Virus record (IMG/VR): IMGVR_UViG_3300042446_001683
DNA length: 64,000 nt
Reading direction: 5' to 3' (one strand)
DNA from: a virus
This document shows, in pieces, positions 1 to 64,000 of the stretch; the first letter of the stretch is position 1; the number at the start of each line of letters is the position of its first letter. The position numbers were made by a program, and so were the translations under genes. A model generated the notes under the pieces. The model had not been told where the DNA came from, ran no database searches, and was given only the letters and a program-made list of their open reading frames with translations.

Positions 1-8
1 ATCTAATT

Positions 9-626
9 ATGCTCGATAAGGTCGAGGCAGATGACATTATAGCGCATTTATCCCGTTATATGGCCACTAAATACGACAGCAAATGCACAATTGTGTCGGC
101 GGATAAAGATTTCTTACAACTAGTAGACGATAACATAACAGTTTATAGTCCTATGGTTAAAGAATATTATACACCAAAACTAGTAAAAGAAAAATTTGGC
201 CTCCCAGCTCATAATTTTATCTTATATAAGACATTAATGGGTGATAATTCAGATAAAATACCAGGAGTACAAGGATTAGGACCTAAAAAGTTATTTAAAT
301 TGTTCCCTGAATTAGCAGATAGAGAAATGACTTTAGAAGAGGTTTTTGAAATAAGTGAGTCTAAATACAAAGACAATATTATTTATTCCAGGGTGGTTTT
401 TAATAACGAGAGTATTAGGAACAATTATTTGATTATGGATTTAGGTAATCCGTTACTAGATGAGGGTGAAAAGAAGCATATTGAGAGTATAGTTGAACAA
501 CCAATTGAAAGAACAAAAGCAGCTGAGTTCATTAAGTTATATAACGAAGATGGGTTACATCATACAATCAAAAATGTAGAGTATTGGATTAGAGACACAT
601 TCAAAGTTTTAAACAGTTTTAAATAA
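9..626 (+). CDS. 5'-3' exonuclease / flap endonuclease (T4 RNase H-like), probably 5'-truncated by the window edge
   Basis: EADDIIA, SADKDFLQL and GDNSDKIPGVQGLGPK (H3TH) motifs; the frame is open to the window start. Confidence 0.9.
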   Translation: MLDKVEADDIIAHLSRYMATKYDSKCTIVSADKDFLQLVDDNITVYSPMVKEYYTPKLVKEKFGLPAHNFILYKTLMGDNSDKIPGVQGLGPKKLFKLFPELADREMTLEEVFEISESKYKDNIIYSRVVFNNESIRNNYLIMDLGNPLLDEGEKKHIESIVEQPIERTKAAEFIKLYNEDGLHHTIKNVEYWIRDTFKVLNSFK

Positions 627-635
627 ATAAAAGTT

Positions 636-2000
636 ATGACGTTAAGTACATTGTCCTCGTATGGAATACATTTCCAGACGAAAGTGATATCTTCCTTATT
701 GACACATAAGGAATTTTTAGTCAACATACATGACATTATAAGCGAAGAGTATTTCGATAACTCAGCTCATAAATGGGTCATAAGTGAAATCTTAAAGTAC
801 TATGACAAATACCATACTACACCAAGTATGGAAGTCTTGAAAGTACAAGTAAAGAAAATCGATAATGAAGTTCTACAATTATCAATTAAGGAACAATTAA
901 AAGAAGCATATAAAGCATCAGACGATGACTTAGCTTATGTAGAGGAAGAGTTTTCTAACTTCTGTAAGAACCAACAATTAAAGAAAGCATTATTAACATC
1001 AGTAGATTTATTAAACGCTGGTGACTATGATTCAATTAGAAACTTAGTTGATAACGCTTTAAAAGCTGGTGGTGATAAGAATTTAGGATTAGAATATAGT
1101 AAAGATGTTGAATCTCGATATAGAGAAGAAGACAGAAGCCCGATTGCTACACCTTGGCCTTTATTTAATGACCTATTACAAGGTGGTTTAGGTGAAGGTG
1201 ACTTTGGATTAATATTTGGTAATCCGGGAGGAGGTAAATCATGGACATTGATTGCTTTAGGAGCACACGCTGTCCAATTAGGTTTTAATGTAATACACTA
1301 TACTTTAGAGTTAGGTGAAAGTTATGTTGGAAGAAGATATGATGCTTGTTTAACAGGAATACCTGTAAATAACATTATGGGTTTTAAAGACCAAGTTGAA
1401 AAAGAAATACTTGAACTACCAGGTAACTTAGTTATTAAAGAATATTCACCTGGTAAAGCATCTATTTCAACAATAGAATCACATATTCAAAAATGTATTG
1501 ACTTAGATTTCAAACCAGATTTGATTATTATCGATTACGTAGACTTACTTCGATCAAAAAGAAACAATCGTGAGCGTAAGGATGAAATTGATGATATTTA
1601 TCTTAGTACTAAAGGTCTTGCTCGTGAATTGAAGTTACCTATTTGGAGTGTATCTCAAGTTAATAGAGCGGGAGCTAAAGACGATGTTATTGAGGGTGAT
1701 AAAGCCGCAGGTAGCTATGACAAAGTCATGATTACAGATGTGGCTATTTCTCTCTCTCGTAAAAAAGAAGACAAAGTAGCTGGAACAGGTAGATTTCACT
1801 TTATGAAAAACAGATATGGAGGTGACGGTATGACATTTGGAGCTAAAATTGATACATCAACAGGTCGTTTCGAGATATTTAACGATTATGATGAAAATGA
1901 AGAATCATATACACCATCTAAACCTGTAAACAGTTTTAGTGAAATAAATAGCCTAGATCGAGACATTCTTCAAAAGAAATTTTTTGAACTACAATCTTGA
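636..2000 (+). CDS. DnaB/gp41-like replicative helicase
   Basis: Walker A GNPGGGKS, YTLE, IIIDYVDLL, SQVNR, KNRYG. Confidence 0.92.
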   Translation: MTLSTLSSYGIHFQTKVISSLLTHKEFLVNIHDIISEEYFDNSAHKWVISEILKYYDKYHTTPSMEVLKVQVKKIDNEVLQLSIKEQLKEAYKASDDDLAYVEEEFSNFCKNQQLKKALLTSVDLLNAGDYDSIRNLVDNALKAGGDKNLGLEYSKDVESRYREEDRSPIATPWPLFNDLLQGGLGEGDFGLIFGNPGGGKSWTLIALGAHAVQLGFNVIHYTLELGESYVGRRYDACLTGIPVNNIMGFKDQVEKEILELPGNLVIKEYSPGKASISTIESHIQKCIDLDFKPDLIIIDYVDLLRSKRNNRERKDEIDDIYLSTKGLARELKLPIWSVSQVNRAGAKDDVIEGDKAAGSYDKVMITDVAISLSRKKEDKVAGTGRFHFMKNRYGGDGMTFGAKIDTSTGRFEIFNDYDENEESYTPSKPVNSFSEINSLDRDILQKKFFELQS

Positions 2001-2017
2001 TGTTATATTAAAATTAT

Positions 2018-2968
2018 ATGATTACTAAAATAAGAAATTTTTACAAGCCGTTTGAGTACCAACAGGCGTTTGATTTTTATAAAGATCAACATCGCTCACA
2101 TTGGTTAGCAGACGAAGTGCCATTAGCATCAGATTTAGGTGACTGGAAAGGCAAATTAACAGAACCTGAAAGGAATTTAATTGGAAACATATTAAAGTCA
2201 TTTGCCCAAACAGAAGTTCATGTGAACGATTATTGGTCGACAAAAGTATCAGTATGGTTTCCAAAACCTGAAATTCAAGCAATGGCTCGTGTGTTTGCTG
2301 ATTTTGAATCAATTCATGCTGAAGCATATGCTCGTTTGAATGAAGAATTAGGTTTAGATGATTTTCAAGCGTTCTTAGAAGATGAAACATCAAAAGCAAA
2401 AATTGAGCGTTTAATTGAAACACCAGGTGAAACATTAGAGGAAAGAGCATTATCATTAGCTATATTCTCAGCGTTCACTGAAGGAGTAAATTTGTTTAGT
2501 TCGTTTGCTATATTAATGAGTTTCCAATTAAGAAACTTAATGAAAGGAACAGGCCAAATTGTTGAGTGGAGTGTTAGAGATGAATCATTACATTCTAAAG
2601 CAGGATGTTGGTTGTTTAGAACATTACTTGAAGAACAACCTGAACTAAATAATAACAGACTAAGAGACGCAGTAATAGAAGCATGCCAAATATCAGTACA
2701 ATTAGAATTTGATTTTATTGATAAGGCATTTGAAATGGGAGATGTTGATGGATTAAATGTTAATCAATTAAAGAATTTCATTAAAGCACGAGCTAACGAG
2801 AAAATGTTAGAATTAGGTTATAATGCAATTTATAATGACATTGATCCGGGTTTATTAAAACAAATTGAGTGGTTCGGTCATTTAACAAGCGGTAAAACGC
2901 ATCAAGATTTCTTTGCGGGAAGAGTAACTAGTTACTCAAAGTCAACAGCAGATTGGGACGATTTATAA
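2018..2968 (+). CDS. nrdB: Ribonucleotide reductase class I beta subunit
   Basis: YKPFEY, W29, ExxH motifs ESIH and DESLH, EG..LFSSF, DFF C-terminal tail. Confidence 0.95.
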   Translation: MITKIRNFYKPFEYQQAFDFYKDQHRSHWLADEVPLASDLGDWKGKLTEPERNLIGNILKSFAQTEVHVNDYWSTKVSVWFPKPEIQAMARVFADFESIHAEAYARLNEELGLDDFQAFLEDETSKAKIERLIETPGETLEERALSLAIFSAFTEGVNLFSSFAILMSFQLRNLMKGTGQIVEWSVRDESLHSKAGCWLFRTLLEEQPELNNNRLRDAVIEACQISVQLEFDFIDKAFEMGDVDGLNVNQLKNFIKARANEKMLELGYNAIYNDIDPGLLKQIEWFGHLTSGKTHQDFFAGRVTSYSKSTADWDDL

Positions 2969-2978
2969 AAAACAAAAA

Positions 2979-4703
2979 ATGAGTATACAAGTAGACACAG
3001 ATGGATGGGTTAAAGGAAAGAACTACCCAAGTTGGATGGATGAGATTGCTGTTAGCATGATTTCAAAAGGTTATTTATTGCCTGATGAAGATGTATTTGA
3101 CGCATATAAAAGAGTAACTAAATCAGCTGCTCGTAGATTAAAACGTAAAGACTTACAACCGTTCTTTTATGAGGCGATAGTCAAGAATTGGTTATGTTTA
3201 GCATCACCTGTATTATCAAACTTAGGTACAGAACGTGGAATGCCTATTTCATGCTTTGGTATCGATGTTGGAGACAGCATCGAAGGTATTGCAGATGCTA
3301 ACTCTGAATTAATGAGACTATCATCTCAAGGTGGTGGTGTAGGTATTGGTTTATCTCGCATTAGAGGCCGAGGTAAAGCGATTAAAGACAATGGTGTATC
3401 TGAAGGTATTGTTCCGTGGGCTAAAATTTATGATTCAACCATTTTAGCTACTAACCAAGGATCAGTTCGTAGAGGAGCGGCATCAGTTAACTTAAATATT
3501 AATCACCCTGATGTTGAGGAATTTTTACAAATTCGTAGACCAAAAGGTGATGTTAATCGTCAATGTTTGAACTTACACCAATGTGTTGTTATTGATGACC
3601 AGTTTATGACTAACCTAGACAATAAAGAACCTAGAGCAATGAAGTTGTGGGGTGAGATTTTAAAAACACGTCTTGAGACAGGTGAGCCTTATATTATGTT
3701 TGAAGATAATGTTAATAATACAAATCCTGAAGCATATAAGAAAAATAACTTACATGTATCAATGACTAACATTTGTTCTGAGATTTCATTATATACAGAT
3801 GAATTACATTCATTTATTTGTTGTTTATCATCTTTAAACTTAGCTCGTTGGGATGAATGGAAAGATTTTACATTTGAAAATGGAATGACATTACCTGAGT
3901 TAACTTGTTGGTTTTTGGAAGGTGTATTACAAGAATTTATTGATAGAGCTAAAAATGTTAAGTTTATGGAAAACACAGTTCGTTCTGCTACTAAAGGTAG
4001 AGCAATTGGAATTGGTGTTTTAGGATGGCATACATTTTTACAATCAAAGAATTTACCATTTGTAGGTATTCAAGCAACTGCTTATACAAGAATGATATCT
4101 GACTTTATTGAGAAAGGCGCTTTAAAAGCATCTCACGACCAAGCAGAATTATATGGTGAGCCAGAATGGTGTAAAGGCACAGGTATGAGACATACTCATC
4201 ACTTAGCAATTGCACCTACAGTATCAAACGCTCATATTTCAGGAGGTGTATCACCTTCAATTGAACCTATTCCTGCTAATGTTTATAATTTGAAAACAGC
4301 GAAAGGTGTATTCATTAAGCGTAATAAAATATTAGAGGAATTACTTGAAACTAAAGGATATAACATTGATAGTGTTTGGGAACAAATTCTAAAAGACCAA
4401 GGTTCAGTTATTAATGTTCCTTCTTATATTTTAACTGATGAAGAAAAGGAAGTATTCTTAACATTCAAAGAAATCAACCAATTAGAAATTGTAAGACAAA
4501 ATGGTGTTAGACAAGAATATGTAGACCAAGCTATCTCATTAAACTTATGTTTTGATCCAAATGATACTCCAAAATGGATTAGCCAAGTACATAAAGAGGC
4601 TCATAAACTAGGGATTAAAACATTATACTACTTACGTACTGAATCAGTATTAAGAGGAGATAATTTACAGCGTTTATCGGAATGCATCAGTTGTGAAGGA
4701 TAA
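2979..4703 (+). CDS. nrdA: Ribonucleotide reductase class I alpha subunit (short, no ATP cone)
   Basis: PISCF, GGGVG, TNICSEI (catalytic Cys), AIAPT, KTLYY, C-terminal CISCEG. Confidence 0.95.
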   Translation: MSIQVDTDGWVKGKNYPSWMDEIAVSMISKGYLLPDEDVFDAYKRVTKSAARRLKRKDLQPFFYEAIVKNWLCLASPVLSNLGTERGMPISCFGIDVGDSIEGIADANSELMRLSSQGGGVGIGLSRIRGRGKAIKDNGVSEGIVPWAKIYDSTILATNQGSVRRGAASVNLNINHPDVEEFLQIRRPKGDVNRQCLNLHQCVVIDDQFMTNLDNKEPRAMKLWGEILKTRLETGEPYIMFEDNVNNTNPEAYKKNNLHVSMTNICSEISLYTDELHSFICCLSSLNLARWDEWKDFTFENGMTLPELTCWFLEGVLQEFIDRAKNVKFMENTVRSATKGRAIGIGVLGWHTFLQSKNLPFVGIQATAYTRMISDFIEKGALKASHDQAELYGEPEWCKGTGMRHTHHLAIAPTVSNAHISGGVSPSIEPIPANVYNLKTAKGVFIKRNKILEELLETKGYNIDSVWEQILKDQGSVINVPSYILTDEEKEVFLTFKEINQLEIVRQNGVRQEYVDQAISLNLCFDPNDTPKWISQVHKEAHKLGIKTLYYLRTESVLRGDNLQRLSECISCEG

Positions 4704-4704
4704 T

Positions 4705-4713
4705 ATATTTATA
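4705..4713 (+). promoter_or_regulatory. Putative late promoter ATATTTATA
   Basis: Sits right after the nrdA stop, upstream of the leader-family genes; same motif recurs intergenically elsewhere. Confidence 0.5.
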
Positions 4714-4733
4714 GTAAATAATTCTTAATAAAA

Positions 4734-5405
4734 ATGAAACTATCACAACTAAAACAAATCATCAAAGAAGAAATTCAAAATTCTTTAAAAGAAGCACCTG
4801 CTACCCCAGCATTAAAACCTTTAGATTTTACTAAACTTGATAATATATTTAATGTATTAACAACACCTCAACCAGGTTTAAGTAAAGAAGAGAGTGGTTA
4901 TGAAACTATATCTGACGAAAAACCAGGCTCTTTTAAATATGTGACAAAGTTTCTTCAGAAATTAGCTGATGCTCATGCTAAAGGAGATAAAAAGTTTATA
5001 GATTTTATATCTAAAAATACAGATACTTTCCCACCTTCAGTAACAGTTGAGGATGATATTACTGATTATCTTAAAGATAAAAATTTAGCAAAACAGATTC
5101 AGAAGCTTAATGATATTTTTTATGGTATAGATTACAATCTTTACGAAATTGAACCAGATGATGTTATAAGATCATATAATGAATTAGCGGATTTTGTTAA
5201 TAAATTTGGTACAACCAAAGATGTAGGTTCTAACTCTAGAGATGATGCAAAAGCTTGGCTCGCGGCAAAGAACGCGCCAGCTAGCCCTGCGAAAACATAC
5301 ACTGGTAGTGACATGGCTAAATTAGTTAACTCACCAGATTTTGATCAAAAATACACTATAACCACTAACGCTAAAGGTGAAATGGTTATTACTCCTAAGA
5401 AGTAA
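4734..5405 (+). CDS. MKLSQLKQIIKEEI-leader protein 1 (putative virion internal protein)
   Basis: N-terminal leader shared with 5412, 5764 and 19584; ends in SLKE; body unrelated to the paralogues. Confidence 0.6.
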   Translation: MKLSQLKQIIKEEIQNSLKEAPATPALKPLDFTKLDNIFNVLTTPQPGLSKEESGYETISDEKPGSFKYVTKFLQKLADAHAKGDKKFIDFISKNTDTFPPSVTVEDDITDYLKDKNLAKQIQKLNDIFYGIDYNLYEIEPDDVIRSYNELADFVNKFGTTKDVGSNSRDDAKAWLAAKNAPASPAKTYTGSDMAKLVNSPDFDQKYTITTNAKGEMVITPKK

Positions 5406-5411
5406 GTTGTT

Positions 5412-5762
5412 ATGAAACTATCTCAACTAAAACAAATCATCAAAGAAGAAATTAAAGATTCTTTAAATGAAGCTAGTAATCTAGAATCTAAAGTAGCTGA
5501 TTTATATGGATATGCTGGTGTAAAGACTCAGTATGATGATGATATGGTTAAGAGATATGGTCAAAAAGTAATTGACCTAGCTGTAGAAATGGCTCCAAAA
5601 ATATTAGCATATGAATCTGAACTTAAGAACATAGTTAAGCAAATGGAAGCATCACCAGAAGCAAAAATGCTGTTAAGAGCTATGTCAGAAGCTCGAGGAT
5701 ATAGTGGAGGCAGATCATATGTATCTTTAGGAGATTTAATTAACCGATACACAAAAGACTAA
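5412..5762 (+). CDS. MKLSQLKQIIKEEI-leader protein 2
   Basis: Same leader, ends in SLNE. Confidence 0.6.
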   Translation: MKLSQLKQIIKEEIKDSLNEASNLESKVADLYGYAGVKTQYDDDMVKRYGQKVIDLAVEMAPKILAYESELKNIVKQMEASPEAKMLLRAMSEARGYSGGRSYVSLGDLINRYTKD

Positions 5763-5763
5763 T

Positions 5764-6387
5764 ATGAAACTATCACAACTTAAACAAATCATCAAAGAAG
5801 AGATAAACGAACTTGGATTTGACTACCCAGGTAAAGAACAAACTCCTTCAGCATATCAAAACGGTATCATGGATACTTTAAAAGCTATACAACAATTAGG
5901 AGTAAATGTTGATGTAAATGCTGTAATGGATATACTTTACCCAGATGATGAAAGTCCTAAAGATGAAAATCCAATAAATGAAAACTATGTGCTAGATGCT
6001 ATGGGTACTGTGCTAGTAGGAGGTGTTGGATTAGTATTAGCAACAGCTGGTATTGTTGGTGGTACTGCTTTAGCTCTAGATAATATCCAATATGGTCCAA
6101 TAGGTGATACTATTAGAAAATTAAAAAACAAAATAAGTGATCGTAAATTTAATAAGTATATTAGACCAATACTCCTTCGTTTTAAAAACGATCAAGTATT
6201 ACAAGATATGTTTGAAAAATATAACTCAGCATCCTCCTTTGAATTTGATGCAATTAGAAAAGAAATTGCTGACTATATTGAAAGTAAACTTTCATCTAGA
6301 GAGTTAAAATATATTAAAGATGTTGTTGATTCATTACATATGTCAGATCTATCTAAATCATTTAAACAAGAAGATGATATGATTTAA
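5764..6387 (+). CDS. MKLSQLKQIIKEEI-leader protein 3 with Gly-rich hydrophobic segment
   Basis: Same leader (EINE); hydrophobic stretch VLVGGVGLVLATAGIVGGTALAL. Confidence 0.6.
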   Translation: MKLSQLKQIIKEEINELGFDYPGKEQTPSAYQNGIMDTLKAIQQLGVNVDVNAVMDILYPDDESPKDENPINENYVLDAMGTVLVGGVGLVLATAGIVGGTALALDNIQYGPIGDTIRKLKNKISDRKFNKYIRPILLRFKNDQVLQDMFEKYNSASSFEFDAIRKEIADYIESKLSSRELKYIKDVVDSLHMSDLSKSFKQEDDMI

Positions 6388-6413
6388 TAATCTAGTAACA
6401 TATTACATTTAAA

Positions 6414-6445
6414 GTTTGGCCTTCGGGCCATTCTTTGTTATATTT
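6414..6445 (+). promoter_or_regulatory. Bacteroidota-type promoter with embedded GGCC-TTCG-GGCC hairpin and T-tract
   Basis: gtttggccttcgggccattctttgttatattt; TTTG-N20-TATATTT. Confidence 0.75.
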
Positions 6446-6450
6446 AAGAT

Positions 6451-6744
6451 ATGAAAGTAGGAGCACTAGTAGAATGTATCAACGATACATGGAAACAAAA
6501 AACAATAGAAACTGTACCTAACCGTCCTATCAAAGGAAAGTATTACACAATTAGGACAGCTAATCAATATCCTCATGGTATTGGTGTTACTTTAGAAGAA
6601 GTAACTAATGCTAGAACAGTTCAATATCAAGGTCAATTATTAGAACCTAGTTTTGATGCTGAACGTTTTAGAGAGTTAACTGACTTACCTGACATTGAGG
6701 AATTATTAGAAGAAGTATTTGCAGGCGAATTAACAGAAAAATAA
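6451..6744 (+). CDS. Hypothetical protein
   Basis: ORF directly after the promoter; phage-like codon usage. Confidence 0.75.
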   Translation: MKVGALVECINDTWKQKTIETVPNRPIKGKYYTIRTANQYPHGIGVTLEEVTNARTVQYQGQLLEPSFDAERFRELTDLPDIEELLEEVFAGELTEK

Positions 6745-7265
6745 TGGTTACAGTAGAACAAGTTTTGAAAGAATTTAATCCTATATTTGGGATTGAAGCA
6801 CCACCTAAACCAGCTAAACTAGCTAAGTTTAATGTATTTTATTGGCATAGACGATACCAAATTCATAAACCATTAGGAGCTAAAGCTCGTATTGACGAGA
6901 AAATGAAAAATGGTGACTTTGAATACTCACCTTACGCCAAGTATATCAATTATGAGTACTGGTGGATGGCTGAAGAAATAGCAGAAATACGTAACAGTGA
7001 TAAAGGTTTTGAAGTAAAACAAGAACATGAACGTAATGCTATCAAAATGTATAATAGACGTATTGAAAATCTAAGAAAAGATTTTGAACGTGATGAAAAA
7101 GAACGTATGAGTAGTCTAAAATACAGTCTAAAACATTGGATTGGTGGTACCACAGAACAAGTACATACATTCATTTATGAACATGCAGAAGGTACTACTG
7201 AGGAATTGATTCAACAGTATAAAAAATGGTTACAAAATAGACCAGAAAATGATCTTCCTTATTAA
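6744..7265 (+). CDS. Hypothetical protein
   Basis: Translationally coupled ORF (TAATG overlap). Confidence 0.75.
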   Translation: MVTVEQVLKEFNPIFGIEAPPKPAKLAKFNVFYWHRRYQIHKPLGAKARIDEKMKNGDFEYSPYAKYINYEYWWMAEEIAEIRNSDKGFEVKQEHERNAIKMYNRRIENLRKDFERDEKERMSSLKYSLKHWIGGTTEQVHTFIYEHAEGTTEELIQQYKKWLQNRPENDLPY

Positions 7266-7273
7266 GAAAGATA

Positions 7274-7305
7274 GTTTGGCAATAAAAAGAAATATATTTA
7301 TATTA
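7274..7305 (+). promoter_or_regulatory. Bacteroidota-type promoter
   Basis: gtttggc-N-tatatta with conserved spacing, upstream of the 7314 gene. Confidence 0.65.
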
Positions 7306-7313
7306 AATAAGTT

Positions 7314-8120
7314 ATGAAAATAAAAGTCTCACATGAAGTACCATTAGCAGTACTAAACGTCTCACAAACATTCAATGATTACGATTATTGTTTGCCTCAC
7401 TTACTAGATAGTGAGTATGAATATTTTAAGTATTTTGACCAAGCAAAGAAAGATGGTCGTTACATTATCATGGATAATAGTTTACATGAACTAGGACATG
7501 CTTATGATACTGAACGTCTATTACATTGGGTTAATTACTTTGAACCAAATGAATTTATTGTACCTGATGTATGGCAAGATATGCAAGCATCTATTGATAA
7601 TGCTGCAGAATGGGCTAAAATTAAGTTACCTTACTATACTACTAAAGTAGCGGTTGTTCAAGCAACTAATATTGAAGAAGCAGCTGAATGTTATTTAAAA
7701 TATAAATCATTAGGTTATAAGAAAATAGCATTTTCATATGGTGCCGGGTATTATAAAGAGCATTTTACTCATATATTACCAGCAATTTCTACTGCAATGG
7801 GTCGAGTAAATGTTATAGGTAAGTTGTATAATAGCGATGTTATTCAATCTACTGATAGAGTTCACTTACTTGGATGTGCTGCTCCTCAAGAGTTTTTATT
7901 CCACCAGAATTACCCATTCATTGAAAGTATAGATACTTCAAATCCAATTATGGCTGCGATGGAAGATAAAATGTATAAAGAACATGGTTTGGATGAGAAA
8001 CCAATTACTAAAATTGACCATGTTATGAATCGTGCCTCTGAAGATATTAACTGGTATGCTTTACATTACAATGTAAATAAATTTAGAAAAATTAACCGTT
8101 TAGATAAAATTATAAAATAA
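7314..8120 (+). CDS. Divergent TGT-fold protein, putative DpdA-like 7-deazaguanine DNA transglycosylase
   Basis: IIMDNS, IVPDV, VHLLG and SIDTS resemble TGT/DpdA barrel motifs; heads the que cluster. Confidence 0.5.
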   Translation: MKIKVSHEVPLAVLNVSQTFNDYDYCLPHLLDSEYEYFKYFDQAKKDGRYIIMDNSLHELGHAYDTERLLHWVNYFEPNEFIVPDVWQDMQASIDNAAEWAKIKLPYYTTKVAVVQATNIEEAAECYLKYKSLGYKKIAFSYGAGYYKEHFTHILPAISTAMGRVNVIGKLYNSDVIQSTDRVHLLGCAAPQEFLFHQNYPFIESIDTSNPIMAAMEDKMYKEHGLDEKPITKIDHVMNRASEDINWYALHYNVNKFRKINRLDKIIK

Positions 8121-8125
8121 GAGTT

Positions 8126-8278
8126 ATGGAAGATGTATGGCATGGGTTAGTAGCCCCTACACAAGGAAATTTGTATGAACAAGAATGGAATGATGCTATA
8201 AAAAAGCTAAAGAAAGGTCGTCTTAGCTTGTCAAACGAGGATACAGATATTATATTACAAATAGCAAATAAATTATGA
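8126..8278 (+). CDS. Small hypothetical protein (50 aa, not in ORF track)
   Basis: MEDVWHGLVAP...; ATGA overlap with queC. Confidence 0.5.
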   Translation: MEDVWHGLVAPTQGNLYEQEWNDAIKKLKKGRLSLSNEDTDIILQIANKL

Positions 8279-9123
8279 AGAAACAAGCAGTATTATCATT
8301 AAGTGGAGGAATGGATAGTTCTACACTATTGCTTCATCTCCTCGCCAATGGCTATGAAGTTACAGCATTATCATTTGATTATGGACAAAAACATAATATA
8401 GAATTAGAGCGCGCTAAAGATTTAGTTAAATACATTAATGGATATTGTATTTTAGATGAAGAGTCTAAAACAGCAGAATACCCATATTATATAAAACATC
8501 AAATAATCAAACTAGATGGCCTATCTGAACTATTAAACTCAGCATTAGTAACTGGAGGTGAAGAAGTACCTGAAGGACACTATGCTGAAGAGAATATGAA
8601 AGCAACAGTAGTTCCTAATCGTAATAAGATTTTTAGTTCTATTATTCAAGCAGTTGCATTATCAATTGCTGAACAAAAAGATACTGAATGCGCTATTGCA
8701 ATGGGAATACATGCAGGTGATCATGCTATTTATCCTGATTGTCGTCAAGAATTTAGAGATGCTGATTTTGAAGCATTTAAGATGGGTAATTGGGGTGCTG
8801 AAAAAGTATATCATTATACACCTTATTTACATACTGATAAGTTTGGTATTTTACAAGATGGTAATTCATGTGTTGAATGCTTAGGCTTAGACTTTAATGA
8901 AGTATACAAACGTACAAACACATCATACAAACCAATTTATTACTTTTTCAGCTGTTACAGTGATTACAAATCAGCATCATCAGTAGAACGAGTTGAAGCA
9001 TTTATGAAACTTGGAAAACCAGACCCAGTTGAATATGCTGATGAGACAGGTCCTGTAAGTTGGGAAACAGTAGTAGAACATGTAGAAACAATTTTAAATA
9101 ATCACAATAATGCCAACATCTAA
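8275..9123 (+). CDS. queC: 7-cyano-7-deazaguanine synthase
   Basis: SGGMDS PP-loop, FDYGQKH, VPNRN, YPDCR. Confidence 0.92.
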   Translation: MKKQAVLSLSGGMDSSTLLLHLLANGYEVTALSFDYGQKHNIELERAKDLVKYINGYCILDEESKTAEYPYYIKHQIIKLDGLSELLNSALVTGGEEVPEGHYAEENMKATVVPNRNKIFSSIIQAVALSIAEQKDTECAIAMGIHAGDHAIYPDCRQEFRDADFEAFKMGNWGAEKVYHYTPYLHTDKFGILQDGNSCVECLGLDFNEVYKRTNTSYKPIYYFFSCYSDYKSASSVERVEAFMKLGKPDPVEYADETGPVSWETVVEHVETILNNHNNANI

Positions 9124-9274
9124 AAAACGAGGTGGGAAGAAAGCCCATAACAAGCGAGTTACAAAACGTAATGAAACAACCGCTAAAAATAGATTAATCA
9201 TGGAACGTAAGTTTATGGCTATGTTAAAAGAGCAAATCCAACGACAAAACCCAGAAACAGAAGATAATGCTTAA
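9110..9274 (+). CDS. Small basic protein (54 aa, not in ORF track)
   Basis: MPTSKKRGGKKAHNKRV...; fills the gap after queC. Confidence 0.55.
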   Translation: MPTSKKRGGKKAHNKRVTKRNETTAKNRLIMERKFMAMLKEQIQRQNPETEDNA

Positions 9275-9278
9275 ATCT

Positions 9279-9434
9279 ATGAAATACCCAGATCCTAAAA
9301 AACATCAACAAATTAGTTTCGCTAAATCATTTTTACGATTAGCAGGATATGTATTATTATTTATTAACTTACCTATAGCTGCTAGTGTATTAATAGCTAG
9401 TGAAATATTAGGTATAATCGAAGAATTAGTATGA
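9279..9434 (+). CDS. Small membrane protein (51 aa, not in ORF track)
   Basis: MKYPDPKKHQQISFAKSFLRLAGYVLLF...EILGIIEELV; hydrophobic; ATGA overlap with next gene. Confidence 0.6.
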   Translation: MKYPDPKKHQQISFAKSFLRLAGYVLLFINLPIAASVLIASEILGIIEELV

Positions 9435-9682
9435 AAGAATTATTTTACTACACAGCAAATTGGTGTAATCCATGCCAAACCTTAGGCCCAATTATGGATG
9501 AAATTGCAAGACAAATCCCAGTCCGTAAACAAAATATTGATTACACTGATCCATCATTATTAGAGGCTGCTAATGTACGAAATGTACCTACAGTTATCCT
9601 AGTAGAAAATGGACAAGAACTAAAACGTTTTACAGGAGTAAAATCACACTCACAAATTATAACTTGGTTAAATGAAGGATAA
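9431..9682 (+). CDS. Thioredoxin
   Basis: WCNPC and NVPT (cis-Pro) motifs. Confidence 0.9.
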   Translation: MKELFYYTANWCNPCQTLGPIMDEIARQIPVRKQNIDYTDPSLLEAANVRNVPTVILVENGQELKRFTGVKSHSQIITWLNEG

Positions 9683-9683
9683 T

Positions 9684-10154
9684 ATGAAAACAAAATTCCA
9701 ATCAACAAAAATATTTGATGGGTTTAGTACTGTATTTCGTCAATGGAGAGCAGATGGAACACACTGTCAATTTCTACATGGTTATGGTATTTCATTTAAA
9801 ATTACATTTGAAGGTGAATTAGATGAGAGAAATTGGGTATGGGACTTTGGTGGTATGAAAAGAGCTAAAGGTACTATTGATGGTATGAATCCTAAAGCAT
9901 GGATGGATCATATGTTTGATCATACTGTAATTATGGCTGAAGATGACCCTTATTTAGAATTATTTGAAGACATGGATAAAAATAAACTTATCCAATTAAG
10001 AGTAATACCAGCTACAGGAGCAGAACAGTTTGCTAAATACATTTACGATAAAGTAAATAAATTTGTATTAGAAGAAACAAATAATAGAGTACGTGTTGTT
10101 CAAGTAGAATTCAAAGAGCATAATAAAAACTCAGCTATCTATGGAGAAATATAA
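9684..10154 (+). CDS. queD: 6-carboxy-5,6,7,8-tetrahydropterin synthase
   Basis: HCQFLHGY, WVWDFG, FDH, TGAE; alternative start at 9672. Confidence 0.88.
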   Translation: MKTKFQSTKIFDGFSTVFRQWRADGTHCQFLHGYGISFKITFEGELDERNWVWDFGGMKRAKGTIDGMNPKAWMDHMFDHTVIMAEDDPYLELFEDMDKNKLIQLRVIPATGAEQFAKYIYDKVNKFVLEETNNRVRVVQVEFKEHNKNSAIYGEI

Positions 10155-10662
10155 TATGGAAACTCCGTATTTAATAAAACAACCTATTTTTAAAGATAAT
10201 AGAGGATTATTTACCCCAATTGAATTAAATGATAATTGGACTCAATCTAATGTTATTGTTAATAATAGTATTTATACTTTTAGAGGAATGCATCTACAAT
10301 CTTCTCCTAAACAACAAAGTAAATTATTATTTGTAATCCAAGGTAGGATAGTAGATATAATTATTGACCTTAGAAAAGATAGTGAGACTTATAAAAAAGT
10401 AGATTCATTTGTTCTAGAAGAAGGAGATGGATTATATGTTCCTAAAGGATATGCTCATGGGTTTTTAACTTTAACTCCTAATTCTATAGTTAATTATTTA
10501 GTAGATGAAGAATACTCACCTAAAAATGAAATAAATATATTATGGTCCTCAATACCAGAAGTTAAGTCTATTATAGATAGATTTTGCTTCAATAATATAG
10601 ATAATGATGTTGTTTTTAGTGATAAAGATAAACAAGGAATCAATTTAAACGAAATATTATGA
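10141..10662 (+). CDS. rfbC: dTDP-4-dehydrorhamnose 3,5-epimerase-like cupin
   Basis: FKDNRGLF, RGMHLQ, DLRKDS, VPKGYAHGF. Confidence 0.85.
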   Translation: MEKYNMETPYLIKQPIFKDNRGLFTPIELNDNWTQSNVIVNNSIYTFRGMHLQSSPKQQSKLLFVIQGRIVDIIIDLRKDSETYKKVDSFVLEEGDGLYVPKGYAHGFLTLTPNSIVNYLVDEEYSPKNEINILWSSIPEVKSIIDRFCFNNIDNDVVFSDKDKQGINLNEIL

Positions 10663-11441
10663 AACCAGGAAGAATAGAAGATTATAATAAAAAATTACCT
10701 ATTGTAGAGTTATACACAGCTGTACAATCTGAAGGTAGTAGAGCTGGGATGCCTACAGTAGTTATTAGAACTACAGGATGTACTCACAGATGTTGGTTTG
10801 GAGATGGTGGATGGTGTGATAGTTGGTATACAAGTATTCATCCTGAAAAAGGAAAATATACGTTTAACGATATTATTGCTATTTATGACAATAACCCATT
10901 CATTAGAGAAATGATGCTAACAGGTGGTTCACCTACAATGCATCCTGACTTAGTAAATGAATTAACCCATTTAGCAGAAAAACGTGGCCTATTTATCACA
11001 ATTGAAACAGAAGGTTCTCATTTCATTGAAACTGACTACCCTATTGGTCTTATATCTCTTAGTCCTAAGTTTAGTAACAGCGTTCCTGCAATTGGGACTA
11101 TTACTCCGCAAGGTAAAGTTGCTGACCAAAAAATGGTGGACCAACATAACAAATTTCGTCTCGATAAAGAAGCGATAAAAAAGACATTAGAATACCATCA
11201 TGACTATCATTTCAAACCTGTTTGTAATCCTATTGAAATGTCTGAAGCATGGACTGAGATTGAAGCGTTTAGAGTTGAAATGGATATTCCAAAACGTAAG
11301 ACTTGGTTAATGCCTCCTGGTGATACAAGAGATGAATTAATTCGAGTATATCCTATGGTGATGGACTTTTGTAGAGATAATGGTTATAATTTTACAGGTA
11401 GAGAACATATTATAGCATTTGACACTAAAAGAGAAGTATAA
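10659..11441 (+). CDS. queE: 7-carboxy-7-deazaguanine synthase (radical SAM)
   Basis: QSEG, RTTGCTHRC...WCDS, LTGGSP, IETEG, SLSPK. Confidence 0.88.
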   Translation: MKPGRIEDYNKKLPIVELYTAVQSEGSRAGMPTVVIRTTGCTHRCWFGDGGWCDSWYTSIHPEKGKYTFNDIIAIYDNNPFIREMMLTGGSPTMHPDLVNELTHLAEKRGLFITIETEGSHFIETDYPIGLISLSPKFSNSVPAIGTITPQGKVADQKMVDQHNKFRLDKEAIKKTLEYHHDYHFKPVCNPIEMSEAWTEIEAFRVEMDIPKRKTWLMPPGDTRDELIRVYPMVMDFCRDNGYNFTGREHIIAFDTKREV

Positions 11442-11716
11442 TGGATAAAAAATTATTAACTGAAGCATTAAAAACAAAAAATACTGTTACATTCTTCTAC
11501 GCTGATTGGTGTGGAGGATGTAAAGTAGCTAATCCTATGGTTCAAGAAATCGCTGAAAAACTTGGATTTGAAATTATTAATATTAATGAAAATGAGGAAT
11601 TAGAAACAGCGTTTGCTATAGATTATTACCCTCACGTAATATTATCCAACAAAGGAAAAATTAAACATTACCCAGGGTTACATTCAATAAAAGAGTTACA
11701 TGAAAGTATTATTTGA
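11441..11716 (+). CDS. Thioredoxin-like protein
   Basis: FYADWCGGC, YYP. Confidence 0.85.
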   Translation: MDKKLLTEALKTKNTVTFFYADWCGGCKVANPMVQEIAEKLGFEIININENEELETAFAIDYYPHVILSNKGKIKHYPGLHSIKELHESII

Positions 11717-12209
11717 AAATGAAGTCATCGAGGCAAGAATTGATTTCTTAGCTACACAAATTTTAAATCGCCATAAATCAGAAAAAATTCCTATTGTTTT
11801 AGTATGTGTACTAAATGGTGGATTTGTTTTCTATTCTAAACTAGCTGAAAAATTATCTTCACTAGACCCAGAATGTGATTTTGTAAAAGTAAGGTCATAT
11901 GAAGGTAGAGAACGAGGCGATTTAAATATGATACTAGACAAATCAGTAGATGTCACTAATAAACATGTTTATATTGTAGATGACATCTACGACTCAGGAA
12001 TAACAATGAATGCATTAGCAAATCATTTTTATCAATTTGACCCAGCAAGCGTCCAAATAGTTACTCTGATTAAGCGTTACATCAATGAAGTAAATATACC
12101 TGTAGGTTCACTTTATGGATTTGAAATTACAGATGAATGGGTTGTTGGATTTGGAATGGATGATGATTTAGGTAAAAAGAGAAGTTTGCCATATATTTTG
12201 GCTATCTAG
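11700..12209 (+). CDS. hpt: Hypoxanthine/guanine phosphoribosyltransferase-like
   Basis: VLNGG, RSY loop, PRPP motif VYIVDDIYDSGIT, VVGFGMD. Confidence 0.88.
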   Translation: MKVLFENEVIEARIDFLATQILNRHKSEKIPIVLVCVLNGGFVFYSKLAEKLSSLDPECDFVKVRSYEGRERGDLNMILDKSVDVTNKHVYIVDDIYDSGITMNALANHFYQFDPASVQIVTLIKRYINEVNIPVGSLYGFEITDEWVVGFGMDDDLGKKRSLPYILAI

Positions 12210-12228
12210 AAATAAATTAATATATTAG
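12196..12228 (+). promoter_or_regulatory. Bacteroidota-type promoter for folE-mazG-polB
   Basis: tttggc-N-tatattag with conserved spacing. Confidence 0.6.
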
Positions 12229-12233
12229 GTTAT

Positions 12234-12929
12234 ATGGAAAATAATAGAAGAAAATTTCACAACGATATTGAGTGTGTGAAGACAGGTTTAGCAAATGGTG
12301 CTGCCGCAGATCGTCCATTAACGGATGATGAAAAACAATCAATGATTGAAGAAGCCACAGTACATTTTGGTAATTTCTTATCAGCATTAAAATGTGACTG
12401 GCAAAATGATCCTAACTCAGCAGATACACCTCGCCGTGTAGCTAAAGCATATGTTAATGATTTATGGGCTGGTCGTTATAATGGATTTACTGACATTACT
12501 TCATTCCCATCAGATGGTTATGATGGAGTAATTATTGAACGTAATATCAATTTAACTTCAATGTGTTCACATCATCACCAAACAATTAGAGGTGTAGTTC
12601 ATATTGGTTATATTGCAGGTGCTGAAGGTCGAGTAATCGGTTTATCAAAACTAAATCGCATTGTAGAACATTTTGGTCGTAGAGGAGCTATCCAAGAACA
12701 ATTAACAGCAGCTATTCATCAAGCAGTAAATAAAGTTTGTGAAGAGAACTTAGGTGTTATTGTAACTGTAGTTGCTACTCACAATTGTGTTAGTTGTAGA
12801 GGTATTAAACATCAAGGTGCAGCAATGGTCACTACTAAAGCATCAGGTGTGTTTATGGAAAACGATAATTTAGCACGTAAAGAATTTTTTGATTCACTTA
12901 AAATAAATAATGGTCATGTCTCAATCTAA
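12234..12929 (+). CDS. folE: GTP cyclohydrolase I
   Basis: TPRRVAKAY, SMCSHH, GLSKLNR, IQEQLT, HNCVSCRG. Confidence 0.95.
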   Translation: MENNRRKFHNDIECVKTGLANGAAADRPLTDDEKQSMIEEATVHFGNFLSALKCDWQNDPNSADTPRRVAKAYVNDLWAGRYNGFTDITSFPSDGYDGVIIERNINLTSMCSHHHQTIRGVVHIGYIAGAEGRVIGLSKLNRIVEHFGRRGAIQEQLTAAIHQAVNKVCEENLGVIVTVVATHNCVSCRGIKHQGAAMVTTKASGVFMENDNLARKEFFDSLKINNGHVSI

Positions 12930-13404
12930 AGAAAATTATGTTCCATTTGTTAGCGAGGTAGAGGAATTTAACGCTACAATGGGTAAACCAAATAATTATG
13001 AACCTACTATTCCACCTAAAGATGAGTGGATGTTTGTTTATAATTTTATTCTAGAGGAACTAGAAGAATATAAAGACGCTTGTGAAACAGGAAATGTTGT
13101 AGAAGTATTAGATGCACTTTGTGATATTACTTATGTGTCACTAGGTAATGGAGCTATGCTTCATGGTCTAAAAGATCAAATTTTACCTGCATATGCTGAG
13201 GTTCAAGCTTCAAATATGAGTAAAGTTTGTAAAACAGAAGAGGAAGCTAACTTTACAGTTCGTGTTCGAGAACAAGAACAAGGTGAAAAATGCCACTATG
13301 AAAAACAAGGTGATTATTATATAGTGTATCGTTCTCGAGACCGTAAAGTAATGAAGTCAATAAACTATTTTAGACCGAATCTTAAACAGTTTTTAGATAA
13401 ATAA
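12916..13404 (+). CDS. MazG-like (all-alpha) nucleoside triphosphate pyrophosphohydrolase
   Basis: EELEE...DALCDITY...SNMSK...KVMK. Confidence 0.85.
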   Translation: MSQSKENYVPFVSEVEEFNATMGKPNNYEPTIPPKDEWMFVYNFILEELEEYKDACETGNVVEVLDALCDITYVSLGNGAMLHGLKDQILPAYAEVQASNMSKVCKTEEEANFTVRVREQEQGEKCHYEKQGDYYIVYRSRDRKVMKSINYFRPNLKQFLDK

Positions 13405-15987
13405 ATGTATCAAGCAATATACTACGACTTTCAAACCTACACCTACCATTTACGAGACGATAAGCAAGGCTGGATGGATTTCCAATTCCAGCCTACTTAC
13501 TGGAAAAGAGTAAATGAATGGCAAGATGGAGCTAAACCTGTATTAACAGGTGGATGGGCTATACCTACTAAAAAATTAGACAAAAACGATCCTGATTTAT
13601 TAGAAAAAGATATTGATAAGTCATTGTATGTGTTACGAGAATTATATTACAAATTTGATGATGTAGTTCCTTCTTGGCATAACATAGTTTATATAGATAT
13701 CGAGATTGAAATGGGAGGTGCATTAACACCTGAGTATATTAGGTCCGCTCCTATGCCTTTAACATCTATAGCTTTAATAGACATGACTACTAAACAGAAG
13801 ATATGTTTTATTGTTGATAAGTCAAAACAAATACCTGAAACGAATCAGGATGGTAAAATAATTATACCTTGTGGTTCAGAACGAGAGTTAATAGGTAAGT
13901 TTTTATCCAAGTATGAAGAGTTAGATCCCACCATATTAGTCGGCTATAACTCGGCATACTTCGACTTACCATACTTATACTACCGAATGTCACAAGTTGT
14001 AGGTGCAGACGAGGTAAGCCGTTTATCTCCGATAGGTAGAGTTGAAGCACGTGATTTTAATGGTGAAAACCAAGTTAAAATTGGAGGTGTGAATCATTTA
14101 GACTATATGTTACTTCATAAGAAGTACATTATGAAAGAGGAACCATCATATAAATTAGGTGACATTGGAACCAAATATGTTGGGTTAGGTAAAATTGAAT
14201 ATGAAGGCAATTTGAATACATTGTTTAAAAATGATTTAAATACTTTTATTGATTATAACTTACGAGACGTTGAGATTCTAGAAAAACTAGAAGATAAATT
14301 AAAGTTTATTGAATTAACAGTTATGATCTCTCATATCTGTAATATACCTTATGAGTCAGTCTATTATAACACTGTAATGAATGAAGGTGCTATATTAAAG
14401 CATTTGAGACGTGAAGGTATTATTTCACCTAATAAACCAACAACTCATAATCTGTCTCGTAAAGTAGCCAACTCAACATATGCTGGTGGTTACTTATTAG
14501 AACCAATACCAGGTCTATACTTTGATGTAATTGACTTAGACTTTACTTCACTATATCCTTCAATCATTAAATCACTTAATTTAGGAATTGAAACATTAGT
14601 AGGTAGAATTGTTACTTTAAATCCTACCTATGAACAAAATCATAGTTTAGAAAAACTTAAAGAACGAGATCCTAATGAAGTAGTAACAGTTGAAAAACTA
14701 AATAAAAAGAACTACACATTACAAGCAGCTCAAATATCAATTGGTAAGTTAATTAAACTAATTGAAGATAATGAGTTCACACTATCAGCTTCAGGCGCTA
14801 TGTTTAGAACTGATGAACAAAGTGTAGTTGCTAAAATTTTAGAAGGCTGGTTTGATAAACGAGAACATTATAGAGGTTTAAAGAAAACAGCGGGTAAATC
14901 TGAAGACTGGGTTAACTATAAATTATATGATTTGTTTCAACACTCATTTAAGATCTTACAAAACGCTATGTATGGTACATTTGCTAAGAATGGATGGAGA
15001 TATACAGATGGACATTTAATTTGTAGTGCTGCTATTACTAACAGTGGTCAAAGATTAACTCAAGAAAGTATTATATTTGCTAATGATAAACTAAACACTG
15101 AATTAAAATCAGATAAACAATTTATTTGTATTAGTGATACTGACTCTATGTATATTGAATTAGGTGATTTATTAAAACATAGATACCCTGACTCAACACC
15201 TGACCAGAAAGATGAATTAATATTAAAAATGGCTACTGAAATTCAAGATGAGTCAAATTACTACTTGAATGAATTATGTAAGAAAGTATTTAATATTAAT
15301 CCTAAAAAACATTATTTTCAATTAAAACAAGAGGTAATTGCTAAAGGTATCTTAGTTACAGGTAAGAGAAGATATGCAATGTATATTACTAACAAGGAAG
15401 GTGTTGCTGTTGAAGAGTTAGACATGAAAGGACTTGAATTAATGAAGTCTAACATGAATAAACGATTTAAAGGATTTGGTGAACAATTTATTAAAGATAT
15501 TTTATTTGGTAAAGCCAAAACAGAAATAGACCAGACAATAATTGACTTCTATAAATTAGTTAAGACACTAGATCCTCGAGAATTAGGTAAACCAACAGGT
15601 GTAAAACAAATAGCATCATATAGGAACGCTCCTAGAGCAGGTGAAATGTTTAGTACATTCAGATTAAAAGCACCTAGTAATACTAAGGCAGCTGTTCGTT
15701 ATAATGACTTATTAAAGTTTAAACGTTTAGATAAACAATACGAATCAGTAGTAGAAGGTGATAAAATATTCATTATTAACTTAAAAGCTAATCCTTATAA
15801 GTTAGATACAATAGGATTACCAAATGCTAAAGTACCTGATGAGATTGAAAAGTTTGTTAAGACATATATTGATGTAGATGAAATTTTTGAATCACTACTA
15901 TTAAACAAATTAAAGGAACTTTACAAGGACTTAAAATGGGATTTTCCACCTTTGAATGCAAATGTTAATAAATTCTTTGCCTTCTAA
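13405..15987 (+). CDS. polB: Family B DNA polymerase
   Basis: Exo DIEIE, YNSAYFD and YNLRD; Pol DFTSLYPS, KILQNAMYG, DTDS, KRRY. Confidence 0.95.
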   Translation: MYQAIYYDFQTYTYHLRDDKQGWMDFQFQPTYWKRVNEWQDGAKPVLTGGWAIPTKKLDKNDPDLLEKDIDKSLYVLRELYYKFDDVVPSWHNIVYIDIEIEMGGALTPEYIRSAPMPLTSIALIDMTTKQKICFIVDKSKQIPETNQDGKIIIPCGSERELIGKFLSKYEELDPTILVGYNSAYFDLPYLYYRMSQVVGADEVSRLSPIGRVEARDFNGENQVKIGGVNHLDYMLLHKKYIMKEEPSYKLGDIGTKYVGLGKIEYEGNLNTLFKNDLNTFIDYNLRDVEILEKLEDKLKFIELTVMISHICNIPYESVYYNTVMNEGAILKHLRREGIISPNKPTTHNLSRKVANSTYAGGYLLEPIPGLYFDVIDLDFTSLYPSIIKSLNLGIETLVGRIVTLNPTYEQNHSLEKLKERDPNEVVTVEKLNKKNYTLQAAQISIGKLIKLIEDNEFTLSASGAMFRTDEQSVVAKILEGWFDKREHYRGLKKTAGKSEDWVNYKLYDLFQHSFKILQNAMYGTFAKNGWRYTDGHLICSAAITNSGQRLTQESIIFANDKLNTELKSDKQFICISDTDSMYIELGDLLKHRYPDSTPDQKDELILKMATEIQDESNYYLNELCKKVFNINPKKHYFQLKQEVIAKGILVTGKRRYAMYITNKEGVAVEELDMKGLELMKSNMNKRFKGFGEQFIKDILFGKAKTEIDQTIIDFYKLVKTLDPRELGKPTGVKQIASYRNAPRAGEMFSTFRLKAPSNTKAAVRYNDLLKFKRLDKQYESVVEGDKIFIINLKANPYKLDTIGLPNAKVPDEIEKFVKTYIDVDEIFESLLLNKLKELYKDLKWDFPPLNANVNKFFAF

Positions 15988-16010
15988 AAAATCTTTATTA
16001 TATTACAAAT

Positions 16011-16736
16011 ATGATATCAAAATTACAACTACAAGCAATTATTGAAAAGTACCATTTAAATGGTCAAATTGAAAATGTTAAATGGGAAATAGACGCTGAT
16101 GGAAAGCTAACTATTAACTTTACAGCTCCTACTCGTGAGATGTTAGGAACAGTAACTTATAATGGTTTTCCATTACCTGAATCTGAAATTGGAATTAATA
16201 ACACTACACAACTAGATAAATTATTATCTATTACAGGTGGTGATTTAGATCTTGGTTATGCTAAAGAAGGTAGAATAATATCTAAATTATTAATAGCAGA
16301 TAATCAGTTCAATCTAGATTATGCCTTAGCTGACTTATTAACCATTCCTAAAACAGGTAAATATAATGGTTCTGAGGATCATGAGATTCAAGTACCAATT
16401 GATGATGAAGTAATAACCGCGTTAGTTAAAGCTAAAAACGCGTTAACAAATAGTGATAATGTTGTTGTTAAGTTAGGTTTAAACGGTTTAGAGTTCACTT
16501 TCGGAGGCGATGTTGAATATGCTAATAAAGTTACTTATTCCATTCAAAATCCAACAATAAATGTACCTTCAACATTTAATTTAGTATATGGTTCTGATCT
16601 GTTAAAGGAAATATTAGTTGCTAATAAAGGTTCTGAGTCTGGTATTTTGTATATAAATTCAAATGGTTTAATGAAACTAACATTCTCTCACAAAGAATTA
16701 CAAAGTACTTACTATATTGTTGCAAAAGAACAATAA
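16011..16736 (+). CDS. Sliding clamp (gp45-like)
   Basis: Beta-rich 241 aa next to polB; GLMKLTF...STYYIV C-terminus; clamp loader nearby. Confidence 0.65.
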   Translation: MISKLQLQAIIEKYHLNGQIENVKWEIDADGKLTINFTAPTREMLGTVTYNGFPLPESEIGINNTTQLDKLLSITGGDLDLGYAKEGRIISKLLIADNQFNLDYALADLLTIPKTGKYNGSEDHEIQVPIDDEVITALVKAKNALTNSDNVVVKLGLNGLEFTFGGDVEYANKVTYSIQNPTINVPSTFNLVYGSDLLKEILVANKGSESGILYINSNGLMKLTFSHKELQSTYYIVAKEQ

Positions 16737-16742
16737 TTCAAC

Positions 16743-16788
16743 ATATTTATAATAAAGCTTGGCTACCCAAGCAAAAAATGTTATATTA
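16743..16788 (+). promoter_or_regulatory. Tandem putative late (ATATTTATA) and early-type (CTTGG..TATATTA, with hairpin gcttgg/ccaagc) promoters for the groES/EL unit
   Basis: Both motifs lie in the intergenic region. Confidence 0.5.
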
Positions 16789-16804
16789 CAATAAAATAAA
16801 AGTT

Positions 16805-17119
16805 ATGGAAAAAAACGATTTATCGTCAGTTACACTGATCAAAGATCCGTCAATCGAACCGTATTTCATCGGTCGCGACGCAAACAGCTACACAATTTAT
16901 GAAACTGTCTACCCAGGTACAAATACTAAGGGAAGAGGTCGCAAAACACGGACTAAAGAAGCAGTCAAAGCCGTTTCATTCCATACTAACTTTGGCTCAG
17001 CATTAAGTTCAATTGCTAAGTTAAAAGTAGAAAAACGTCAAGTATATGATACTATTCATGAGTATATTACTGAATGGAGACGAGTAAAAGAAGAAATCAA
17101 TCAAATAGTTAATTTTTAA
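16805..17119 (+). CDS. Hypothetical protein
   Basis: Start re-assigned downstream of the promoter (MEKNDL...). Confidence 0.7.
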   Translation: MEKNDLSSVTLIKDPSIEPYFIGRDANSYTIYETVYPGTNTKGRGRKTRTKEAVKAVSFHTNFGSALSSIAKLKVEKRQVYDTIHEYITEWRRVKEEINQIVNF

Positions 17120-17120
17120 T

Positions 17121-17423
17121 ATGAAACAGTTACAAGCAACGTTTAACGCGGTTATCATTAAACCTCGTGAAGAAGAAGAAGGAATGTTCGGTTCTATCAT
17201 TGTACCCGATATGGGTAAAGAAAAAGCGCTTATTGGTACAATCGTATCTGTAGGCCCAGGTCAATCATCATACTCAGGAGCATTTATTCCTACAGTATTA
17301 GAAGTAGGAATGGAAGTAATGTTACCAAGTATGGGTCCAAACAAAATTGAATTGGAAGGACAAGAGTATTGGGTATGCCCTGAAAATCAAGTATTAGCAA
17401 TCATTAAAACAACAGAACAATAA
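17121..17423 (+). CDS. groES: Co-chaperonin GroES
   Basis: GSIIVPD mobile loop, VSVGPG, VLAII; directly upstream of groEL. Confidence 0.9.
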   Translation: MKQLQATFNAVIIKPREEEEGMFGSIIVPDMGKEKALIGTIVSVGPGQSSYSGAFIPTVLEVGMEVMLPSMGPNKIELEGQEYWVCPENQVLAIIKTTEQ

Positions 17424-17424
17424 T

Positions 17425-19041
17425 ATGAGTAAAATTATCGAATTCGGTCCTGAAGCAAGGAAAAAACTCGTAACTGGTATTGACAAACTAGCAAACGCAG
17501 TTACGTCTACATTAGGTCCAAATGGTCGTAATGTGGTTATCGCAAATCAAAATGGTTACCCTCAATCAACAAAAGATGGTGTAACTGTAGCTAAAAACAT
17601 TTCACTTGAAGATCCAATTGAAGAATTGGGTGTACAACTTGTAAAACAAGCAGCTATTAAGACAGCTGAAGGAGCAGGTGATGGTACAACTACATCTACA
17701 TTGTTGGCTCAAGAAATGGTTAAAGCCGGTTTAATGCACTTAAACAATGGAGTAAATGCAGTATCTATCAAGCGTGATATTGATGCCGCAGTTAAAGATG
17801 TAGTTGCAGAATTACGCAAAGGTATTTCACAAGACATTAGCTCTGAAGATCAATTGAAACAAGTAGCTACTATTTCAGGTAATAATGATCCTGAAGTAGG
17901 AGAGTTGATTGCAACAGCAATGAATAAAGTAGGTCGTGAAGGAGTAGTTTACATTGAAGAATCTAAATCAGGTGAAACATATCTTGAAACAGTAGAAGGT
18001 ATGCAATTTGATCGTGGTTACAAATCTCATTACTTTGTTACAGATAACAATACAATGAGTTGTACACTTGAGAATGCTATGATTTTGATTGCGGATAAGA
18101 AATTTACTTCAATTAAAGAATTATTACCACTATTAGAAAGTGTATCTTCACAAGGTAAATCATTACTTATTATTGCAGAAGACATTGATGGTGAAGCATT
18201 AGCTACACTTATTGTTAATAAAATGAGAGGCACAATTAAAGTAGCAGCAGTTAAAGCTCCTGACTTTGGTGATCGTAGAAAACTTATTTTAGATGATATT
18301 GCAATTTTAACAGGAGGTGAGGTATTTAGTACTGATAAGGGTATGAAATTAGATCGTTTTGATTCAAAATGGTTTGGTGAAGCCCGATTAGTTACAATTA
18401 CAAAAGATGAAACAACAATCGTTGACGGAAGAGGAGAATCTGAACGAATACAAGCACGTATTGAAGAGTTACAGCTCCAAATCGAAAAAGCAAAAACACC
18501 TTTCGAACAAGAAAAACTACAAGAAAGACTCGCGAAATTTGTCGGAGGAGTAGCTATTGTTCATGTAGGTGGAAATACAGAAACTGAGGTCAAAGAAAAG
18601 AAAGACCGAGTTGATGATGCGCTTCAAGCAACTAAAGCCGCAATTGAAGAAGGTATTGTTCCTGGAGGTGGTGCTGCTTTATTATATGCTCGTGAAGCAA
18701 TTAAGAATCGCAAATCAGTAGGTGGAGCAATTGTCTATACAGCATGTGGTGCTCCATTTATGAAAATTCTTACTAACGCTGGTTCTACAGAACAAGAGGC
18801 TTATTATTTGATTAATAAGTTAGGTGGTAGTGATAACTGGAAAGGATATAATCTATTAACTGAGAAATTCGTTAACATGAAAGACGCGGGTATTATTGAT
18901 CCAACTAAAGTTACTCGTACTGCAATTGAGAACGCAGCATCAGTAGCTGGAACAATTCTGTTAACAGAATGTACTGTCGTAGATAAGCCTGAAGATAAAA
19001 AACAGGATGATATGATGGGTGGAATGGGAGGTATGTTCTAA
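17425..19041 (+). CDS. groEL: Chaperonin GroEL
   Basis: TLGPNGRNV, GDGTTT, EGMQFDRGY, KAPDFGDRRK, GIIDPTKV, GGM tail. Confidence 0.97.
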   Translation: MSKIIEFGPEARKKLVTGIDKLANAVTSTLGPNGRNVVIANQNGYPQSTKDGVTVAKNISLEDPIEELGVQLVKQAAIKTAEGAGDGTTTSTLLAQEMVKAGLMHLNNGVNAVSIKRDIDAAVKDVVAELRKGISQDISSEDQLKQVATISGNNDPEVGELIATAMNKVGREGVVYIEESKSGETYLETVEGMQFDRGYKSHYFVTDNNTMSCTLENAMILIADKKFTSIKELLPLLESVSSQGKSLLIIAEDIDGEALATLIVNKMRGTIKVAAVKAPDFGDRRKLILDDIAILTGGEVFSTDKGMKLDRFDSKWFGEARLVTITKDETTIVDGRGESERIQARIEELQLQIEKAKTPFEQEKLQERLAKFVGGVAIVHVGGNTETEVKEKKDRVDDALQATKAAIEEGIVPGGGAALLYAREAIKNRKSVGGAIVYTACGAPFMKILTNAGSTEQEAYYLINKLGGSDNWKGYNLLTEKFVNMKDAGIIDPTKVTRTAIENAASVAGTILLTECTVVDKPEDKKQDDMMGGMGGMF

Positions 19042-19313
19042 TGGCTACCGAAGTCAAAGAAGAATTAAAATTGATCGCTGAGCGATACCCACCGGGAGAC
19101 CAGTGGGTATTGTTAAGTGATCCTAATCATGTGTATAAATCATTAACAGAAGCATTAGAAGGTTATTTTGAAGAAGCTGGAGGACTATCATGTGATTTTA
19201 GATTGTCACCTATGAAAGGTAAATTATATGCTATTGATAGTGTAGTGGTTGAAAAAGCAACACCACCCCCACCTCCTCCCCCAAAGAAATTTAACATGTA
19301 CGGAGACTATTGA
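19041..19313 (+). CDS. Hypothetical protein with poly-Pro tail
   Basis: Coupled to groEL; RYPPGDQW, PPPPPPP. Confidence 0.7.
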   Translation: MATEVKEELKLIAERYPPGDQWVLLSDPNHVYKSLTEALEGYFEEAGGLSCDFRLSPMKGKLYAIDSVVVEKATPPPPPPPKKFNMYGDY

Positions 19314-19321
19314 TATGTATA
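19313..19321 (+). promoter_or_regulatory. Putative late promoter variant ATATGTATA
   Basis: At the stop of the preceding gene, upstream of two leader-type genes. Confidence 0.4.
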
Positions 19322-19341
19322 ATAAAAATAAAACTAATACT

Positions 19342-19581
19342 ATGAATAAAGAATTTCTTAAAATGCAAAAATTGGCTGGTTTAATTACTGAAAACCAGTA
19401 TGACGAAGATGAATATCCTAGACTTGATCAAGAAACATACATGGAGTTTTTAAATGCATGTTTTGAGTGTTTCGATAATGGTGCTAATGCTTATGATGAT
19501 AGCACTTGGACTGATGATGAAAGAGACTTAGCACAAAATCTTGCTAATGTTATAGGAAGAGCTGGGATTGATATTTCTTAA
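19342..19581 (+). CDS. Acidic protein with MNKEFLKMQKLAGLITE leader (putative virion internal protein)
   Basis: Start re-assigned to 19342; leader ends in LITE. Confidence 0.55.
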   Translation: MNKEFLKMQKLAGLITENQYDEDEYPRLDQETYMEFLNACFECFDNGANAYDDSTWTDDERDLAQNLANVIGRAGIDIS

Positions 19582-19583
19582 TT

Positions 19584-19898
19584 ATGAAAGTATCTGAATT
19601 AAAACAAATCATCAAAGAGGAAATCGTTAAAGCATTAGCTGAAAACGAAATTAAGCCAACCCATAGATCTAATGTAGATTGGTACTATGTTGAAGAATAT
19701 AGTGACTACCCTGGACCTAAAGGTAGAACAGTCCCTAACGCTAGGGAGTATGATGATCCTACTGGATATGATGGAACTGAACTCTATGTACCTGAAGGAA
19801 CTGTAGGATATATCAAAGATGGTAAATTTATAGTAGCCTCAGGAAAAAGAGAAGGTAATGATGTTGAATACAAAGCTGAATACTTTGATAAAATATAA
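19584..19898 (+). CDS. MKVSELKQIIKEEI-leader protein 4
   Basis: Leader homologous to 4734/5412/5764; ends in ALAE. Confidence 0.6.
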   Translation: MKVSELKQIIKEEIVKALAENEIKPTHRSNVDWYYVEEYSDYPGPKGRTVPNAREYDDPTGYDGTELYVPEGTVGYIKDGKFIVASGKREGNDVEYKAEYFDKI

Positions 19899-19927
19899 AT
19901 AGTCTTTAAAAACATATTATATTAAAA

Positions 19928-19959
19928 TTTGGCCTTCGGGCCATTTTTTATTATATTTG
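19928..19959 (+). promoter_or_regulatory. Bacteroidota-type promoter with embedded UUCG hairpin
   Basis: tttggccttcgggccattttttattatatttg; perfect TAnnTTTG. Confidence 0.75.
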
Positions 19960-19964
19960 GTTAT

Positions 19965-20906
19965 ATGAAAGAAAATAGTTTATTTGTAGAAAAATATAGA
20001 TCTAAAACATTAGAAGACTATATTGGTAATGAGCAACTAAAATCTATTGTTGCCCAATATATTAAGAAAAATGATTTACAAAACTTACTATTGTATGGTA
20101 CACCTGGAACAGGCAAAACAACATTAGCTAAATTAATTGTAAATAACTTTGATTGTGATTTCCTCTATATTAATGCTTCAGATGAAAGAGGTATTGATAC
20201 AATTAGAGATAAAGTTCAAGGTTTTGCTTCAAGTGCTTCATTTAAACCAATTAAAATTATTATCTTAGATGAAGCTGATTTCTTAACTATACAAGCACAA
20301 GCATCACTTCGCAACATTATTGAGACATATTCTCGTACTACTAGATTTATTTTAACATGTAATTATCTTGAACGTATTATTGACCCACTTCAATCACGTT
20401 GTCAAGTATTAAAAATTACACCTCCATCTAAAAAAGAAGTAGCAAAACATATTGCTGGTATTTTAGATAAAGAAGACATCCATTACACATTAGATGATCT
20501 AGCCCTAGTAGTTAATAAACATTACCCAGATGTTAGAAAAATACTTAATACTTGTCAAGTAAATACTGTTGATGGGGGTGCTAATGACTTATATCTTAAA
20601 ATAGATAAAACAATATTATCATCAAACAGTTATAAAGATGGAGTATTAAAGGAACTTAAATCACCAACTAAATCTAGTTTTAAAAACATCAGACAAATAC
20701 TTGCTGATAGTAATTTGGATGATTTTGAAGAGATTTATAGATTCCTATATGATAGTTTAGATGAGTATGGTAATAATGATCTATCAAAAGCAATGATTGT
20801 TATTGAAATAGAAAATTATATGTACCATGCTAACTTCAGAATTGATAAAGAAATTAATGTAATGGCTTTATTAGCCTCAATTTTAAAAATAATAAATAAT
20901 AAATAA
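19965..20906 (+). CDS. Clamp loader AAA+ subunit (gp44/RFC-like)
   Basis: VEKYR, GTPGTGKTT, NASDERG, DEAD, SRC motif. Confidence 0.93.
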   Translation: MKENSLFVEKYRSKTLEDYIGNEQLKSIVAQYIKKNDLQNLLLYGTPGTGKTTLAKLIVNNFDCDFLYINASDERGIDTIRDKVQGFASSASFKPIKIIILDEADFLTIQAQASLRNIIETYSRTTRFILTCNYLERIIDPLQSRCQVLKITPPSKKEVAKHIAGILDKEDIHYTLDDLALVVNKHYPDVRKILNTCQVNTVDGGANDLYLKIDKTILSSNSYKDGVLKELKSPTKSSFKNIRQILADSNLDDFEEIYRFLYDSLDEYGNNDLSKAMIVIEIENYMYHANFRIDKEINVMALLASILKIINNK

Positions 20907-20910
20907 AGTT

Positions 20911-21153
20911 ATGAGTGAATCAAAACAACCACTTAATGTCAATGTAGACTTTAAGCAAACACAACCAATTACTTCACCTGATGGGAATCATGTATTTGCT
21001 GAAGGAGTAATTTTACGTAAGGTATCTAAATTTCTAACAGGTACTTCTGAGGATAGTATTATGCCTATTCCATGTTTCTATGATGTAGTGACAGGAAAAA
21101 TATTAGTAGAACTGTTACCTAAAGAAGTTAGAGAAGAGTATGACAATATTTGA
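20911..21153 (+). CDS. Hypothetical protein
   Basis: ORF in the clamp-loader operon. Confidence 0.7.
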   Translation: MSESKQPLNVNVDFKQTQPITSPDGNHVFAEGVILRKVSKFLTGTSEDSIMPIPCFYDVVTGKILVELLPKEVREEYDNI

Positions 21154-21556
21154 TTGGTTAAAGGAAATTACCTATAATAAATCAAAATGGGAATCATTTA
21201 CTGAGGAAGACAAAGAGTCATTTAATTGCTACATGATTCATCGTTTCCTCAGTATGAATCCTGAGTATATAGAGTTCGTGAATTTAGTGCAGACTTTTCC
21301 ATATTCTGATAAGGAGAAAACATATAATATATATTTATATATGATACCTAAAAATAATATGTTCCTTAAATACATTAAATCTTCTAAAAAGAAAAAGCAA
21401 GAATCATTGCTTAAACATATTGCTAACTATTTTGAATGCTCATTTGGTGAAGCAGAAGAATATATTGATATATTAAGAGACTCAGGTGTGAAAAGTATAC
21501 TTACTAAATTAGGTATTGAAGAGAAAGAACAAAAAAAGTTATTAAAAAATGGATAG
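21140..21556 (+). CDS. Clamp loader small subunit (gp62-like)
   Basis: FDWL, YMIHRFLSM, YFECS..EAEEY; position next to the gp44-like gene. Confidence 0.7.
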   Translation: MTIFDWLKEITYNKSKWESFTEEDKESFNCYMIHRFLSMNPEYIEFVNLVQTFPYSDKEKTYNIYLYMIPKNNMFLKYIKSSKKKKQESLLKHIANYFECSFGEAEEYIDILRDSGVKSILTKLGIEEKEQKKLLKNG

Positions 21557-21743
21557 TATAGTTACATCAATAATTAAGCAATTCAAAGAACGAAGTACAG
21601 CAGGTAAAACAAAGTATGGTACTGATTTAGACAGAACAGATCTATCTCTATTAGAGTGGGTTGAACATGCTAAACAAGAACATATGGATGCTATCCTATA
21701 CCTTGAAAAACTAAAACAACAGTTTATTCAAGAAAACAAATAA
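21549..21743 (+). CDS. Small helical protein (possible MazG-like hairpin)
   Basis: G..KYG...W..HA..E.MD..LY pattern. Confidence 0.5.
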   Translation: MDSIVTSIIKQFKERSTAGKTKYGTDLDRTDLSLLEWVEHAKQEHMDAILYLEKLKQQFIQENK

Positions 21744-21751
21744 ATCAAATT

Positions 21752-22687
21752 TTGAGTACTAAAATACCATCGATAGTCAAAACTATCAGGAGCTATACTC
21801 CTCAAGAGATAAATTATGCTTACCATAAGACTATCTCTTATAGCCAGTTTTCTATTTATAAAGAATGTCCTCACAAATGGGAATTACAATATAAAGACGG
21901 ATTACAGGAGTATAAACCTACAATTCATACTGTATTTGGGACTGCAATGCATGAAGTACTTCAAAGTCACTTAACAGTGATGTTTGAAGAAAGCGCAGCC
22001 GCAGCTGATAGGGTTGATATCGAGGAACAGTTTGAGGAAACATTTCGTAAAGTATACTTAGATGAGTATAAGAAAAATAAAAGTACTCATTTTAGTGGCG
22101 CTACCGAAATGAGAGAGTTCTATGAAGACGGACTAAACATACTTAGCCAGTTTAAAAAGAAACGAGGACAATATTTTAGTAAAAAAGGATGGCACTTAGT
22201 TAAGGTTGAGTTACCAATTGTAATGACGCCTAATAACGCGTTTAAAAACGTATTATTCAAAGGCTTTATCGACTTGGTATTATATCACGAGCCCACTAAT
22301 ACATTTAAGATAATCGACTTTAAGACGTCTACTCGAGGATGGAATGATGAAACTAAGAAAGATGAAGGTAAACAATTCCAATTGATACTTTATAAGTATT
22401 TCTTTAGTAAACAATTCAGTATTCCTGAAGATCAAATTGAAGTTGATTTTCTTATACTAAAGAGAAAGATATGGGAGGAAAGTGAATTTCCTCAAAGTCG
22501 TCTTCAAGAATATACTCCTCCAAGTGGTAAAATTAAAATAAAGAAAGCTGTGACAGCAATTAATAACTTTCTTGAACAATGTTTTAACACTGATGGCTCA
22601 TATAAGGACACTACTCACCCAATTACTGTGAATAAGAATTGTCAATGGTGCCCTTATAATGACAAAAAAGATTTATGTAATAAGTAA
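21752..22687 (+). CDS. PD-(D/E)xK nuclease (RecB/AddB/Cas4-like, four Cys)
   Basis: ECP, GFIDLV, IIDFKT, QLILY, CQWCPY...C; TTG start. Confidence 0.85.
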   Translation: MSTKIPSIVKTIRSYTPQEINYAYHKTISYSQFSIYKECPHKWELQYKDGLQEYKPTIHTVFGTAMHEVLQSHLTVMFEESAAAADRVDIEEQFEETFRKVYLDEYKKNKSTHFSGATEMREFYEDGLNILSQFKKKRGQYFSKKGWHLVKVELPIVMTPNNAFKNVLFKGFIDLVLYHEPTNTFKIIDFKTSTRGWNDETKKDEGKQFQLILYKYFFSKQFSIPEDQIEVDFLILKRKIWEESEFPQSRLQEYTPPSGKIKIKKAVTAINNFLEQCFNTDGSYKDTTHPITVNKNCQWCPYNDKKDLCNK

Positions 22688-22705
22688 CTTTTATTAATTT
22701 TATAT

Positions 22706-22714
22706 ATATTTATA
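22706..22714 (+). promoter_or_regulatory. Putative late promoter ATATTTATA upstream of the glycosyltransferase island
   Basis: Intergenic motif. Confidence 0.45.
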
Positions 22715-22728
22715 TACAAATAAAAGCT

Positions 22729-22914
22729 ATGAGTAAAAAAGAAATGACACTAACAAGTGTCAAAGTACAAAGCGAGTTATTTGAAGATTTTAAAATGAGT
22801 TGTGTAAAACATAAGTTTTCTTTACAAAAGCTTGTAGATCGCACAGTCCATTTATATCTTACAGATGAAGAATTTCGCAAGAATATCCACAATCACAACA
22901 ATTTAAACCGATAA
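22729..22914 (+). CDS. Small protein, possible ribbon-helix-helix regulator
   Basis: LTSVKV strand followed by two helices. Confidence 0.5.
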   Translation: MSKKEMTLTSVKVQSELFEDFKMSCVKHKFSLQKLVDRTVHLYLTDEEFRKNIHNHNNLNR

Positions 22915-22921
22915 AAGTTAT

Positions 22922-24358
22922 ATGAATTCAAGTTTTGCTTATCTTCCCCAGAATGAGAGGAAGAAAATCTTACTAATCTGTGACGATATTAGAGTACACT
23001 CAGGTGTAGCTACAGTCGCTCGAGAATTAGTGTTAAACACAGCCCAACATTTTAATTGGGTAAACATAGGAGGAGCTATACAGCACCCAGAACAAGGTAA
23101 ACGATTAGATCTATCTGAAGATACTAACGCTAACACTGGGTTAAATGACTCCTCAATTATACTTTATCCAAGTAATGGATATGGGGATGCTAATTTAATT
23201 AGACAACTGATTAAAATAGAAAATCCAGATGCTATTTTCTTAATTACTGATCCAAGATATTTTATTTGGTTATTCCAAATTGAGAATGAGATTAGAAAGA
23301 AAATGCCTATTATCTATCTTAACATTTGGGATGATTATCCAGCTCCAATGTATAATAAAGGATATTATGAGTCATGTGATGCTTTATTAGCTATATCAAA
23401 ACAAACTAAAAATATTAATGAATTAGTATTAGGTGATAAGGCTAAAAATAAAATCATTGAATATGTTCCTCATGGATTAAATGAAGAGGTATTTAAACCA
23501 CTTGATAAAAAAGATAAAGAATTAATTGAATTTAAAAAACAATTGTTTGGAGGTAAAGAATTTGATTTTGTTATGTTCTTTAATTCTAGAAATATTAGAC
23601 GTAAACAAATTCCTGATACATTATTTGCTTATAAAATCTTTATTGATTCATTAACTGATGAGCAAGCAAGAAAATGTGCTTTTGTATTACATACTCAAGT
23701 AGTAGATGATAATGGTACTGATTTAGAAGCAGTAAGAGAAATGTTATTTGGAAATGATTCTAAATACAATATTATATTCTCTAACCAAGTGTTAGATCCT
23801 AGAGGAATGAATTTATTATATAATTGCTCTGATGTTCAAGTCTTATTAACTAATAATGAAGGATGGGGATTAAGTTTAACTGAAGCAATTTTAGCAGGTA
23901 ATCCAATTATTGCAAATGTAACTGGTGGGATGCAAGACCAAATGCGTTTTAGTAAGAAAGGTAAGTGGATTGATTTTAGTGCTGATTTTCCTTCAAACCA
24001 TAATGGTACTATTAAAGAACATGGCGAATGGGCGTTCCCAGTATACCCAACTAATAGATCAATTCAAGGTTCTCCATTAACACCTTACATTTGGGATGAC
24101 AGATGCAATGCTGAAGATGCAGCAGAACAAATTAAAGCTGTTTATAATCTATCTAAAGAAGAAAGACAATCATTAGGATTAAAAGGTCGTGAATGGGCTT
24201 TATCAGATGAAGCAGGATTTACAGGAGAAAAAATGGGTCAAAATGTTATTAAAACATTAGACAAATTATTTAAAACTTGGAAACCAAGAGAAAAATATGA
24301 GTTAGTAAATGCAAATGAAACTCAACCAAAAATAGTACCACATAAATTAGTTTATTAA
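22922..24358 (+). CDS. Glycosyltransferase, GT-B fold (GT4-like)
   Basis: SG.A, VPHG, RNIRRK, EGWGLSLTEA. Confidence 0.88.
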   Translation: MNSSFAYLPQNERKKILLICDDIRVHSGVATVARELVLNTAQHFNWVNIGGAIQHPEQGKRLDLSEDTNANTGLNDSSIILYPSNGYGDANLIRQLIKIENPDAIFLITDPRYFIWLFQIENEIRKKMPIIYLNIWDDYPAPMYNKGYYESCDALLAISKQTKNINELVLGDKAKNKIIEYVPHGLNEEVFKPLDKKDKELIEFKKQLFGGKEFDFVMFFNSRNIRRKQIPDTLFAYKIFIDSLTDEQARKCAFVLHTQVVDDNGTDLEAVREMLFGNDSKYNIIFSNQVLDPRGMNLLYNCSDVQVLLTNNEGWGLSLTEAILAGNPIIANVTGGMQDQMRFSKKGKWIDFSADFPSNHNGTIKEHGEWAFPVYPTNRSIQGSPLTPYIWDDRCNAEDAAEQIKAVYNLSKEERQSLGLKGREWALSDEAGFTGEKMGQNVIKTLDKLFKTWKPREKYELVNANETQPKIVPHKLVY

Positions 24359-24369
24359 TAAAAAGTTAT

Positions 24370-25677
24370 ATGAGCAAACCGTTATTTTTTATATCATGTC
24401 CTATTGATACTTACTCAGGATATGGAGCACGTTCTCGTGATTTAGTTAAAGCAATTATTGAGTTAGATAAATACAATGTAAAAATTCTTCCTCAAATGTG
24501 GGGGAATACACCTTGGAACTTTATCAATGATAATCCAGAATGGGGATTTTTAAATAATTACATTTACAACCAACCTCAACTACCTAAACAACCAGAAATT
24601 TGGATGCAAATTACTATACCAAGTGAATTTCAACCAATAGGAAAATATAACATTGGGGTAACAGCTGGGATTGAAACAACATTATCACCTGGTGATTGGA
24701 TTGAAGGTATTAATAGAATGAATTTAGTATTAACTTCATCTGAACATTCAAAGAAAACATTTATTGATACTGTTTTACAAAAAGTAGATCAACGTTCAAA
24801 TCAAGTTATTGGGGAAGCTAAAGTTGAAAAACCACTTGAAGTATTATTTGAAGGAGCAGATGTTAATGTTTATAAACCACTTGATAAAGTAGATTCATTT
24901 CCTGAGTTAAACAATATTAAAGAAAAGTTTGCTTTTCTATTTGTTGGACATTGGATTAATGGTGATTTAGGAGAAGATAGAAAAAATGTTGGATTATTAG
25001 TTAAAATGTTTTATGAACTATTTAAAAACAAAAAAGACAAACCAGCGTTAATTTTAAAAACATCTCAATTTGGCTCATCATACTTAGATAGAGATGAAAT
25101 TTTAAGAAAAATTAATTTTATTAAATCATCAATTAACAGTAAAGATTTACCTAATGTTTACTTACTACATGGTGAATTTAGTGATAATGAAATGAATGAG
25201 TTATACAATCATGATAAAGTTAAAGCAATGATTAACTTAACTAGAGGTGAAGGATTTGGACGCCCATTACTTGAATTTAGTTTAACTAAAAAACCAATTG
25301 TGACAACTAATTGGAGTGGACATACAGATTTCTTACATCCTGAATTTACAACATTATTACCTGGTAAATTAACAGATGTGCACCCAAGTGCTGCAAATCA
25401 ATGGTTACTAAAAGAATCACAATGGTTTTCAGCAGATCTAGGTCATGCTGGGACAGTTGTTAAAGATATATTTGAAGATTATAAAAAGTATATTGATGGA
25501 GGTAAACGTCAAGCTCATAAAAGTAAAACTGAGTTTAGTTGGGAAAAAATGAAGAGTAAAGTAGATGAATTATTTACTAAATACATTCCTGAGTTCCCAA
25601 AACAAGTAGAATTAAAATTACCTACTTTAAAGAAAATTGAATTACCTAAATTACAAAAAGAAGAAACAAATGGATAA
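24370..25677 (+). CDS. Glycosyltransferase, GT-B fold (GT4-like)
   Basis: SGYG, DRKN, GEGFGRPLLE, WSGH. Confidence 0.88.
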   Translation: MSKPLFFISCPIDTYSGYGARSRDLVKAIIELDKYNVKILPQMWGNTPWNFINDNPEWGFLNNYIYNQPQLPKQPEIWMQITIPSEFQPIGKYNIGVTAGIETTLSPGDWIEGINRMNLVLTSSEHSKKTFIDTVLQKVDQRSNQVIGEAKVEKPLEVLFEGADVNVYKPLDKVDSFPELNNIKEKFAFLFVGHWINGDLGEDRKNVGLLVKMFYELFKNKKDKPALILKTSQFGSSYLDRDEILRKINFIKSSINSKDLPNVYLLHGEFSDNEMNELYNHDKVKAMINLTRGEGFGRPLLEFSLTKKPIVTTNWSGHTDFLHPEFTTLLPGKLTDVHPSAANQWLLKESQWFSADLGHAGTVVKDIFEDYKKYIDGGKRQAHKSKTEFSWEKMKSKVDELFTKYIPEFPKQVELKLPTLKKIELPKLQKEETNG

Positions 25678-26128
25678 AATTATTAATTGTCCTAAATCAG
25701 GAGGTGACTTGTGTTATGAAACACAGGTCACACCTGAAATAACAAATTGGATGTCATTATCATGTGGGTTCTGGACTAACTCACTTATGACTGAGGGAAG
25801 TGAATTTTACATTGAACAGTTTGAAGTACTTCCTGAGTTATATAAAGCATTAGCTTGGATTGATCCTGAGACTAAATTAACATGGTTGCCACAAACAATT
25901 AATGAACCTAAACAAGGTATGGTGTTTGCTAACGGATCAGAACCAGATAATTGGATGTGGGCAGCTGTAAAAGCAGTCCCAGTAATTGAAGAAGAAAAAC
26001 ATAAATTCCCAATTCCAAAACAACCAGGTAAGTTTTATGAATATAGAATGGACATGGAAACACTCCAACATTTTAATGAAAGAGATTTTATAGAAGCTTT
26101 AGATTATATTGGCTTATTAACAAAATAA
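25670..26128 (+). CDS. Hypothetical protein
   Basis: Start re-assigned to MDKIINCPKSG. Confidence 0.7.
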   Translation: MDKIINCPKSGGDLCYETQVTPEITNWMSLSCGFWTNSLMTEGSEFYIEQFEVLPELYKALAWIDPETKLTWLPQTINEPKQGMVFANGSEPDNWMWAAVKAVPVIEEEKHKFPIPKQPGKFYEYRMDMETLQHFNERDFIEALDYIGLLTK

Positions 26129-26144
26129 TATTATATTAGGTTAT

Positions 26145-26780
26145 ATGAAAATTAGTTATGGTTTAACAGTTTGTAATGAGCATGAAGAATTATTAAATCT
26201 CATTACATATTTAAAAGATAGAATAGATTCTGAGGATGAGATAGTTGTTGTTTATGATCAAAACAGAGTTACTGATGAAGTACTAAATGTATTAGATCAA
26301 TATAAAAATGATATACACTCACACCCATTTAATTTCCAGCAAAACTTTTTAGAAAATAAAAACTTTATGAACAGTAAATGTTCTGGAGACTATATTTTTC
26401 AAATTGATGCTGACGAGATACCAGAAGAATTCTTAGTTCAAAATCTAAAAACAGTCTTAGAACTTAACCCAGTTGACTTACTTATCTCACCTCGTAAAAA
26501 TTTAGTTCCAGGTTTAACACCTGAACATATACAAAAATGGGGATGGATTGTAAATGAACAAGGATGGGTAAATTGGCCTGATTGTCAAAAACGTATCTAC
26601 AAAAATGATCCGTCTATTAAATGGACTGGACATCAAGTACATGGTATGGTTGAAGGATATAAAACTTATATTGAGTTACCACTTCAAGAAGAATGGAGCA
26701 TAATTCATAATAAGACTATTGATCGACAAGAAAAACAAAATGAACGTTACGCTAAAATAGATTTAGGACAATTAAAATAA
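26145..26780 (+). CDS. Glycosyltransferase family 2
   Basis: KISY..TVCNE, QIDADE (DxD), WPD.Q.R, VH; own promoter at 26108-26139. Confidence 0.85.
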   Translation: MKISYGLTVCNEHEELLNLITYLKDRIDSEDEIVVVYDQNRVTDEVLNVLDQYKNDIHSHPFNFQQNFLENKNFMNSKCSGDYIFQIDADEIPEEFLVQNLKTVLELNPVDLLISPRKNLVPGLTPEHIQKWGWIVNEQGWVNWPDCQKRIYKNDPSIKWTGHQVHGMVEGYKTYIELPLQEEWSIIHNKTIDRQEKQNERYAKIDLGQLK

Positions 26781-26786
26781 ATAAAA

Positions 26787-27197
26787 ATGGAAAGAAAGTA
26801 TTTACCAACATTAAGTGAATTGATTGATCGTCTATCAATTACACAGTTAAAAGAAGTATTCATTACAGATCATAAAGCAGAATATGCCGCTGAAATAGCT
26901 GATATAGTACATGATATTCAATTACATTTAGATGAATGTAAAGAGCCAATCACCGCTGAGACAATTCGTGCTATTGTAGTTTTATCACAAATGAATCTTC
27001 ATATCTGGCATAATGAATCAAATGTTAGAAGTGGGAAATCAGGACCAAATGCATTAGCTTTAACTCATGGGTTAAATGGTATTCGTAATACATCTAAAAA
27101 TCAAATTCAAGAAGTAATGGGTGGTCGTAAAGACTATAAAATTGATTGCTTAGCAGCTGATTTTAAAGATTGGGAAATATCATGGAAAACAAAGTAG
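26787..27197 (+). CDS. Hypothetical helical protein
   Basis: LIDRLSI..LK motif; located in the sugar island. Confidence 0.65.
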   Translation: MERKYLPTLSELIDRLSITQLKEVFITDHKAEYAAEIADIVHDIQLHLDECKEPITAETIRAIVVLSQMNLHIWHNESNVRSGKSGPNALALTHGLNGIRNTSKNQIQEVMGGRKDYKIDCLAADFKDWEISWKTK

Positions 27198-27412
27198 ACT
27201 ATCCAAATATGAAATCTACAGTTAATACTCAAGGAGAAGTAGTAACTCAGATTATACATTTTGTAGGTGGAATTAAAAGAACATACCATGGTATATTAAC
27301 ATCATCTATAAAACAAGGTCAATTTACTAAGTTTAAATGTATTGATGGAAGTATGGTTATGATAAATGATGAAAATGTTTTATGTATTGAAATTTTTACT
27401 GAAAAGTTATGA
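27182..27412 (+). CDS. Hypothetical protein
   Basis: Overlapping, coupled ORF. Confidence 0.65.
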   Translation: MENKVDYPNMKSTVNTQGEVVTQIIHFVGGIKRTYHGILTSSIKQGQFTKFKCIDGSMVMINDENVLCIEIFTEKL

Positions 27413-27912
27413 TAATAGGAAATGGAAGTGTAGCCAAAGTTCTTACAGATAAAGAAGATATTGTATTTTTTGCCTCAGGAGTTAGTAATAGTTCATGTTT
27501 AGATGAAAATGAATATACTCGTGAATTTAATTTACTTAAAACTGTCCCAACTGATCAACATATAGTATATTTTTCAAATTTAGGAATATATTATAAACAT
27601 GATAGATACACTCAACATAAACGTGAAGTTGAGGAGTATATTCGAAATACTTTTAAAAGTTATACTATTGCTAGGATAGAAGTATGTGAGTGGGTTAAAA
27701 CACCTCATACTATTTTAAATTATTTTAAAAAACAATTAAGTGAAGGAATAGAACCTGTAATTCAAGATACTACAAGGTATGTTTTAAGTTTAGAAGAATT
27801 TTTATATTGGGTGAATTTAATTCAACCTGGTGTAAGAAATGAAATGAACATATTAGGTAGAAAATTGACTATAGCTCAAATTGTTGAAGAAATAAAACAA
27901 GGTAAATTATGA
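27409..27912 (+). CDS. Short Rossmann/SDR-like protein
   Basis: IIGNG, FASGVSNS, YxxxK (YTQHK). Confidence 0.6.
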   Translation: MIIGNGSVAKVLTDKEDIVFFASGVSNSSCLDENEYTREFNLLKTVPTDQHIVYFSNLGIYYKHDRYTQHKREVEEYIRNTFKSYTIARIEVCEWVKTPHTILNYFKKQLSEGIEPVIQDTTRYVLSLEEFLYWVNLIQPGVRNEMNILGRKLTIAQIVEEIKQGKL

Positions 27913-28829
27913 TTCGAGTTAAAGTATTTTATTTAATAATGCCATGGCAAATAGATTATGCTTTATTATCATATACTCAATTTAAAAAATCAAAGTATTA
28001 CTTAAAAGACGATGTTGAAGTTACTATTGATACACATTTAAATCTTTCTAGTTATATAACAGATTGGGATAACAGTGAATTACCTAAAGAATTTTTTATT
28101 AAAAAGTATAATGATTTAGCTGTTCTTCTTAAAGACTATAAACATAATTCAATCATATATGATGGTGAAGAAAATTATGGTCTACTAGACATGCAAAAGA
28201 TAGCATACGGAGAAGAATTTGATTACTACATACCAGTATGTCCTGATATATACTTTAGTGAACATTTACTTTTTTCATTAATAGAATCAGCTAGATTAGC
28301 ACAAAATAAATATTTTGTTATAACTCCTGAGATACATAAAATGTGGGACAATACTTGGGATGAGATCACTAACAAAGAATATATGAATGTTCCTTATGAA
28401 AAATGGAATGATGTAGATATATTTGACATTAGGTATAATCTAAAATCAGCAAGTAGTGATATGTTTTTAGAGCCTACAGCGAGGAGTAAATGGGCTATTT
28501 GGTTTGACATCTATAACAAAGCATTCTATGAAGACTTATGCCCAGTACATGATGATTGGATAGGTTATGGACCTTGGGATTGGTACTCTAATTTACTTTC
28601 AGAGCATATTAAAGTTCTTGGAGTTGATTTTCAACAGTATGTTTTAAGAGGACAAACTATTTTTGAATATTCTGTTGGTGATTGGAAAGATAGAGACATT
28701 ACTAGTTCATATAAAGAATTTTTAAAAATAAAAGTAGGAGCTAAAGAACAAAGAGAAAAATTTGAAGCTAGAATGATGGAATACTTAAATAAAGGAGTTC
28801 AAATGATAAAAGAAAAAAATATTATATGA
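27909..28829 (+). CDS. Hypothetical, possible GT-A glycosyltransferase
   Basis: CPDIYF, GYGPWD; context. Confidence 0.45.
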   Translation: MIRVKVFYLIMPWQIDYALLSYTQFKKSKYYLKDDVEVTIDTHLNLSSYITDWDNSELPKEFFIKKYNDLAVLLKDYKHNSIIYDGEENYGLLDMQKIAYGEEFDYYIPVCPDIYFSEHLLFSLIESARLAQNKYFVITPEIHKMWDNTWDEITNKEYMNVPYEKWNDVDIFDIRYNLKSASSDMFLEPTARSKWAIWFDIYNKAFYEDLCPVHDDWIGYGPWDWYSNLLSEHIKVLGVDFQQYVLRGQTIFEYSVGDWKDRDITSSYKEFLKIKVGAKEQREKFEARMMEYLNKGVQMIKEKNII

Positions 28830-29461
28830 TAAAAGAAAAATACTCAGGAGAAATTATTGACAATTTAATAAATTTCTTTAAATTAAATGTAAAAGGAATA
28901 TTACATGTTGGAGCTCATAAATGTGAAGAATTAGATGTATATTTAAAATACACAGACTCTAATAGTATATATTGGATTGAAGCTATAGAATATTTAGTTA
29001 AACAAAATTTAGATAATATACCTAATCTAAACATTATAAATGAGGTGATAGGTGATAAAGATGGAGTAGAAGTTGAGTTTAAAATAACAAATAATACTTT
29101 AAGTTCATCAATTTTAGAATTAGGTGAACATAAAGATTTACATCCTAATGTTATTGTTACCGATGTATTAAAATTAAAAACTAAAACATTAGAAACTATT
29201 TTTAATGAAAATTCATTACATGGTAAATTTAACACATTAGTTTTAGATCTACAAGGAGCTGAAATATTAGCTTTAAAAGGATTAAAAGATATAATTAATG
29301 AGTTTGATATTATCTACACTGAAGTAAATGAGAAAGAAATATATAAAGAATGTTGTATTTTAGAAGATTTAGACTTATATTTAAATCAATACAATTTTGA
29401 AAGAAAATACTTAAACACATTAAATAACTATGGAAACGCTTTATACATCCGAAAACATTAA
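28826..29461 (+). CDS. FkbM-family methyltransferase
   Basis: LHVGAH, LDLQGAEILALKG, IYTEV. Confidence 0.85.
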   Translation: MIKEKYSGEIIDNLINFFKLNVKGILHVGAHKCEELDVYLKYTDSNSIYWIEAIEYLVKQNLDNIPNLNIINEVIGDKDGVEVEFKITNNTLSSSILELGEHKDLHPNVIVTDVLKLKTKTLETIFNENSLHGKFNTLVLDLQGAEILALKGLKDIINEFDIIYTEVNEKEIYKECCILEDLDLYLNQYNFERKYLNTLNNYGNALYIRKH

Positions 29462-30053
29462 AAATCTTAATACTAAAGGATTTACAGTTATAGATAATGT
29501 CTTATCTTTAGATTTAGCAGAAAAAATTTATGATGCTTATAATGAAGAAACTGAATGGGATTTATTTAATCAAGTAAGAGAAAAACATTACAGTCATGTT
29601 TTTAAATCACCTAACCCATACCTTCCTCAAGAGACAGAATCTTACTCAGCTAAATTTAATAGGTCATCTAATTTAGAGAACTCTAGTTTAATCACAAATA
29701 CATTTAATAACATATTAGTACCGTTATTAAAATCTGTATCCCCATTTCATGTGGATGAATTTGATGTTAGATGTTATAAATTAGATAAAGATAATCATTA
29801 TAGAACACATATTGATGATTACGCTGGGACTATTAATTTAATTTATTATGTTAATAAAGAATGGAGATGGGATTGGGGAGGAATATTAAATATAGTATCA
29901 CATGATGATTTAGAATTATGTGAATCCATTTTTCCTAAATTCAATAGAGTAGTATTACTAAATAATAAAGTATTTAGATCACCTCACTTTGTCAGTTCTG
30001 TTGAGTCATTTGCTTTAAATTCTAGATATTCTATTGTCTCATTTAATAAATAA
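29430..30053 (+). CDS. 2-oxoglutarate/Fe(II) oxygenase (prolyl-hydroxylase-like)
   Basis: HID (HxD), WGG.L, PKFNR, PH, RYS. Confidence 0.85.
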   Translation: METLYTSENIKNLNTKGFTVIDNVLSLDLAEKIYDAYNEETEWDLFNQVREKHYSHVFKSPNPYLPQETESYSAKFNRSSNLENSSLITNTFNNILVPLLKSVSPFHVDEFDVRCYKLDKDNHYRTHIDDYAGTINLIYYVNKEWRWDWGGILNIVSHDDLELCESIFPKFNRVVLLNNKVFRSPHFVSSVESFALNSRYSIVSFNK

Positions 30054-30056
30054 AAT

Positions 30057-30938
30057 ATGAAAATACTTTCTAATTTTAGATCAGAAAATGATCCTTATTT
30101 TTTATTCATTAAACAAAGATACAGTAATAAACCTATCACATTTTGGTATGATAAATTACCTGAGTCTATTAAACAGTTAGAATTAAATCCTTACAATTTT
30201 TTATTCTTACATGAACCAAATGAATTTTTTGGTTATCATACTAATACGCTTAAGTTAAGTCATTATTACACAGCTATATTAACATGGAATGATATGTTAT
30301 TAACTCAATGTGATAATGCTATTAATTTCACTTATAATGGGCAAACATTAGATGATGAATTTATAAACAATATTAGTGGAAAAGAATTTAATATTTCATT
30401 TTTATGTGGTACTAAAGAATTAGTTGATGGGCATAAATTAAGACAAGAAGTATATAAATTAAAAGAAAAAATTCAAATCCCTAAAAAATGGTATTATGTT
30501 TTAGATGATTATGATCAAGTAACTAATACTAGACCTGGATATACTGATTATTCTAAAGATTTATCTCATATTCCTCAAGGAGTAGATCCTATAGGATATG
30601 GTAGAAGAGTGTTGTTTAATAATTCTATGTTTAATATTGTTATAGAAAATGTAAACTACAATAATTGGTATAATAAGATAGGTGATAATTTTTTAACTAA
30701 AACTATTCCATTATATTGGGGCTGCCCTAATATAGCTGAGTTTGGGTATGATGAAAGAGGTATCATTAGATTTAATAATGAAAATGAATTATTAAATATT
30801 ATTAACAACTTAACACCTGAAATTTATAAAGATATGCTGCCTTATATTAATCACAATTATGAATTAGCTAAAAAAGATACTTTTGAAAATAATATAAGCC
30901 AATTTTTTGATAATTTTTTTAATATAAATAACATATGA
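30057..30938 (+). CDS. GT10 (fucosyltransferase)-like protein
   Basis: FNIVIEN...KIGD.F..KTIPLYWG. Confidence 0.7.
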   Translation: MKILSNFRSENDPYFLFIKQRYSNKPITFWYDKLPESIKQLELNPYNFLFLHEPNEFFGYHTNTLKLSHYYTAILTWNDMLLTQCDNAINFTYNGQTLDDEFINNISGKEFNISFLCGTKELVDGHKLRQEVYKLKEKIQIPKKWYYVLDDYDQVTNTRPGYTDYSKDLSHIPQGVDPIGYGRRVLFNNSMFNIVIENVNYNNWYNKIGDNFLTKTIPLYWGCPNIAEFGYDERGIIRFNNENELLNIINNLTPEIYKDMLPYINHNYELAKKDTFENNISQFFDNFFNINNI

Positions 30939-31411
30939 TATTCCCAGAAGTAAAAGTATACCAACCAGATGTATTTGAAGATTTTAGAGGTGAATTATTT
31001 ACACTGTATAAACAAGAAGAAAGTGATTTACATTTTAACCATGATAAAGTTTCTATATCAAAACAAAATGTTTTAAGAGGATTACATGGTGATAATAAAT
31101 CTTGGAAATTAATTACTTGTTTAGCAGGAGAAGTATATTTAGTTATTGTTGATAATAGACCTAATTCTGAAAATTATTTAAAATGGGATTGGATAGTATT
31201 AACAGCTAAGAATAGAAAACAAGTTTTAATCCCACCTAAATTTGCTAATGGTCATTTTGTTTTAAGCTCAGAAGCTACATTCTTCTATAAATGGTCTTAC
31301 CCAGGAGAATATCCGGATGTTGAGAGTCAATTTACTTTAAAATGGAATGATCCAAATATAAACATTCACTGGCCAAGTAATAATCCAATACTATCAAAAA
31401 GAGATAAATAA
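30935..31411 (+). CDS. rfbC: NDP-4-keto-sugar 3,5-epimerase (RfbC-like), second paralogue
   Basis: FEDFRG, LRGLHG, IPPKFANGH, WNDP.I.I.WP. Confidence 0.85.
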   Translation: MIFPEVKVYQPDVFEDFRGELFTLYKQEESDLHFNHDKVSISKQNVLRGLHGDNKSWKLITCLAGEVYLVIVDNRPNSENYLKWDWIVLTAKNRKQVLIPPKFANGHFVLSSEATFFYKWSYPGEYPDVESQFTLKWNDPNINIHWPSNNPILSKRDK

Positions 31412-31415
31412 GAAT

Positions 31416-32336
31416 ATGAAAAAAATAACAACACAAGATGTAGAAAATATTGTTGGTTTCCCAATCAGCAATTATTGTAAACAAACTATAGAAGATTTTA
31501 ATCTTGAATATCAAACTTTAACTCAACAAGAAAGAGATAAAGTTATACTAGACATGATTCATCATATTAATCTAAATTTAGAAAAAGCAGGTAAACATCG
31601 TTTAGAAAAATGGGAAAATGGATGGGATGAGAATCTTGAACTATTAAAAGCTGGGAATCATGTAAGTAGTTTAGTTCCAAAATATTTTGGAAAGTATGAT
31701 GTCATGAGGTGGAAAGGTGATTTTATAAAAAGTAATATTAAATATTTTGATTATTATCAACTTGTTATATTAGTAGATGCTATATTACATGAATATATAG
31801 GAAATAAGTATAATAATGTATTTGAATTTGGTTGTGGTCCTGCTTATCATTTATTACGATTTGGAGAATTTAATAATAATATCAACCTAATAGGATTAGA
31901 TTGGGCTACTTCATCACAAAATATTATTCAAAATATAAATGAGTTAGGAATAAATAATAAAATAAAAGGATATAATTTTGATTTCTTTAATCCTGATTAC
32001 CAAATAGACATTCCTGAAAGTAGTGCTGTGTTCACTTGTAATGCTTTAGAACAAATAGGTGAAAATTATAAGGATTTTATTGATTTTCTTTTAGTTAAAA
32101 AACCTGACATTTGTATTAATTTTGAACCAATCCCAGAACTTTTAGATAAAGATAGTCTAGTTGATCAATTATGTGTAATGTATTCTGAAAAGAGAAATTA
32201 TTTAAAAGGATATTTATCTTATTTAGAACAATTAGAAAGTGAAGGAAAAATTGAAATAATTCTAAAGAAAAGGCTATTTGGAGGTTCATTATATTTAGAA
32301 GGATACCCATCAGTAATATGGAAAATTAAAAAATAA
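31416..32336 (+). CDS. Class I SAM-dependent methyltransferase
   Basis: FEFGCGP, GLDW, FDF, ALEQ. Confidence 0.75.
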   Translation: MKKITTQDVENIVGFPISNYCKQTIEDFNLEYQTLTQQERDKVILDMIHHINLNLEKAGKHRLEKWENGWDENLELLKAGNHVSSLVPKYFGKYDVMRWKGDFIKSNIKYFDYYQLVILVDAILHEYIGNKYNNVFEFGCGPAYHLLRFGEFNNNINLIGLDWATSSQNIIQNINELGINNKIKGYNFDFFNPDYQIDIPESSAVFTCNALEQIGENYKDFIDFLLVKKPDICINFEPIPELLDKDSLVDQLCVMYSEKRNYLKGYLSYLEQLESEGKIEIILKKRLFGGSLYLEGYPSVIWKIKK

Positions 32337-32337
32337 T

Positions 32338-33219
32338 ATGAATACTATTATTGAAACTAGAAAAAAAGTTTATAAAAACTTACCTAAAAATTATCTATCA
32401 TTAAATGATTTAGTATTATTGTATGATATTGATGAAAATGATTATAATAACTTAATTGAGTCTGTTAAAAACTATATACTTAAATCTTTAAGTTTAGCTT
32501 ATAATAAGGAATTTATTTGGAGTGATACATTTTTAGAAGATAATAATGATTTAATCTTAAATCTACCTAATAAAACTCCAAATGGAGTTATTAAACCTAA
32601 AAAAGAAATTGAAGATCAATATACTCAAATACAATTTAGTATTAATAAAATATTAACTAATTTAGGATTATATTCTCATATAGGACAAATGGTTCTACCT
32701 AATATTAGATATAAAAATTCAAATGAGAGTACTGATACTAAAAATAGACCATATTACACTAGTAAATTTCATTCTGATGCTTGGATAGGCCATAAAGGAG
32801 ATTGCCAGTTATTAATAGGTGTTTTAGGAGATATAGATAACAACACAGTTGAATTTAATGAACCAATTAATGTTCATGATAATTACTTAGATAAAGCGGA
32901 AAGTTTTGATGAAGGAAATACTCGATATGAACAATTTAATATATTAGGAACATTAACTAAAGGAAAATTAGGTATAATGGATCATGCTTGTTTACATAGA
33001 ACTTTAATTAAGGAAAATGGTAAATCTAGAGTATCAATAGATATAGCAACTATGATTAATAGTGAGTATTCTCACATATATGATGAAGGATATGATCCAA
33101 ATATGTACACATATCATTCTTCTGAAGTAATTCAATCTATAGGAAAAACTCATAAATATACTATTAATGAACCATTGGATTCATTATCAACAACAGTAAA
33201 CATTATAAAGAATGTTTAA
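32338..33219 (+). CDS. Possible Fe(II)/2OG dioxygenase-fold protein
   Basis: FHSDAW (HxD), LHRT, RVSID. Confidence 0.5.
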   Translation: MNTIIETRKKVYKNLPKNYLSLNDLVLLYDIDENDYNNLIESVKNYILKSLSLAYNKEFIWSDTFLEDNNDLILNLPNKTPNGVIKPKKEIEDQYTQIQFSINKILTNLGLYSHIGQMVLPNIRYKNSNESTDTKNRPYYTSKFHSDAWIGHKGDCQLLIGVLGDIDNNTVEFNEPINVHDNYLDKAESFDEGNTRYEQFNILGTLTKGKLGIMDHACLHRTLIKENGKSRVSIDIATMINSEYSHIYDEGYDPNMYTYHSSEVIQSIGKTHKYTINEPLDSLSTTVNIIKNV

Positions 33220-33261
33220 AATATCTTGGAAAATTAAAAAAATAATATTATATTAAATTAT

Positions 33262-33888
33262 ATGAAAATACCATCACAATACACTAAAGTTAGAGATGTC
33301 AATATGACACCTCAAGAACTTATTGCTTTTGAAGATAGAGTAAAAGACGCTTACGAAGCAGGACAGGTAAAAGGACCTGTTCATCTATCTAAAAATAATG
33401 AAGAACAATTAATAGAATTGTTCCAATATATTCATCCTGATGACTGGGTATTCTCAGCTTGGAGAAACCATTATCATGCTTTACTTCATGGAGTTGATTC
33501 TGAGAAATTGTTCTCATGGATATCTGAAGGTAGAAGTATGGGTACTAATAATGTTAGTCCTAATTTTTACGCTTCATCTATTGTAGGAGGAATTGTTCCA
33601 TTATCATTAGGAGCAGCTATGGGATTGAAAAGGAAAAATTCACCTCGTAGAGTTTGGTGTTTTATAGGTGATATGACTATGGAAACAGGAGTGTTTCATG
33701 AAGCATACAAATACTCTCAGAATTTTAATCTACCATTACAATTTGTAGTTGAAGATAATAACTTAAGTGTTCACACACCTACTGATATTGCTTGGGGTAA
33801 AAGAATGGATGTGCCTGAGAATGTTATTTATTATTCTTATAAAATGTCATATCCACATCATGGAACAGGAAAATGGGTTAATTTTTAA
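33262..33888 (+). CDS. TPP-dependent enzyme, E1-alpha-like subunit
   Basis: GPVHL, RNHYH, GDMT...EDNN TPP motif; own promoter at 33225-33255. Confidence 0.85.
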   Translation: MKIPSQYTKVRDVNMTPQELIAFEDRVKDAYEAGQVKGPVHLSKNNEEQLIELFQYIHPDDWVFSAWRNHYHALLHGVDSEKLFSWISEGRSMGTNNVSPNFYASSIVGGIVPLSLGAAMGLKRKNSPRRVWCFIGDMTMETGVFHEAYKYSQNFNLPLQFVVEDNNLSVHTPTDIAWGKRMDVPENVIYYSYKMSYPHHGTGKWVNF

Positions 33889-33893
33889 TTATT

Positions 33894-34430
33894 ATGAAAT
33901 ACAAATTTGAATTAGTTAGAGCAATGGAATGGCTTGGAGCCAAACCTAATACAGTATTTACAGGACAAGCAATTGGTTTTAGTGGCCACGCTATCTCAAA
34001 TACTATGGAAAAAGTACCTCAAGACAAACGAATTGAACTACCAGTACTTGAAGAAACTCAATTAGGAATGGCTACAGGAATGGCTATGACAGGATGGGTT
34101 CCAATTACATGCTACCCTCGATTTGATTTCTTTATCTTAGGTTTAAATCAATTAGTTAACCATTTAGATAAAATGCAAGATATGTCTAATGGGGATATGA
34201 AACCAAAAGTTATTATTAGAGTAGCAGTTGGATCAAAAGTTCCATTTAGCGCTGGTCCTCAACATACTCAAAACCATACTGAAGCAATTAGAAAAATGCT
34301 TACTGAAGTAGAGGTAGTTGAGTTAATAGAACCTGAACAAATATTTGAAGCATTTCAAACTGCTTATGAAAGAGAAGATGGTAAATCAACATTAATTATT
34401 GAACATGCTGAGTATTATGGGACAAAGTAA
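33894..34430 (+). CDS. TPP-dependent enzyme, E1-beta-like subunit (pyrimidine-binding domain only)
   Basis: ELPVLEE..LGMATGMA, NQLVN, GPQH. Confidence 0.85.
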   Translation: MKYKFELVRAMEWLGAKPNTVFTGQAIGFSGHAISNTMEKVPQDKRIELPVLEETQLGMATGMAMTGWVPITCYPRFDFFILGLNQLVNHLDKMQDMSNGDMKPKVIIRVAVGSKVPFSAGPQHTQNHTEAIRKMLTEVEVVELIEPEQIFEAFQTAYEREDGKSTLIIEHAEYYGTK

Positions 34431-35589
34431 TTTTAATTGGCCTCTTATTAATGATAATATTTCTCAAACAGATAGAGAAGTATTAGCTGATTTTTGTTTA
34501 AACGGAGAACGTTTTACAAATGGACCTAAAGTAAAAGAATTTGAGAACATATGGTCTGAATGGTTAGGTGTTAAACATAGTGTTATGGTTAATTCAGGAG
34601 CATCAGCTAATTATATCTCAATAGCTATGGTTAAAGAATTATTAGGTGAGGGAGAGATTATAGTACCACCTTTAGGATGGGTATCAGATATTTCATCTGT
34701 AGCTCAATTAGGAATGACACCAGTATTTGTAGATATAAGTTTTAATAATTTAGCTATAACAGCTGAAAATATTAAACGAGCTATCACTCCTAAAACAAAA
34801 GCAATTGTATTGATACATTGTTTAGGTTTTAATGGTATTAATGATGAGATTATTAAAATAGCTAAAGATAATAACTTAATCTTAATTGAAGATTGTTGTG
34901 AGTCACATGGTGCTATGTTTGGTGATAAAAAAATAGGCTCAATAGGAGATATTTCATTATTTTCATTTTATTTTGGTCATCATATAACAACTATTGAAGG
35001 TGGAATGGTATGTGTTAATAATCCTAAATTATATGATTTAGCTAAATTATTCCGCTCACATGGTATGACTAGAGAAGCATCAACTGAATTGCAGAATGAT
35101 TATCAAAACAAATATCCTAAATTAAATCCATTATTTACATTTGCTGTAGCTGGGTTTAATATGAGAAGTACTGAGTTAAATGCTGTACTAGGGATTGAGC
35201 AAATGAAACGTATTGATTATAATATTAACAGACGTGTTGGGAATCTTAAAACATGGTTGGATCATTTAGATTCAAGTAAATTCATGACTAGTTTTACAAC
35301 TCAAGGAAATAGTAGTTTTGCTTTACCATTAATACTACAATGGTCTAATGTTAATAAATTAAAAGATGTTTGTAAGATATTAGAAGAAGAAAAAGTAGAG
35401 TATAGATTAGGGACCGCGGGAGGTGGGAATCAAGCGCTTCAACCATATTTAAAAAAGTTTAATTATCGAATTAATGATAGACTACCTGTAGTTGATTATA
35501 TTCACTTAAACTCACTTTATATCGGTAACCATCCTGAATTAACAGATGAACAAATTATTAACCTTTGTAATAAATTAAATAATGTTTAA
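34417..35589 (+). CDS. PLP/PMP-dependent GDP-4-keto-6-deoxymannose 3-dehydratase (ColD-like)
   Basis: DegT fold with His in place of the Schiff-base Lys (SFYFGHHITTIEGG); no Fe-S Cys cluster after HG. Confidence 0.75.
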   Translation: MGQSNFNWPLINDNISQTDREVLADFCLNGERFTNGPKVKEFENIWSEWLGVKHSVMVNSGASANYISIAMVKELLGEGEIIVPPLGWVSDISSVAQLGMTPVFVDISFNNLAITAENIKRAITPKTKAIVLIHCLGFNGINDEIIKIAKDNNLILIEDCCESHGAMFGDKKIGSIGDISLFSFYFGHHITTIEGGMVCVNNPKLYDLAKLFRSHGMTREASTELQNDYQNKYPKLNPLFTFAVAGFNMRSTELNAVLGIEQMKRIDYNINRRVGNLKTWLDHLDSSKFMTSFTTQGNSSFALPLILQWSNVNKLKDVCKILEEEKVEYRLGTAGGGNQALQPYLKKFNYRINDRLPVVDYIHLNSLYIGNHPELTDEQIINLCNKLNNV

Positions 35590-36553
35590 AAATCAAAAAG
35601 TTTTAGTTACTGGTGGTGGTGGAATGATTGGCCGCTCATTAGTGAAGTTTTTACTAGAAAAAGGAGCTAAAGTAACCATAGCAGACTTAACCCAACCTTC
35701 AGATTTACCTAAAGGAGTAAAGTATAAAAAAATAGATTTAAGATACTTTGACCAGTGTGAAAAAATTTGTAATGGTATGGATTATGTCTTTAATCTAGTG
35801 GGTATTAAAGGCTCACCTAAAATGTGTGCTGAACAACCAGCTGATTTTATGGTACCGATGCTTCAATTTAATACTAACATGATGGAAGCAGCTCGTAGAG
35901 CAGATGTTAAATGGTACTTATATACTAGCTCAGTTGGAGTATACGCCCCAGCAGATGTATTTAAAGAAGATGATGTATTAAATACAGTTCCATCGCCTAA
36001 TGATCGTTTTGCAGGTTGGGCTAAGAGAATGGGTGAAATGCAAGCAGAAGCATATTCTATTCAGTATGAATGGAATAAAGTATCTATTGTTAGACCAGCT
36101 AATGTATATGGAGCATATGACAATTTCAACCCAGCAAATGCAATGGTTGTTCCTTCATTGATTAGAAAAGCTCAAGAAAATAATATATTGGAAGTTTGGG
36201 GTGATGGCTCAACAATTAGAGATTTTATTCATGCTGATGATGTAGCTTTAGGAATGATATTTGCTGTTGAAAATGGAATTACCCAACCATTAAACTTAGG
36301 CTCAGGAGAAGGTTACTCAATTAAAGAAGTGGTTGATATGGTGGTTAAATACTCTAATAAACCATTAGAAGTAAAATGGCTAACTGATAAACCAGCTGGA
36401 GATAAAATTCGTTTATTTGATATGACTAGAGCTAAATCACATGGATTTGACATCTCAGTATCATTAGAAGAAGGAATTAAAAGAACTACTGAGTGGTTTC
36501 TGAATAATAAAGAAATTTTAGATAAACGTTATAACGCATTTGTAAATCACTAA
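35582..36553 (+). CDS. NAD-dependent sugar epimerase/reductase (SDR)
   Basis: VTGGGGMIG, RPANVYG, WGDG...RDF. Confidence 0.85.
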   Translation: MFKNQKVLVTGGGGMIGRSLVKFLLEKGAKVTIADLTQPSDLPKGVKYKKIDLRYFDQCEKICNGMDYVFNLVGIKGSPKMCAEQPADFMVPMLQFNTNMMEAARRADVKWYLYTSSVGVYAPADVFKEDDVLNTVPSPNDRFAGWAKRMGEMQAEAYSIQYEWNKVSIVRPANVYGAYDNFNPANAMVVPSLIRKAQENNILEVWGDGSTIRDFIHADDVALGMIFAVENGITQPLNLGSGEGYSIKEVVDMVVKYSNKPLEVKWLTDKPAGDKIRLFDMTRAKSHGFDISVSLEEGIKRTTEWFLNNKEILDKRYNAFVNH

Positions 36554-37245
36554 TGAAAGATTTTTTAATAACAGGAATTAATAGTGGCTTAGGTAAGCAT
36601 CTATATAATAATTTACCTAACTCATTAGGATTAAATAGAGATAATTTTGATTCTATAAAAGATGAAAGTTATCAAACTATAATACATTGCGCGTTTAATA
36701 AAGAAAATATTATTACTGATTATAAAAAATATCTAGATGATAATATTCTTCTAACTCAACGTCTTAAAAATTTAAAATATAATAAATTTATTTATATATC
36801 AACTATAGATGTTTATCAAGAATATCATAATATGTATTCTTTTTTTAAAAAATTCTCAGAAACATTACTAGATGATAAGGATTTAATTTTAAGATGTTCT
36901 ATGATGTTGGGTCCAACTATGAAACCTAATCACCTAACTAAGATTAAATCTAATATTGATCATATATCATTATCAAAAGACTCAACATTTAATTATATTC
37001 TTATGGATGATTTAGTTGAGTTTTTTATAAGTAATGATTATTTAGGTTATTCTGGAGTGATTGATTTTGTATCTAATTCTAATATTACTTTAAATGAACT
37101 AAAACAAATTATCAATTCTACCACACAATTAGGAGAATATACTTATAAAAGTAATTTGGAATTTACAAATCCTATTTATAAATTAAATAATAAATATAAT
37201 AAAACATCAATTAACAATTTAAAAAAATATGAAAGATTTCTATAA
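36553..37245 (+). CDS. Short SDR-family protein
   Basis: LITGINSGLG, YIST..VY, YSFFK. Confidence 0.7.
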   Translation: MKDFLITGINSGLGKHLYNNLPNSLGLNRDNFDSIKDESYQTIIHCAFNKENIITDYKKYLDDNILLTQRLKNLKYNKFIYISTIDVYQEYHNMYSFFKKFSETLLDDKDLILRCSMMLGPTMKPNHLTKIKSNIDHISLSKDSTFNYILMDDLVEFFISNDYLGYSGVIDFVSNSNITLNELKQIINSTTQLGEYTYKSNLEFTNPIYKLNNKYNKTSINNLKKYERFL

Positions 37246-38185
37246 AGATAAAATAGTAGTAGTCACTGGAGGCTCAGGATTCATAGGTACTCACTATATC
37301 TTAGAATTATTAGAAAGAGGAGCAAAAGTTAGAACTCATACTCATGAAAAACCACTCCAAATTCAAAATGAGAATATTGAAATTATTGAAAATATTGATT
37401 TAACAAAACTAGAAGATTGTCTTAAATTAATAGAAGGAGCAGATTATGTGATCCACTCAGGAGGTAAAATAGCACACCCATCTACAGTTCCTACAGATAT
37501 TCAAATATCAATGCAAAACATATTAGTATTAGGTAATGTACTAGAAGCATCTTATAAATTAAAAATTAAAAGATTTTTAGATCTAAATAGTTCAACAGGA
37601 TATCCTGATAGACGTTACCCAATTAAAGAAGATGAATTTTGGGATGATGAACCATATAAAGCATATTATGGATATGGTTGGATGCGTCGTTATAGAGAAA
37701 AATTAATGGAACATGTTTATAAATTCTCAGGAATGGAAATAATGTTGGCTCGTGGAACTGCAATTTATGGTCCTAATGATAATTTTGATCCTAAAACATG
37801 CCATGTAGTTCCTGCTTTGATTAAACGAGTTTTAGATGATGAAAATCCATTTATAGTATGGGGTACACCAGATGTAGTAAGAGATTTTTTATATGTTAAA
37901 GATGTTGTTAAAGCAGCTTTACTAATATTAGAAAAAGGTGAACCTATGAGACCATATAATGTTGGAGCTGGGTATACTGTCACTGTAGGAGATATTGTTA
38001 ATGCTATATTAAAGGCAACTGGTAAAACACCTGAAGTTGTTTATGATGATTCAAAACCAACTACTATACCATTTAGAATGGTCAGCACAGAACGTATTAA
38101 TACTGAATTAGGATTTGAACCATCTTATACTTTTGAAGAAGGAATTAAGGAAACAGTTGAATGGTATATAAATAATAAAAAATAA
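37229..38185 (+). CDS. GDP-L-fucose/colitose synthase-like SDR
   Basis: VTGGSGFIG, YGPNDNF...HVVPALI, WG....RDFLYV.D. Confidence 0.8.
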   Translation: MKDFYKDKIVVVTGGSGFIGTHYILELLERGAKVRTHTHEKPLQIQNENIEIIENIDLTKLEDCLKLIEGADYVIHSGGKIAHPSTVPTDIQISMQNILVLGNVLEASYKLKIKRFLDLNSSTGYPDRRYPIKEDEFWDDEPYKAYYGYGWMRRYREKLMEHVYKFSGMEIMLARGTAIYGPNDNFDPKTCHVVPALIKRVLDDENPFIVWGTPDVVRDFLYVKDVVKAALLILEKGEPMRPYNVGAGYTVTVGDIVNAILKATGKTPEVVYDDSKPTTIPFRMVSTERINTELGFEPSYTFEEGIKETVEWYINNKK

Positions 38186-39195
38186 TGAATAAAGTTTTAA
38201 TAACTGGAATTACAGGAATGGTAGGTTCACATTTAGTTGATTACCTATTAGAAAATACAGATTGGAAAATTTATGGTCTATGTAGATGGAATGATTCATT
38301 AGAAAATATTGAACATTTATCTGAGGACATTAATAAAAAAGAACGCATTGAGTTAGTATATGGTGATTTAAATGATTTAGCTTCATTAATATCAGCTATA
38401 AATAAATCAAAACCTGATTATGTTTTTCATTTAGCTGCCCAATCATATCCTCAAACTAGTTTTGATTCACCAATTGAAACATTACAAACTAATATTTTAG
38501 GAACAACTAATTTATTAGAAGCATTACGAGGCTCAAAATATAAAAATGCTATAATTCATGTTTGTGCATCAAGTGAAGTATTTGGTAGAGTACCTAAAGA
38601 AAAATTACCTATTAATGAGGAATGTTCATTCCACCCAGCATCACCTTATGCTATATCTAAAGTAGGAACTGATTTAGTAGGTCGTTATTATGCTGAAGCA
38701 TATGGGATGACTATTATGACTACTAGAATGTTTACTCATACTGGTCCTAGAAGAGGAGATGTATTCTCTGAATCAACATTTGCTAAACAAATAGCAATGA
38801 TTGAAGCTGGATTGCAAGAACCTAAAATATATGTTGGGAATTTAGATTCATTAAGAACATATGCTGATGTTAGAGACGCTGTTAAAGCATATTATATGTT
38901 AGTGACAATTAACCCTACATCAGGTGAATATTATAATATTGGGGGTGAATACACTTGTAAAATAGCTGATATGCTTGATTTCTTAATCAATCAATCAACT
39001 GTTCCTAATATTGAAATAGTAACTGACCCAGAGCGTTTAAGACCAATTGACGCAGATTTGCAAATACCAGACACAACAAAATTTAGAAACCACACAGGAT
39101 GGAAACCAGAAATCTCTTTTGAAACAACTATGAAAGATCTTTTGGACTATTGGAGAAATAAAGTAAATTCAGGACGTAAATTTTTAAAACGATGA
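38185..39195 (+). CDS. gmd: GDP-mannose 4,6-dehydratase
   Basis: LITGITG, HLAAQS, SSEVFG, SPYAISK, HTGPRRG, GNLDS.R. Confidence 0.88.
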   Translation: MNKVLITGITGMVGSHLVDYLLENTDWKIYGLCRWNDSLENIEHLSEDINKKERIELVYGDLNDLASLISAINKSKPDYVFHLAAQSYPQTSFDSPIETLQTNILGTTNLLEALRGSKYKNAIIHVCASSEVFGRVPKEKLPINEECSFHPASPYAISKVGTDLVGRYYAEAYGMTIMTTRMFTHTGPRRGDVFSESTFAKQIAMIEAGLQEPKIYVGNLDSLRTYADVRDAVKAYYMLVTINPTSGEYYNIGGEYTCKIADMLDFLINQSTVPNIEIVTDPERLRPIDADLQIPDTTKFRNHTGWKPEISFETTMKDLLDYWRNKVNSGRKFLKR

Positions 39196-39929
39196 AAATA
39201 TTAGTTATAGGTGATAGTTGCAAAGATATCTTTAGATATGGAAGAGTAACTCGAATAGCACCTGAGGCCCCAGTTCCTATTATTGTACCAGAAAGAGAAA
39301 CATCTAACCCAGGTATGGCGGGTAATGTAGTAGCTAATTTAAAAAAATTAGATTCAACAGTAGATTTTGTTACTAATCGAAATGAGATATTTAAAATTAG
39401 ATATGTTTGTTCTAAGTATAATTATTTACTTTTAAGAGTAGATGAAAATGATATATGTGAACCTATTTCTTATGATGTGTTAGATAATATAAAATGGGAA
39501 GATTATGATGCTGTAGTGATAAGTGATTATTGTAAAGGATTTTTAAATGAAGATGATATTAAATATATTTCTTTAAAACACCCACTAACATTTTTAGATA
39601 GTAAAAAATTATTAGGTGAATGGGCTCATAATATTAGTTTTATAAAAATTAATTTTCATGAGTATGAAAGAAATGAAGAAATTTTAAAAAATGATCCTAT
39701 TTTAAAAAATAAAACAATAGTAACTAGAGGTAAATTTGGATGTGAGTTCCAAGAAAAAAACTACCCAACTAAAGAAGTACCAGTAAAAGATGTTTCAGGA
39801 GCTGGAGACACATTTTTAGCTGGATTGGTCCATAATTATACTAACACTAAAAATATAGAATCAGCTATTGAGTTCGCACAACAGTGTACAATTATAGTGA
39901 TACAAAAAACTGGAGTGTCAACAATTTAA
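39192..39929 (+). CDS. PfkB/HldE-kinase-like sugar-phosphate kinase
   Basis: IAPEAPVP, GMAGNV, SDYCKG, DVSGAGDTF. Confidence 0.85.
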   Translation: MKILVIGDSCKDIFRYGRVTRIAPEAPVPIIVPERETSNPGMAGNVVANLKKLDSTVDFVTNRNEIFKIRYVCSKYNYLLLRVDENDICEPISYDVLDNIKWEDYDAVVISDYCKGFLNEDDIKYISLKHPLTFLDSKKLLGEWAHNISFIKINFHEYERNEEILKNDPILKNKTIVTRGKFGCEFQEKNYPTKEVPVKDVSGAGDTFLAGLVHNYTNTKNIESAIEFAQQCTIIVIQKTGVSTI

Positions 39930-39953
39930 AAAGATATTAAAAATAATAAAATA

Positions 39954-40811
39954 ATGGAAACAACAGCAGTATTATTAAATTGCCGAAATGATGGTTACAA
40001 AGAAGATGAACGTTTTGTAACTTGTATGAATTCAATGATTGAAACATTTGATGAAATATGGTATTGTGACTGGAATTCTCCTTCAGATAAAGGATCACTA
40101 CTTCATCAAAATCTAGATAAAATTCCTCAAATTGGAAAAATTAGACATTTTATAATAGATCCTGAGACAACTAAATTGCTAACAGGTTCTAACCCAAAAA
40201 TAGGAGACTTCTCATACATTATTCCTCAAAATATTCTACTACGTAGATGTACTGCAGACTGGATTGTAAGTTCAGCTATAGACATTATAGCGCCTAATAA
40301 AAAGCATTTTGATGAGTTTTTACCTATGTTAAATAAAAATACATTCTACACAGCGGCTAGAAGAGATATAGAATATTCTGGTCTTGAAGAAATGGGATTT
40401 GAAAATTGGAGAGAATTTAGAGACAAAATGGATATAGAAGTCTCACCTATATACTACCCAGCGAAAGTCACTCCTAACGATAATTGGAGTTTAATTAATT
40501 GTTGTGGTGACTTTCAAATCGCTCATAGAGATGTATGGCATAAAATAAAAGGATTTGAAGAACAAATGGTTTATGCTTGTTACCAAGATACTAATGTACA
40601 GAAAAAAGCAGTATTAAATGGATATAATTTAGAAGCTTATTTAGGTTTACCTTTATATCATTTATCTCATAAAGGTATGGGTAATGATGGAACATCACCA
40701 TCTAAACAACATTATAATGATTCTTGGGATTGGGTTGAATTTTTTATTGAGACCCAAAATGATGAAAATTGGGGATTAGGAGATACTGAAATTGAATTTG
40801 AAATTATCTAG
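39954..40811 (+). CDS. Probable GT-A glycosyltransferase
   Basis: RNDGY, CDWNS, DII, GDFQ, GFEE. Confidence 0.55.
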   Translation: METTAVLLNCRNDGYKEDERFVTCMNSMIETFDEIWYCDWNSPSDKGSLLHQNLDKIPQIGKIRHFIIDPETTKLLTGSNPKIGDFSYIIPQNILLRRCTADWIVSSAIDIIAPNKKHFDEFLPMLNKNTFYTAARRDIEYSGLEEMGFENWREFRDKMDIEVSPIYYPAKVTPNDNWSLINCCGDFQIAHRDVWHKIKGFEEQMVYACYQDTNVQKKAVLNGYNLEAYLGLPLYHLSHKGMGNDGTSPSKQHYNDSWDWVEFFIETQNDENWGLGDTEIEFEII

Positions 40812-40815
40812 TATA

Positions 40816-40846
40816 GTTTGGCTTTTACTTATCTTTTGTTATATTT
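40816..40846 (+). promoter_or_regulatory. Bacteroidota-type promoter
   Basis: gtttggc-N-tatattt. Confidence 0.6.
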
Positions 40847-40861
40847 AGATAAATAAGAGTT

Positions 40862-41038
40862 ATGAGTTATAAAAATTATTATTACTACGCCTCAGTCGAT
40901 TCAAGTGCTGAACCATTAGGACATTGTAACGCTGGTACAATAGGTATCGCTGCTATTCATTTCTCATCAATGAAACAAATGGAAATGAGTGATTTTTTAA
41001 AAATTTATTCTATAAAGGAGAAAGATGAATCTAAATAA
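40862..41038 (+). CDS. Small hypothetical protein (58 aa, not in ORF track)
   Basis: MSYKNYYYYAS...; follows the promoter. Confidence 0.6.
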   Translation: MSYKNYYYYASVDSSAEPLGHCNAGTIGIAAIHFSSMKQMEMSDFLKIYSIKEKDESK

Positions 41039-41429
41039 TTTTGGAACCAAGCTTAGAGTTACAGACAGTAGTAAGAATGCTGAGAATAAAGAAAAACTAC
41101 TATTTATTAGACTTGTAACTGAATTAGATAATTGTTGGATTAGAACTAGTTTTTTACATTCTCAATTAAAAGTTGATTTTTGGAATTATGAAGAACATTT
41201 TTATCATATAATTGAGGATTTAATTTACTTACATTTTGATGAATGGAAAGCAGATCTTATTTTATGGTTTGTATATGATAGAATTGATGCTGAAGGTAAT
41301 ATTCTAGACTTAGAAATTACACCTGAAGACAAGCCAGCTAAGAAATATAAATTAAAGACAGCTGAAGAATTATGGAAAATAATAGAAAAAATAGATAAAG
41401 TAAATAATAAAGGTAAAAAAGATGAGTAG
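41025..41429 (+). CDS. Hypothetical protein
   Basis: Coupled ORF. Confidence 0.7.
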   Translation: MNLNNFGTKLRVTDSSKNAENKEKLLFIRLVTELDNCWIRTSFLHSQLKVDFWNYEEHFYHIIEDLIYLHFDEWKADLILWFVYDRIDAEGNILDLEITPEDKPAKKYKLKTAEELWKIIEKIDKVNNKGKKDE

Positions 41430-41760
41430 AAAATGTATCGTATGTGGGGTTGAAATAGATCCAAGACGTATTGCTATTTTGCCTAACACGCAAACATGTA
41501 CACAACATTCAACAGTTGAGAAAAAAGCAGCTGTGACAGTACAAATGGGAGAAGGTGATCATACATGGATTGAAACATATGCTGTTGATAGAGAAGATCT
41601 TCGTAAGATTGAAGAAGCAGAAAAGAACTTCAGAAAACAATTACTTGAAGATGATAATCCAATTGAAACTGTCTCCACAGATGTAGATGATGATACTAAA
41701 ACATTAAACGACTTCGATTTAGAAGAAGACGCTACTGAATCAGATGTAGACAATGCCTAA
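41422..41760 (+). CDS. DksA/TraR-type zinc-finger protein with acidic tail
   Basis: CIVCG.EI...R...LP....C..H. Confidence 0.65.
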   Translation: MSRKCIVCGVEIDPRRIAILPNTQTCTQHSTVEKKAAVTVQMGEGDHTWIETYAVDREDLRKIEEAEKNFRKQLLEDDNPIETVSTDVDDDTKTLNDFDLEEDATESDVDNA

Positions 41761-42394
41761 AGCAAGACCATTAACAAAAGAATCAATTATCAGTGCAATG
41801 GATAAAACAAAGTCCGTTCGCGCTGCTGCTCGTTATTTGAATTGTTCATACCAGCATATAAAGAAGTGGATGAAATTATATGTTGATGAGAATGGAGTAT
41901 CTTTATTTGACGCTCATAAGAATCAGTCAGGTAAAGGTATTCCTAAATTCTTATCAGTATCTACTATTAACAAAAAAGAACCTGCTATTTTAGATATTAT
42001 AGAAGGCAGAATAGATCCATCTCATTTCAACCCCCAAAAGATTAAATATCGTTTGATAACAGATGGTTATTTAAAAGATGAATGTAGCAATTGCGGCTTC
42101 CATGAACGACGAGTTTCAGATTATAAATCCCCACTGATCTTGCACTTCAAAGACAATAACAAGCAACACTATAGATTAGATAATATGGAGATGCTTTGTT
42201 ACAATTGTTATTATTTAATGGTAGGTGATATATTTAGTGGTAAGCAGCTTGAGGGATTGGAAGATCATAAACCAATAAATCAAAGTGAAGTAGATTGGGA
42301 ATTAGATGAGTATACTAAACAGCGGTTATTAGAATTAGGGTTAGACAAACCGGAACCAACAGATGATGGAAGTGAGTTTGTTAGTAGACTTTAA
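41753..42394 (+). CDS. HTH plus HNH-like zinc-binding protein
   Basis: SVRAAARYL HTH; CSNCG...LHFKDN...N...LCYNC. Confidence 0.7.
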   Translation: MPKARPLTKESIISAMDKTKSVRAAARYLNCSYQHIKKWMKLYVDENGVSLFDAHKNQSGKGIPKFLSVSTINKKEPAILDIIEGRIDPSHFNPQKIKYRLITDGYLKDECSNCGFHERRVSDYKSPLILHFKDNNKQHYRLDNMEMLCYNCYYLMVGDIFSGKQLEGLEDHKPINQSEVDWELDEYTKQRLLELGLDKPEPTDDGSEFVSRL

Positions 42395-42402
42395 TATTTA
42401 TA
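42394..42402 (+). promoter_or_regulatory. Putative late promoter ATATTTATA
   Basis: At the stop codon, just upstream of 42408. Confidence 0.45.
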
Positions 42403-42407
42403 GTTGA

Positions 42408-42566
42408 ATGAAAAAGAGTAAGAAACATAAAGAAGTAACAACTGACTATGATGCTATTAAAGCTAAGCATTTAGAAAAGTTAGCTACTGATATGTTAAAG
42501 AAGGATGAGAAGATGAATCAACTTAAGGGTAAAGCAATTGACCCTGGGTTCCTAAATTTATTTTAA
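42408..42566 (+). CDS. Small basic protein (52 aa, not in ORF track)
   Basis: MKKSKKHKEV... Confidence 0.6.
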   Translation: MKKSKKHKEVTTDYDAIKAKHLEKLATDMLKKDEKMNQLKGKAIDPGFLNLF

Positions 42567-42567
42567 T

Positions 42568-42924
42568 ATGGCTACTGAATTTAGACTTAACAACAGTGAG
42601 GAGTTCCAGGACATGGTTGAGAGGAGAGATTTTTCAATAGCTAAAGCAGTTGTTGAAACATTACTCGCTAACTTAAATACTCGTAAACAACACATTCATG
42701 TTATAACAGTAGTATGTTTAGAGGAAAATGCTGAATACGATATCACACTTGAAAGAAAATACTTTGCTGATACATTACAAGAAAATCTTAAGTACTATGT
42801 TGAAAATGAACAGTATGAAGATTGTACTCGAATTGTAAAAGCAATTAATTATTTAAAAGAAAAACAAAACACACCTAAAACCACACGAAAGAAAAATGGC
42901 AAAAGCAAAACAATCAGCGACTAG
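42568..42924 (+). CDS. Hypothetical protein with UVR-like helix
   Basis: YYVENEQYEDCTRI. Confidence 0.65.
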   Translation: MATEFRLNNSEEFQDMVERRDFSIAKAVVETLLANLNTRKQHIHVITVVCLEENAEYDITLERKYFADTLQENLKYYVENEQYEDCTRIVKAINYLKEKQNTPKTTRKKNGKSKTISD

Positions 42925-43039
42925 AACATTCATCGCTAAACCAAAGAAAAAAAGACCAGGCATACACAGCAAGAAAAAACAAAGTAAGAATAAGAATAGT
43001 AAAAACTATACTAAACCTTACAACAAGCAAGGAAAATAA
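42896..43039 (+). CDS. Very basic peptide (47 aa, not in ORF track)
   Basis: MAKAKQ...KKKRPGIHSKKK...KPYNKQGK. Confidence 0.6.
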   Translation: MAKAKQSATRTFIAKPKKKRPGIHSKKKQSKNKNSKNYTKPYNKQGK

Positions 43040-43056
43040 ATTAAATAAAAATAGTT

Positions 43057-43203
43057 ATGAGTAAAAACAGTGCATTACAAAAATACGAGTGTTTAAAGTC
43101 GTATATTCAAGTTCTAGAAGGTAAACGTAAGAAAAAAGAAGTTACCAAACTACGAAACGAGAAGACATACACAACTAAGAACGCTTATAGAAGTGAGTAT
43201 TAA
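43057..43203 (+). CDS. Small basic protein (48 aa, not in ORF track)
   Basis: MSKNSALQKYE... Confidence 0.55.
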   Translation: MSKNSALQKYECLKSYIQVLEGKRKKKEVTKLRNEKTYTTKNAYRSEY

Positions 43204-43348
43204 AAATTATTTAGACGACATCCCCGACAAGGATTTGGTTATGTTAGCAGAACATGACTGGGATAGTTTAAAAGAATTTTGTTTATTGTTAACTTTAGAT
43301 TTAGAGTTAATTGAACAGGACGATCCTCCCCTTAACCTTCCCAATTAA
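43193..43348 (+). CDS. Small acidic protein (51 aa, GTG start, not in ORF track)
   Basis: Fills the gap up to the hairpin-promoter. Confidence 0.45.
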   Translation: MSIKNYLDDIPDKDLVMLAEHDWDSLKEFCLLLTLDLELIEQDDPPLNLPN

Positions 43349-43351
43349 TAA

Positions 43352-43383
43352 GTTTGGCCTTCGGGCCATTCTTTATTATATTT
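43352..43383 (+). promoter_or_regulatory. Bacteroidota-type promoter with embedded UUCG hairpin
   Basis: gtttggccttcgggccattctttattatattt. Confidence 0.75.
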
Positions 43384-43398
43384 AAACAAATAAAGGTT

Positions 43399-43722
43399 AT
43401 GGAAAGAAGTTATTATTTCAAAGACGGTAAACATTATGTGGTAGGTGGTATTATTCCTCCTGTACTATTTAATTTTGTAGATAAATTAGCAATTTGTCCA
43501 TGGTGGGTTAATGTTCCATTAAATACTACATTTGATGATATTGTTTGGATTAAAGATGATGGTACTCAAACAAAACCAAAACCTAATAATATTGAAGTAA
43601 AATCATCAGATGGTTCAAGTAAGTATATTATTAGAAAAGTAGGTGATAAATATCATTGTTCATGTCCTGGTTATTATAGAGCTAAGGATAGAATTTGTAA
43701 ACATATAAAACAATTAAAATAA
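43399..43722 (+). CDS. SWIM zinc-finger protein
   Basis: CSC...CKH; start re-assigned to MERSY. Confidence 0.75.
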   Translation: MERSYYFKDGKHYVVGGIIPPVLFNFVDKLAICPWWVNVPLNTTFDDIVWIKDDGTQTKPKPNNIEVKSSDGSSKYIIRKVGDKYHCSCPGYYRAKDRICKHIKQLK

Positions 43723-43727
43723 AGGTT

Positions 43728-43850
43728 ATGAAAAAACAAACAAACCCAGAAGATGTGTTGTTCACTATAGCAGCTGTTATGGGAGTAACAATAATAGTAT
43801 TATTTGGAGTGACATCAATAGCAAAATTAATTATACATCTAATAAAATAA
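43728..43850 (+). CDS. Small membrane protein (40 aa, not in ORF track)
   Basis: Single hydrophobic helix. Confidence 0.55.
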   Translation: MKKQTNPEDVLFTIAAVMGVTIIVLFGVTSIAKLIIHLIK

Positions 43851-43853
43851 ATT

Positions 43854-44087
43854 ATGAAGAAAGTAGGGAAGATTACTAACACATGGAAGAAAGCATTGCA
43901 ATTTATCAAATCAAAAAATGTTCCATCTGCAATTGAGCAATTAGATACATGTTTACTCATTCTAGCTAAGGCGACTGAAGAAGGAGAGACAATGATTGAT
44001 AATTTGAAAGTTGATTTGTGGAAGATGAGAGTGTGGGTCAAGATTGAAGATTTAGGAGTGTTACCTGAATATGATGCTAAACTATGA
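43854..44087 (+). CDS. Hypothetical protein
   Basis: ORF in dense operon. Confidence 0.65.
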   Translation: MKKVGKITNTWKKALQFIKSKNVPSAIEQLDTCLLILAKATEEGETMIDNLKVDLWKMRVWVKIEDLGVLPEYDAKL

Positions 44088-44290
44088 AAAGAAAGAAAAG
44101 AGCATTTGATATAAATAAAGAACCTGAGTTCATTGTTTTGAATGACCAATGTCAAGCATTTATTGGATTCAAACAAGGTGAAGCAGTATTCTCAGATGAT
44201 TTGGATTTAGCAAAACCACTCTATAATGATAATCAAGTGGCTACACTCAGAGTATACACTTATAGTAAACTAGAAAAAGAATATATATGA
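44084..44290 (+). CDS. Hypothetical protein
   Basis: ATGA-coupled ORF. Confidence 0.65.
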   Translation: MKRKKRAFDINKEPEFIVLNDQCQAFIGFKQGEAVFSDDLDLAKPLYNDNQVATLRVYTYSKLEKEYI

Positions 44291-44625
44291 AATTATTATT
44301 AGGAATGTTAGTAGGAGTGTTAGCCCAAACATTAACTTTTCTTCAACTGCAAGGAAGATGGAAGTTTGAATGGATGAAGAACCATCAATGGGCTATGGTA
44401 TTATTAGGTATTCCTATTTCAATATTATTCATGACCTCAGTTAGTTTAATGGTTGAACATTTTGATGGACAATTATGGCCATCTAGATTAATTGGTTTTG
44501 TTATAGGTACAATTATGTTTACAATTATGTCTGTGTCATTATTTGGAGAACCAATAACAATGAAGACAGCTATTTGTTTAGTATTAAGTTTAATTATATT
44601 AATGGTACAATTATTTTGGAAATAA
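44287..44625 (+). CDS. Four-TM small membrane protein (SMR/DMT-like size)
   Basis: Four hydrophobic helices; GEPIT. Confidence 0.65.
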   Translation: MKLLLGMLVGVLAQTLTFLQLQGRWKFEWMKNHQWAMVLLGIPISILFMTSVSLMVEHFDGQLWPSRLIGFVIGTIMFTIMSVSLFGEPITMKTAICLVLSLIILMVQLFWK

Positions 44626-44626
44626 T

Positions 44627-44968
44627 ATGGCTGAAAAAACAGGACAGACAGTTAAATTAATTTATGATTTCCCAACTCAACGAGCAACTGAAATACAATT
44701 AGAAGATGGTAGTTGGTTTAGAGTAACATGTAATCGTTTTAGAAGTTATAATGGACCTAGACGAATATGTTACTGGAATGAGGATGGTTCACCTAACCAC
44801 CAGGACTATAATGGACCAGTTTATTTGTTTGAGACAAATATGGTTATGAAAAAGAAATGCCCTCAAGGTTATGTTTATGCTCATGATTATAAGAGTAAAG
44901 CGAGATTAAGAACAGGTGAAAGACATTGGTTAGAAGATCCTGAATTTAAGAAGAATTATAAAGAGTAA
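44627..44968 (+). CDS. Hypothetical protein
   Basis: WFRVT..RFRSYNGPRR. Confidence 0.7.
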   Translation: MAEKTGQTVKLIYDFPTQRATEIQLEDGSWFRVTCNRFRSYNGPRRICYWNEDGSPNHQDYNGPVYLFETNMVMKKKCPQGYVYAHDYKSKARLRTGERHWLEDPEFKKNYKE

Positions 44969-44994
44969 TATATGTATATCCATATATTTACAAG

Positions 44995-45204
44995 GTGGAA
45001 AAAGTATTTAGACAACACACAAATAAAATAATCAAAATACTTAACTCCATAGAGAATGAGGGACAGTTAGAGTGTGCTAAAAATATAATAAGTAACTTTG
45101 TAGAATATTGGAAGTGGAAAAAAATGGATGTAAAAGAAATTAGAAATAATTTGGCTACATTTAATATGATTTATAAATTTAAAAGAAATAGTTTTTATGA
45201 GTAA
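44995..45204 (+). CDS. Hypothetical protein (GTG start)
   Basis: Preceded by ATATGTATA at 44970. Confidence 0.55.
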   Translation: MEKVFRQHTNKIIKILNSIENEGQLECAKNIISNFVEYWKWKKMDVKEIRNNLATFNMIYKFKRNSFYE

Positions 45205-45364
45205 CGAAGAACGTATTGAAGAAATTTTTTATCAAGCACACGCAGCTGGAGATGTAGATAAATTACATCAATATATAAAAGAGTATAAAATATCCCACCC
45301 ACATAAAACTCAAAATGAAATAATTGAATTAGCTCATTTCACAGTTAAGACAGATAGAATGTAA
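45197..45364 (+). CDS. Small hypothetical protein (55 aa, not in ORF track)
   Basis: MSNEERIEEIFYQAH... Confidence 0.55.
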   Translation: MSNEERIEEIFYQAHAAGDVDKLHQYIKEYKISHPHKTQNEIIELAHFTVKTDRM

Positions 45365-45385
45365 ACAAATAAATAAAAATAAAAT

Positions 45386-45706
45386 ATGTTAGTAATTATC
45401 TTATCAGCTGCTTTAGTAGTAGCAACAACAGCAGCAGTAATGTTTGCTTCAAAAACACAGTTTCTTACAAATGAATTAGAAGCTGTTAATTCTGAAATTA
45501 GGCCACTTAAAGAGTCTTTAGAATTAAATAATGCACAACGTCAATTGCTTCGTAATGAGGTGACAGTATTGAAATCTCAAATCCGAGTAATGGAAAGTAA
45601 ATCAATGCATGGTATTGTTGATGTTCCTAAAACTGAGGAAGTAAAGAAAAAGAAAAAATATTTCAAAAAGAAACCAGCCCCAAAAATGTCAGCTGAAAAG
45701 AAGTAA
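45386..45706 (+). CDS. N-terminal TM, coiled coil and basic tail protein
   Basis: Hydrophobic N-terminus, heptad pattern. Confidence 0.65.
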   Translation: MLVIILSAALVVATTAAVMFASKTQFLTNELEAVNSEIRPLKESLELNNAQRQLLRNEVTVLKSQIRVMESKSMHGIVDVPKTEEVKKKKKYFKKKPAPKMSAEKK

Positions 45707-45729
45707 ATTTTACTTAACGTTTCATGATT

Positions 45730-45764
45730 AAGGCTTGGCTTCCCAAGCCTTTTTTGTTATATTT
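45730..45764 (+). terminator. Hairpin terminator overlapping a Bacteroidota-type promoter
   Basis: aaggcttgg-cttc-ccaagcctt plus T-tract, then tatattt. Confidence 0.65.
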
Positions 45765-45783
45765 ATTATATAATAAAAAACAC

Positions 45784-45918
45784 ATGGAAAATAGTAATTT
45801 AAACGGTTTATCATTACGACATGTCGCTCAAATAGTGAGACGTAGAATGATACAGAAGGCAAAACCTTCAGGTAAAGTATATAATAGAAAAAAATATAAA
45901 CATGGTAACCAGGAATGA
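45784..45918 (+). CDS. Small basic protein
   Basis: Start re-assigned to MENSNL; KVYNRKK. Confidence 0.6.
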   Translation: MENSNLNGLSLRHVAQIVRRRMIQKAKPSGKVYNRKKYKHGNQE

Positions 45919-46123
45919 TGTACTTACTCTTAATGGTACACCTTATGTTGTAAGGCGTAGAGTTTGGGTTGGTAGATTTGTAGATAACTTAACAGGTCAA
46001 ACTAGAAATGAACTTATTGAGTTATGGAAAGAGTATACTGAATCAGATCAAGTGTACCAAGAAGGAGAAGCATTATTCTTTTTACAAGAAATTAAAGAAC
46101 CAGAATGGGAGGAAATAATATGA
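45902..46123 (+). CDS. Hypothetical protein
   Basis: Coupled ORF. Confidence 0.65.
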   Translation: MVTRNDVLTLNGTPYVVRRRVWVGRFVDNLTGQTRNELIELWKEYTESDQVYQEGEALFFLQEIKEPEWEEII

Positions 46124-46299
46124 AAAAACTAATTTTATTCTTAATTGTAGCTGTTTTAGCTTCATGCTCAGCTCCTCAAAAAGGCTATAACTATAAAAGC
46201 CATAGTAATAGACAACAAACAATGTATAAACAAACTAAACGAGTTAACAAAGGTAAAAGTCAACTTAATCATCAATGTACACCTAAAAAACATAGATAA
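46120..46299 (+). CDS. Small lipoprotein
   Basis: MKKLILFLIVAVLAS-C lipobox. Confidence 0.65.
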   Translation: MKKLILFLIVAVLASCSAPQKGYNYKSHSNRQQTMYKQTKRVNKGKSQLNHQCTPKKHR

Positions 46300-46871
46300 T
46301 GACAAGTAGAAAAAATAGGTATTTTGATAGAGAAGATCAATTTAGAAGTATTATCTTAAGTGATGATATTGATAATGAGAGTGTTGGGGAAATGATTCAA
46401 TTTATCTTAGATGTTAACGAATATGATGATGAGCAAGACTCAGTCTCTAAAGATTTTGAACGTAAACCAATTAAATTAATCATTAATAGTTTTGGTGGGG
46501 TAATTTATGATGGCTTCGCTTTAATAGGTGTAATTAAAGCCTCAACAACCCCCATTCATACTTACTGTTATGGTTACGCCATGTCAATGGGATTACCAAT
46601 ATTTGCGGCTGGGTGGAAACGAATTGCAAGTAAATATGCTACATTTATGTACCATGAAGCTTTAAATAGTTACCCTCAATTTGATAAATTATCTATTATT
46701 AAAGATGATTTAGATGAGTGTAATCGTATAATGAAACAATATGATGAAATTCTATTATTAAACTCAACTATATCTCAAAAACAATTAGACGATGTTAAAA
46801 AATCAAGACGTGACTGGTATTTCACAGCCGAAGAAGCATTTAAGTATGGAATGGTTGATGAGATTGAATAA
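46299..46871 (+). CDS. clpP: ClpP-like protease
   Basis: INSFGG, AMSMG (Ser), FMYH (His), RDWYFTAEEA.KYG.VDEI (Asp). Confidence 0.88.
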   Translation: MTSRKNRYFDREDQFRSIILSDDIDNESVGEMIQFILDVNEYDDEQDSVSKDFERKPIKLIINSFGGVIYDGFALIGVIKASTTPIHTYCYGYAMSMGLPIFAAGWKRIASKYATFMYHEALNSYPQFDKLSIIKDDLDECNRIMKQYDEILLLNSTISQKQLDDVKKSRRDWYFTAEEAFKYGMVDEIE

Positions 46872-46941
46872 TTGGTGGAAACAATTTGTTAAGAAACATA
46901 TTATTGATATGTGTCCTAAAGAATTAGATGATTTATTCTAA
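46858..46941 (+). CDS. Possible 27-aa peptide
   Basis: MRLNNWWKQFVKKHII...; TAATG-coupled to the next gene. Confidence 0.35.
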   Translation: MRLNNWWKQFVKKHIIDMCPKELDDLF

Positions 46942-47375
46942 TGGAGTTAATTACAACTTACATTTGCAAGAAAGGTGATATAGGTGTCCATGATAATATG
47001 TTTGGTGGTACTATAATGTCTTTAATTGATGACGCTGCTGCTTCATATGTAGCTCAAATTTGTGATACACAACGAGTTGTTACCTTAAAAATTGATGAAC
47101 TGATATTTAAGAAACCAGTTAAAGTAGGTAGTATACTTAAAATATATGGTGACATCATCAAGTTCGGTAATACCTCAGTTACAGTGGAAATAGATGTCCG
47201 TAAACATAATGTTTATACTGGCGCGCAAGAGACAGTTACTCACACTAAAATGACCTTTGTTCGCATTGATGATGAAGGTAAACCATTACCAATACACCAG
47301 TATGTAAAAGATAGATATTGGGAACGAAAGAAACAATACGGAAAGGGATTATTAAATTCTGACGAGAAAAAATAA
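46941..47375 (+). CDS. Acyl-CoA thioesterase (hotdog fold)
   Basis: NMFGG..MS.ID, F.KPVKVG, GNTS, TFVRID..GKP. Confidence 0.85.
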   Translation: MELITTYICKKGDIGVHDNMFGGTIMSLIDDAAASYVAQICDTQRVVTLKIDELIFKKPVKVGSILKIYGDIIKFGNTSVTVEIDVRKHNVYTGAQETVTHTKMTFVRIDDEGKPLPIHQYVKDRYWERKKQYGKGLLNSDEKK

Positions 47376-47379
47376 TTAT

Positions 47380-47388
47380 ATATTTATA
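47380..47388 (+). promoter_or_regulatory. Putative late promoter ATATTTATA
   Basis: Intergenic, upstream of 47402. Confidence 0.5.
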
Positions 47389-47401
47389 ATAAAATAAAAT
47401 T

Positions 47402-47938
47402 ATGGCATTTAATGTATACGAGTGGAGACGAAATCAATTATTACTTGAAAACGAAAATGGTTTTAACTATGGTACTTATTCTAAAGAAGAAGTAATAGCT
47501 AAAGTTGGGCCTGGGGGTCAAGTACGTTGGGGTAGTAAGTTAGTAACTGTAGATGAACTGCCTGATCAAGTTCAATTCACTAAAGTAATAAGTGGTATTC
47601 CAACATTTTTACCTGTTGGTAAACCTAAAGATATGGGTGACTCAAGTAAAACAATTGATTACCAAATGGGTTTAGATAAAAACCCAAAATTAGATGAAAT
47701 GGGAGGTGATAAGAAAATGTATGGTATTGAAAAAAATAGCACACCATATGATTTTGGACCATACACTTATGAAGAAGCCAAAGCTAAAGCTGCTGAGTTA
47801 TCAGCTAAAAACTTTAATAACATCTTCCAACCAAAACCACTTTCTAACATGGAAGATGATTTACCAGCTATAGACAGAATGGGTATGCCAGGTCGTAGTT
47901 CTAGAGGTATGTCTAGTGGAGACTTAGGTGATTATTAA
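47402..47938 (+). CDS. Protein with MAFNVYEWRRNQLLLE leader (putative virion internal protein)
   Basis: Late-type island; leader ends in LLLE. Confidence 0.5.
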   Translation: MAFNVYEWRRNQLLLENENGFNYGTYSKEEVIAKVGPGGQVRWGSKLVTVDELPDQVQFTKVISGIPTFLPVGKPKDMGDSSKTIDYQMGLDKNPKLDEMGGDKKMYGIEKNSTPYDFGPYTYEEAKAKAAELSAKNFNNIFQPKPLSNMEDDLPAIDRMGMPGRSSRGMSSGDLGDY

Positions 47939-47960
47939 AATCTAAAAAATAAATAAAAAT

Positions 47961-47993
47961 AAATAGGCCTTCGGGCCTATTTTTATTATATTA
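47961..47993 (+). terminator. UUCG terminator hairpin overlapping a promoter
   Basis: aaataggcc-ttcg-ggcctattt plus T-tract, then tatatta. Confidence 0.75.
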
Positions 47994-48015
47994 AAGTATA
48001 AATAAAAAATAAGTT

Positions 48016-48270
48016 ATGGCTGAATTTAGCAAACAATGGGTCGAAAAAAATGATCCGGAAATGGGTTGGGATTTTGATATTGAAGCAATCGCTTCAGAAA
48101 TGCCTAACAGTACAATGACTAATTACTATCTATGTGAGGGCTTTGGAGCAGTCGCAATTGGTAAAGATGAAAATGGAGAGATTCATTTAGCAATAGCAAA
48201 TGGTAATTTTAATGATGAGGGTGAGGTTGAAGCAGAATGGAAAACATTAGAGGAGGTGATCAATGGATAA
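48016..48270 (+). CDS. Acidic hypothetical protein
   Basis: MAEFSKQW...LCEGFG. Confidence 0.7.
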   Translation: MAEFSKQWVEKNDPEMGWDFDIEAIASEMPNSTMTNYYLCEGFGAVAIGKDENGEIHLAIANGNFNDEGEVEAEWKTLEEVING

Positions 48271-48469
48271 AATGATGTCGTTATATGAGTTCTTAGGTAA
48301 GGCAGCTGGGACCGAATTAGGTAAAAAAGTATATCTCGCCTCATTAGAAGGTGGATGGAAACATGATACACGAAAAGTGTCTAATCCTAAATACACAGGA
48401 AATGTAATGTTGTATCCTGAACAGTTTTTAAAAGAGTATTTCAAACCTAAAGAAGATTTACCATTTTAA
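48263..48469 (+). CDS. Hypothetical protein
   Basis: SLYEFLGKAAG..LG..V. Confidence 0.7.
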   Translation: MDKMMSLYEFLGKAAGTELGKKVYLASLEGGWKHDTRKVSNPKYTGNVMLYPEQFLKEYFKPKEDLPF

Positions 48470-48489
48470 GTAAACCTTTCATGACAAAT

Positions 48490-48521
48490 GTTTGGCCTTC
48501 GGGCCATTCCTTGTTATATTT
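48490..48521 (+). promoter_or_regulatory. Bacteroidota-type promoter with embedded UUCG hairpin
   Basis: gtttggccttcgggccattccttgttatattt. Confidence 0.75.
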
Positions 48522-48547
48522 AGATATAATAAAAAATAATAAAAGTT

Positions 48548-48874
48548 ATGAGCAAATCAGTATCACTTTCAGGTAATCAAGAATTACAATTCGTTACAGA
48601 CAGTTGGGAAAAAACAGTTACAGTTTACTTATTTGACACAATAAGTGATACACGAGTGACATTAACTGAGTTTTATAATGGTAGATGGAATTCAAAATCA
48701 TCATCTCATTTAGATAAATTCTTTGAATTAATTAAAGTTAATCCTAAGATTAAAATTGCAATGAAGAAAGCATTTAGTGAGTTAAGAGCTGAAACACCAG
48801 TAAATACATTTTCAACTACATTGAAATGTTTTAAACGTCGTTTCATTATTAAAGTTAAGAAATTAGTAAAATGA
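48548..48874 (+). CDS. Hypothetical protein
   Basis: ORF after the promoter. Confidence 0.65.
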   Translation: MSKSVSLSGNQELQFVTDSWEKTVTVYLFDTISDTRVTLTEFYNGRWNSKSSSHLDKFFELIKVNPKIKIAMKKAFSELRAETPVNTFSTTLKCFKRRFIIKVKKLVK

Positions 48875-49608
48875 AAACAATAGTAATAGGAGATATTCAT
48901 GGACGCAATGTTTGGAAAGACATTGTGTTCCAAGAAGAAGCAGATCGAGTTATCTTTATAGGAGATTATTTTGATAGTTTTGATATTGAACCTGCTCAGC
49001 AGATGTTTAATTTTAAAGAAATAATTGAGTTTAAAGAGAAAGGTGAGTGTGAAGTAATTATGTTAGTGGGTAACCATGACTATCATTATTACCCAGGGGG
49101 TGAGACATATTCAGGATATAAAGCAGGTGCAGCTCCAGCTATTAGACAGTTGCTTCAAGAAAATAACCACCACCTACAAATGTGTTATCAACTTGATAAT
49201 ATCTTGTTTACACATGCTGGTATTGGTCATGATTGGTTAGTGTATCAAAATCATTATGAACCATTTACAGACCAAGGTACTGTAACTAACATAGCTGATT
49301 ATGTGAATGCAATTTGGAAATACCAACCTAATCGTTTTATGTTTTATGGTATTGACCAGTATGGTAATACTAAAACACAAACACCAATTTGGATTCGCCC
49401 TCAAGCATTAATGGCTGGTAATAGAGATACATTCTTAAAAGAAGATTATATCCAAGTAGTAGGTCATACTCATGTTAAGAAGATTGATATTGAAGGTAAA
49501 TCAACAGGTGGTAGATATTATTTTATTGACACACTTGATACCTCAAATAAGTTTTTAATTTATGAAGATAGAGAGTTTAAAGTAGGTGATTATCCAACTA
49601 TATTATGA
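48871..49608 (+). CDS. Calcineurin-like metallophosphoesterase
   Basis: GDIHG, GDYFD, GNHD, THAG, VGHT. Confidence 0.9.
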   Translation: MKTIVIGDIHGRNVWKDIVFQEEADRVIFIGDYFDSFDIEPAQQMFNFKEIIEFKEKGECEVIMLVGNHDYHYYPGGETYSGYKAGAAPAIRQLLQENNHHLQMCYQLDNILFTHAGIGHDWLVYQNHYEPFTDQGTVTNIADYVNAIWKYQPNRFMFYGIDQYGNTKTQTPIWIRPQALMAGNRDTFLKEDYIQVVGHTHVKKIDIEGKSTGGRYYFIDTLDTSNKFLIYEDREFKVGDYPTIL

Positions 49609-49799
49609 GATTAAGTGAAGTAACTATATATCCTAGAGTCTATAACGTTATTGAGACAATTGATAATAGATTTAGTAATGGGAGTGAAATCAAAGTATGC
49701 CATGTTAGTGACAACTCATTATTAGTGGCTGTAGGTTCAGGCCTAGCATTTATATTAGATAAAGAAGAAGCAAAACAAATAAAAGTAGAATCAAGATGA
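49605..49799 (+). CDS. Hypothetical protein
   Basis: ATGA-coupled. Confidence 0.6.
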   Translation: MRLSEVTIYPRVYNVIETIDNRFSNGSEIKVCHVSDNSLLVAVGSGLAFILDKEEAKQIKVESR

Positions 49800-50113
49800 A
49801 AAAAGTATTATTAACATTATTAAGTATAGGTTTAATTAGTTGTGATTTAATTACACCACCACCAATTCTTATATCTCGTGTAGATACAGTCAAGGTAAGT
49901 CTACAACCGATTATTCCAACAGACACTACTAAGGCATGGCCTATTAAAGTTGTATCTGTAGAAAGAAATGTAGATAAAAGTATAGATATGAAATGGCAGG
50001 TAGTAACTGAGAATGGAGTTATGTATTATACTAATAAGAAGCCACAAATTGGTGATGTAGCTTTTTGTTTAGGAATGGATGAAGAAATTGTTGACTGTGA
50101 TTGCAAGAAGTAA
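49796..50113 (+). CDS. Lipoprotein
   Basis: MKKVLLTLLSIGLIS-C lipobox. Confidence 0.65.
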   Translation: MKKVLLTLLSIGLISCDLITPPPILISRVDTVKVSLQPIIPTDTTKAWPIKVVSVERNVDKSIDMKWQVVTENGVMYYTNKKPQIGDVAFCLGMDEEIVDCDCKK

Positions 50114-50123
50114 AATGTCGGTG

Positions 50124-50131
50124 ATATTTAT
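50124..50131 (+). promoter_or_regulatory. Putative late promoter ATATTTAT upstream of the endolysin
   Basis: Intergenic motif. Confidence 0.5.
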
Positions 50132-50148
50132 CACTAAACAATTTACTT

Positions 50149-50979
50149 ATGTTATTAAAAAACGGATCGAAAGGAGAAGAAGTTAAACAACTTCAAACAT
50201 TATTAGGTTTAGGAGCTGATGGAAGCTTTGGACCAATGACAGAAGCTAAAGTCAAAGAATGGCAAGCTAAAAACGGATTAACAGCAGATGGTATTGTAGG
50301 CCCTAGCACATGGGGTAAAATGTTTGGAGCAGCACCAGTAGCTGCACCTGTAGCTGCACCAGTAGCAATACCACCAAGTTCATTTAAATTAGATGCTTTA
50401 AAAGGACATATTCCTGATGCTGTAATTGCTCAAATCCCAGATACAGCAGCAAAATTCAATATTACAAACCCACTACGTTTAGCTCATTTCTTAGCACAAT
50501 GTGGTCATGAATCAGGTGGATTCAAATTCATTAATGAGAATTTAAACTATTCAGCTGATGGTTTAAAGAAGATATTTGGAAAATATTTTCCTGGTGATTT
50601 AGCTAATTCTTATGCTCGTAACCCTGAAAAAATAGCATCTCGTGTTTATGGAGCTAGAATGGGTAATGGTGATGAATCAACAGGTGAAGGATTTAAATAT
50701 CGTGGACGTGGTTACATCCAATTAACTGGAAAATCTAATTATACTAGCTTTGCTAAATTCATAGGTGAAGATACAGTTGCTAATCCTGATTTAGTAGCAA
50801 CTAAATATCCATTAGCATCAGCAGCATTTTTCTTTGATTCAAATAAATTATGGTCAATATGTGATAAAGGAGCTGATGAAGCAACTGTCACTGCGGTTAC
50901 TAAACGAGTTAACGGCGGTACAATTGGTTTACCAGATCGTATTAAGCATTTCAATGAGTACTATAATTTATTAAAATAA
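50149..50979 (+). CDS. Endolysin: peptidoglycan-binding domain plus GH19 lysozyme/chitinase-like domain
   Basis: DG.FG..T..DGIVGP.TW; FLAQCGHESGG, ENLNYS, YRGRGYIQLTG, NGG..GL.DR. Confidence 0.92.
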   Translation: MLLKNGSKGEEVKQLQTLLGLGADGSFGPMTEAKVKEWQAKNGLTADGIVGPSTWGKMFGAAPVAAPVAAPVAIPPSSFKLDALKGHIPDAVIAQIPDTAAKFNITNPLRLAHFLAQCGHESGGFKFINENLNYSADGLKKIFGKYFPGDLANSYARNPEKIASRVYGARMGNGDESTGEGFKYRGRGYIQLTGKSNYTSFAKFIGEDTVANPDLVATKYPLASAAFFFDSNKLWSICDKGADEATVTAVTKRVNGGTIGLPDRIKHFNEYYNLLK

Positions 50980-52086
50980 ATGAAAAATCTACCTAAAGAA
51001 GAATTATTAAGTAGACTTGAAGCAATTAATAGAAGCAACGCTATTATATACTTTGACCTTAATGGGGTTATATTAGGAGTTAATGATATTTTTTTAGAAG
51101 TAATGGGTTATGGTAAAGGCAACCATGAAGATTTAGTTGGAAAACACCATAGTATTTTTGTATGTGATGATTATTCAAGATCACTTGAGTATGAAAAGTT
51201 TTGGGACATCTTAAGAAGTGGTAAATACTATCAAGGTGAGTTTGAGAGAAGAAAAAAGGATGGAAGTCTTATTAATCTTCAAGCAACTTACAATCCTATT
51301 TTTGATGAGAATAATAAGATTACTAAGATAATGAAGATTGCTACTGATATTAGTTTAATTGTTAACAGCAAGAAACAAATAGATGCAATTAACAGAAGTA
51401 CAGCTCTTATCAGTTTCAACACTGACGGATTTATCATAGACGTCAATTCTATATTTTTAGAAACTATGGGGTATAAGCCCAATGAAAAATCTAAAGTTGT
51501 AGGAAAACATCATAGTATTTTTGTTAGCTATGAGTATTCCAAATCAGATGAATATGCTAAATTTTGGGAGAGTTTAAGAAAAGGTAAGTATTTTGACGGA
51601 GTATTTGAAAGAAAAAAAGTAGATGGCTCCACTGTCTATTTACAAGCATCTTATAATCCGGTATTGGACAGTAAAGGAAATATAACTGATGTAGTTAAGA
51701 TTGCGACTGATGTCACTGATGCTGTGAACAATAAGAAGAGAATAGATGAACTTTCAAAGAACTTACAAATAGAGTTAGATAACTCTCAGAAACTTAAGAA
51801 CGCAATTGAGATAGAAAAGGATGCTGCTTTGAATGATTTAGATGTGATGATGAAAAAAAGTCAAAGTGAATTAATAAAAACTATTGTTAAAGTTGCTTTA
51901 GCTGTCATAGTTGGAGTTGGAGTTGTAACAACAGCATTATATTGGATGGCTATTATAACAAATCAAGATACACAAATTATTGGTTCCACTTGGAGTAACA
52001 TGTTTAGTGTATTATTAACAAACGCATTTTCAATAGTTGGTACAATTATGGGTATTAAGTATGCAACACAAGACGGAAAAAAATAA
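50980..52086 (+). CDS. Tandem PAS-PAS, coiled coil and two C-terminal TM helices
   Basis: Two homologous PAS/PAC repeats (AINRS..I.F..G.I..VN.IFL..MGY...VGKHHSIFV...FW..LR.G...G.FER.K.DG....LQA.YNP...KIATD); two hydrophobic C-terminal helices. Confidence 0.85.
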   Translation: MKNLPKEELLSRLEAINRSNAIIYFDLNGVILGVNDIFLEVMGYGKGNHEDLVGKHHSIFVCDDYSRSLEYEKFWDILRSGKYYQGEFERRKKDGSLINLQATYNPIFDENNKITKIMKIATDISLIVNSKKQIDAINRSTALISFNTDGFIIDVNSIFLETMGYKPNEKSKVVGKHHSIFVSYEYSKSDEYAKFWESLRKGKYFDGVFERKKVDGSTVYLQASYNPVLDSKGNITDVVKIATDVTDAVNNKKRIDELSKNLQIELDNSQKLKNAIEIEKDAALNDLDVMMKKSQSELIKTIVKVALAVIVGVGVVTTALYWMAIITNQDTQIIGSTWSNMFSVLLTNAFSIVGTIMGIKYATQDGKK

Positions 52087-52116
52087 TAAAGAAGAAATAA
52101 ACGAGAAAGAGAAATA

Positions 52117-52719
52117 ATGGAAATATTAATCCCTGTCCTAATTGCTTTAATTACATCTGTGCTTGGTCCTATATTAATGGAGTGGGCTAAAGCTAAATTC
52201 AAAAAGAAATCAGCTGACCCAATGCCTGATGCTATTAAGTATAATGAGCAAATTGAACATCAATTAGATATAATACTTGATGAGTTAGAATGTGATCAAA
52301 TATTCATAGCTCAATTTCATAATGGAGGTCATTTTTATCCAACTGGTAAATCAATTCAAAAATTCTCTATATTCTATGAGGTATTAAACCCAAATATTGA
52401 ATCAGTTAAAAACATTTATCAAAATATACCTGTATCATTATTCAATAAACCATTATCTGAATTATATGAACATGGAGAGGTAATAATTGAAGATGCTGAG
52501 GCAGCTAATTCATATTTACTTAACACAACAACAGGTGGTAAATGTAAATCAATTTATTTATTAGCGTTAACTGATTTAGATGGGCGTATCATAGGTGTTA
52601 TGGGTATTCATTATATTGAAAAGAAACATAAAATAGTTAAAGACGAGTGGATTTTCATTCGTCAAAAAGTAGGTGCGATTGGTAATATTATTAGTAATTA
52701 TCTACATAGTAAAAAATAA
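52117..52719 (+). CDS. N-terminal TM plus GAF-like domain protein (holin candidate)
   Basis: Hydrophobic aa 1-21; IAQFHNGG...SIYLL.L.DLDG.IIGVMGI.Y GAF-like pattern; last gene of the endolysin unit. Confidence 0.5.
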   Translation: MEILIPVLIALITSVLGPILMEWAKAKFKKKSADPMPDAIKYNEQIEHQLDIILDELECDQIFIAQFHNGGHFYPTGKSIQKFSIFYEVLNPNIESVKNIYQNIPVSLFNKPLSELYEHGEVIIEDAEAANSYLLNTTTGGKCKSIYLLALTDLDGRIIGVMGIHYIEKKHKIVKDEWIFIRQKVGAIGNIISNYLHSKK

Positions 52720-52740
52720 ACACACCATTTCATGGATAAA

Positions 52741-52772
52741 GTTTGGCCTTCGGGCCATTCTTTGTTATATTT
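52741..52772 (+). promoter_or_regulatory. Bacteroidota-type promoter with embedded UUCG hairpin (ends the lysis unit)
   Basis: gtttggccttcgggccattctttgttatattt. Confidence 0.75.
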
Positions 52773-52777
52773 AGATC

Positions 52778-53872
52778 ATGAAATTAAACACATTATTTAA
52801 ACGCGCAGTAAACGGTAAAGTCAATGAGTGGACCGTTGAAATAGAAAACAATTGTTTTAGAACAATATCAGGTTATACTGATGGAGTTAAAACAACTTCT
52901 GAATGGACATGCTGTTCAGGTAAGAATACAGGTAAGAAAAACGCTACTACACCTGAACAACAAGCATTAGCTGAGGCTAAAGCAATGTGGACTAAAAAAT
53001 TAGAGTTAGGTAGTTATGAGTCAATAGATGATATTGATACACCTAAGTTTTTTAATCCAATGTTAGCTCATAAATTTGAAGACCATAAAGATAAAATTGA
53101 ATACCCAGTTTATAGTCAACCTAAATTAGATGGTATTAGATGTATTGTTAGAGCAGATGGTATGTGGAGTAGAAATGGTAAGAAAATTATCTCAGCACCT
53201 CATATTTTTGAATCATTAAAACCATTATTTGAATCTAATCCTGATTTGATATTTGATGGTGAGTTGTATGCTGATAAGTTTGCAAATGACTTTAACGCTA
53301 TTTGTTCATTGGTTAAAAAAACTAAACCAACAAGTAATGATTTAGCTAAAAGTAAAGAATCAATCCAATATCATATTTATGATTTACCTAATCATGATGG
53401 TGTGTTTAGTGAGCGACATAGTGCTTTAAACAAAATATCTTTACCTAAGTGTTGTGTGTTGGTAAGAACAAGTATCGTTCATACAGCTGAGTGGGTTGAT
53501 AAATGGTATATTGATTATGTTAGTGAGGGATATGAGGGGTTAATGGTGCGTTTAGATAAAAAATATGAATCGAAACGTTCTAAGTCATTACTTAAGTATA
53601 AGTCGTTTATAGACGAGGAATATACTATATTAGATATAGTTGAAGGTTTAGGTAACAAAACTGGAATGGTAGGTTCATTTATATTTAAGAGTAAGACAGG
53701 ACATATATTTAATTCATCACCTAAATTTAATTGGGAGGAATGTAAGGCGATGTGGAACAATAAAAATGAATTAATCGGTAAATCAGCCACAGTTAAGTAC
53801 TTTAACTTAACACCAGATGGTGTTCCAAGATTTCCATATGTAATTAAAATTGATAGAGAGAGTTACGAATGA
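52778..53872 (+). CDS. ATP-dependent DNA ligase
   Basis: PMLA, KLDGIR, DGELY, EGLMVR, RSKSLLKYK, PRFP. Confidence 0.93.
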   Translation: MKLNTLFKRAVNGKVNEWTVEIENNCFRTISGYTDGVKTTSEWTCCSGKNTGKKNATTPEQQALAEAKAMWTKKLELGSYESIDDIDTPKFFNPMLAHKFEDHKDKIEYPVYSQPKLDGIRCIVRADGMWSRNGKKIISAPHIFESLKPLFESNPDLIFDGELYADKFANDFNAICSLVKKTKPTSNDLAKSKESIQYHIYDLPNHDGVFSERHSALNKISLPKCCVLVRTSIVHTAEWVDKWYIDYVSEGYEGLMVRLDKKYESKRSKSLLKYKSFIDEEYTILDIVEGLGNKTGMVGSFIFKSKTGHIFNSSPKFNWEECKAMWNNKNELIGKSATVKYFNLTPDGVPRFPYVIKIDRESYE

Positions 53873-54096
53873 AAAAGTGCTTTGACTGTAAACGAACATA
53901 TCCATTATTTATGTTCACTAGAAACCCTAGACCATACCAACGACCTCAACACCAGGGTAAGAATTTAGTATGTAGACATTGTACATATAAACGTTGGAGT
54001 GAGAGTATGTTTGCTTGGGTAGTGGATGAGAATGGTAAATTTAAAAAAATTGAATTTAAATCAAAGTGGGAAATTATTAAAAGATTATTTTTATGA
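53869..54096 (+). CDS. Small zinc-finger protein
   Basis: CFDC...CRHC. Confidence 0.6.
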   Translation: MKKCFDCKRTYPLFMFTRNPRPYQRPQHQGKNLVCRHCTYKRWSESMFAWVVDENGKFKKIEFKSKWEIIKRLFL

Positions 54097-54221
54097 TAGC
54101 ATCAGCAATTATTTCATTTATACTAGCAGGTATAATAGCAGTATTAATGGTTAGTGGATTAGAATATATGGAAAAAAATCACCCTGATTATGATGGGAAG
54201 GATTTATTTGATGAAGAATAA
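54093..54221 (+). CDS. Small membrane protein (42 aa, not in ORF track)
   Basis: N-terminal TM then HPDYDGKDLF. Confidence 0.55.
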   Translation: MIASAIISFILAGIIAVLMVSGLEYMEKNHPDYDGKDLFDEE

Positions 54222-54236
54222 ACCATATTTATTAAT

Positions 54237-54518
54237 ATGGAAAAAGAAACTAAAATAAGTAGTTATGGCGAAACATTCTTAAGTAAACTTAAAGAACAGT
54301 CATTCACAATCATTATTTTGGTTGGTATAATGTATTATCAAAATACTCTATTCAATAAACAAATGGATGAGTATAGACAAATGATACAAGAAAAAGAAGA
54401 GTTAGTATTAAAACTAACTGATGAGGAACGTGCTCGATTAGTTAAACGTGAGGAATATTTGATCGGTCAACGTGACATGTTTATAGAAGATTTAAAAGAA
54501 AGAGCTAATAAAGAATAA
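54237..54518 (+). CDS. TM plus coiled-coil protein (late-type)
   Basis: Preceded by ATATTTATT at 54225; SFTIIILVGIMYY TM. Confidence 0.6.
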   Translation: MEKETKISSYGETFLSKLKEQSFTIIILVGIMYYQNTLFNKQMDEYRQMIQEKEELVLKLTDEERARLVKREEYLIGQRDMFIEDLKERANKE

Positions 54519-54554
54519 ATTGGAAAAGTAAATAAAGGTTATTATATTATAGTT

Positions 54555-55508
54555 ATGAGCAAATTAAGTACACTTAAAGAACAACACCCTAATTTCAATA
54601 TAGGGTTAATAGATGCACTCAGCATTCTATTTGAAAAACCTAAGTATGTTGAATTAGCATTCAACTTACATAAGCATAACTTCAATAAACAAATGAAAAA
54701 TGATTGGTATGCGAAAAGAAGATACGCTACTGATCTTATTGATGCTGGGTTTAAAAAAGAGCATATAGATAAAATCTCAGACCAAACATTAGTATCAATT
54801 CATAACATATTAGATGATGTTAATGATGCTATTTTAGAAGATGTTAATAAATTTATTGAGTTAAATGAAAGAGGTTTAATTGAAAATAAAGATGTTACAT
54901 CATATAAGAGTTTAGAAGAACTTCAAGGCGCATTATCAATTGCAGAGTTAAAACTTATGAGTAATGATTTAGAAAAATTTGTTATAAAACTCTATGATGA
55001 AAATGATTGGTTAATTATTAAACCATTAACATATGAGTCATCTTGTAAATATGGAGCTGGGACTAAATGGTGTACTGCCTCTACAAATGAAGAATATCAA
55101 TACCACAACTATACAAGACGAGGTATTTTGATTTACGCTATGAATAGAAAAACTGGAGTTAAAGTAGCAGCGTTTAAAAACTTAGACTCAGACCACCAAC
55201 GTGAAACATCATTTTGGAATGCAGTTGATGAGAGATTAGATTCATCAGAATGTAAATTACCATCTCATATCTTAGATATAATCATAACTGATTTTAGAAG
55301 TTGTGTTACATCAAATTATGATTTAGGTACTGATGAAATTAAAAAAATGAATGATGAGCGATTAAATGGTAAAGAAAAATCAAATTCATTAGTTTATAGT
55401 CTTAGAGAATTAGCTGATAGATATGATTTAACTATGGCTGACCAACCAGTAGAAGAAGCAGTACCATCAATAGAATATGAATTGACCAATGGAGGAGCAG
55501 GAGCATGA
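54555..55508 (+). CDS. Conserved-looking hypothetical protein
   Basis: PLTYESSCKYGAGTKWCT motif; promoter at 54519-54549. Confidence 0.75.
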   Translation: MSKLSTLKEQHPNFNIGLIDALSILFEKPKYVELAFNLHKHNFNKQMKNDWYAKRRYATDLIDAGFKKEHIDKISDQTLVSIHNILDDVNDAILEDVNKFIELNERGLIENKDVTSYKSLEELQGALSIAELKLMSNDLEKFVIKLYDENDWLIIKPLTYESSCKYGAGTKWCTASTNEEYQYHNYTRRGILIYAMNRKTGVKVAAFKNLDSDHQRETSFWNAVDERLDSSECKLPSHILDIIITDFRSCVTSNYDLGTDEIKKMNDERLNGKEKSNSLVYSLRELADRYDLTMADQPVEEAVPSIEYELTNGGAGA

Positions 55509-55723
55509 GAAAAAACGACATATTAGAAGCAATAGAAGCAGAACTATGTGGAATCATATATAGTGGTAATACATTAATACCACACCATATAATAGAAGTC
55601 ATCAGTAAATATAAAGACGAAGAAGAGGAATTTGAGGAATGGGATTGGGAAGATATGGAACGCGCTGACCGATTCGAAACATGGAACGAAGCACCTTATG
55701 GTGACGATGACGATGAAGATTAA
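55505..55723 (+). CDS. Acidic hypothetical protein
   Basis: D/E-rich C-terminus. Confidence 0.6.
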   Translation: MRKNDILEAIEAELCGIIYSGNTLIPHHIIEVISKYKDEEEEFEEWDWEDMERADRFETWNEAPYGDDDDED

Positions 55724-55729
55724 AAATAA

Positions 55730-55761
55730 GTTTGGCCTCCGGGCCTTTCTTTATTATATTT
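55730..55761 (+). promoter_or_regulatory. Bacteroidota-type promoter with embedded hairpin (TCCG loop)
   Basis: gtttggcctccgggcctttctttattatattt. Confidence 0.7.
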
Positions 55762-55768
55762 AATCATT

Positions 55769-56425
55769 ATGAAAATAGAGTTAAAACAAGGTCAAAAATT
55801 ATGGTTCACAAGTGATACTCACTATAACCACTCCAACATATGTAGAGCAACTACACGTTGGACTGATGCTGATAGTGTGACTCGTGATTTTGCTTCATTA
55901 GAGAAAATGAATGAGGAGTTGGTGTACTGGATAAATAGAAGAGTAGCTCAAGATGATATCTTAATCCATTTAGGTGATTGGTCATTTGGTGGCTTTGAGA
56001 ATATTAAAGCATTTAGAGATAGAATTATATGTCAAAACATACATTTAATTTTAGGTAACCATGACCACCATATTGAACGGAATAAAGATAACATTTGTAG
56101 TATATTTTCATCTGTAAATCATTATGTTAAATTAGATTTACGACGTCCATCTCAAAAAGGTAAAGGACAAATAGATAGATTTAATTTTGTATTATGTCAC
56201 TTTCCAATTGCGAGTTGGGATGGAATGAATGATGAAGTAATACATTTACATGGACACGTCCATTTACCTGAGCACCTTAGAGTAGCTGATGGTAAAGCAA
56301 TGGATGTAGGAGTAGATGGGAATAGTTTGGAACCTATTGATTTAGATAGTATATTAAGAATAATGAGTAAGCAACCAATTGCTAAGTTATCGTTACCAAA
56401 AGATCATCATGAAAAAAGAATATAA
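55769..56425 (+). CDS. Calcineurin-like phosphoesterase
   Basis: SDTHY.H, HLGD, GNHD, CHFP, HGHVH, DVGVD. Confidence 0.88.
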   Translation: MKIELKQGQKLWFTSDTHYNHSNICRATTRWTDADSVTRDFASLEKMNEELVYWINRRVAQDDILIHLGDWSFGGFENIKAFRDRIICQNIHLILGNHDHHIERNKDNICSIFSSVNHYVKLDLRRPSQKGKGQIDRFNFVLCHFPIASWDGMNDEVIHLHGHVHLPEHLRVADGKAMDVGVDGNSLEPIDLDSILRIMSKQPIAKLSLPKDHHEKRI

Positions 56426-56426
56426 T

Positions 56427-56819
56427 ATGGAAGATAGAATACAAATAAATGGGGTATGGTATACTCGAGAGGATAACCAATCAACACAAGAAATAAAACC
56501 ATTAAAGAGAGAAGATGTAACTGGCTTTAAAGGATTTGTATATGAAACAGATAAATTCTGCTATGAAGCAACTATTATAGCAAAAAATGGTTTGTTTGAA
56601 GAAGGTGAATATTATGATAATATTGATATTAAGTTCACTGACAAACGTATTAAACCATGGGTAGAAGATCACTGGGATAGTATGGCTTGGTTTAAGGGAG
56701 TACTTGAAAATAACCCTGAATCAACTAAGGAATTATTAATTGGGGATCGCATGAATAGAGAAGATGTAGATGGGTTTAGATCATTTTTAGCATTTTTAAA
56801 ACAACAAGGATGGCTGTAA
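56427..56819 (+). CDS. Hypothetical protein
   Basis: Start re-assigned to MEDRIQINGVWY. Confidence 0.65.
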   Translation: MEDRIQINGVWYTREDNQSTQEIKPLKREDVTGFKGFVYETDKFCYEATIIAKNGLFEEGEYYDNIDIKFTDKRIKPWVEDHWDSMAWFKGVLENNPESTKELLIGDRMNREDVDGFRSFLAFLKQQGWL

Positions 56820-57160
56820 GAACATATATTAGAGTAACATACGTAGCACTATCACACTACGGCAAACCAATAGCAACTGCCCATACAGAGAAGGATCTCA
56901 AAGATGGGATAGATGAATACTATGGAATAGGAACAGACAACAAAGCTAAGTATATTGAATGGGTAGGTAATAACAGCAAATACCCAGACGAACTTGAAGG
57001 ACATCATATCTATGAAGTAGATGATTTCAATGGTGGATTAGAGTTTGAGCATGTAAAGGTGTATTGTGTAGAATTTTATCCGCATACAAAATATGAAGTG
57101 GATACTCAAAAAGAAGCACTCATTGAATTAACAAATATAAACTTAGAAGATGAAAACTAA
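56810..57160 (+). CDS. Hypothetical protein
   Basis: Coupled ORF. Confidence 0.65.
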   Translation: MAVRTYIRVTYVALSHYGKPIATAHTEKDLKDGIDEYYGIGTDNKAKYIEWVGNNSKYPDELEGHHIYEVDDFNGGLEFEHVKVYCVEFYPHTKYEVDTQKEALIELTNINLEDEN

Positions 57161-57419
57161 AACAGTAGAACGTCTAATGAACGAGACACCAGAGCATGTC
57201 AAACAACAAGTTAGTGAGTATGCTGATAATTTGGTAACCGTTAAAGCCTCAACAACTCAAGAACCATCACTTCATGTTGTAACAGTACCTAATCATGTAG
57301 GTTATTATTGTTTAGGAGGTAATATTGGGTTTTGTATTGCGTTTGCAAAAAAGCCTAACTGGTTTCATCGTACAATGATGAAGGTGTGTTTGGGATGGGA
57401 ATGGAAGGATAAGTCATGA
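57150..57419 (+). CDS. Hypothetical protein
   Basis: KPNWFHR..M...LGWEW. Confidence 0.65.
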   Translation: MKTKTVERLMNETPEHVKQQVSEYADNLVTVKASTTQEPSLHVVTVPNHVGYYCLGGNIGFCIAFAKKPNWFHRTMMKVCLGWEWKDKS

Positions 57420-57604
57420 CACCACAAGAGAAAGCAGTTGAATTGTTTAATAAATTTGGACGTGATGCTATAAACCAAATAGATAGTATGTTAAAGAGTA
57501 TGTCATTTCATTTTGGATTTATAGGTTATTCAACGCTTAAGTATTGGAATGAAGTAAAAGAGGAAATAAATAAATATGATACTAACACCACTACAACAAA
57601 TTAA
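57416..57604 (+). CDS. Hypothetical protein
   Basis: MTPQEKA.EL...YW.EVK.EI. Confidence 0.65.
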   Translation: MTPQEKAVELFNKFGRDAINQIDSMLKSMSFHFGFIGYSTLKYWNEVKEEINKYDTNTTTTN

Positions 57605-57878
57605 AGACAACTACTATAAAATGAGTGAAACCCAATTTCATTATTGGATGTCTCAAAACATAGAAACGTTGATGAAACAAGAACGTGATATAATAGTTAA
57701 CGCTTACGATAGAGAACCAATAGACGGAATACAAAACTGGTTTATAAGAGATGGTGAGCGGTATTATGAATTACATATGGAGGGAAAGAGCGGAATTAGA
57801 GAATATAGTTCAGGGGAAACGAGTAGGGAGAACAAACGTACGACGGACGAAAATTATTCATTTGAAGACGGTGTGTAG
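57576..57878 (+). CDS. Hypothetical protein (3' end runs into the repeat array)
   Basis: ORF track. Confidence 0.55.
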   Translation: MILTPLQQIKDNYYKMSETQFHYWMSQNIETLMKQERDIIVNAYDREPIDGIQNWFIRDGERYYELHMEGKSGIREYSSGETSRENKRTTDENYSFEDGV

Positions 57879-58281
57879 GGGGGACAAGTTAGGGTGAACA
57901 GGTAGGAGTATAGGGTAGGGGAAACAAAATGTGATAACGTAGGAGGAACGAGTACGGGAGAAAGGGTAGGGGTATCAAGTAGGGTGAACGAGTAGGGGAA
58001 TCAAGTGTGACAAACGGAGGAACAAGTGTGACTCACATATCCAAATATAAGTATATACAAGAACGGTATGTGACAAACGTAGGGAGAACGGGTTATATGA
58101 AATGGGGAGGGTATTAACCCACCTCGCCATCACAAGCCAAACTTTTTATCGAAAAAGGATATACAAAAATTCCCCACCCCGGGGCAAATAAATGGGGATC
58201 CCCCGCGGGGGAACGGGTAGGGGGAGCAAGTAGGGGGAACCTGTAGGGGAAACACGTAGGGGGATCAAGAGGGGGGAACAA
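57810..58281 (+). repeat. G-rich 13-bp degenerate repeat arrays (consensus about GTAGGGGGAACAA) around an AT-rich/palindromic core
   Basis: Units at 57823, 57875, 57902, 57915, 57939, 57966, 57979, 57992, 58079 and six in exact 13-bp phase from 58204 to 58281. Confidence 0.85.
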
Positions 58282-58337
58282 GAAGGTTTGGCCCCCTGGG
58301 GGAGGGATGTTATATTTAGCTAAATAAATAAGCACAT

Positions 58338-58805
58338 ATGACACTACAAGAGCTAAAAAAAGAGGTTGCAAAGAAGATAATGTTGAAAAAGAATGCGTGG
58401 ACGGAAACGTACGCCAAGGAAGGAGCGCCCACGGATTTTGAAAGACAGACCTACAAGGAGTACGCCGACATAATTGATAGAGAAATCAAGGAGATGATCC
58501 CTGAAAGTGAGTGGCTGACAATTGAGCTAACAGGGTGCGCCAAGGGAGAATTATCTCATTACACCATTGAAGACTCACTCAAAGAGGTATTTAAGCCAAG
58601 AGAAGGAATTTTGTATGACAGCGAGGGAGGACAGTTTTGGGTGTACGTCAAGTCCTCACTGGTGCAGAAGGTGCTTAGGCATATCGACTATCACTTCCCA
58701 GGCCAGATAGACCTACATGTAGGTATAAATAAGTACGGTGACAACCCCTGGTTTCAAAATTGGACCCAAGCAGAGATGTTCTTATCGGCGCAAAAGGAGG
58801 GTTAA
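58338..58805 (+). CDS. Early hypothetical protein (higher GC than neighbours)
   Basis: Own promoter. Confidence 0.75.
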   Translation: MTLQELKKEVAKKIMLKKNAWTETYAKEGAPTDFERQTYKEYADIIDREIKEMIPESEWLTIELTGCAKGELSHYTIEDSLKEVFKPREGILYDSEGGQFWVYVKSSLVQKVLRHIDYHFPGQIDLHVGINKYGDNPWFQNWTQAEMFLSAQKEG

Positions 58806-58877
58806 ACCTCTTCCACACCTTGTTTGGCTTTGTGTGTCATTGATGTTATATTTAGCCATAATTAAAAACACATAAAA

Positions 58878-59087
58878 ATGGATAAATTAAAACTGTTTGT
58901 TGAAGAAAATTTTGAACGATTTTCAAATTTGGAAGAGGATGAGGTATATGAGTTAGATGCTCATTACATAGATGAGGATATTGTTAATTATTTAAAAGAC
59001 AATGCTCAATTTAGCCATAATGGCATTGTAGTTTATTATGTGGGGGAGAGTGATGAGGTGTGGGTTGAGAATATGAATATAGATTGA
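58878..59087 (+). CDS. Early acidic protein
   Basis: Own promoter and 3' hairpin. Confidence 0.75.
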   Translation: MDKLKLFVEENFERFSNLEEDEVYELDAHYIDEDIVNYLKDNAQFSHNGIVVYYVGESDEVWVENMNID

Positions 59088-59175
59088 GGAAGGGGGGGTA
59101 ACACCCCTTTCCCATTTTGTTTGGCCTCCATGTACAGTTTTATTATATTTAGGTATAATTAAAAAATGTAAAAAT

Positions 59176-59514
59176 ATGGAAAAGTTTAAAAAAGTGGTTG
59201 GTGTAAATGATGGGATTGGAAAAGTTATTAATGATTTGATCTTAGGTAATATGGAGACAGATTATAATAATTATGAGTTAGGTGATAGAGTGACTTATAG
59301 TTTTATGTTGGATGATGATTTTGGGTTTTGGGAAGGGATAAATATGAATGAGATTAAGGAGTTTGTAGGTGAAGGTATTTGTTTAGAGGATAAAGTGTTA
59401 AGTGATATTTGGGGGAAGGATATTTGGTATAATGTTAGTATTAAAAATTATATTGAATGTGAGAGTTTATTAGTAGAGTTTTTGGCTGATGAGACTATGT
59501 GTGAGAAGATTTAG
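59176..59514 (+). CDS. Early acidic protein, almost C-free gene
   Basis: Own promoter; 5 C counted in 339 nt. Confidence 0.75.
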   Translation: MEKFKKVVGVNDGIGKVINDLILGNMETDYNNYELGDRVTYSFMLDDDFGFWEGINMNEIKEFVGEGICLEDKVLSDIWGKDIWYNVSIKNYIECESLLVEFLADETMCEKI

Positions 59515-59602
59515 GTAAGAGGGGTTTAACCCCCTCCACCCACTTGTTTGGCCTCGCGAACAATTGATGTTATATTTAAGTATAATTAAAAATTAATAAC
59601 AC

Positions 59603-59806
59603 ATGACAGTACAAGAATTAATCGACCAATTAACAGAGTTAAAAAATGAGGGTTTTGGTGAGACCCAATTAGTATTATCAGTTACCGATCACACAGATTG
59701 GACCTACAATTTTGACTTCCCAGGCTTTGATATTGGGAACGTTTATGATGAGGATGGTGAGTTTGATGATGAGAGTGATTATGGTATTTGTGAGGTGAGT
59801 ATTTAA
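59603..59806 (+). CDS. Early acidic protein
   Basis: MTVQELIDQL; own promoter. Confidence 0.75.
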   Translation: MTVQELIDQLTELKNEGFGETQLVLSVTDHTDWTYNFDFPGFDIGNVYDEDGEFDDESDYGICEVSI

Positions 59807-59880
59807 ACTCCCTCACCACTTTGTTTGGCTTCGCTGGACAGGGATGTTATATTTAGTCATAATTAAAAAACACAAATAAA

Positions 59881-60123
59881 ATGGTAAAATTAAAAAACGG
59901 GGTTACAGGATTTACTTACGATTCATGTTACGGTAATGTACAAGAAATTTTTACTCAACCTTTAACTGAAAAGGAAATTAAGTTAATTGAGAGAGTATTA
60001 AGTGAGGATGATGTATTATTTACTAGTAATGATAGTTTAAGTGATATGTTTGAATTCGATTCTAAAGAGGATTTAGAAAAGGATGTAGAGGGTTTAAATG
60101 ATGTTTTAGAATGGGTCGATTAA
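59881..60123 (+). CDS. Early acidic protein
   Basis: Own promoter. Confidence 0.75.
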   Translation: MVKLKNGVTGFTYDSCYGNVQEIFTQPLTEKEIKLIERVLSEDDVLFTSNDSLSDMFEFDSKEDLEKDVEGLNDVLEWVD

Positions 60124-60192
60124 GTTTGGCCTTGTAATAAAGGGATGTTATATTTAGTCAAATAAAAAAATAATAATTAAAAACAAAAAAGT

Positions 60193-60540
60193 ATGAACAA
60201 GTTAGCAGAATTGTTAGGTTTAAGAGCACAAATTGCAGAGTTAGAAAACGAGATTAACAATGAAAGTATTACTTTCACAAAAGAGGAGTTAATTGAATTT
60301 ACTAAAACAATTAGTAATGCCGTTGCAAATGGTGTGAAGTTTGAGTTGAGTAAAAAAGATAATTTTGATTTTACAAGTGCCTTATACACTAAACGAAATA
60401 GTGATTTAATGGGTGGTTTGGAAGTTAAAGTTAGTAGAGGTAGAGTGTTAAGTGAGGTTGTAGATAGTATTGATTGGGTGTTGGATGATGAGAATGTTGA
60501 GAGTGTAGTTGAGAATGTATTAGAGGGTTTAGGTAAGTAA
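60193..60540 (+). CDS. Early hypothetical protein
   Basis: Own promoter. Confidence 0.75.
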   Translation: MNKLAELLGLRAQIAELENEINNESITFTKEELIEFTKTISNAVANGVKFELSKKDNFDFTSALYTKRNSDLMGGLEVKVSRGRVLSEVVDSIDWVLDDENVESVVENVLEGLGK

Positions 60541-60637
60541 AATTACCTTTAAATGGAGGGGCACAAGAATGTGTCCCTCTGTTTGGCCTTTGGGGAGAGT
60601 GATGTTATATTTAGGTATAATTAAAAAATAATAACAC

Positions 60638-60826
60638 ATGTATCAAGAAATTTACACCTATTTGATCTTTGTAGATCGTAATAACATTTATGATTTTACA
60701 TCTATTAGATGTTTTAAAGATGAGTTAAATAACCATTTAATTAAAGAGGAATTTTTATCACCAGGCGAACATTACTCAGATTTTAGTTGGGTTATATTTG
60801 AGGAGGGTAGAATGATTCAAGGGTAA
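60638..60826 (+). CDS. Early hypothetical protein
   Basis: Own promoter. Confidence 0.7.
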   Translation: MYQEIYTYLIFVDRNNIYDFTSIRCFKDELNNHLIKEEFLSPGEHYSDFSWVIFEEGRMIQG

Positions 60827-60898
60827 CATTTGTTACCTCTTGTTTGGCTCTGCCGAACATGGATGTTATATTTAGGTATAATTAAAAAATAAATACAC

Positions 60899-61132
60899 AT
60901 GGTTAAGATTTTCAACAAAGGTTTAAGTAAAAAAGGTGTTAAAGAAATAACTAAACGCTTTGACATGGAGTTTGAGGTAGGACAAATTATAGGTAACAAA
61001 TCTAAAACAATGGAAAAGTTTGACCCAAACACCACCATGGGTTTTGTATATTATAATACATGCCCAGTCCCATTAAGTTGGTTGCATTATGAGGTAGTAG
61101 AGTATAAAGTAGTTAAAAGAAGTGTTGTGTAA
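60899..61132 (+). CDS. Early hypothetical protein
   Basis: Own promoter. Confidence 0.7.
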   Translation: MVKIFNKGLSKKGVKEITKRFDMEFEVGQIIGNKSKTMEKFDPNTTMGFVYYNTCPVPLSWLHYEVVEYKVVKRSVV

Positions 61133-61188
61133 TGTTTGGCCTTCGGGACAAGGGATGTTATATTTAATTCATAATAAAAAACACACAC

Positions 61189-61992
61189 ATGAAAAATTTA
61201 GTAATGCAAAAGAAAAGAGGTCGCAAGCCAAAAGTTAAAGAAACAGTAGCGTTCGACCCAAAATCAGTTCAAATATTTAAAGGTTCTGAGTTGTCATTTA
61301 ACGAGTCTGTATTTCGCCCAATGTCAACTGGTACATTGATGGATTCGATTTTATCAACAGATAAGGGTTTAATGCCTGCGGTTAATATGATTATTTGCGG
61401 CGGACCAGGTTCAGGTAAGAGTACGGTAGTATTAGATATGTTATCTAAGTTAGCGGCTAGAGGTAAAAAGGTATTGTTTGTGAGCGGTGAGATGGATGAA
61501 ATTGGTCACTTCAAATATTGTAAACGTATGCCTGGTTTTAAGGTTGTACCGACATTATTTTTGAAGAACTATACTGAAACGGTTCGTGAGACAATGGAGT
61601 ATGTGTTCGACCAAGGTTATGATGTGATTGCGATTGATAGTATCGCTGAGGTAATTGAGATGTTTAAAGATACTTACCGTACAACTGAAAGCGCTGCTGA
61701 GTTATGGTTTTTGAACTTACAATCAACAGTTAAGAAAGGTGGTAACAAATTGAAAAAATACACATCGTTCATTAACATTCAACAAGTAACTAAAGCAGGT
61801 GATTTTGCAGGTAGTAACCGCTTAAAACACATGACTGAAGCGATGTGTCATATTGACCGAATTAAAGGTAGTGATAGTAGAAAGATATATTTTAGTAAAA
61901 ACAGAGATTGTGATACTGAGTCGTATATCAAATATAGAATTGGGTTTAGTAAGGTAGAGTATAGTTTGCCTGAAGCGGACGAAGAGGAATAA
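61189..61992 (+). CDS. RadA/Sms-like RecA-fold ATPase (no Zn finger, no Lon-like domain)
   Basis: GGPGSGKST, LFVSGE, IAIDSI, QVTKAGDFAG...KHM, KNR. Confidence 0.75.
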   Translation: MKNLVMQKKRGRKPKVKETVAFDPKSVQIFKGSELSFNESVFRPMSTGTLMDSILSTDKGLMPAVNMIICGGPGSGKSTVVLDMLSKLAARGKKVLFVSGEMDEIGHFKYCKRMPGFKVVPTLFLKNYTETVRETMEYVFDQGYDVIAIDSIAEVIEMFKDTYRTTESAAELWFLNLQSTVKKGGNKLKKYTSFINIQQVTKAGDFAGSNRLKHMTEAMCHIDRIKGSDSRKIYFSKNRDCDTESYIKYRIGFSKVEYSLPEADEEE

Positions 61993-62011
61993 AGTGTGTG
62001 TTTTTTAATTA

Positions 62012-62210
62012 TAGGGGAATCGGGTGCGGAAACGTGCCCATTCTTCGTCTAGGGGTATCCGGTAGGGAGATCCGGACCGGCTAAACGGCCTAGGGGAATC
62101 GGGTGATATATTGCGTTAGGGGTATCGGGTAGGCGGCCTAATGCCCGGTTATGGCCGCAGGATTATCGGGTAGGTGGGTCCGGTAGGAAGATCCGGACAG
62201 GAGTGACAAG
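62012..62210 (+). repeat. Second GC-rich array of 13-bp units (TAGGGGAATCGGG-like) with hairpins
   Basis: taggggaatcggg x2, taggggtatccgg, tagggagatccgg, taggggtatcggg, taggtgggtccgg, taggaagatccgg. Confidence 0.75.
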
Positions 62211-62271
62211 ACAGGTTTGGCTTCTGGGGAACATGATGTTATATTTAATCATAATTAAAAAACATAAACAC

Positions 62272-62499
62272 ATGGCTAAAGTAATTAAAAAAGCAGTGGT
62301 TAAAAAACCAAGAGTAAAACGCTCATTTAAGGTAGGGGAATCAGTTAAATGGTCCACAATTGAATTAATCCGAAATGGTTGTTTCGGGAGAATGGATTGG
62401 GTAGGGGAAATAGTTAAGGTAAGACCCACTACGGTTCATTGTATGGATAAGGATGGAGATATATGGTCAGTGAATAAAAAAGAGGTTTACGCTATGTAA
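62272..62499 (+). CDS. Early basic protein (SH3/KOW-like beta pattern)
   Basis: Start re-assigned after the promoter; FKVGESV. Confidence 0.65.
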   Translation: MAKVIKKAVVKKPRVKRSFKVGESVKWSTIELIRNGCFGRMDWVGEIVKVRPTTVHCMDKDGDIWSVNKKEVYAM

Positions 62500-62559
62500 C
62501 CTCTTGTTTGGCCTAGCGAGACAGGGATGTTATATTCAGGTATAATTAAAAACAGATAT

Positions 62560-62829
62560 ATGAAAAATTTAGTAATTGAACCAGGTAAAGATGCAGAACA
62601 ATCAATTCACGCCCGCTACGGCAAGTTAATTGGAACTATTAAAGGAGTTATCAGTTATCACAATGTGGATGATGCGGTATTTAAGACGTTTATAACGGCC
62701 TTAACCGACGTATTAAACCCAGATAACGCCTTTGACGCACTACAGATTAAACAACTTATAGCCGTGGCTGAGGAGCGAGAGTTTAACGTTTCAGAAGTGG
62801 TAAAGGAAGTGAATCTTATCCACGAATAA
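62560..62829 (+). CDS. Early hypothetical protein
   Basis: Start re-assigned after the promoter. Confidence 0.7.
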   Translation: MKNLVIEPGKDAEQSIHARYGKLIGTIKGVISYHNVDDAVFKTFITALTDVLNPDNAFDALQIKQLIAVAEEREFNVSEVVKEVNLIHE

Positions 62830-62880
62830 GTTTGGCTTAGGAGGATCAGGACGTTATATTTAATCATAAATAAGAAACAT

Positions 62881-62952
62881 ATGAACGAATTTGAAGACAA
62901 TTTAGGAATGTTTATAGATGATGAAGAGTGGGAACGAGAAATGGGTAGATAG
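62881..62952 (+). CDS. 23-aa acidic peptide (not in ORF track)
   Basis: MNEFEDNLGMFIDDEEWEREMGR; fills the space between two consensus promoters. Confidence 0.55.
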   Translation: MNEFEDNLGMFIDDEEWEREMGR

Positions 62953-63002
62953 GTTTGGCTCAGCCAAGTAGGTATGTTATATTTAATCATAAATAAAAAC
63001 AC

Positions 63003-63131
63003 ATGGCTAAAAAGAAACAACTAGAGTATTTTGAGGACAAGTACGGCATCAAAACACTTAAAACACCTATCAGTGAGAACGATAAGGCGTTATTAGAGAA
63101 ATTAAAACAATTAATAAAAACAAATAAATAA
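63003..63131 (+). CDS. 42-aa protein (not in ORF track)
   Basis: Follows a promoter and aaaaacacATG leader. Confidence 0.6.
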   Translation: MAKKKQLEYFEDKYGIKTLKTPISENDKALLEKLKQLIKTNK

Positions 63132-63136
63132 AGGTT

Positions 63137-63298
63137 ATGTCACAAAAAGGAAGACCAGTAGTAGAGGGTAGCGCACGTCAAGCACGTCTAGCGGCCCGCG
63201 CAGCACGAGTTGCAGCAAACGGAGGAACAGTTAAACGTGGACGTCCATCTAAGCCTAAGGCTGAGGTTGATCAAGCGGAAACAACTTCTGAGGCGTAA
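63137..63298 (+). CDS. 53-aa AT-hook-like protein (not in ORF track)
   Basis: KGRP and KRGRP motifs flanking an Ala/Arg helix. Confidence 0.65.
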   Translation: MSQKGRPVVEGSARQARLAARAARVAANGGTVKRGRPSKPKAEVDQAETTSEA

Positions 63299-63307
63299 GC
63301 CTCAAAT

Positions 63308-63396
63308 GGCCGGATGGTGAAACAGGTAGACACGCAGGACTTAAAATCCTGTTGCCCGAAACGGCAGTGTGGGTTCGATTCCCACTCCGGCTACCA
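63308..63396 (+). tRNA. tRNA-Leu(TAA)
   Basis: Acceptor GGCCGGA/TCCGGCT, anticodon arm CAGGA-CTTAAAA-TCCTG, long variable arm, GTTCGATT T-loop, encoded CCA. Confidence 0.95.
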
Positions 63397-63563
63397 ATGC
63401 CAGTAGTTGATTATGAGACCAAAGGATAGATTATGAGACATTTAATCTGGTAACAATGAGGAAGGCCCTTAGGCAAGGCTATATCAACTGGAACGTATGC
63501 CAGTTAGATGAATAACCCACTTACTCATGGGATTCGAACGCGAAGCAAAGCGCCCCAACAATG

Positions 63564-63602
63564 GAGACCTAGGCCTGATCAGCTTAGGTCTTTCCCTTTC
63601 TT
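63564..63602 (+). terminator. Intrinsic terminator after the tRNA transcript
   Basis: gagacctaggc-ctgatca-gcttaggtctt followed by a pyrimidine tract. Confidence 0.6.
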
Positions 63603-63669
63603 AAGGATAGCTTGCTCTAACACTAGTACTATCGTATATTGGGATATAAATAAATAATTAATTAAAGTT

Positions 63670-63879
63670 ATGCGTAAATTAAATCGTACAGCAAAATTGG
63701 CGTTCTACAATGCACGTCAAAGACAAGGTGACACCGCTCGCCTAGCAGAAGCAACTGGTTATTCTACCAGTCATGTTTCAAACATCATTAACGGTAACCG
63801 TTCGGTGAACCAAGACGTAGCGAACGCTATGTACAATATGTCTCGTCGTCGTATGAAGACTATCGAGCTAGTGGGTTAA
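63670..63879 (+). CDS. Cro/XRE-like HTH DNA-binding protein
   Basis: TARLAEATGYSTSHVSNIING. Confidence 0.8.
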   Translation: MRKLNRTAKLAFYNARQRQGDTARLAEATGYSTSHVSNIINGNRSVNQDVANAMYNMSRRRMKTIELVG

Positions 63880-63909
63880 TACCCAGCCATGTGTGTGTTT
63901 TTACAAGTA

Positions 63910-63935
63910 GGGGCCCAAAGGGGCCCCATCTTGTT
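63910..63935 (+). terminator. Hairpin terminator after the HTH gene
   Basis: ggggccc-aaag-gggcccc followed by atcttgtt. Confidence 0.6.
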
Positions 63936-64000
63936 GTGTACCATTGTTTGGCTTTGTGGGTAATATTTATTATATTTAGGTATAATTAAAAATATAATAT

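Follow-up and report, generated by a model that had tools for sequence, protein, structure and literature searches.

A tandem-PAS protein ending in a phage-only membrane hairpin beside an endolysin gene: a candidate signal-gated effector of lysis timing

The gene that follows the endolysin gene of a large uncultured phage (IMG/VR virus record IMGVR_UViG_3300042446_001683, analysed here as a window of 64,000 nt) encodes a protein of 368 aa in which two PAS domains are joined, through a coiled coil, to a two-helix membrane hairpin that is shared with other phage proteins, is conserved under strong purifying selection and is kept close to genes for lysis. The probability that this protein acts as a signal-gated membrane effector of lysis timing seems to us evenly balanced. 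The features of the region are as follows:

49796-50113, plus strand: lipoprotein of 105 aa with the lipobox LISC, directly 5′ of the endolysin gene (from its sequence)
50124-50131, plus strand: candidate promoter element ATATTTAT, inside the palindrome GTGATAttTATCAC and 18 nt 5′ of the endolysin start
50149-50979, plus strand: endolysin, with PG_binding_1 and a GH19 muramidase/chitinase-like domain (Pfam, PHROG)
50980-51354, plus strand: PAS repeat 1, aa 1-125 (PAS_3/PAS_9/PAS; model pLDDT 84-90)
51355-51729, plus strand: PAS repeat 2, aa 126-250 (PAS_3/PAS_4; AF2 model), 55% identical to repeat 1 (E 4e-48)
51730-51861, plus strand: coiled-coil/signalling helix, aa 251-294, running into TM1 (AF2 model, column conservation)
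51862-52065, plus strand: membrane hairpin, aa 295-362, made up of TM1, the loop NQDTQ and TM2 (hydropathy, model, conservation)
52117-52719, plus strand: gp200, third gene of the unit (hydropathy, AF2, Foldseek)
52744-52757, plus strand: terminator-like hairpin TGGCC-TTCG-GGCCA, then the T-run TTCTTTGTT (scan of 48.5-54.6 kb)

The build proposed for the protein in the original prediction is borne out, namely two PAS domains, a coiled coil of about 45 aa and two C-terminal TM helices. PAS_3 is matched in two stretches (1.6e-26, 92.8 bits against a gathering cut-off of 25.6; Pfam), and the AF2 model (pLDDT 79.6) is composed of PAS, PAS, an unbroken helix (246-326), a turn (327-331) and a further helix (332-364), tandem PAS proteins being matched by this model in Foldseek at E 1e-15 to 1e-11. 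Hydropathy places the TM segments at 296-328 and 341-359, the coiled coil is closed by the conserved juxtamembrane motif DLDxxxKKxQxEL, the periplasmic loop has some 5-10 aa and there is no N-terminal signal; the PAS part is predicted to be cytoplasmic and the topology N-in/C-in. The claim that kinase, MCP, GGDEF and HTH domains are missing also holds in Pfam, which leaves the tail (coiled coil plus hairpin) as the only candidate for the output: neither MCPsignal nor HAMP has a match at E ≤0.01, HisKA/DHp and HATPase_c are absent, and the C-terminal 119 aa are the tail.

This tail can be followed as a family of its own, with a signature that comprises the juxtamembrane DLDxLQKKxQxEL, TM1, a short loop and a TM2 with W..., (L)LTN(A/S)FSI(I/V)GT(I)MG(V/I)KYA. 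The window protein carries every invariant column of the hairpin (W338, T347, N348, F350, S351, I352, G354, T355, G358), and phmmer comparisons with family members give E-values down to 1e-47. In an exhaustive search with the tail only, 104 cluster representatives were found, mostly of 100-260 aa and with the tail at the C-terminus, and the N-termini joined to it are PAS-PAS, a different single PAS, GAF (Pfam 2.5e-17) or a conserved domain of about 75 aa. The proposal of a sensor grafted onto a separable tail is thus strengthened, since the tail occurs with other N-termini and in short proteins of ~130-230 aa. No Pfam or PHROG family accounts for it; by tblastn it is found in none of 50,697 deposited phages, of which three records matched the full 368-aa protein, in the PAS regions only; and in 185,579 species genomes it appears in just three MAG contigs, in a scan that used a narrower tail alignment, the broader first one being too diverse. 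On sequence comparison, therefore, the tail is an independent and phage-only module, and the gene has more than 5000 relatives in metagenomic sequences from abundant aquatic phages.

The tie of the homologues to lysis genes, which had been anticipated, is evident in the PAS-PAS loci, where an endolysin gene is no more than three genes away in 76 of 80 and in 49 of the 50 with full flanks, while in the base form (the ~75-aa N-domain followed by the tail) it is no more than five genes away in only 24 of 47 full-flank loci, all these counts being of related loci that are not phylogenetically independent. The enzyme linked to the PAS-PAS form is GH24, M15, GH19 or a PG_binding protein, on either side of the gene, and the neighbours belong to 19 different families upstream and 12 downstream; the GAF and base forms are found near genes for Amidase_2, GH19, glucosaminidase, M15 and Phage_holin_4_1.

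Within the window, the adjacency to the endolysin gene is as originally described, the ORF 50980-52086 beginning directly after position 50979 (stop TAA, then start ATG). The endolysin is recognized by PG_binding_1 (4e-14) and Glyco_hydro_19 (8.4e-9) in Pfam and by phrog_181 endolysin (1e-67) in PHROG, and by hydropathy it has neither a signal peptide nor a TM or hydrophobic segment; the lipoprotein upstream, without match in Pfam and PHROG searches, is possibly an outer-membrane component of lysis. The total count of ATATTTAT in the window (21) is that of chance (21.6); on the plus strand, however, 9 of 14 copies are intergenic against some 0.45 expected, intergenic DNA being 5.5% of the window, and 8 of these 9 stand 5-28 nt 5′ of a start codon, while for the copy at 63963 the window ends before any start codon. 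Because of this intergenic excess and of the spacing to start codons, the motif at 50124 is a genuine recurrent upstream element; the late class first given to it is putative. The surrounding palindrome GTGATAttTATCAC was considered as a repeated operator and rejected, as it occurs once in the window. The UUCG-type hairpin noted 3′ of the unit is indeed the sole terminator-like site within 48.5-54.6 kb, although one site against a shuffle mean of 2.1 is not significant by count. As no ATATTTAT-type motif and no terminator-like hairpin lies between the three genes, the endolysin, the sensor-hairpin gene and gp200 fit a single putative transcription unit. A sigma-70 promoter scan, with matches rarer than in shuffles, was uninformative, and from one metatranscriptome run (5% of words) only seven short contigs were recovered, most of them belonging to relatives of <90% identity, too sparse to show transcription or define an operon.

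Selection on the sensor-hairpin gene is strongly purifying (dN/dS 0.08 at dS ~0.8) and strongest on the hairpin (dN/dS 0.058). When phage pairs are compared, the protein exceeds each neighbouring lysis gene in conservation in 84-100% of them, and when the window is compared with the base-form phages the identity of the hairpin (69%) is above that of ribonucleotide reductase (62%). A recent horizontal spread was rejected as the cause of this conservation, given the dS of ~0.8. The invariant polar or small residues of TM2 (T347, N348, S351, G354, T355, G358) argue against the hairpin being a mere anchor.

In the base form, a kinase with PAS and HATPase_c and a receiver-only regulator are encoded directly upstream in 64 of 69 of these related loci, often with overlapping stop and start codons. 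Response_reg is absent from two complete genomes of PAS-PAS phages, which fits a fusion that replaced the kinase-regulator relay. Complex prediction for the regulator and the ~75-aa N-domain scored 0.49 against 0.12 for the best of three controls, with at least 94% of contacts agreeing between runs and partner pLDDT of at least 85. In calibration, the mark was attained by 58 of the 80 solved complexes, just 7 of the 80 doing so at scores ≤0.60, and by 2 of the 110 mismatched pairs, both at scores ≤0.60; the model weakly suggests that the regulator probably docks on this domain.

With respect to the signal, the PAS repeats are not LOV blue-light sensors, as already stated in the original prediction, the NCRFLQ position reading GKHHSIFV in both. 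Their nearest solved relatives are the FAD-binding MmoS (3ewk), NifL (2gj3) and Aer (8dik), at E 4.8e-10 to 2.5e-5, which are also near by fold, a comparison in which heme-binding and ligand-free PAS domains score alike. The signature of the FAD type is not kept, however: in the HMMER alignments both repeats have Arg (FERRK, FERKK) where the N-R-R-K motif has its flavin-contacting Asn, and V/S/E stand in place of Aer R57/H58/D60. These alignments show a true homology to FAD-binding PAS domains, from which it does not follow that a cofactor is bound, and the sensing of redox or energy state is in this respect not sustained. The same PAS type is present in the phage histidine kinase encoded 5′ of the unfused tail protein (35-39% identity).

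An alternative explanation, suggested by a database name and favoured by Aer being among the nearest solved PAS domains, is that of a chemoreceptor module captured from a host and carried as an auxiliary gene that disturbs host taxis or biofilm dispersal. Many orthologues are called “methyl-accepting chemotaxis protein” by JGI, and the feature neighbours in the ESM Atlas include bacterial MCP fragments (this resource gave no usable match for the tail and only generic leads for the PAS part); against this, the protein lacks MCPsignal and HAMP domains, the tail is virtually absent from the species genomes, and the PAS domains are equally close to those of the phage kinase. Such a role is very improbable, the origin first imagined, from a captured chemoreceptor module, is not supported, and an origin of the PAS domains by shuffling inside a phage signalling cassette would be at least as likely as capture. 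The tail, for its part, had been thought holin- or antiholin-like, and this receives no backing from families, because it matches no holin family in Pfam or PHROG, and 22 tails scanned at E up to 1 yielded only scattered noise; DUF7442 and Phage_holin_3_6, each weak and in 1 of 22 tails, were rejected as such. A classical antiholin would bind the phage's own holin in the membrane and block or release it on a signal from the PAS domains, after the fashion of RI and T in T4. The position in the lysis cassette and a small/polar stripe on TM2, suited to helix-helix binding, agree with it, and in about 80% of full-flank related loci a further small protein with two or more TM helices is encoded within five genes (Phage_holin_4_1, c1/d7 family). 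With such holin-type proteins nearby, a holin identity of the tail itself is no more than putative. Yet within five genes no protein of this kind is encoded in the window or in its closest relative, L004, and the tail has no similarity to any known antiholin; a protein of the T4 RI type is not what is seen either, there being no N-terminal signal, a bulk made up of PAS domains and a tiny periplasmic loop. Moreover, these holin candidates come from different families and are 54-66% conserved, whereas the hairpin is ~92% conserved and much alike in both phage groups, and its constancy while the accompanying holin types vary speaks for a hairpin that acts by itself, or on a conserved target, rather than by binding one particular holin. 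An antiholin in this strict sense is improbable.

The hairpin could also belong to a membrane sensor or effector that has nothing to do with lysis, acting on host membrane energetics or transport, on superinfection exclusion or in signalling to host proteins, in which case the adjacency to lysis genes would reflect a general clustering of membrane genes. Its extreme conservation could be that of a conserved host target; the endolysins of the base set are often at least five genes off; and the unit of the window lies amid replication and metabolic genes, with a DNA ligase downstream and a phosphoesterase upstream (Pfam). Genes for membrane proteins may cluster for other reasons, a point counted against a lysis reading. 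gp200 is also counted in favour of a role outside lysis: it has an N-terminal TM helix (aa 1-25), then KAKFKKK, and a remainder predicted to be cytoplasmic, and its low-confidence AF2 model (pLDDT 61), with top Foldseek matches nearly all to GAF domains, supports a membrane-anchored GAF-like protein, although by BLAST it is not significantly similar to the GAF of P0129 (E 0.15) and in Pfam it has only a sub-threshold match to TetR_C_5. It has 4447 relatives, which are usually sited elsewhere in these genomes, and being adjacent to the sensor-hairpin gene in just 2 of 80 related loci, it is not the conserved partner that had been envisaged. A role outside lysis is rather improbable, as the linkage to endolysin genes survives many rearrangements, at least four endolysin families and three independent types of fusion.

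Returning to the gating of lysis, the role inferred for the hairpin is to alter membrane integrity or the timing of lysis, as effector in a signalling family that is confined to phages and would belong to the lysis cassette. The input would be the two cytoplasmic PAS domains, the output the conserved hairpin, and the coupler the continuous helix of coiled coil and TM1, whose rigid course from PAS2 to TM1 in the AF2 model counts in favour; in other phages the hairpin would be fed by a GAF or a different PAS fused to it, or by a PAS-histidine kinase and a receiver-only regulator encoded alongside. A rearrangement of the PAS dimer, dependent on a ligand or on redox, might be transmitted along the helix and alter the packing or membrane insertion of the hairpins, which might then open, or keep shut, a small depolarising lesion in the manner of a pinholin, so that control could run in either direction. 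The state of this lesion would set the moment at which the phage's own holin fires and, with it, the release of the signal-less endolysin.

Class II holins such as the pinholin S21-68 have two TM helices, an N-in/C-in topology, a short charged C-terminus and a GxxxG-like small/polar stripe on TM2, and are encoded beside the endolysin. The sensor-hairpin protein shares two TM segments, the topology as predicted, a short charged end (KYATQDGKK), the stripe on TM2 and a gene abutting that of the endolysin; it differs in being not small, with ~295 aa of cytoplasmic sensor and coiled coil, in matching no holin of Pfam or PHROG, and in being far more conserved than is usual for holins, its pore activity being putative. 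A large N-terminal domain in a protein of 368 aa, unlike typical holins, has been counted against a role in lysis. Phage VP882 reportedly possesses in VqmA-Phage a soluble PAS-HTH quorum-sensing receptor and transcription factor that controls its lysis-lysogeny decision (for a review, see PMC7790227); both are phage PAS sensors that would tie a small-molecule signal to the killing of the host, but the protein described here is in the membrane, lacks a DNA-binding domain and belongs to a large phage that is apparently lytic. MmoS has tandem PAS domains as well, and the outputs of MmoS, NifL and Aer differ from the hairpin. In Firmicutes, the two-component systems LytSR/LytST control the holin-like LrgAB/CidAB in response to oxygen and metabolism, a comparable link with holin-like membrane proteins (PMC3507848). 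LytSR, however, belongs to cells and works on transcription through LytR, which binds DNA, whereas the phage regulator is a receiver domain only, and since the one-piece form likewise has no DNA-binding part, control would have to be post-translational. In the lysis inhibition of T4, the holin T is governed by the antiholin RI (PMC11413866), and lysis inhibition is also described in ICP1 (PMC7182436). The likeness to T/RI (PMC11413866) is that of a phage membrane protein, encoded among or close to the lysis genes, which tunes lysis time to a sensed signal, as is proposed here. RI senses superinfection in the periplasm through a secreted or anchored periplasmic domain, in contrast to the cytoplasmic PAS or GAF, or the kinase-regulator relay, of a 2-TM hairpin to which it has no sequence or family relation. 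No published precedent for such a sensor-hairpin lysis system was found in the literature.

The timing of lysis determines burst size and phage fitness, and to our knowledge the adjustment of lysis to a sensed signal is well understood in lytic phages only for the lysis inhibition of the T-even group, reports on ICP1 and N4 having followed later. It is conceivable, at somewhat less than even probability, that the family described here is a dedicated, modular form of phage signalling, as sensor, relay and effector or as a one-piece fusion, in which a new kind of gated hairpin triggers or postpones lysis in step with the host's metabolism, redox state or ligands; widely spread among abundant aquatic phages, it would parallel the lysis inhibition of T4 but sense the cytoplasm. 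The fused and unfused versions offer a ready experimental design, the inputs being exchangeable and the output constant, and the hairpin, being compact, could lend itself to the engineering of ligand-gated switches of lysis or of the membrane. If the proposal is true, the post-translational coupling of a cytoplasmic sensor to a membrane effector of the lysis cassette would represent a new principle, by which a virus could read the internal state of its host.

The 368-aa product of window gene 50980-52086 (the PAS-PAS protein) is real and strongly conserved. Among 64 full-length orthologues its dN/dS is 0.08 at a dS of ~0.8, and since high identity persists at such a dS it reflects constraint, recent transfer being ruled out as its cause. 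Compared over the same phage pairs, the protein surpasses every lysis neighbour in conservation (84-100% of comparisons), with, for example, 88% identity in pairs whose two-TM c1 family shows 54%. The most constrained portion is its C-terminal TM1-loop-TM2 hairpin (dN/dS 0.058, 92% identity).

Pfam recognizes two PAS_3-type domains, 55% identical to one another, and no domain besides PAS; the hydrophobic segments are 296-328 and 341-359. The homologous repeats, the two C-terminal hydrophobic helices and the absence of a kinase, MCP, GGDEF or HTH output domain, all part of the original observation, are borne out. The AlphaFold2 model (pLDDT 79.6) contains two PAS folds and a continuous helix, 246-326, that runs from PAS2 via the coiled coil into TM1 and is followed by a five-residue turn and a helix at 332-364. 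The nearest solved relatives of the window repeats bind FAD (MmoS, 4.8e-10; Aer; NifL), but both repeats carry Arg in place of the flavin-contacting Asn, and by fold the matches extend to PAS domains that bind heme or have no ligand.

The ORF map returned the gene coordinates first proposed, with the endolysin stop TAA directly abutting the ATG of the PAS-PAS gene, in the following surroundings:

50124, copy of the upstream motif ATATTTAT, 5′ of the endolysin gene
50149-50979, endolysin gene (276 aa; PG_binding_1 and GH19 catalytic domain by Pfam and PHROG)
52117-52719, gp200 gene, starting after a 30-nt gap behind the PAS-PAS gene
4705, 7294, 16743, 22706, 42394, 47380, 50124, 54225 and 63963, + strand, intergenic copies of (t)ATATTTAT(a)

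The endolysin sequence has no hydrophobic segment. A terminator-like hairpin lies 3′ of gp200 at 52744-52757, the sole such site in the scanned 48.5-54.6 kb. The total count of ATATTTAT in the window is at chance level; nine copies are intergenic against ~0.45 expected (intergenic DNA is 5.5% of the window), eight of them 5-28 nt 5′ of a start codon, and by this enrichment the motif noticed at 50124 is a real upstream element and a candidate promoter element of the phage. Read as its reverse complement it is similar to the late promoter of T4, TATAAATA, though the orientation is opposite. Overlapping the endolysin's copy is a perfect palindrome, GTGATA-tt-TATCAC (50121-50134), an operator-like sequence present in a single copy in the window. 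Immediately 5′ of the endolysin, 49796-50113 encodes a 105-aa lipoprotein (lipobox LISC, three C-terminal Cys) with no family match. Some 4-6 kb 5′ of the endolysin lie three genes (44287-44625, 45386-45706, 46105-46299), encoding a 4-TM protein with 41% identity to a family from relatives' lysis cassettes, an i-spanin-like protein (N-terminal TM and coiled coil) and an o-spanin-like 64-aa lipoprotein (lipobox LASC); this phage may thus keep its lysis genes at two separate places. The phage itself is large, of 30% G+C, and encodes DNA polymerase, ribonucleotide reductase, GroEL and a sugar-modification cluster; the GroEL chaperonin gene and a long block of very low GC (25-29%), made up of glycosyltransferase, aminotransferase and epimerase genes, lie at 17425-19041 and 22900-40800.

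The separate search originally proposed for the tail (residues 250-368, coiled coil and hairpin), run against 1.84 billion cluster representatives, found it with other N-termini, in 104 representatives that are mostly of 100-260 aa and match at their C-terminus. The family core consists of a juxtamembrane DLDxLQKKxQxEL, TM1, a short loop and a TM2 with nearly invariant W338, T347, N348, F350, S351, I352, G354, T355 and G358 (window numbering). The N-termini preceding it are:

PAS pair, in the window protein
single PAS of the window's type, in P0123
single PAS of another type, keeping the asparagine of N-R-x-K-D-G, in P0132
GAF domain (Pfam 2.5e-17), in P0129
conserved ~75-aa domain, then a longer coiled coil, the commonest, in the base form (~197 aa)

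Odd N-termini on P0122, P0125, P0135 and P0157 (a C2H2-like zinc-finger motif, a Rossmann-like start, a SOUL-like piece and a glycosyltransferase fragment) may be more fusions, or chimeras of assembly or gene calling. In IMG/VR the PAS-PAS form occurs at no fewer than 181 loci and the base form at no fewer than 414, whereas neither Pfam nor PHROG has a family for the tail, the Atlas gives it no neighbour, and 50,697 deposited phage genomes contain no match. Among cellular genomes (185,579 prokaryote species, one genome each) it occurs on three MAG contigs only, of 13-36 kb and labelled Verrucomicrobia, Gemmatimonadota and Alphaproteobacteria (L165, L166, L167); as all carry the kinase-regulator-hairpin trio of the base form, they probably derive from phages and were binned into MAGs. 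By this distribution of sequences the tail is a module in its own right, restricted to phages. The hairpin of the window shares 69% identity with that of base-form phages, the ribonucleotide reductase 62%.

All ORFs of 80 PAS-PAS loci were clustered and the recurrent neighbours annotated. These comprise enzymes (Phage_lysozyme, Peptidase_M15_3, GH19, a PG_binding_1 enzyme), membrane proteins (two Phage_holin_4_1 families, a ~90-aa two-TM family, TM-plus-coiled-coil proteins) and a lipoprotein with a C-terminal TM. The predicted linkage to lysis genes holds in the homologues: 76 of the 80 loci have an endolysin within three genes, as do 49 of the 50 that extend for at least four genes on each side. 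These endolysins belong to varying enzyme families and stand on either side, the immediate neighbours falling into 19 upstream and 12 downstream families. The neighbouring gp200, proposed as a partner, adjoins the PAS gene in only 2/80 loci, which rules it out as a conserved one; its 4447 metagenomic relatives (89-100% identity) are mostly away from the PAS gene. A lysine-rich stretch comes after its N-terminal TM helix, which makes a cytoplasmic location of the C-terminal domain probable; in a model of low confidence (pLDDT 61) Foldseek matches are almost exclusively GAF domains, with T4 holin T (periplasmic domain, 6pxe_F) at rank 38.

In the GAF form, GH19 and glucosaminidase genes lie within 2 kb. 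A typical base-form cassette contains, in this order, an Amidase_2 endolysin, Phage_holin_4_1, a small TM protein, kinase, regulator and hairpin protein, with an M15 peptidase near; this holin is found within five genes in 57/80 loci, an endolysin in only 24 of the 47 with full flanks, and the small membrane families are common to the PAS-PAS and base-form sets. The cassette is conserved in L086-L164 (e.g., L086:7555-8597), where the small TM protein has 62-66 aa, a 165-aa 2-TM coiled-coil protein may stand between regulator and hairpin protein, and conserved uncharacterised proteins of 176 aa or ~400 aa (multi-TM and coiled coil) often follow.

Directly upstream of the base form, in 64 of the 69 loci with enough upstream sequence, are genes for a membrane PAS+HATPase_c histidine kinase and a receiver-only regulator of ~145 aa, whose stop frequently overlaps the start of the tail protein; independent identity-based look-ups returned the same arrangement. 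Since the kinase PAS is 35-39% identical to each window repeat, and no receiver domain occurs in five large PAS-PAS records (two complete with terminal repeats), the window protein looks, from these sequences, like a phage relay of three parts condensed into a single protein. Complex prediction weakly supports a pairing of regulator and base-form N-domain (contact agreement at least 94%, partner pLDDT at least 85): it scored 0.49 against 0.12 for the best control, in a calibration where the mark was reached by 58/80 solved complexes and 2/110 mismatched pairs, and at 0.60 or below by only 7/80 solved complexes yet both passing mismatches.

What, then, would the hairpin do? A mere membrane anchor would need neither the invariant Thr, Asn, Ser and Gly on TM2 nor conservation like that of a core enzyme, which argues against this role. 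Across the architectures the hairpin is constant and the sensor or receiver-docking domain variable, which argues that the hairpin is the output of them all. As an antiholin it would bind one specific holin; this seems less likely, because the accompanying holin candidates vary among phages and none lies within five genes in the window or its closest relative, which favours a hairpin acting by itself. Such a hairpin would act on the membrane autonomously, through a small, gated, pinholin-like lesion that may depolarise it; holins fire on membrane depolarisation, and any holin would thus be triggered.

Pinholins are among the nearest concepts, unrelated to the PAS-PAS protein by sequence and by signal route, as are the lysis inhibition of T4 and ICP1 (PMC11413866, PMC7182436) and cellular LytSR-LrgAB control (PMC3507848). 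A full-text literature search found no PAS-, GAF- or two-component-linked membrane protein described in phage lysis cassettes, and both architecture and family appear undescribed. The PAS-PAS protein is put forward as a candidate in lysis timing, a role well supported by its genomic context.

Follow-up and report, generated by a model that had tools for sequence, protein, structure and literature searches.

Cytosine-free early genes and their predicted transcription units in a large Flavobacterium-type phage and its relatives

The window analysed here, a stretch of 64,000 nucleotides from the virus record IMGVR_UViG_3300042446_001683, comes from a large phage of the Flavobacterium type, whose DNA polymerase PolB is just 27-33% identical to those of T4-type phages. 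No near-identical DNA was found in the phage collection, and some relatives, one of them cultured (immuto, in full vB_FspM_immuto_2-6A), share the trait described below. We compared the window with the loci L001/L007, L002/L008, L003 and L010, and with a complete relative of 160.8 kb (G001). From 58287 to 63998, the + strand carries an array of cassettes, each made of a promoter, a mini-gene and a hairpin, which resembles the PeSL (promoter-early stem-loop) cassettes. The window contains 20 promoter-like sites, hairpins lie downstream of the genes, and the core promoter motif occurs in 7 exact copies against 0 expected by chance. Judged from these motifs, the early open reading frames are probably bracketed by a conserved promoter and a stem-loop terminator. 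The cassettes are shared, missing or reordered among the window, L001/L007, L002/L008, L003 and L010, as in a hyperplastic region whose close relatives swap genes at cassette borders. The promoter layout is of the Bacteroidota type (TTTG, about 20 nt, then a TAnnTTTG-like box), and no conserved -35 element was seen 17 nt upstream of a TATAAT-like stretch. In the complete relative (160.8 kb), the array occupies about 56-73 kb, and in immuto about 66-77 kb; these mid-record positions give no support to the idea that the array is the first-injected end of the genome.

Cytosine (C) accounts for 12.7% of the + strand of the window. The longest C-free run on this strand measures 191 nt (59295-59485), and further runs of 151 nt (60395-60545), 105 nt (59136-59240), 77 nt (59025-59101) and 67 nt (59741-59807) lie in the same array. 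An earlier note on this DNA had listed the runs of 191, 151, 77 and 67 nt, and each is found exactly where it was placed. The remark that nothing comparable exists in the rest of the window also holds, the longest other C-free run being 76 nt; no run without G, A or T exceeds 71 nt in the window. In the complete 160.8-kb relative, only 2 C-free runs of at least 128 nt occur, each in an early gene and each on the coding strand, and the same scan returned no G-free runs.

The 191-nt run and part of the 105-nt run belong to a gene at 59176..59514 on the + strand, which encodes an acidic protein of 112 amino acids (pI 4.1) that we call family A. As the note had reported, this gene has 5 C in 339 nt, encodes no Pro, Gln or His, and writes every Ser as AGT (4 of 4). 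The five C fall in the ATC codon of Ile22 (59241), the ACA codon of Thr28 (59258), the ACT codons of Thr40 (59294) and Thr107 (59495), and the GCT codon of Ala104 (59486). All 23 homologues of family A are unnamed, and the protein matches no Pfam or PHROG family. Its predicted fold is alpha/beta at a pLDDT of 70; with a model of only that confidence, Foldseek found no match in the PDB at E <= 0.001, and the best VIA-align scores (Z up to 4.1, mostly winged-helix domains) are below the meaningful range. A protein atlas places family A with unnamed viral clusters only (0.87). A tblastn search of isolated phages found no family A relative, and the neighbouring ATPase gave distant matches only.

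The putative promoter of this unit (59120..59154, + strand) comprises a -33 element TTTGG at 59120-59124, a T tract, and a -7 box ATTATATTTA at 59142-59151. It is a variant in which TTTT takes the place of the GGATG or TGATG of ordinary early cassettes; the T tract is present in 4 of the 4 independent C-free families in relatives versus about 2 of about 30 ordinary early cassettes. With the transcription start predicted from the -7 box, a 5' untranslated leader of 21 nt (59155..59175, + strand) would follow, which has no C and lacks the ACAC of ordinary early leaders. The leader is free of C in 11 of 12 C-free cassettes, and in half of the 12 the last upstream C lies at -1 of the predicted start. 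At the other end, a predicted terminator hairpin (59519..59536, + strand) carries all its G in the 5' arm and all its C in the 3' arm, so that no C follows the stop codon until the 3' arm opens with one (+16). In every relative, the genes of families A and A' are followed by a terminator of this kind. The C-free zone thus fits the predicted limits of transcription, spanning the predicted start to the terminator loop.

The simplest explanation would be that nothing special is at work and that the runs follow from an acidic amino acid composition and an AT-rich codon usage. The early proteins are indeed acidic (pI 4.0-4.5), and C-free codons exist for Asp, Glu, Asn, Lys, Gly, Val and Ile. However, synonymous codon sampling with genome-wide usage predicts 20.1 +/- 3.4 C for the gene at 59176-59514, and in 2000 simulations none reached 5 C or a 191-nt run. 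An exact synonymous test with codon frequencies taken from 90 early-cassette genes predicts 27.1 C against the 5 observed, where 4 is the minimum for this protein (P = 1.5e-11), and the same test applied to the C-free genes of relatives gives P values of 1e-8 to 1e-16. Both null models refute an origin in composition and codon bias, the very outcome that the earlier note had named as fatal to its proposal. Moreover, a basic protein and a membrane protein have the same trait, and protein composition cannot account for C-free leaders. We give this explanation practically no credence.

The other early genes of the array depart from expectation to various extents. The gene at 60193..60540 (+ strand), encoding an acidic protein of 115 amino acids, has 21 C where 39.7 are expected (P = 7e-7). 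All 21 lie in its first 200 nt, whose C content is ordinary, and the last 146 nt are C-free, forming the run 60395-60545. This half-and-half pattern is kept in L003 and L008 and absent from the more distant L010 copy, and a reading of the sequence for an internal promoter of the C-free half revealed no -33/-7 pair. The protein has a sub-threshold match to DUF3194; the other small early proteins match no PHROG or Pfam family. Two more genes for acidic proteins, of 69 amino acids (58878..59087, + strand) and 80 amino acids (59881..60123, + strand), have 12 C versus 21.2 expected (P = 2e-3) and 16 versus 27.1 (P = 4e-4); the run 59025-59101 spans the 3' end of the former and the 5' arm of its terminator. 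The cassette gene at 59603..59806 (+ strand) is ordinary, with 24 C against 26.6 expected and only its last 66 nt C-free, and the 67-nt run at its end is not significant alone. Ordinary early genes are generally C-poorer over their last 60 nt. A wholly C-free family A paralogue lies just past the end of the window.

The trait is conserved. At seven family A orthologue loci (62-96% amino acid identity), the genes have 2-5 C each, at or near the minimum that the protein allows in 7 of 7. Observed and minimum counts are 5 and 4 for the gene of the window, and 2/2, 4/4 and 5/5 for orthologues; the paralogue at L003:6433-6792 has none and needs none, where 25.9 are expected (P = 1e-14). Two further families behave alike, family B with 2 C for a minimum of 1 and the membrane-protein family C with 0 for 0. 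At sites that vary among six family A orthologues, C is found in 6 of 97 cases, versus 104/276, 22/59 and 84/182 for three control genes of the same loci. In immuto, gene gp143 has 5 C (minimum 4, expected 24.3, P = 1.9e-10) and a C-free leader, and a profile comparison of gp143 with family A gave no likeness (probability 0.9%). The C-free families are mutually unrelated in sequence, one being acidic, one basic and one a two-helix membrane protein, and therefore protein function is not the cause.

C alone is depleted, and G is not raised over neighbouring early genes. G at third codon positions stands at about 20% in C-poor and ordinary early genes alike, which led us to reject G enrichment, R-loop skew or anti-rut skew as the real trait. 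Third-position C reaches 14.7% in ordinary early genes versus 8.3% in the rest of the genome, and in the C-poor genes T largely takes the place of the lost C (52% vs 32%). A cause in tRNA supply or codon decoding alone was also rejected: one tRNA decodes both NNC and NNT, yet all 34 two-fold pyrimidine-ending codons of the 59176 gene end in T, and the leaders are C-free as well.

The shift towards T is what would be expected if C were lost by mutation, through deamination on the exposed non-template strand of strongly transcribed genes or in an R-loop. The strand specificity of the effect and its confinement to transcribed DNA agree with such a cause, and the promoter variant common to the C-free genes could be a stronger one. 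Nevertheless, adjoining cassettes with almost the same promoters hold 10-18% C, and the distribution is bimodal rather than graded. The complete lack of C in 360-427 nt would need C loss hundreds-fold above gain, positions -1 to -3 from the predicted start, which fall within the open-complex bubble, can hold C, and the level of G gives no sign of A-to-G or R-loop-type skew. In addition, amino acids that need C have been purged even though the proteins remain 62-96% identical. We consider a mutational cause quite improbable; selection, not mutation, probably maintains the C-free state, and the unit on which it acts would be the transcript.

Rho uses YC dinucleotides to load on RNA rich in C and poor in G, and a C-free message could not be terminated by this factor. 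The C-free unit has 0.3 YC per 100 nt versus 4.3-7.6 in its neighbours, and where species have runaway transcription, avoidance of Rho is reported to shape how purine-biased their genes are (PMC13323073). The determinants given in that paper are an excess of C over G over more than 150 nt together with T-richness, and by these a drop from about 12% C to zero brings no gain. Every early gene already has more G than C, so Rho evasion offers no reason for zero C: C exceeds G in just 6.3% of the 150-nt windows of the early region, and the maximum C-G skew is 0.13. The T content of the C-free gene is raised, to 37.5%, which favours Rho, and with these values a Rho-avoiding composition does not explain why particular genes are C-free. 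The units are also short and monocistronic with their own intrinsic terminators, and neighbours with near-identical promoters cope with 10-18% C. An escape from Rho is, in our judgement, very improbable.

Selection might instead concern the DNA. A strand without C holds no palindromic site containing G or C and would escape restriction, as in the first-injected regions of T7 or T5. This reasoning covers almost every type II site, and the genes, which are early, include several for acidic proteins like Ocr. However, the zone tracks the predicted limits of the transcript rather than a gene or DNA segment, C is retained in the promoter and in the terminator's 3' arm, and shielding 0.3 kb does not save a phage with a 160-kb genome. 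The array lies mid-record in both the complete relative and immuto, and the modelled family A fold appears unlike known DNA mimics. The DNA is, besides, probably modified at every G already, and that of immuto resists enzymes with G in their site (PMC10516641). Avoidance of DNA sites would thus have only the slimmest chance of being right.

A more serious alternative places the hazard on template G. The earlier note had linked the runs to que and dpdA genes, and that link is real, as the window that carries the C-free early genes also carries a 7-deazaguanine cluster (7314..13404, + strand). The cluster includes, all on the + strand, a DpdA3 homologue (7314-8120), QueC (8275-9123), QueD (9672-10154), QueE (10659-11441), a PRTase (11700-12209), FolE (12234-12929) and a MazG-like enzyme (12910-13404). 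The DpdA3 homologue is 36.6% identical to the DNA guanine transglycosylase of immuto (E = 4e-46) and 34.5% identical to that of the Campylobacter phage CP220, and matches Pfam DUF6610 just under the cut-off. FolE, QueD, QueE and QueC match PF01227, PF01242, PF04055 and PF06508, all over the cut-offs, which provides the preQ0 pathway. Phages with DpdA3 are described as replacing guanine completely (PMC10516641): immuto DNA carries 100% fdPreQ1 and CP220 DNA 100% dADG, virion DNA without dG was shown chemically for immuto, phiST and CP220, and immuto DNA resisted restriction enzymes having G in their site. By analogy, DpdA3 together with the preQ0 pathway implies that guanine would be fully replaced in the phage of the window as well.

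If every G of the phage is a 7-deazaguanine derivative, a G-free template might let the host RNA polymerase read the incoming DNA, either because modified G slows the polymerase or because attack by a host enzyme leaves blocking lesions at template G. In favour of this, immuto, with its 100% fdPreQ1, has a C-poor early gene, the complete relative also has QueC, and the promoter variant of the C-free genes is G-poorer just upstream of the -7 box, a difference at the DNA level. Bulky 7-substituted deazaguanines inhibit bacterial RNA polymerases in vitro (PMC4838386). However, that study saw no prominent shortened transcripts, and its authors infer no elongation block and associate G in the -35 element with the inhibition (PMC4838386). 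CP220 has no C-free or G-free run of at least 110 nt on either strand, so the C-free trait and DpdA3 do not always go together. All C is modified in T4, and T4 has no G-free run. Ordinary early genes, read off the same incoming DNA, are C-richer than late genes; the DpdA3 link is confounded by common descent, the QueC proteins of the window phage and immuto being 64% identical; and we know of no enzyme that attacks 7-deazaguanine DNA. On balance, we regard a hazard at template G as unlikely.

Taking these results together, we put at roughly three in four the probability that C in the transcript, or else G in the strand from which it is copied, is selected against. On the best reading, these units are immune to an agent that strikes wherever the RNA has a C or the template a G; zero C across 360-427 nt fits a one-hit hazard and not a graded preference of composition. 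The version in which the hazard acts on the RNA is held tentatively, at a little less than even odds. In this version, a small, swappable set of early mini-genes would have the whole transcription unit held C-free by purifying selection on the nucleic acid, from the 5' leader through the coding sequence and on, at the 3' end, to the descending arm of the terminator. Every C in the message, which is every G in the copied strand, would cost the phage, steeply enough to shut out Pro, His, Gln, nearly all Thr and Ala, and all synonymous codons containing C. The factor responsible would hit nascent or finished RNA, one cytosine per step, and could be a C-requiring endoribonuclease, a CTP-derived chain terminator or a shortage of CTP. 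C-free messages would give it no target, and their proteins would be made while other phage messages were cut short. These proteins without known family are presumably accessory factors of host takeover or counter-defence.

Several observations weigh on an RNA-level hazard. C in the RNA and G in the template are perfectly confounded in the sequence, and a comparison of about 60 window proteins with Pfam revealed no C-specific RNase, deaminase or CTP-consuming enzyme. The sugar cluster of the window relies on chemistry of the GDP and dTDP types; a CMP-sugar synthetase was not seen. If the first C stalled the polymerase or ended the chain, the CCCC immediately 3' of the stop codon in family B and the two conserved C near the 3' end of family A would be awkward to accommodate. 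Most prokaryotic viperins yield several ddh-nucleotides and not ddhCTP alone (bioRxiv 2023.09.13.557418), so dropping C would protect only partly, which weakens the ddhCTP version. None of the whole-transcript models explains the 60193 gene, with C in its first 200 nt and none in its last 146 nt. From the three options of the earlier note, both template G and a C hazard on the RNA survive this analysis, and Rho evasion comes out weakest.

In the limited literature searched, we found no description of cytosine-free or cytosine-less phage genes. We see an even chance that viruses widely use an undescribed strategy of dropping one letter, in which first-responder genes are written in three nucleotides and so lie beyond weapons keyed to the fourth, be it a nuclease needing that letter, a poisoned analogue or an attack on its modified template partner. 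If this is true, the dropped letter and the protected genes would point straight to an unidentified host defence. A ban on one nucleotide across transcription units, if imposed by selection, would mean a strong nucleotide-specific pressure on early messages or their templates; no known pressure accounts cleanly for it, and identifying the one at work could uncover a new host defence or a new step of phage takeover. Immuto and Flavobacterium sp. LMO8 are a cultured pair that makes the strategy testable, and as the DNA chemistry of immuto is known, direct experiments are possible now. The products of C-free genes are natural folded proteins built from 15 amino acids, and one of them, a membrane protein, lacks Ala, Thr and Pro. 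The trait is recognisable by sequence alone and might serve as a marker of special early genes in uncultured phages.

Known systems share some of these features. Early anti-restriction proteins of the type of T7 Ocr (gene 0.3) are small, very acidic and made first from strong early promoters. Small acidic early proteins appear here too, but not all C-free families are acidic, and no likeness to acidic DNA mimics (Ocr, ArdA), whose elongated fold imitates B-DNA, was seen in sequence (no PHROG or Pfam match) or in fold (model pLDDT 70); to our knowledge, no base-composition rule applies to Ocr. A second case concerns MazF: messages lacking ACA, in natural site-free genes as in the engineered single-protein-production system, resist this sequence-specific endoribonuclease through synonymous removal of its target, a single three-letter word. 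The nuclease-proofing proposed for the C-free genes would be analogous, with the difference that a whole letter is gone and five amino acids are lost. ACA itself is not the avoided word, because it remains at Thr28 (codon 28) of the 59176 gene, and L001 has two ACA.

Phages with DpdA3-type replacement resemble the phage of the window in its DpdA3 homologue and its FolE, QueD, QueE and QueC, and immuto in having a C-poor early gene too; however, C-free genes go unmentioned in the accessible part of PMC10516641, and CP220 has none. The Rho-avoiding purine bias (Dierksheide et al. 2026, PMC13323073) is likewise a selection on the sense strand exerted through synonymous codons, which shields nascent RNA from a pyrimidine-reading factor that recognises chiefly C. 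With about 54% purine, that bias is a matter of degree and affects the whole genome (PMC13323073), whereas the genes described here form a discrete zero-C class among neighbours of normal C content, and T rises in them, in a genome region where all genes already have more G than C. In organisation, the array resembles the PeSL cassettes of the hyperplastic regions of the T4-type phages RB49 and phi1 (Arbiol et al. 2010, PMC2839356). As far as the available text of that paper goes, these are also small genes without assigned function, each between a strong early promoter and a stem-loop terminator, in arrays whose content is shuffled among close relatives, and no base-composition rule is mentioned for them (PMC2839356). 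In the array described here, by contrast, a subset of cassettes is C-free throughout the predicted transcript, and these have their own promoter variant, of the Bacteroidota -33/-7 type and not of the sigma-70 -35/-10 type.

The + strand of the window is poor in cytosine (A 38.2%, T 30.6%, G 18.5%, C 12.7%), and a whole-window scan located C-free runs of 191, 151, 105, 77 and 67 nt within 59025-60545; the longest run outside this region is 76 nt, and no run lacking G, A or T exceeds 71 nt anywhere in the window. Our recount agrees with the coordinates and C counts given for this region in the earlier note. Gene 59176-59514, which is 339 nt long and encodes an acidic protein of 112 aa (family A), contains 5 C, in the codons for Ile22 (ATC), Thr28 (ACA), Thr40 (ACT), Ala104 (GCT) and Thr107 (ACT). 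Pro, His and Gln are absent from its product, and Ser is always encoded by AGT.

The earlier note had asked whether amino-acid composition and codon bias would suffice to produce such runs, and two null models indicate that they do not. When synonymous codons were drawn from the rest of the genome, 20.1 +/- 3.4 C were expected in gene 59176, and in 2000 samples the count never fell to 5 C, nor did any C-free run extend to 191 nt. The second null, an exact test based on codon frequencies in 90 early genes, is stricter because ordinary early genes have higher C3 and G3 (14.7% and 20%) than the remainder of the genome (8.3% and 9.6%); it gave 27.1 C expected and a possible minimum of 4 for the 5 observed (P = 1.5e-11). 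Lesser depletion was detected by this local test in genes 60193 (P = 7e-7), 59881 (P = 4e-4) and 58878 (P = 2e-3). Residues whose every codon contains C make up 3.6% of the gene 59176 product versus 12-27% in most genes. The missing C is mostly replaced by T, C is the sole depleted base, and the G3 of C-free genes equals that of their ordinary early neighbours, a G excess not being peculiar to them. The unusual feature is the loss of C alone and not a G/C skew.

From 58287 to the window end, the DNA is organized as an array with one small gene per cassette, in the order hairpin, -33 TTTGG, -7 box (TTATATTTA), conserved A-rich leader and ATG; cassette content and order vary between relatives. 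In the promoters of C-free genes, a T tract (TTTTA or TTTTG) abuts the -7 box upstream, where the others have GGATG or TGATG; with families counted by eye, the tract is found in 4/4 independent C-free families versus about 2/30 ordinary cassettes. The leaders of C-free genes also lack the ACAC present in most early leaders. The same T tract characterizes a second promoter class, which serves non-early genes (6415-6446, 40817-40847, 43353-43384, 48491-48522, 52742-52773 and 55731-55762). This class shares the -33/-7 core; a TCTTT tract precedes its -7 box and its leader is very short, but the C-free early genes retain the long early leader.

Several other features of this region were recorded. 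An ORF-free gap of 460 nt separates the last upstream gene from the first early promoter and holds G-rich tandem repeats with 13-nt units in two blocks, at 57939-58006 (unit GTAGGGGAATCAA, 3.2 copies) and 58207-58286 (unit GGGGGAACAAGTA, 6.2 copies), which may represent iterons or an array bound by a protein. A tRNA-Leu gene (anticodon UAA, 63308-63396) within the array decodes TTA and TTG, the sole Leu codons of the C-free genes. Gene 63670-63879 (69 aa), unusually rich in C (22%) and 100% identical in the 160-kb relative, lies immediately upstream of a wholly C-free paralogue of gene 59176 that starts just beyond the window end; its product looks like a putative helix-turn-helix protein.

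We then compared the C-free zones with the predicted transcripts, taking as the start the fourth base past the -7 box, as inferred from the Bacteroidota consensus. The predicted leader spans 21-23 nt and lacks C in all but one of the 12 C-free units; C stands at -1 in 6 of the 12. In family A and its paralogue family, C first reappears downstream as the opening base of the 3' arm of the predicted terminator, whose G is confined to the 5' arm and whose C is confined to the 3' arm; one unit in a relative (L003) lacks C over 427 nt, beginning just past the -33 element and ending at the hairpin loop. Because of these C-free leaders and of the boundary at the terminator arm, the C-free zone matches the predicted transcript and not the gene or an arbitrary DNA segment. 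Avoidance of DNA sites does not fit boundaries that track the transcript, nor a genome that is probably fully G-modified already. Mutation alone is unlikely: neighbours with near-identical promoters retain C, positions -1 to -3 within the open-complex region can hold C, G is not elevated, and the C content of genes in the array is bimodal (8-25% in most, 0-1.5% in a few). As a separate observation, C in ordinary early genes of 58300-64000 and of four loci of relatives (L003, L007, L008 and L010) falls to 10.7% in the last 60 nt from 15.1% elsewhere in the gene (Wilcoxon P = 5e-9, n = 74). This drop is less marked among the window's other genes (11.3% versus 13.0%) and may separate C from the terminator's G-rich 5' arm.

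The trait is conserved. Family A orthologues have 2-5 C at all seven loci whose DNA was read, at 62-96% amino-acid identity, and those submitted to the exact test have the minimum C count that their proteins allow. Among six orthologues, 6 of 97 variable sites show a C state, versus 37-46% in three control genes from the same contigs. The paralogue just beyond the window end has 0 C in 360 nt, and the same rule holds in two families without sequence likeness to family A, a basic protein of 76 aa (2 C in 231 nt) and a two-helix membrane protein of 63 aa (0 C in 192 nt). In the complete relative of 160.8 kb, the only C-free runs of at least 128 nt are those on the coding strand of two early genes; no G-free run of at least 128 nt was found. 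In vB_FspM_immuto_2-6A (immuto), a cultured phage of Flavobacterium, the sole C-free run of at least 154 nt falls in gp143 (68330-68686), which encodes an acidic early protein of 118 aa with no detectable relationship to family A; it contains 5 C (minimum 4, expected 24.3, P = 1.9e-10) and has a C-free leader. Since unrelated families, relatives and immuto gp143 share the rule, the trait characterizes a class of transcription units rather than a protein family, and it is probably under active maintenance.

The 23 homologues of family A are all unnamed and of one kind, and Pfam and PHROG gave no family match. An alpha/beta fold is predicted (pLDDT 70), for which structural searches returned no convincing match; the position in a shuffled early array, the sole basis for a functional proposal, would suit an accessory role in host takeover or counter-defence. 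In a metagenomic relative, the gene (protein P0022) is broken after EFVGEGI by an ORF of the GIY-YIG/T5orf172 type (PF10544, PF13455). This break coincides with the start of a stretch of ~100 nt (window about 59349-59446) almost invariant at the nucleotide level in the window and two relatives, which suggests a homing-endonuclease target.

Every called gene of the window is on the + strand. They include a family-B DNA polymerase, both ribonucleotide reductase subunits, a DnaB-like helicase, a clamp-loader-like ATPase, an ATP-dependent ligase, a GroEL-type chaperonin, ClpP and an endolysin, together with a 7-deazaguanine cluster (QueC, QueD, QueE, FolE, a PRTase and a MazG-like enzyme). The PRTase and the MazG-like NTP pyrophosphatase (11700-13404) are placed between queE/folE and polB; the phage combines these nucleotide-level enzymes with a homologue of the post-replicative transglycosylase DpdA3 (7314-8120). 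A long AT-rich cluster for sugar nucleotides and glycosyl transfer (22922-40811) encodes two GT1 glycosyltransferases, a DegT aminotransferase, a GDP-mannose 4,6-dehydratase, two further epimerases/dehydratases, an FkbM methyltransferase and a 2OG-Fe(II) oxygenase; its target may be DNA, the virion or the surface of the host. No close isolated phage was found, the top PolB match being 33% identical; relatives comprise one complete genome in IMG/VR and metagenome contigs. The QueC of immuto is 64% identical to that of the window, and the repeated promoter (TTTGG, a ~20-nt spacer and a TAnnTTTG-like box) is of the Bacteroidota type, in agreement with the Flavobacterium host of immuto; the host is probably of Bacteroidota/Flavobacterium type. 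According to PMC10516641, DpdA3 is the subfamily tied to complete G replacement, and immuto DNA contains fdPreQ1 only, dG being absent.

Sequence alone cannot tell what is selected, because every C of the RNA coincides with a G of the template strand and a C of the non-template strand. We tentatively favour, with a probability of about 0.45, a hazard acting on the RNA at each C, which might be a C-requiring endoribonuclease, a CTP analogue or a CTP shortage, as the earlier note had envisaged. This reading agrees with the all-or-none pattern, with leaders that lack C and with the restriction of C to a base-paired terminator arm, but prokaryotic viperins are mostly promiscuous, family B (the basic protein) has CCCC immediately past its stop codon, and the half-C-free gene 60193 is left unexplained. 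That modified G in the template strand is the hazard, also proposed in that note, seems rather unlikely. The DpdA3 context favours it, and bulky 7-substituted deazaguanines inhibit bacterial polymerases in vitro (PMC4838386); however, no prominent shortened transcripts appeared in that study, whose authors conclude that elongation is not blocked. Ordinary early genes on the same DNA are moreover C-rich, and the two control genomes lack the expected runs: Campylobacter phage CP220, with all G replaced, has no C-free or G-free run of at least 110 nt, and T4, with all C modified, has no G-free run. A host enzyme attacking modified G would rescue the idea, but we know of none. Evasion of Rho, another proposal of the earlier note, does not explain why a few genes should have no C at all. 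In Bacillus subtilis, the measured Rho determinants are a C excess over G across >150 nt and T-richness (PMC13323073); by these, every early gene is already safe (C>G in 6.3% of windows, maximum skew 0.13), and T is higher in the C-free gene. The remaining probability is spread over the other explanations and causes not yet conceived.

A full-text search of a literature collection for cytosine-free or cytosine-less phage genes returned nothing relevant. The nearest published ideas are PeSL cassettes, Rho-driven purine bias and messages purged of nuclease sites, none of which is known to cover a transcript from which one letter is missing altogether; gp143 places such a C-poor gene, under its own name, in a cultured phage of known DNA chemistry. 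As described in PMC2839356, the PeSL cassettes of T4-type phages have the same architecture as the window array, whereas their promoter type differs.
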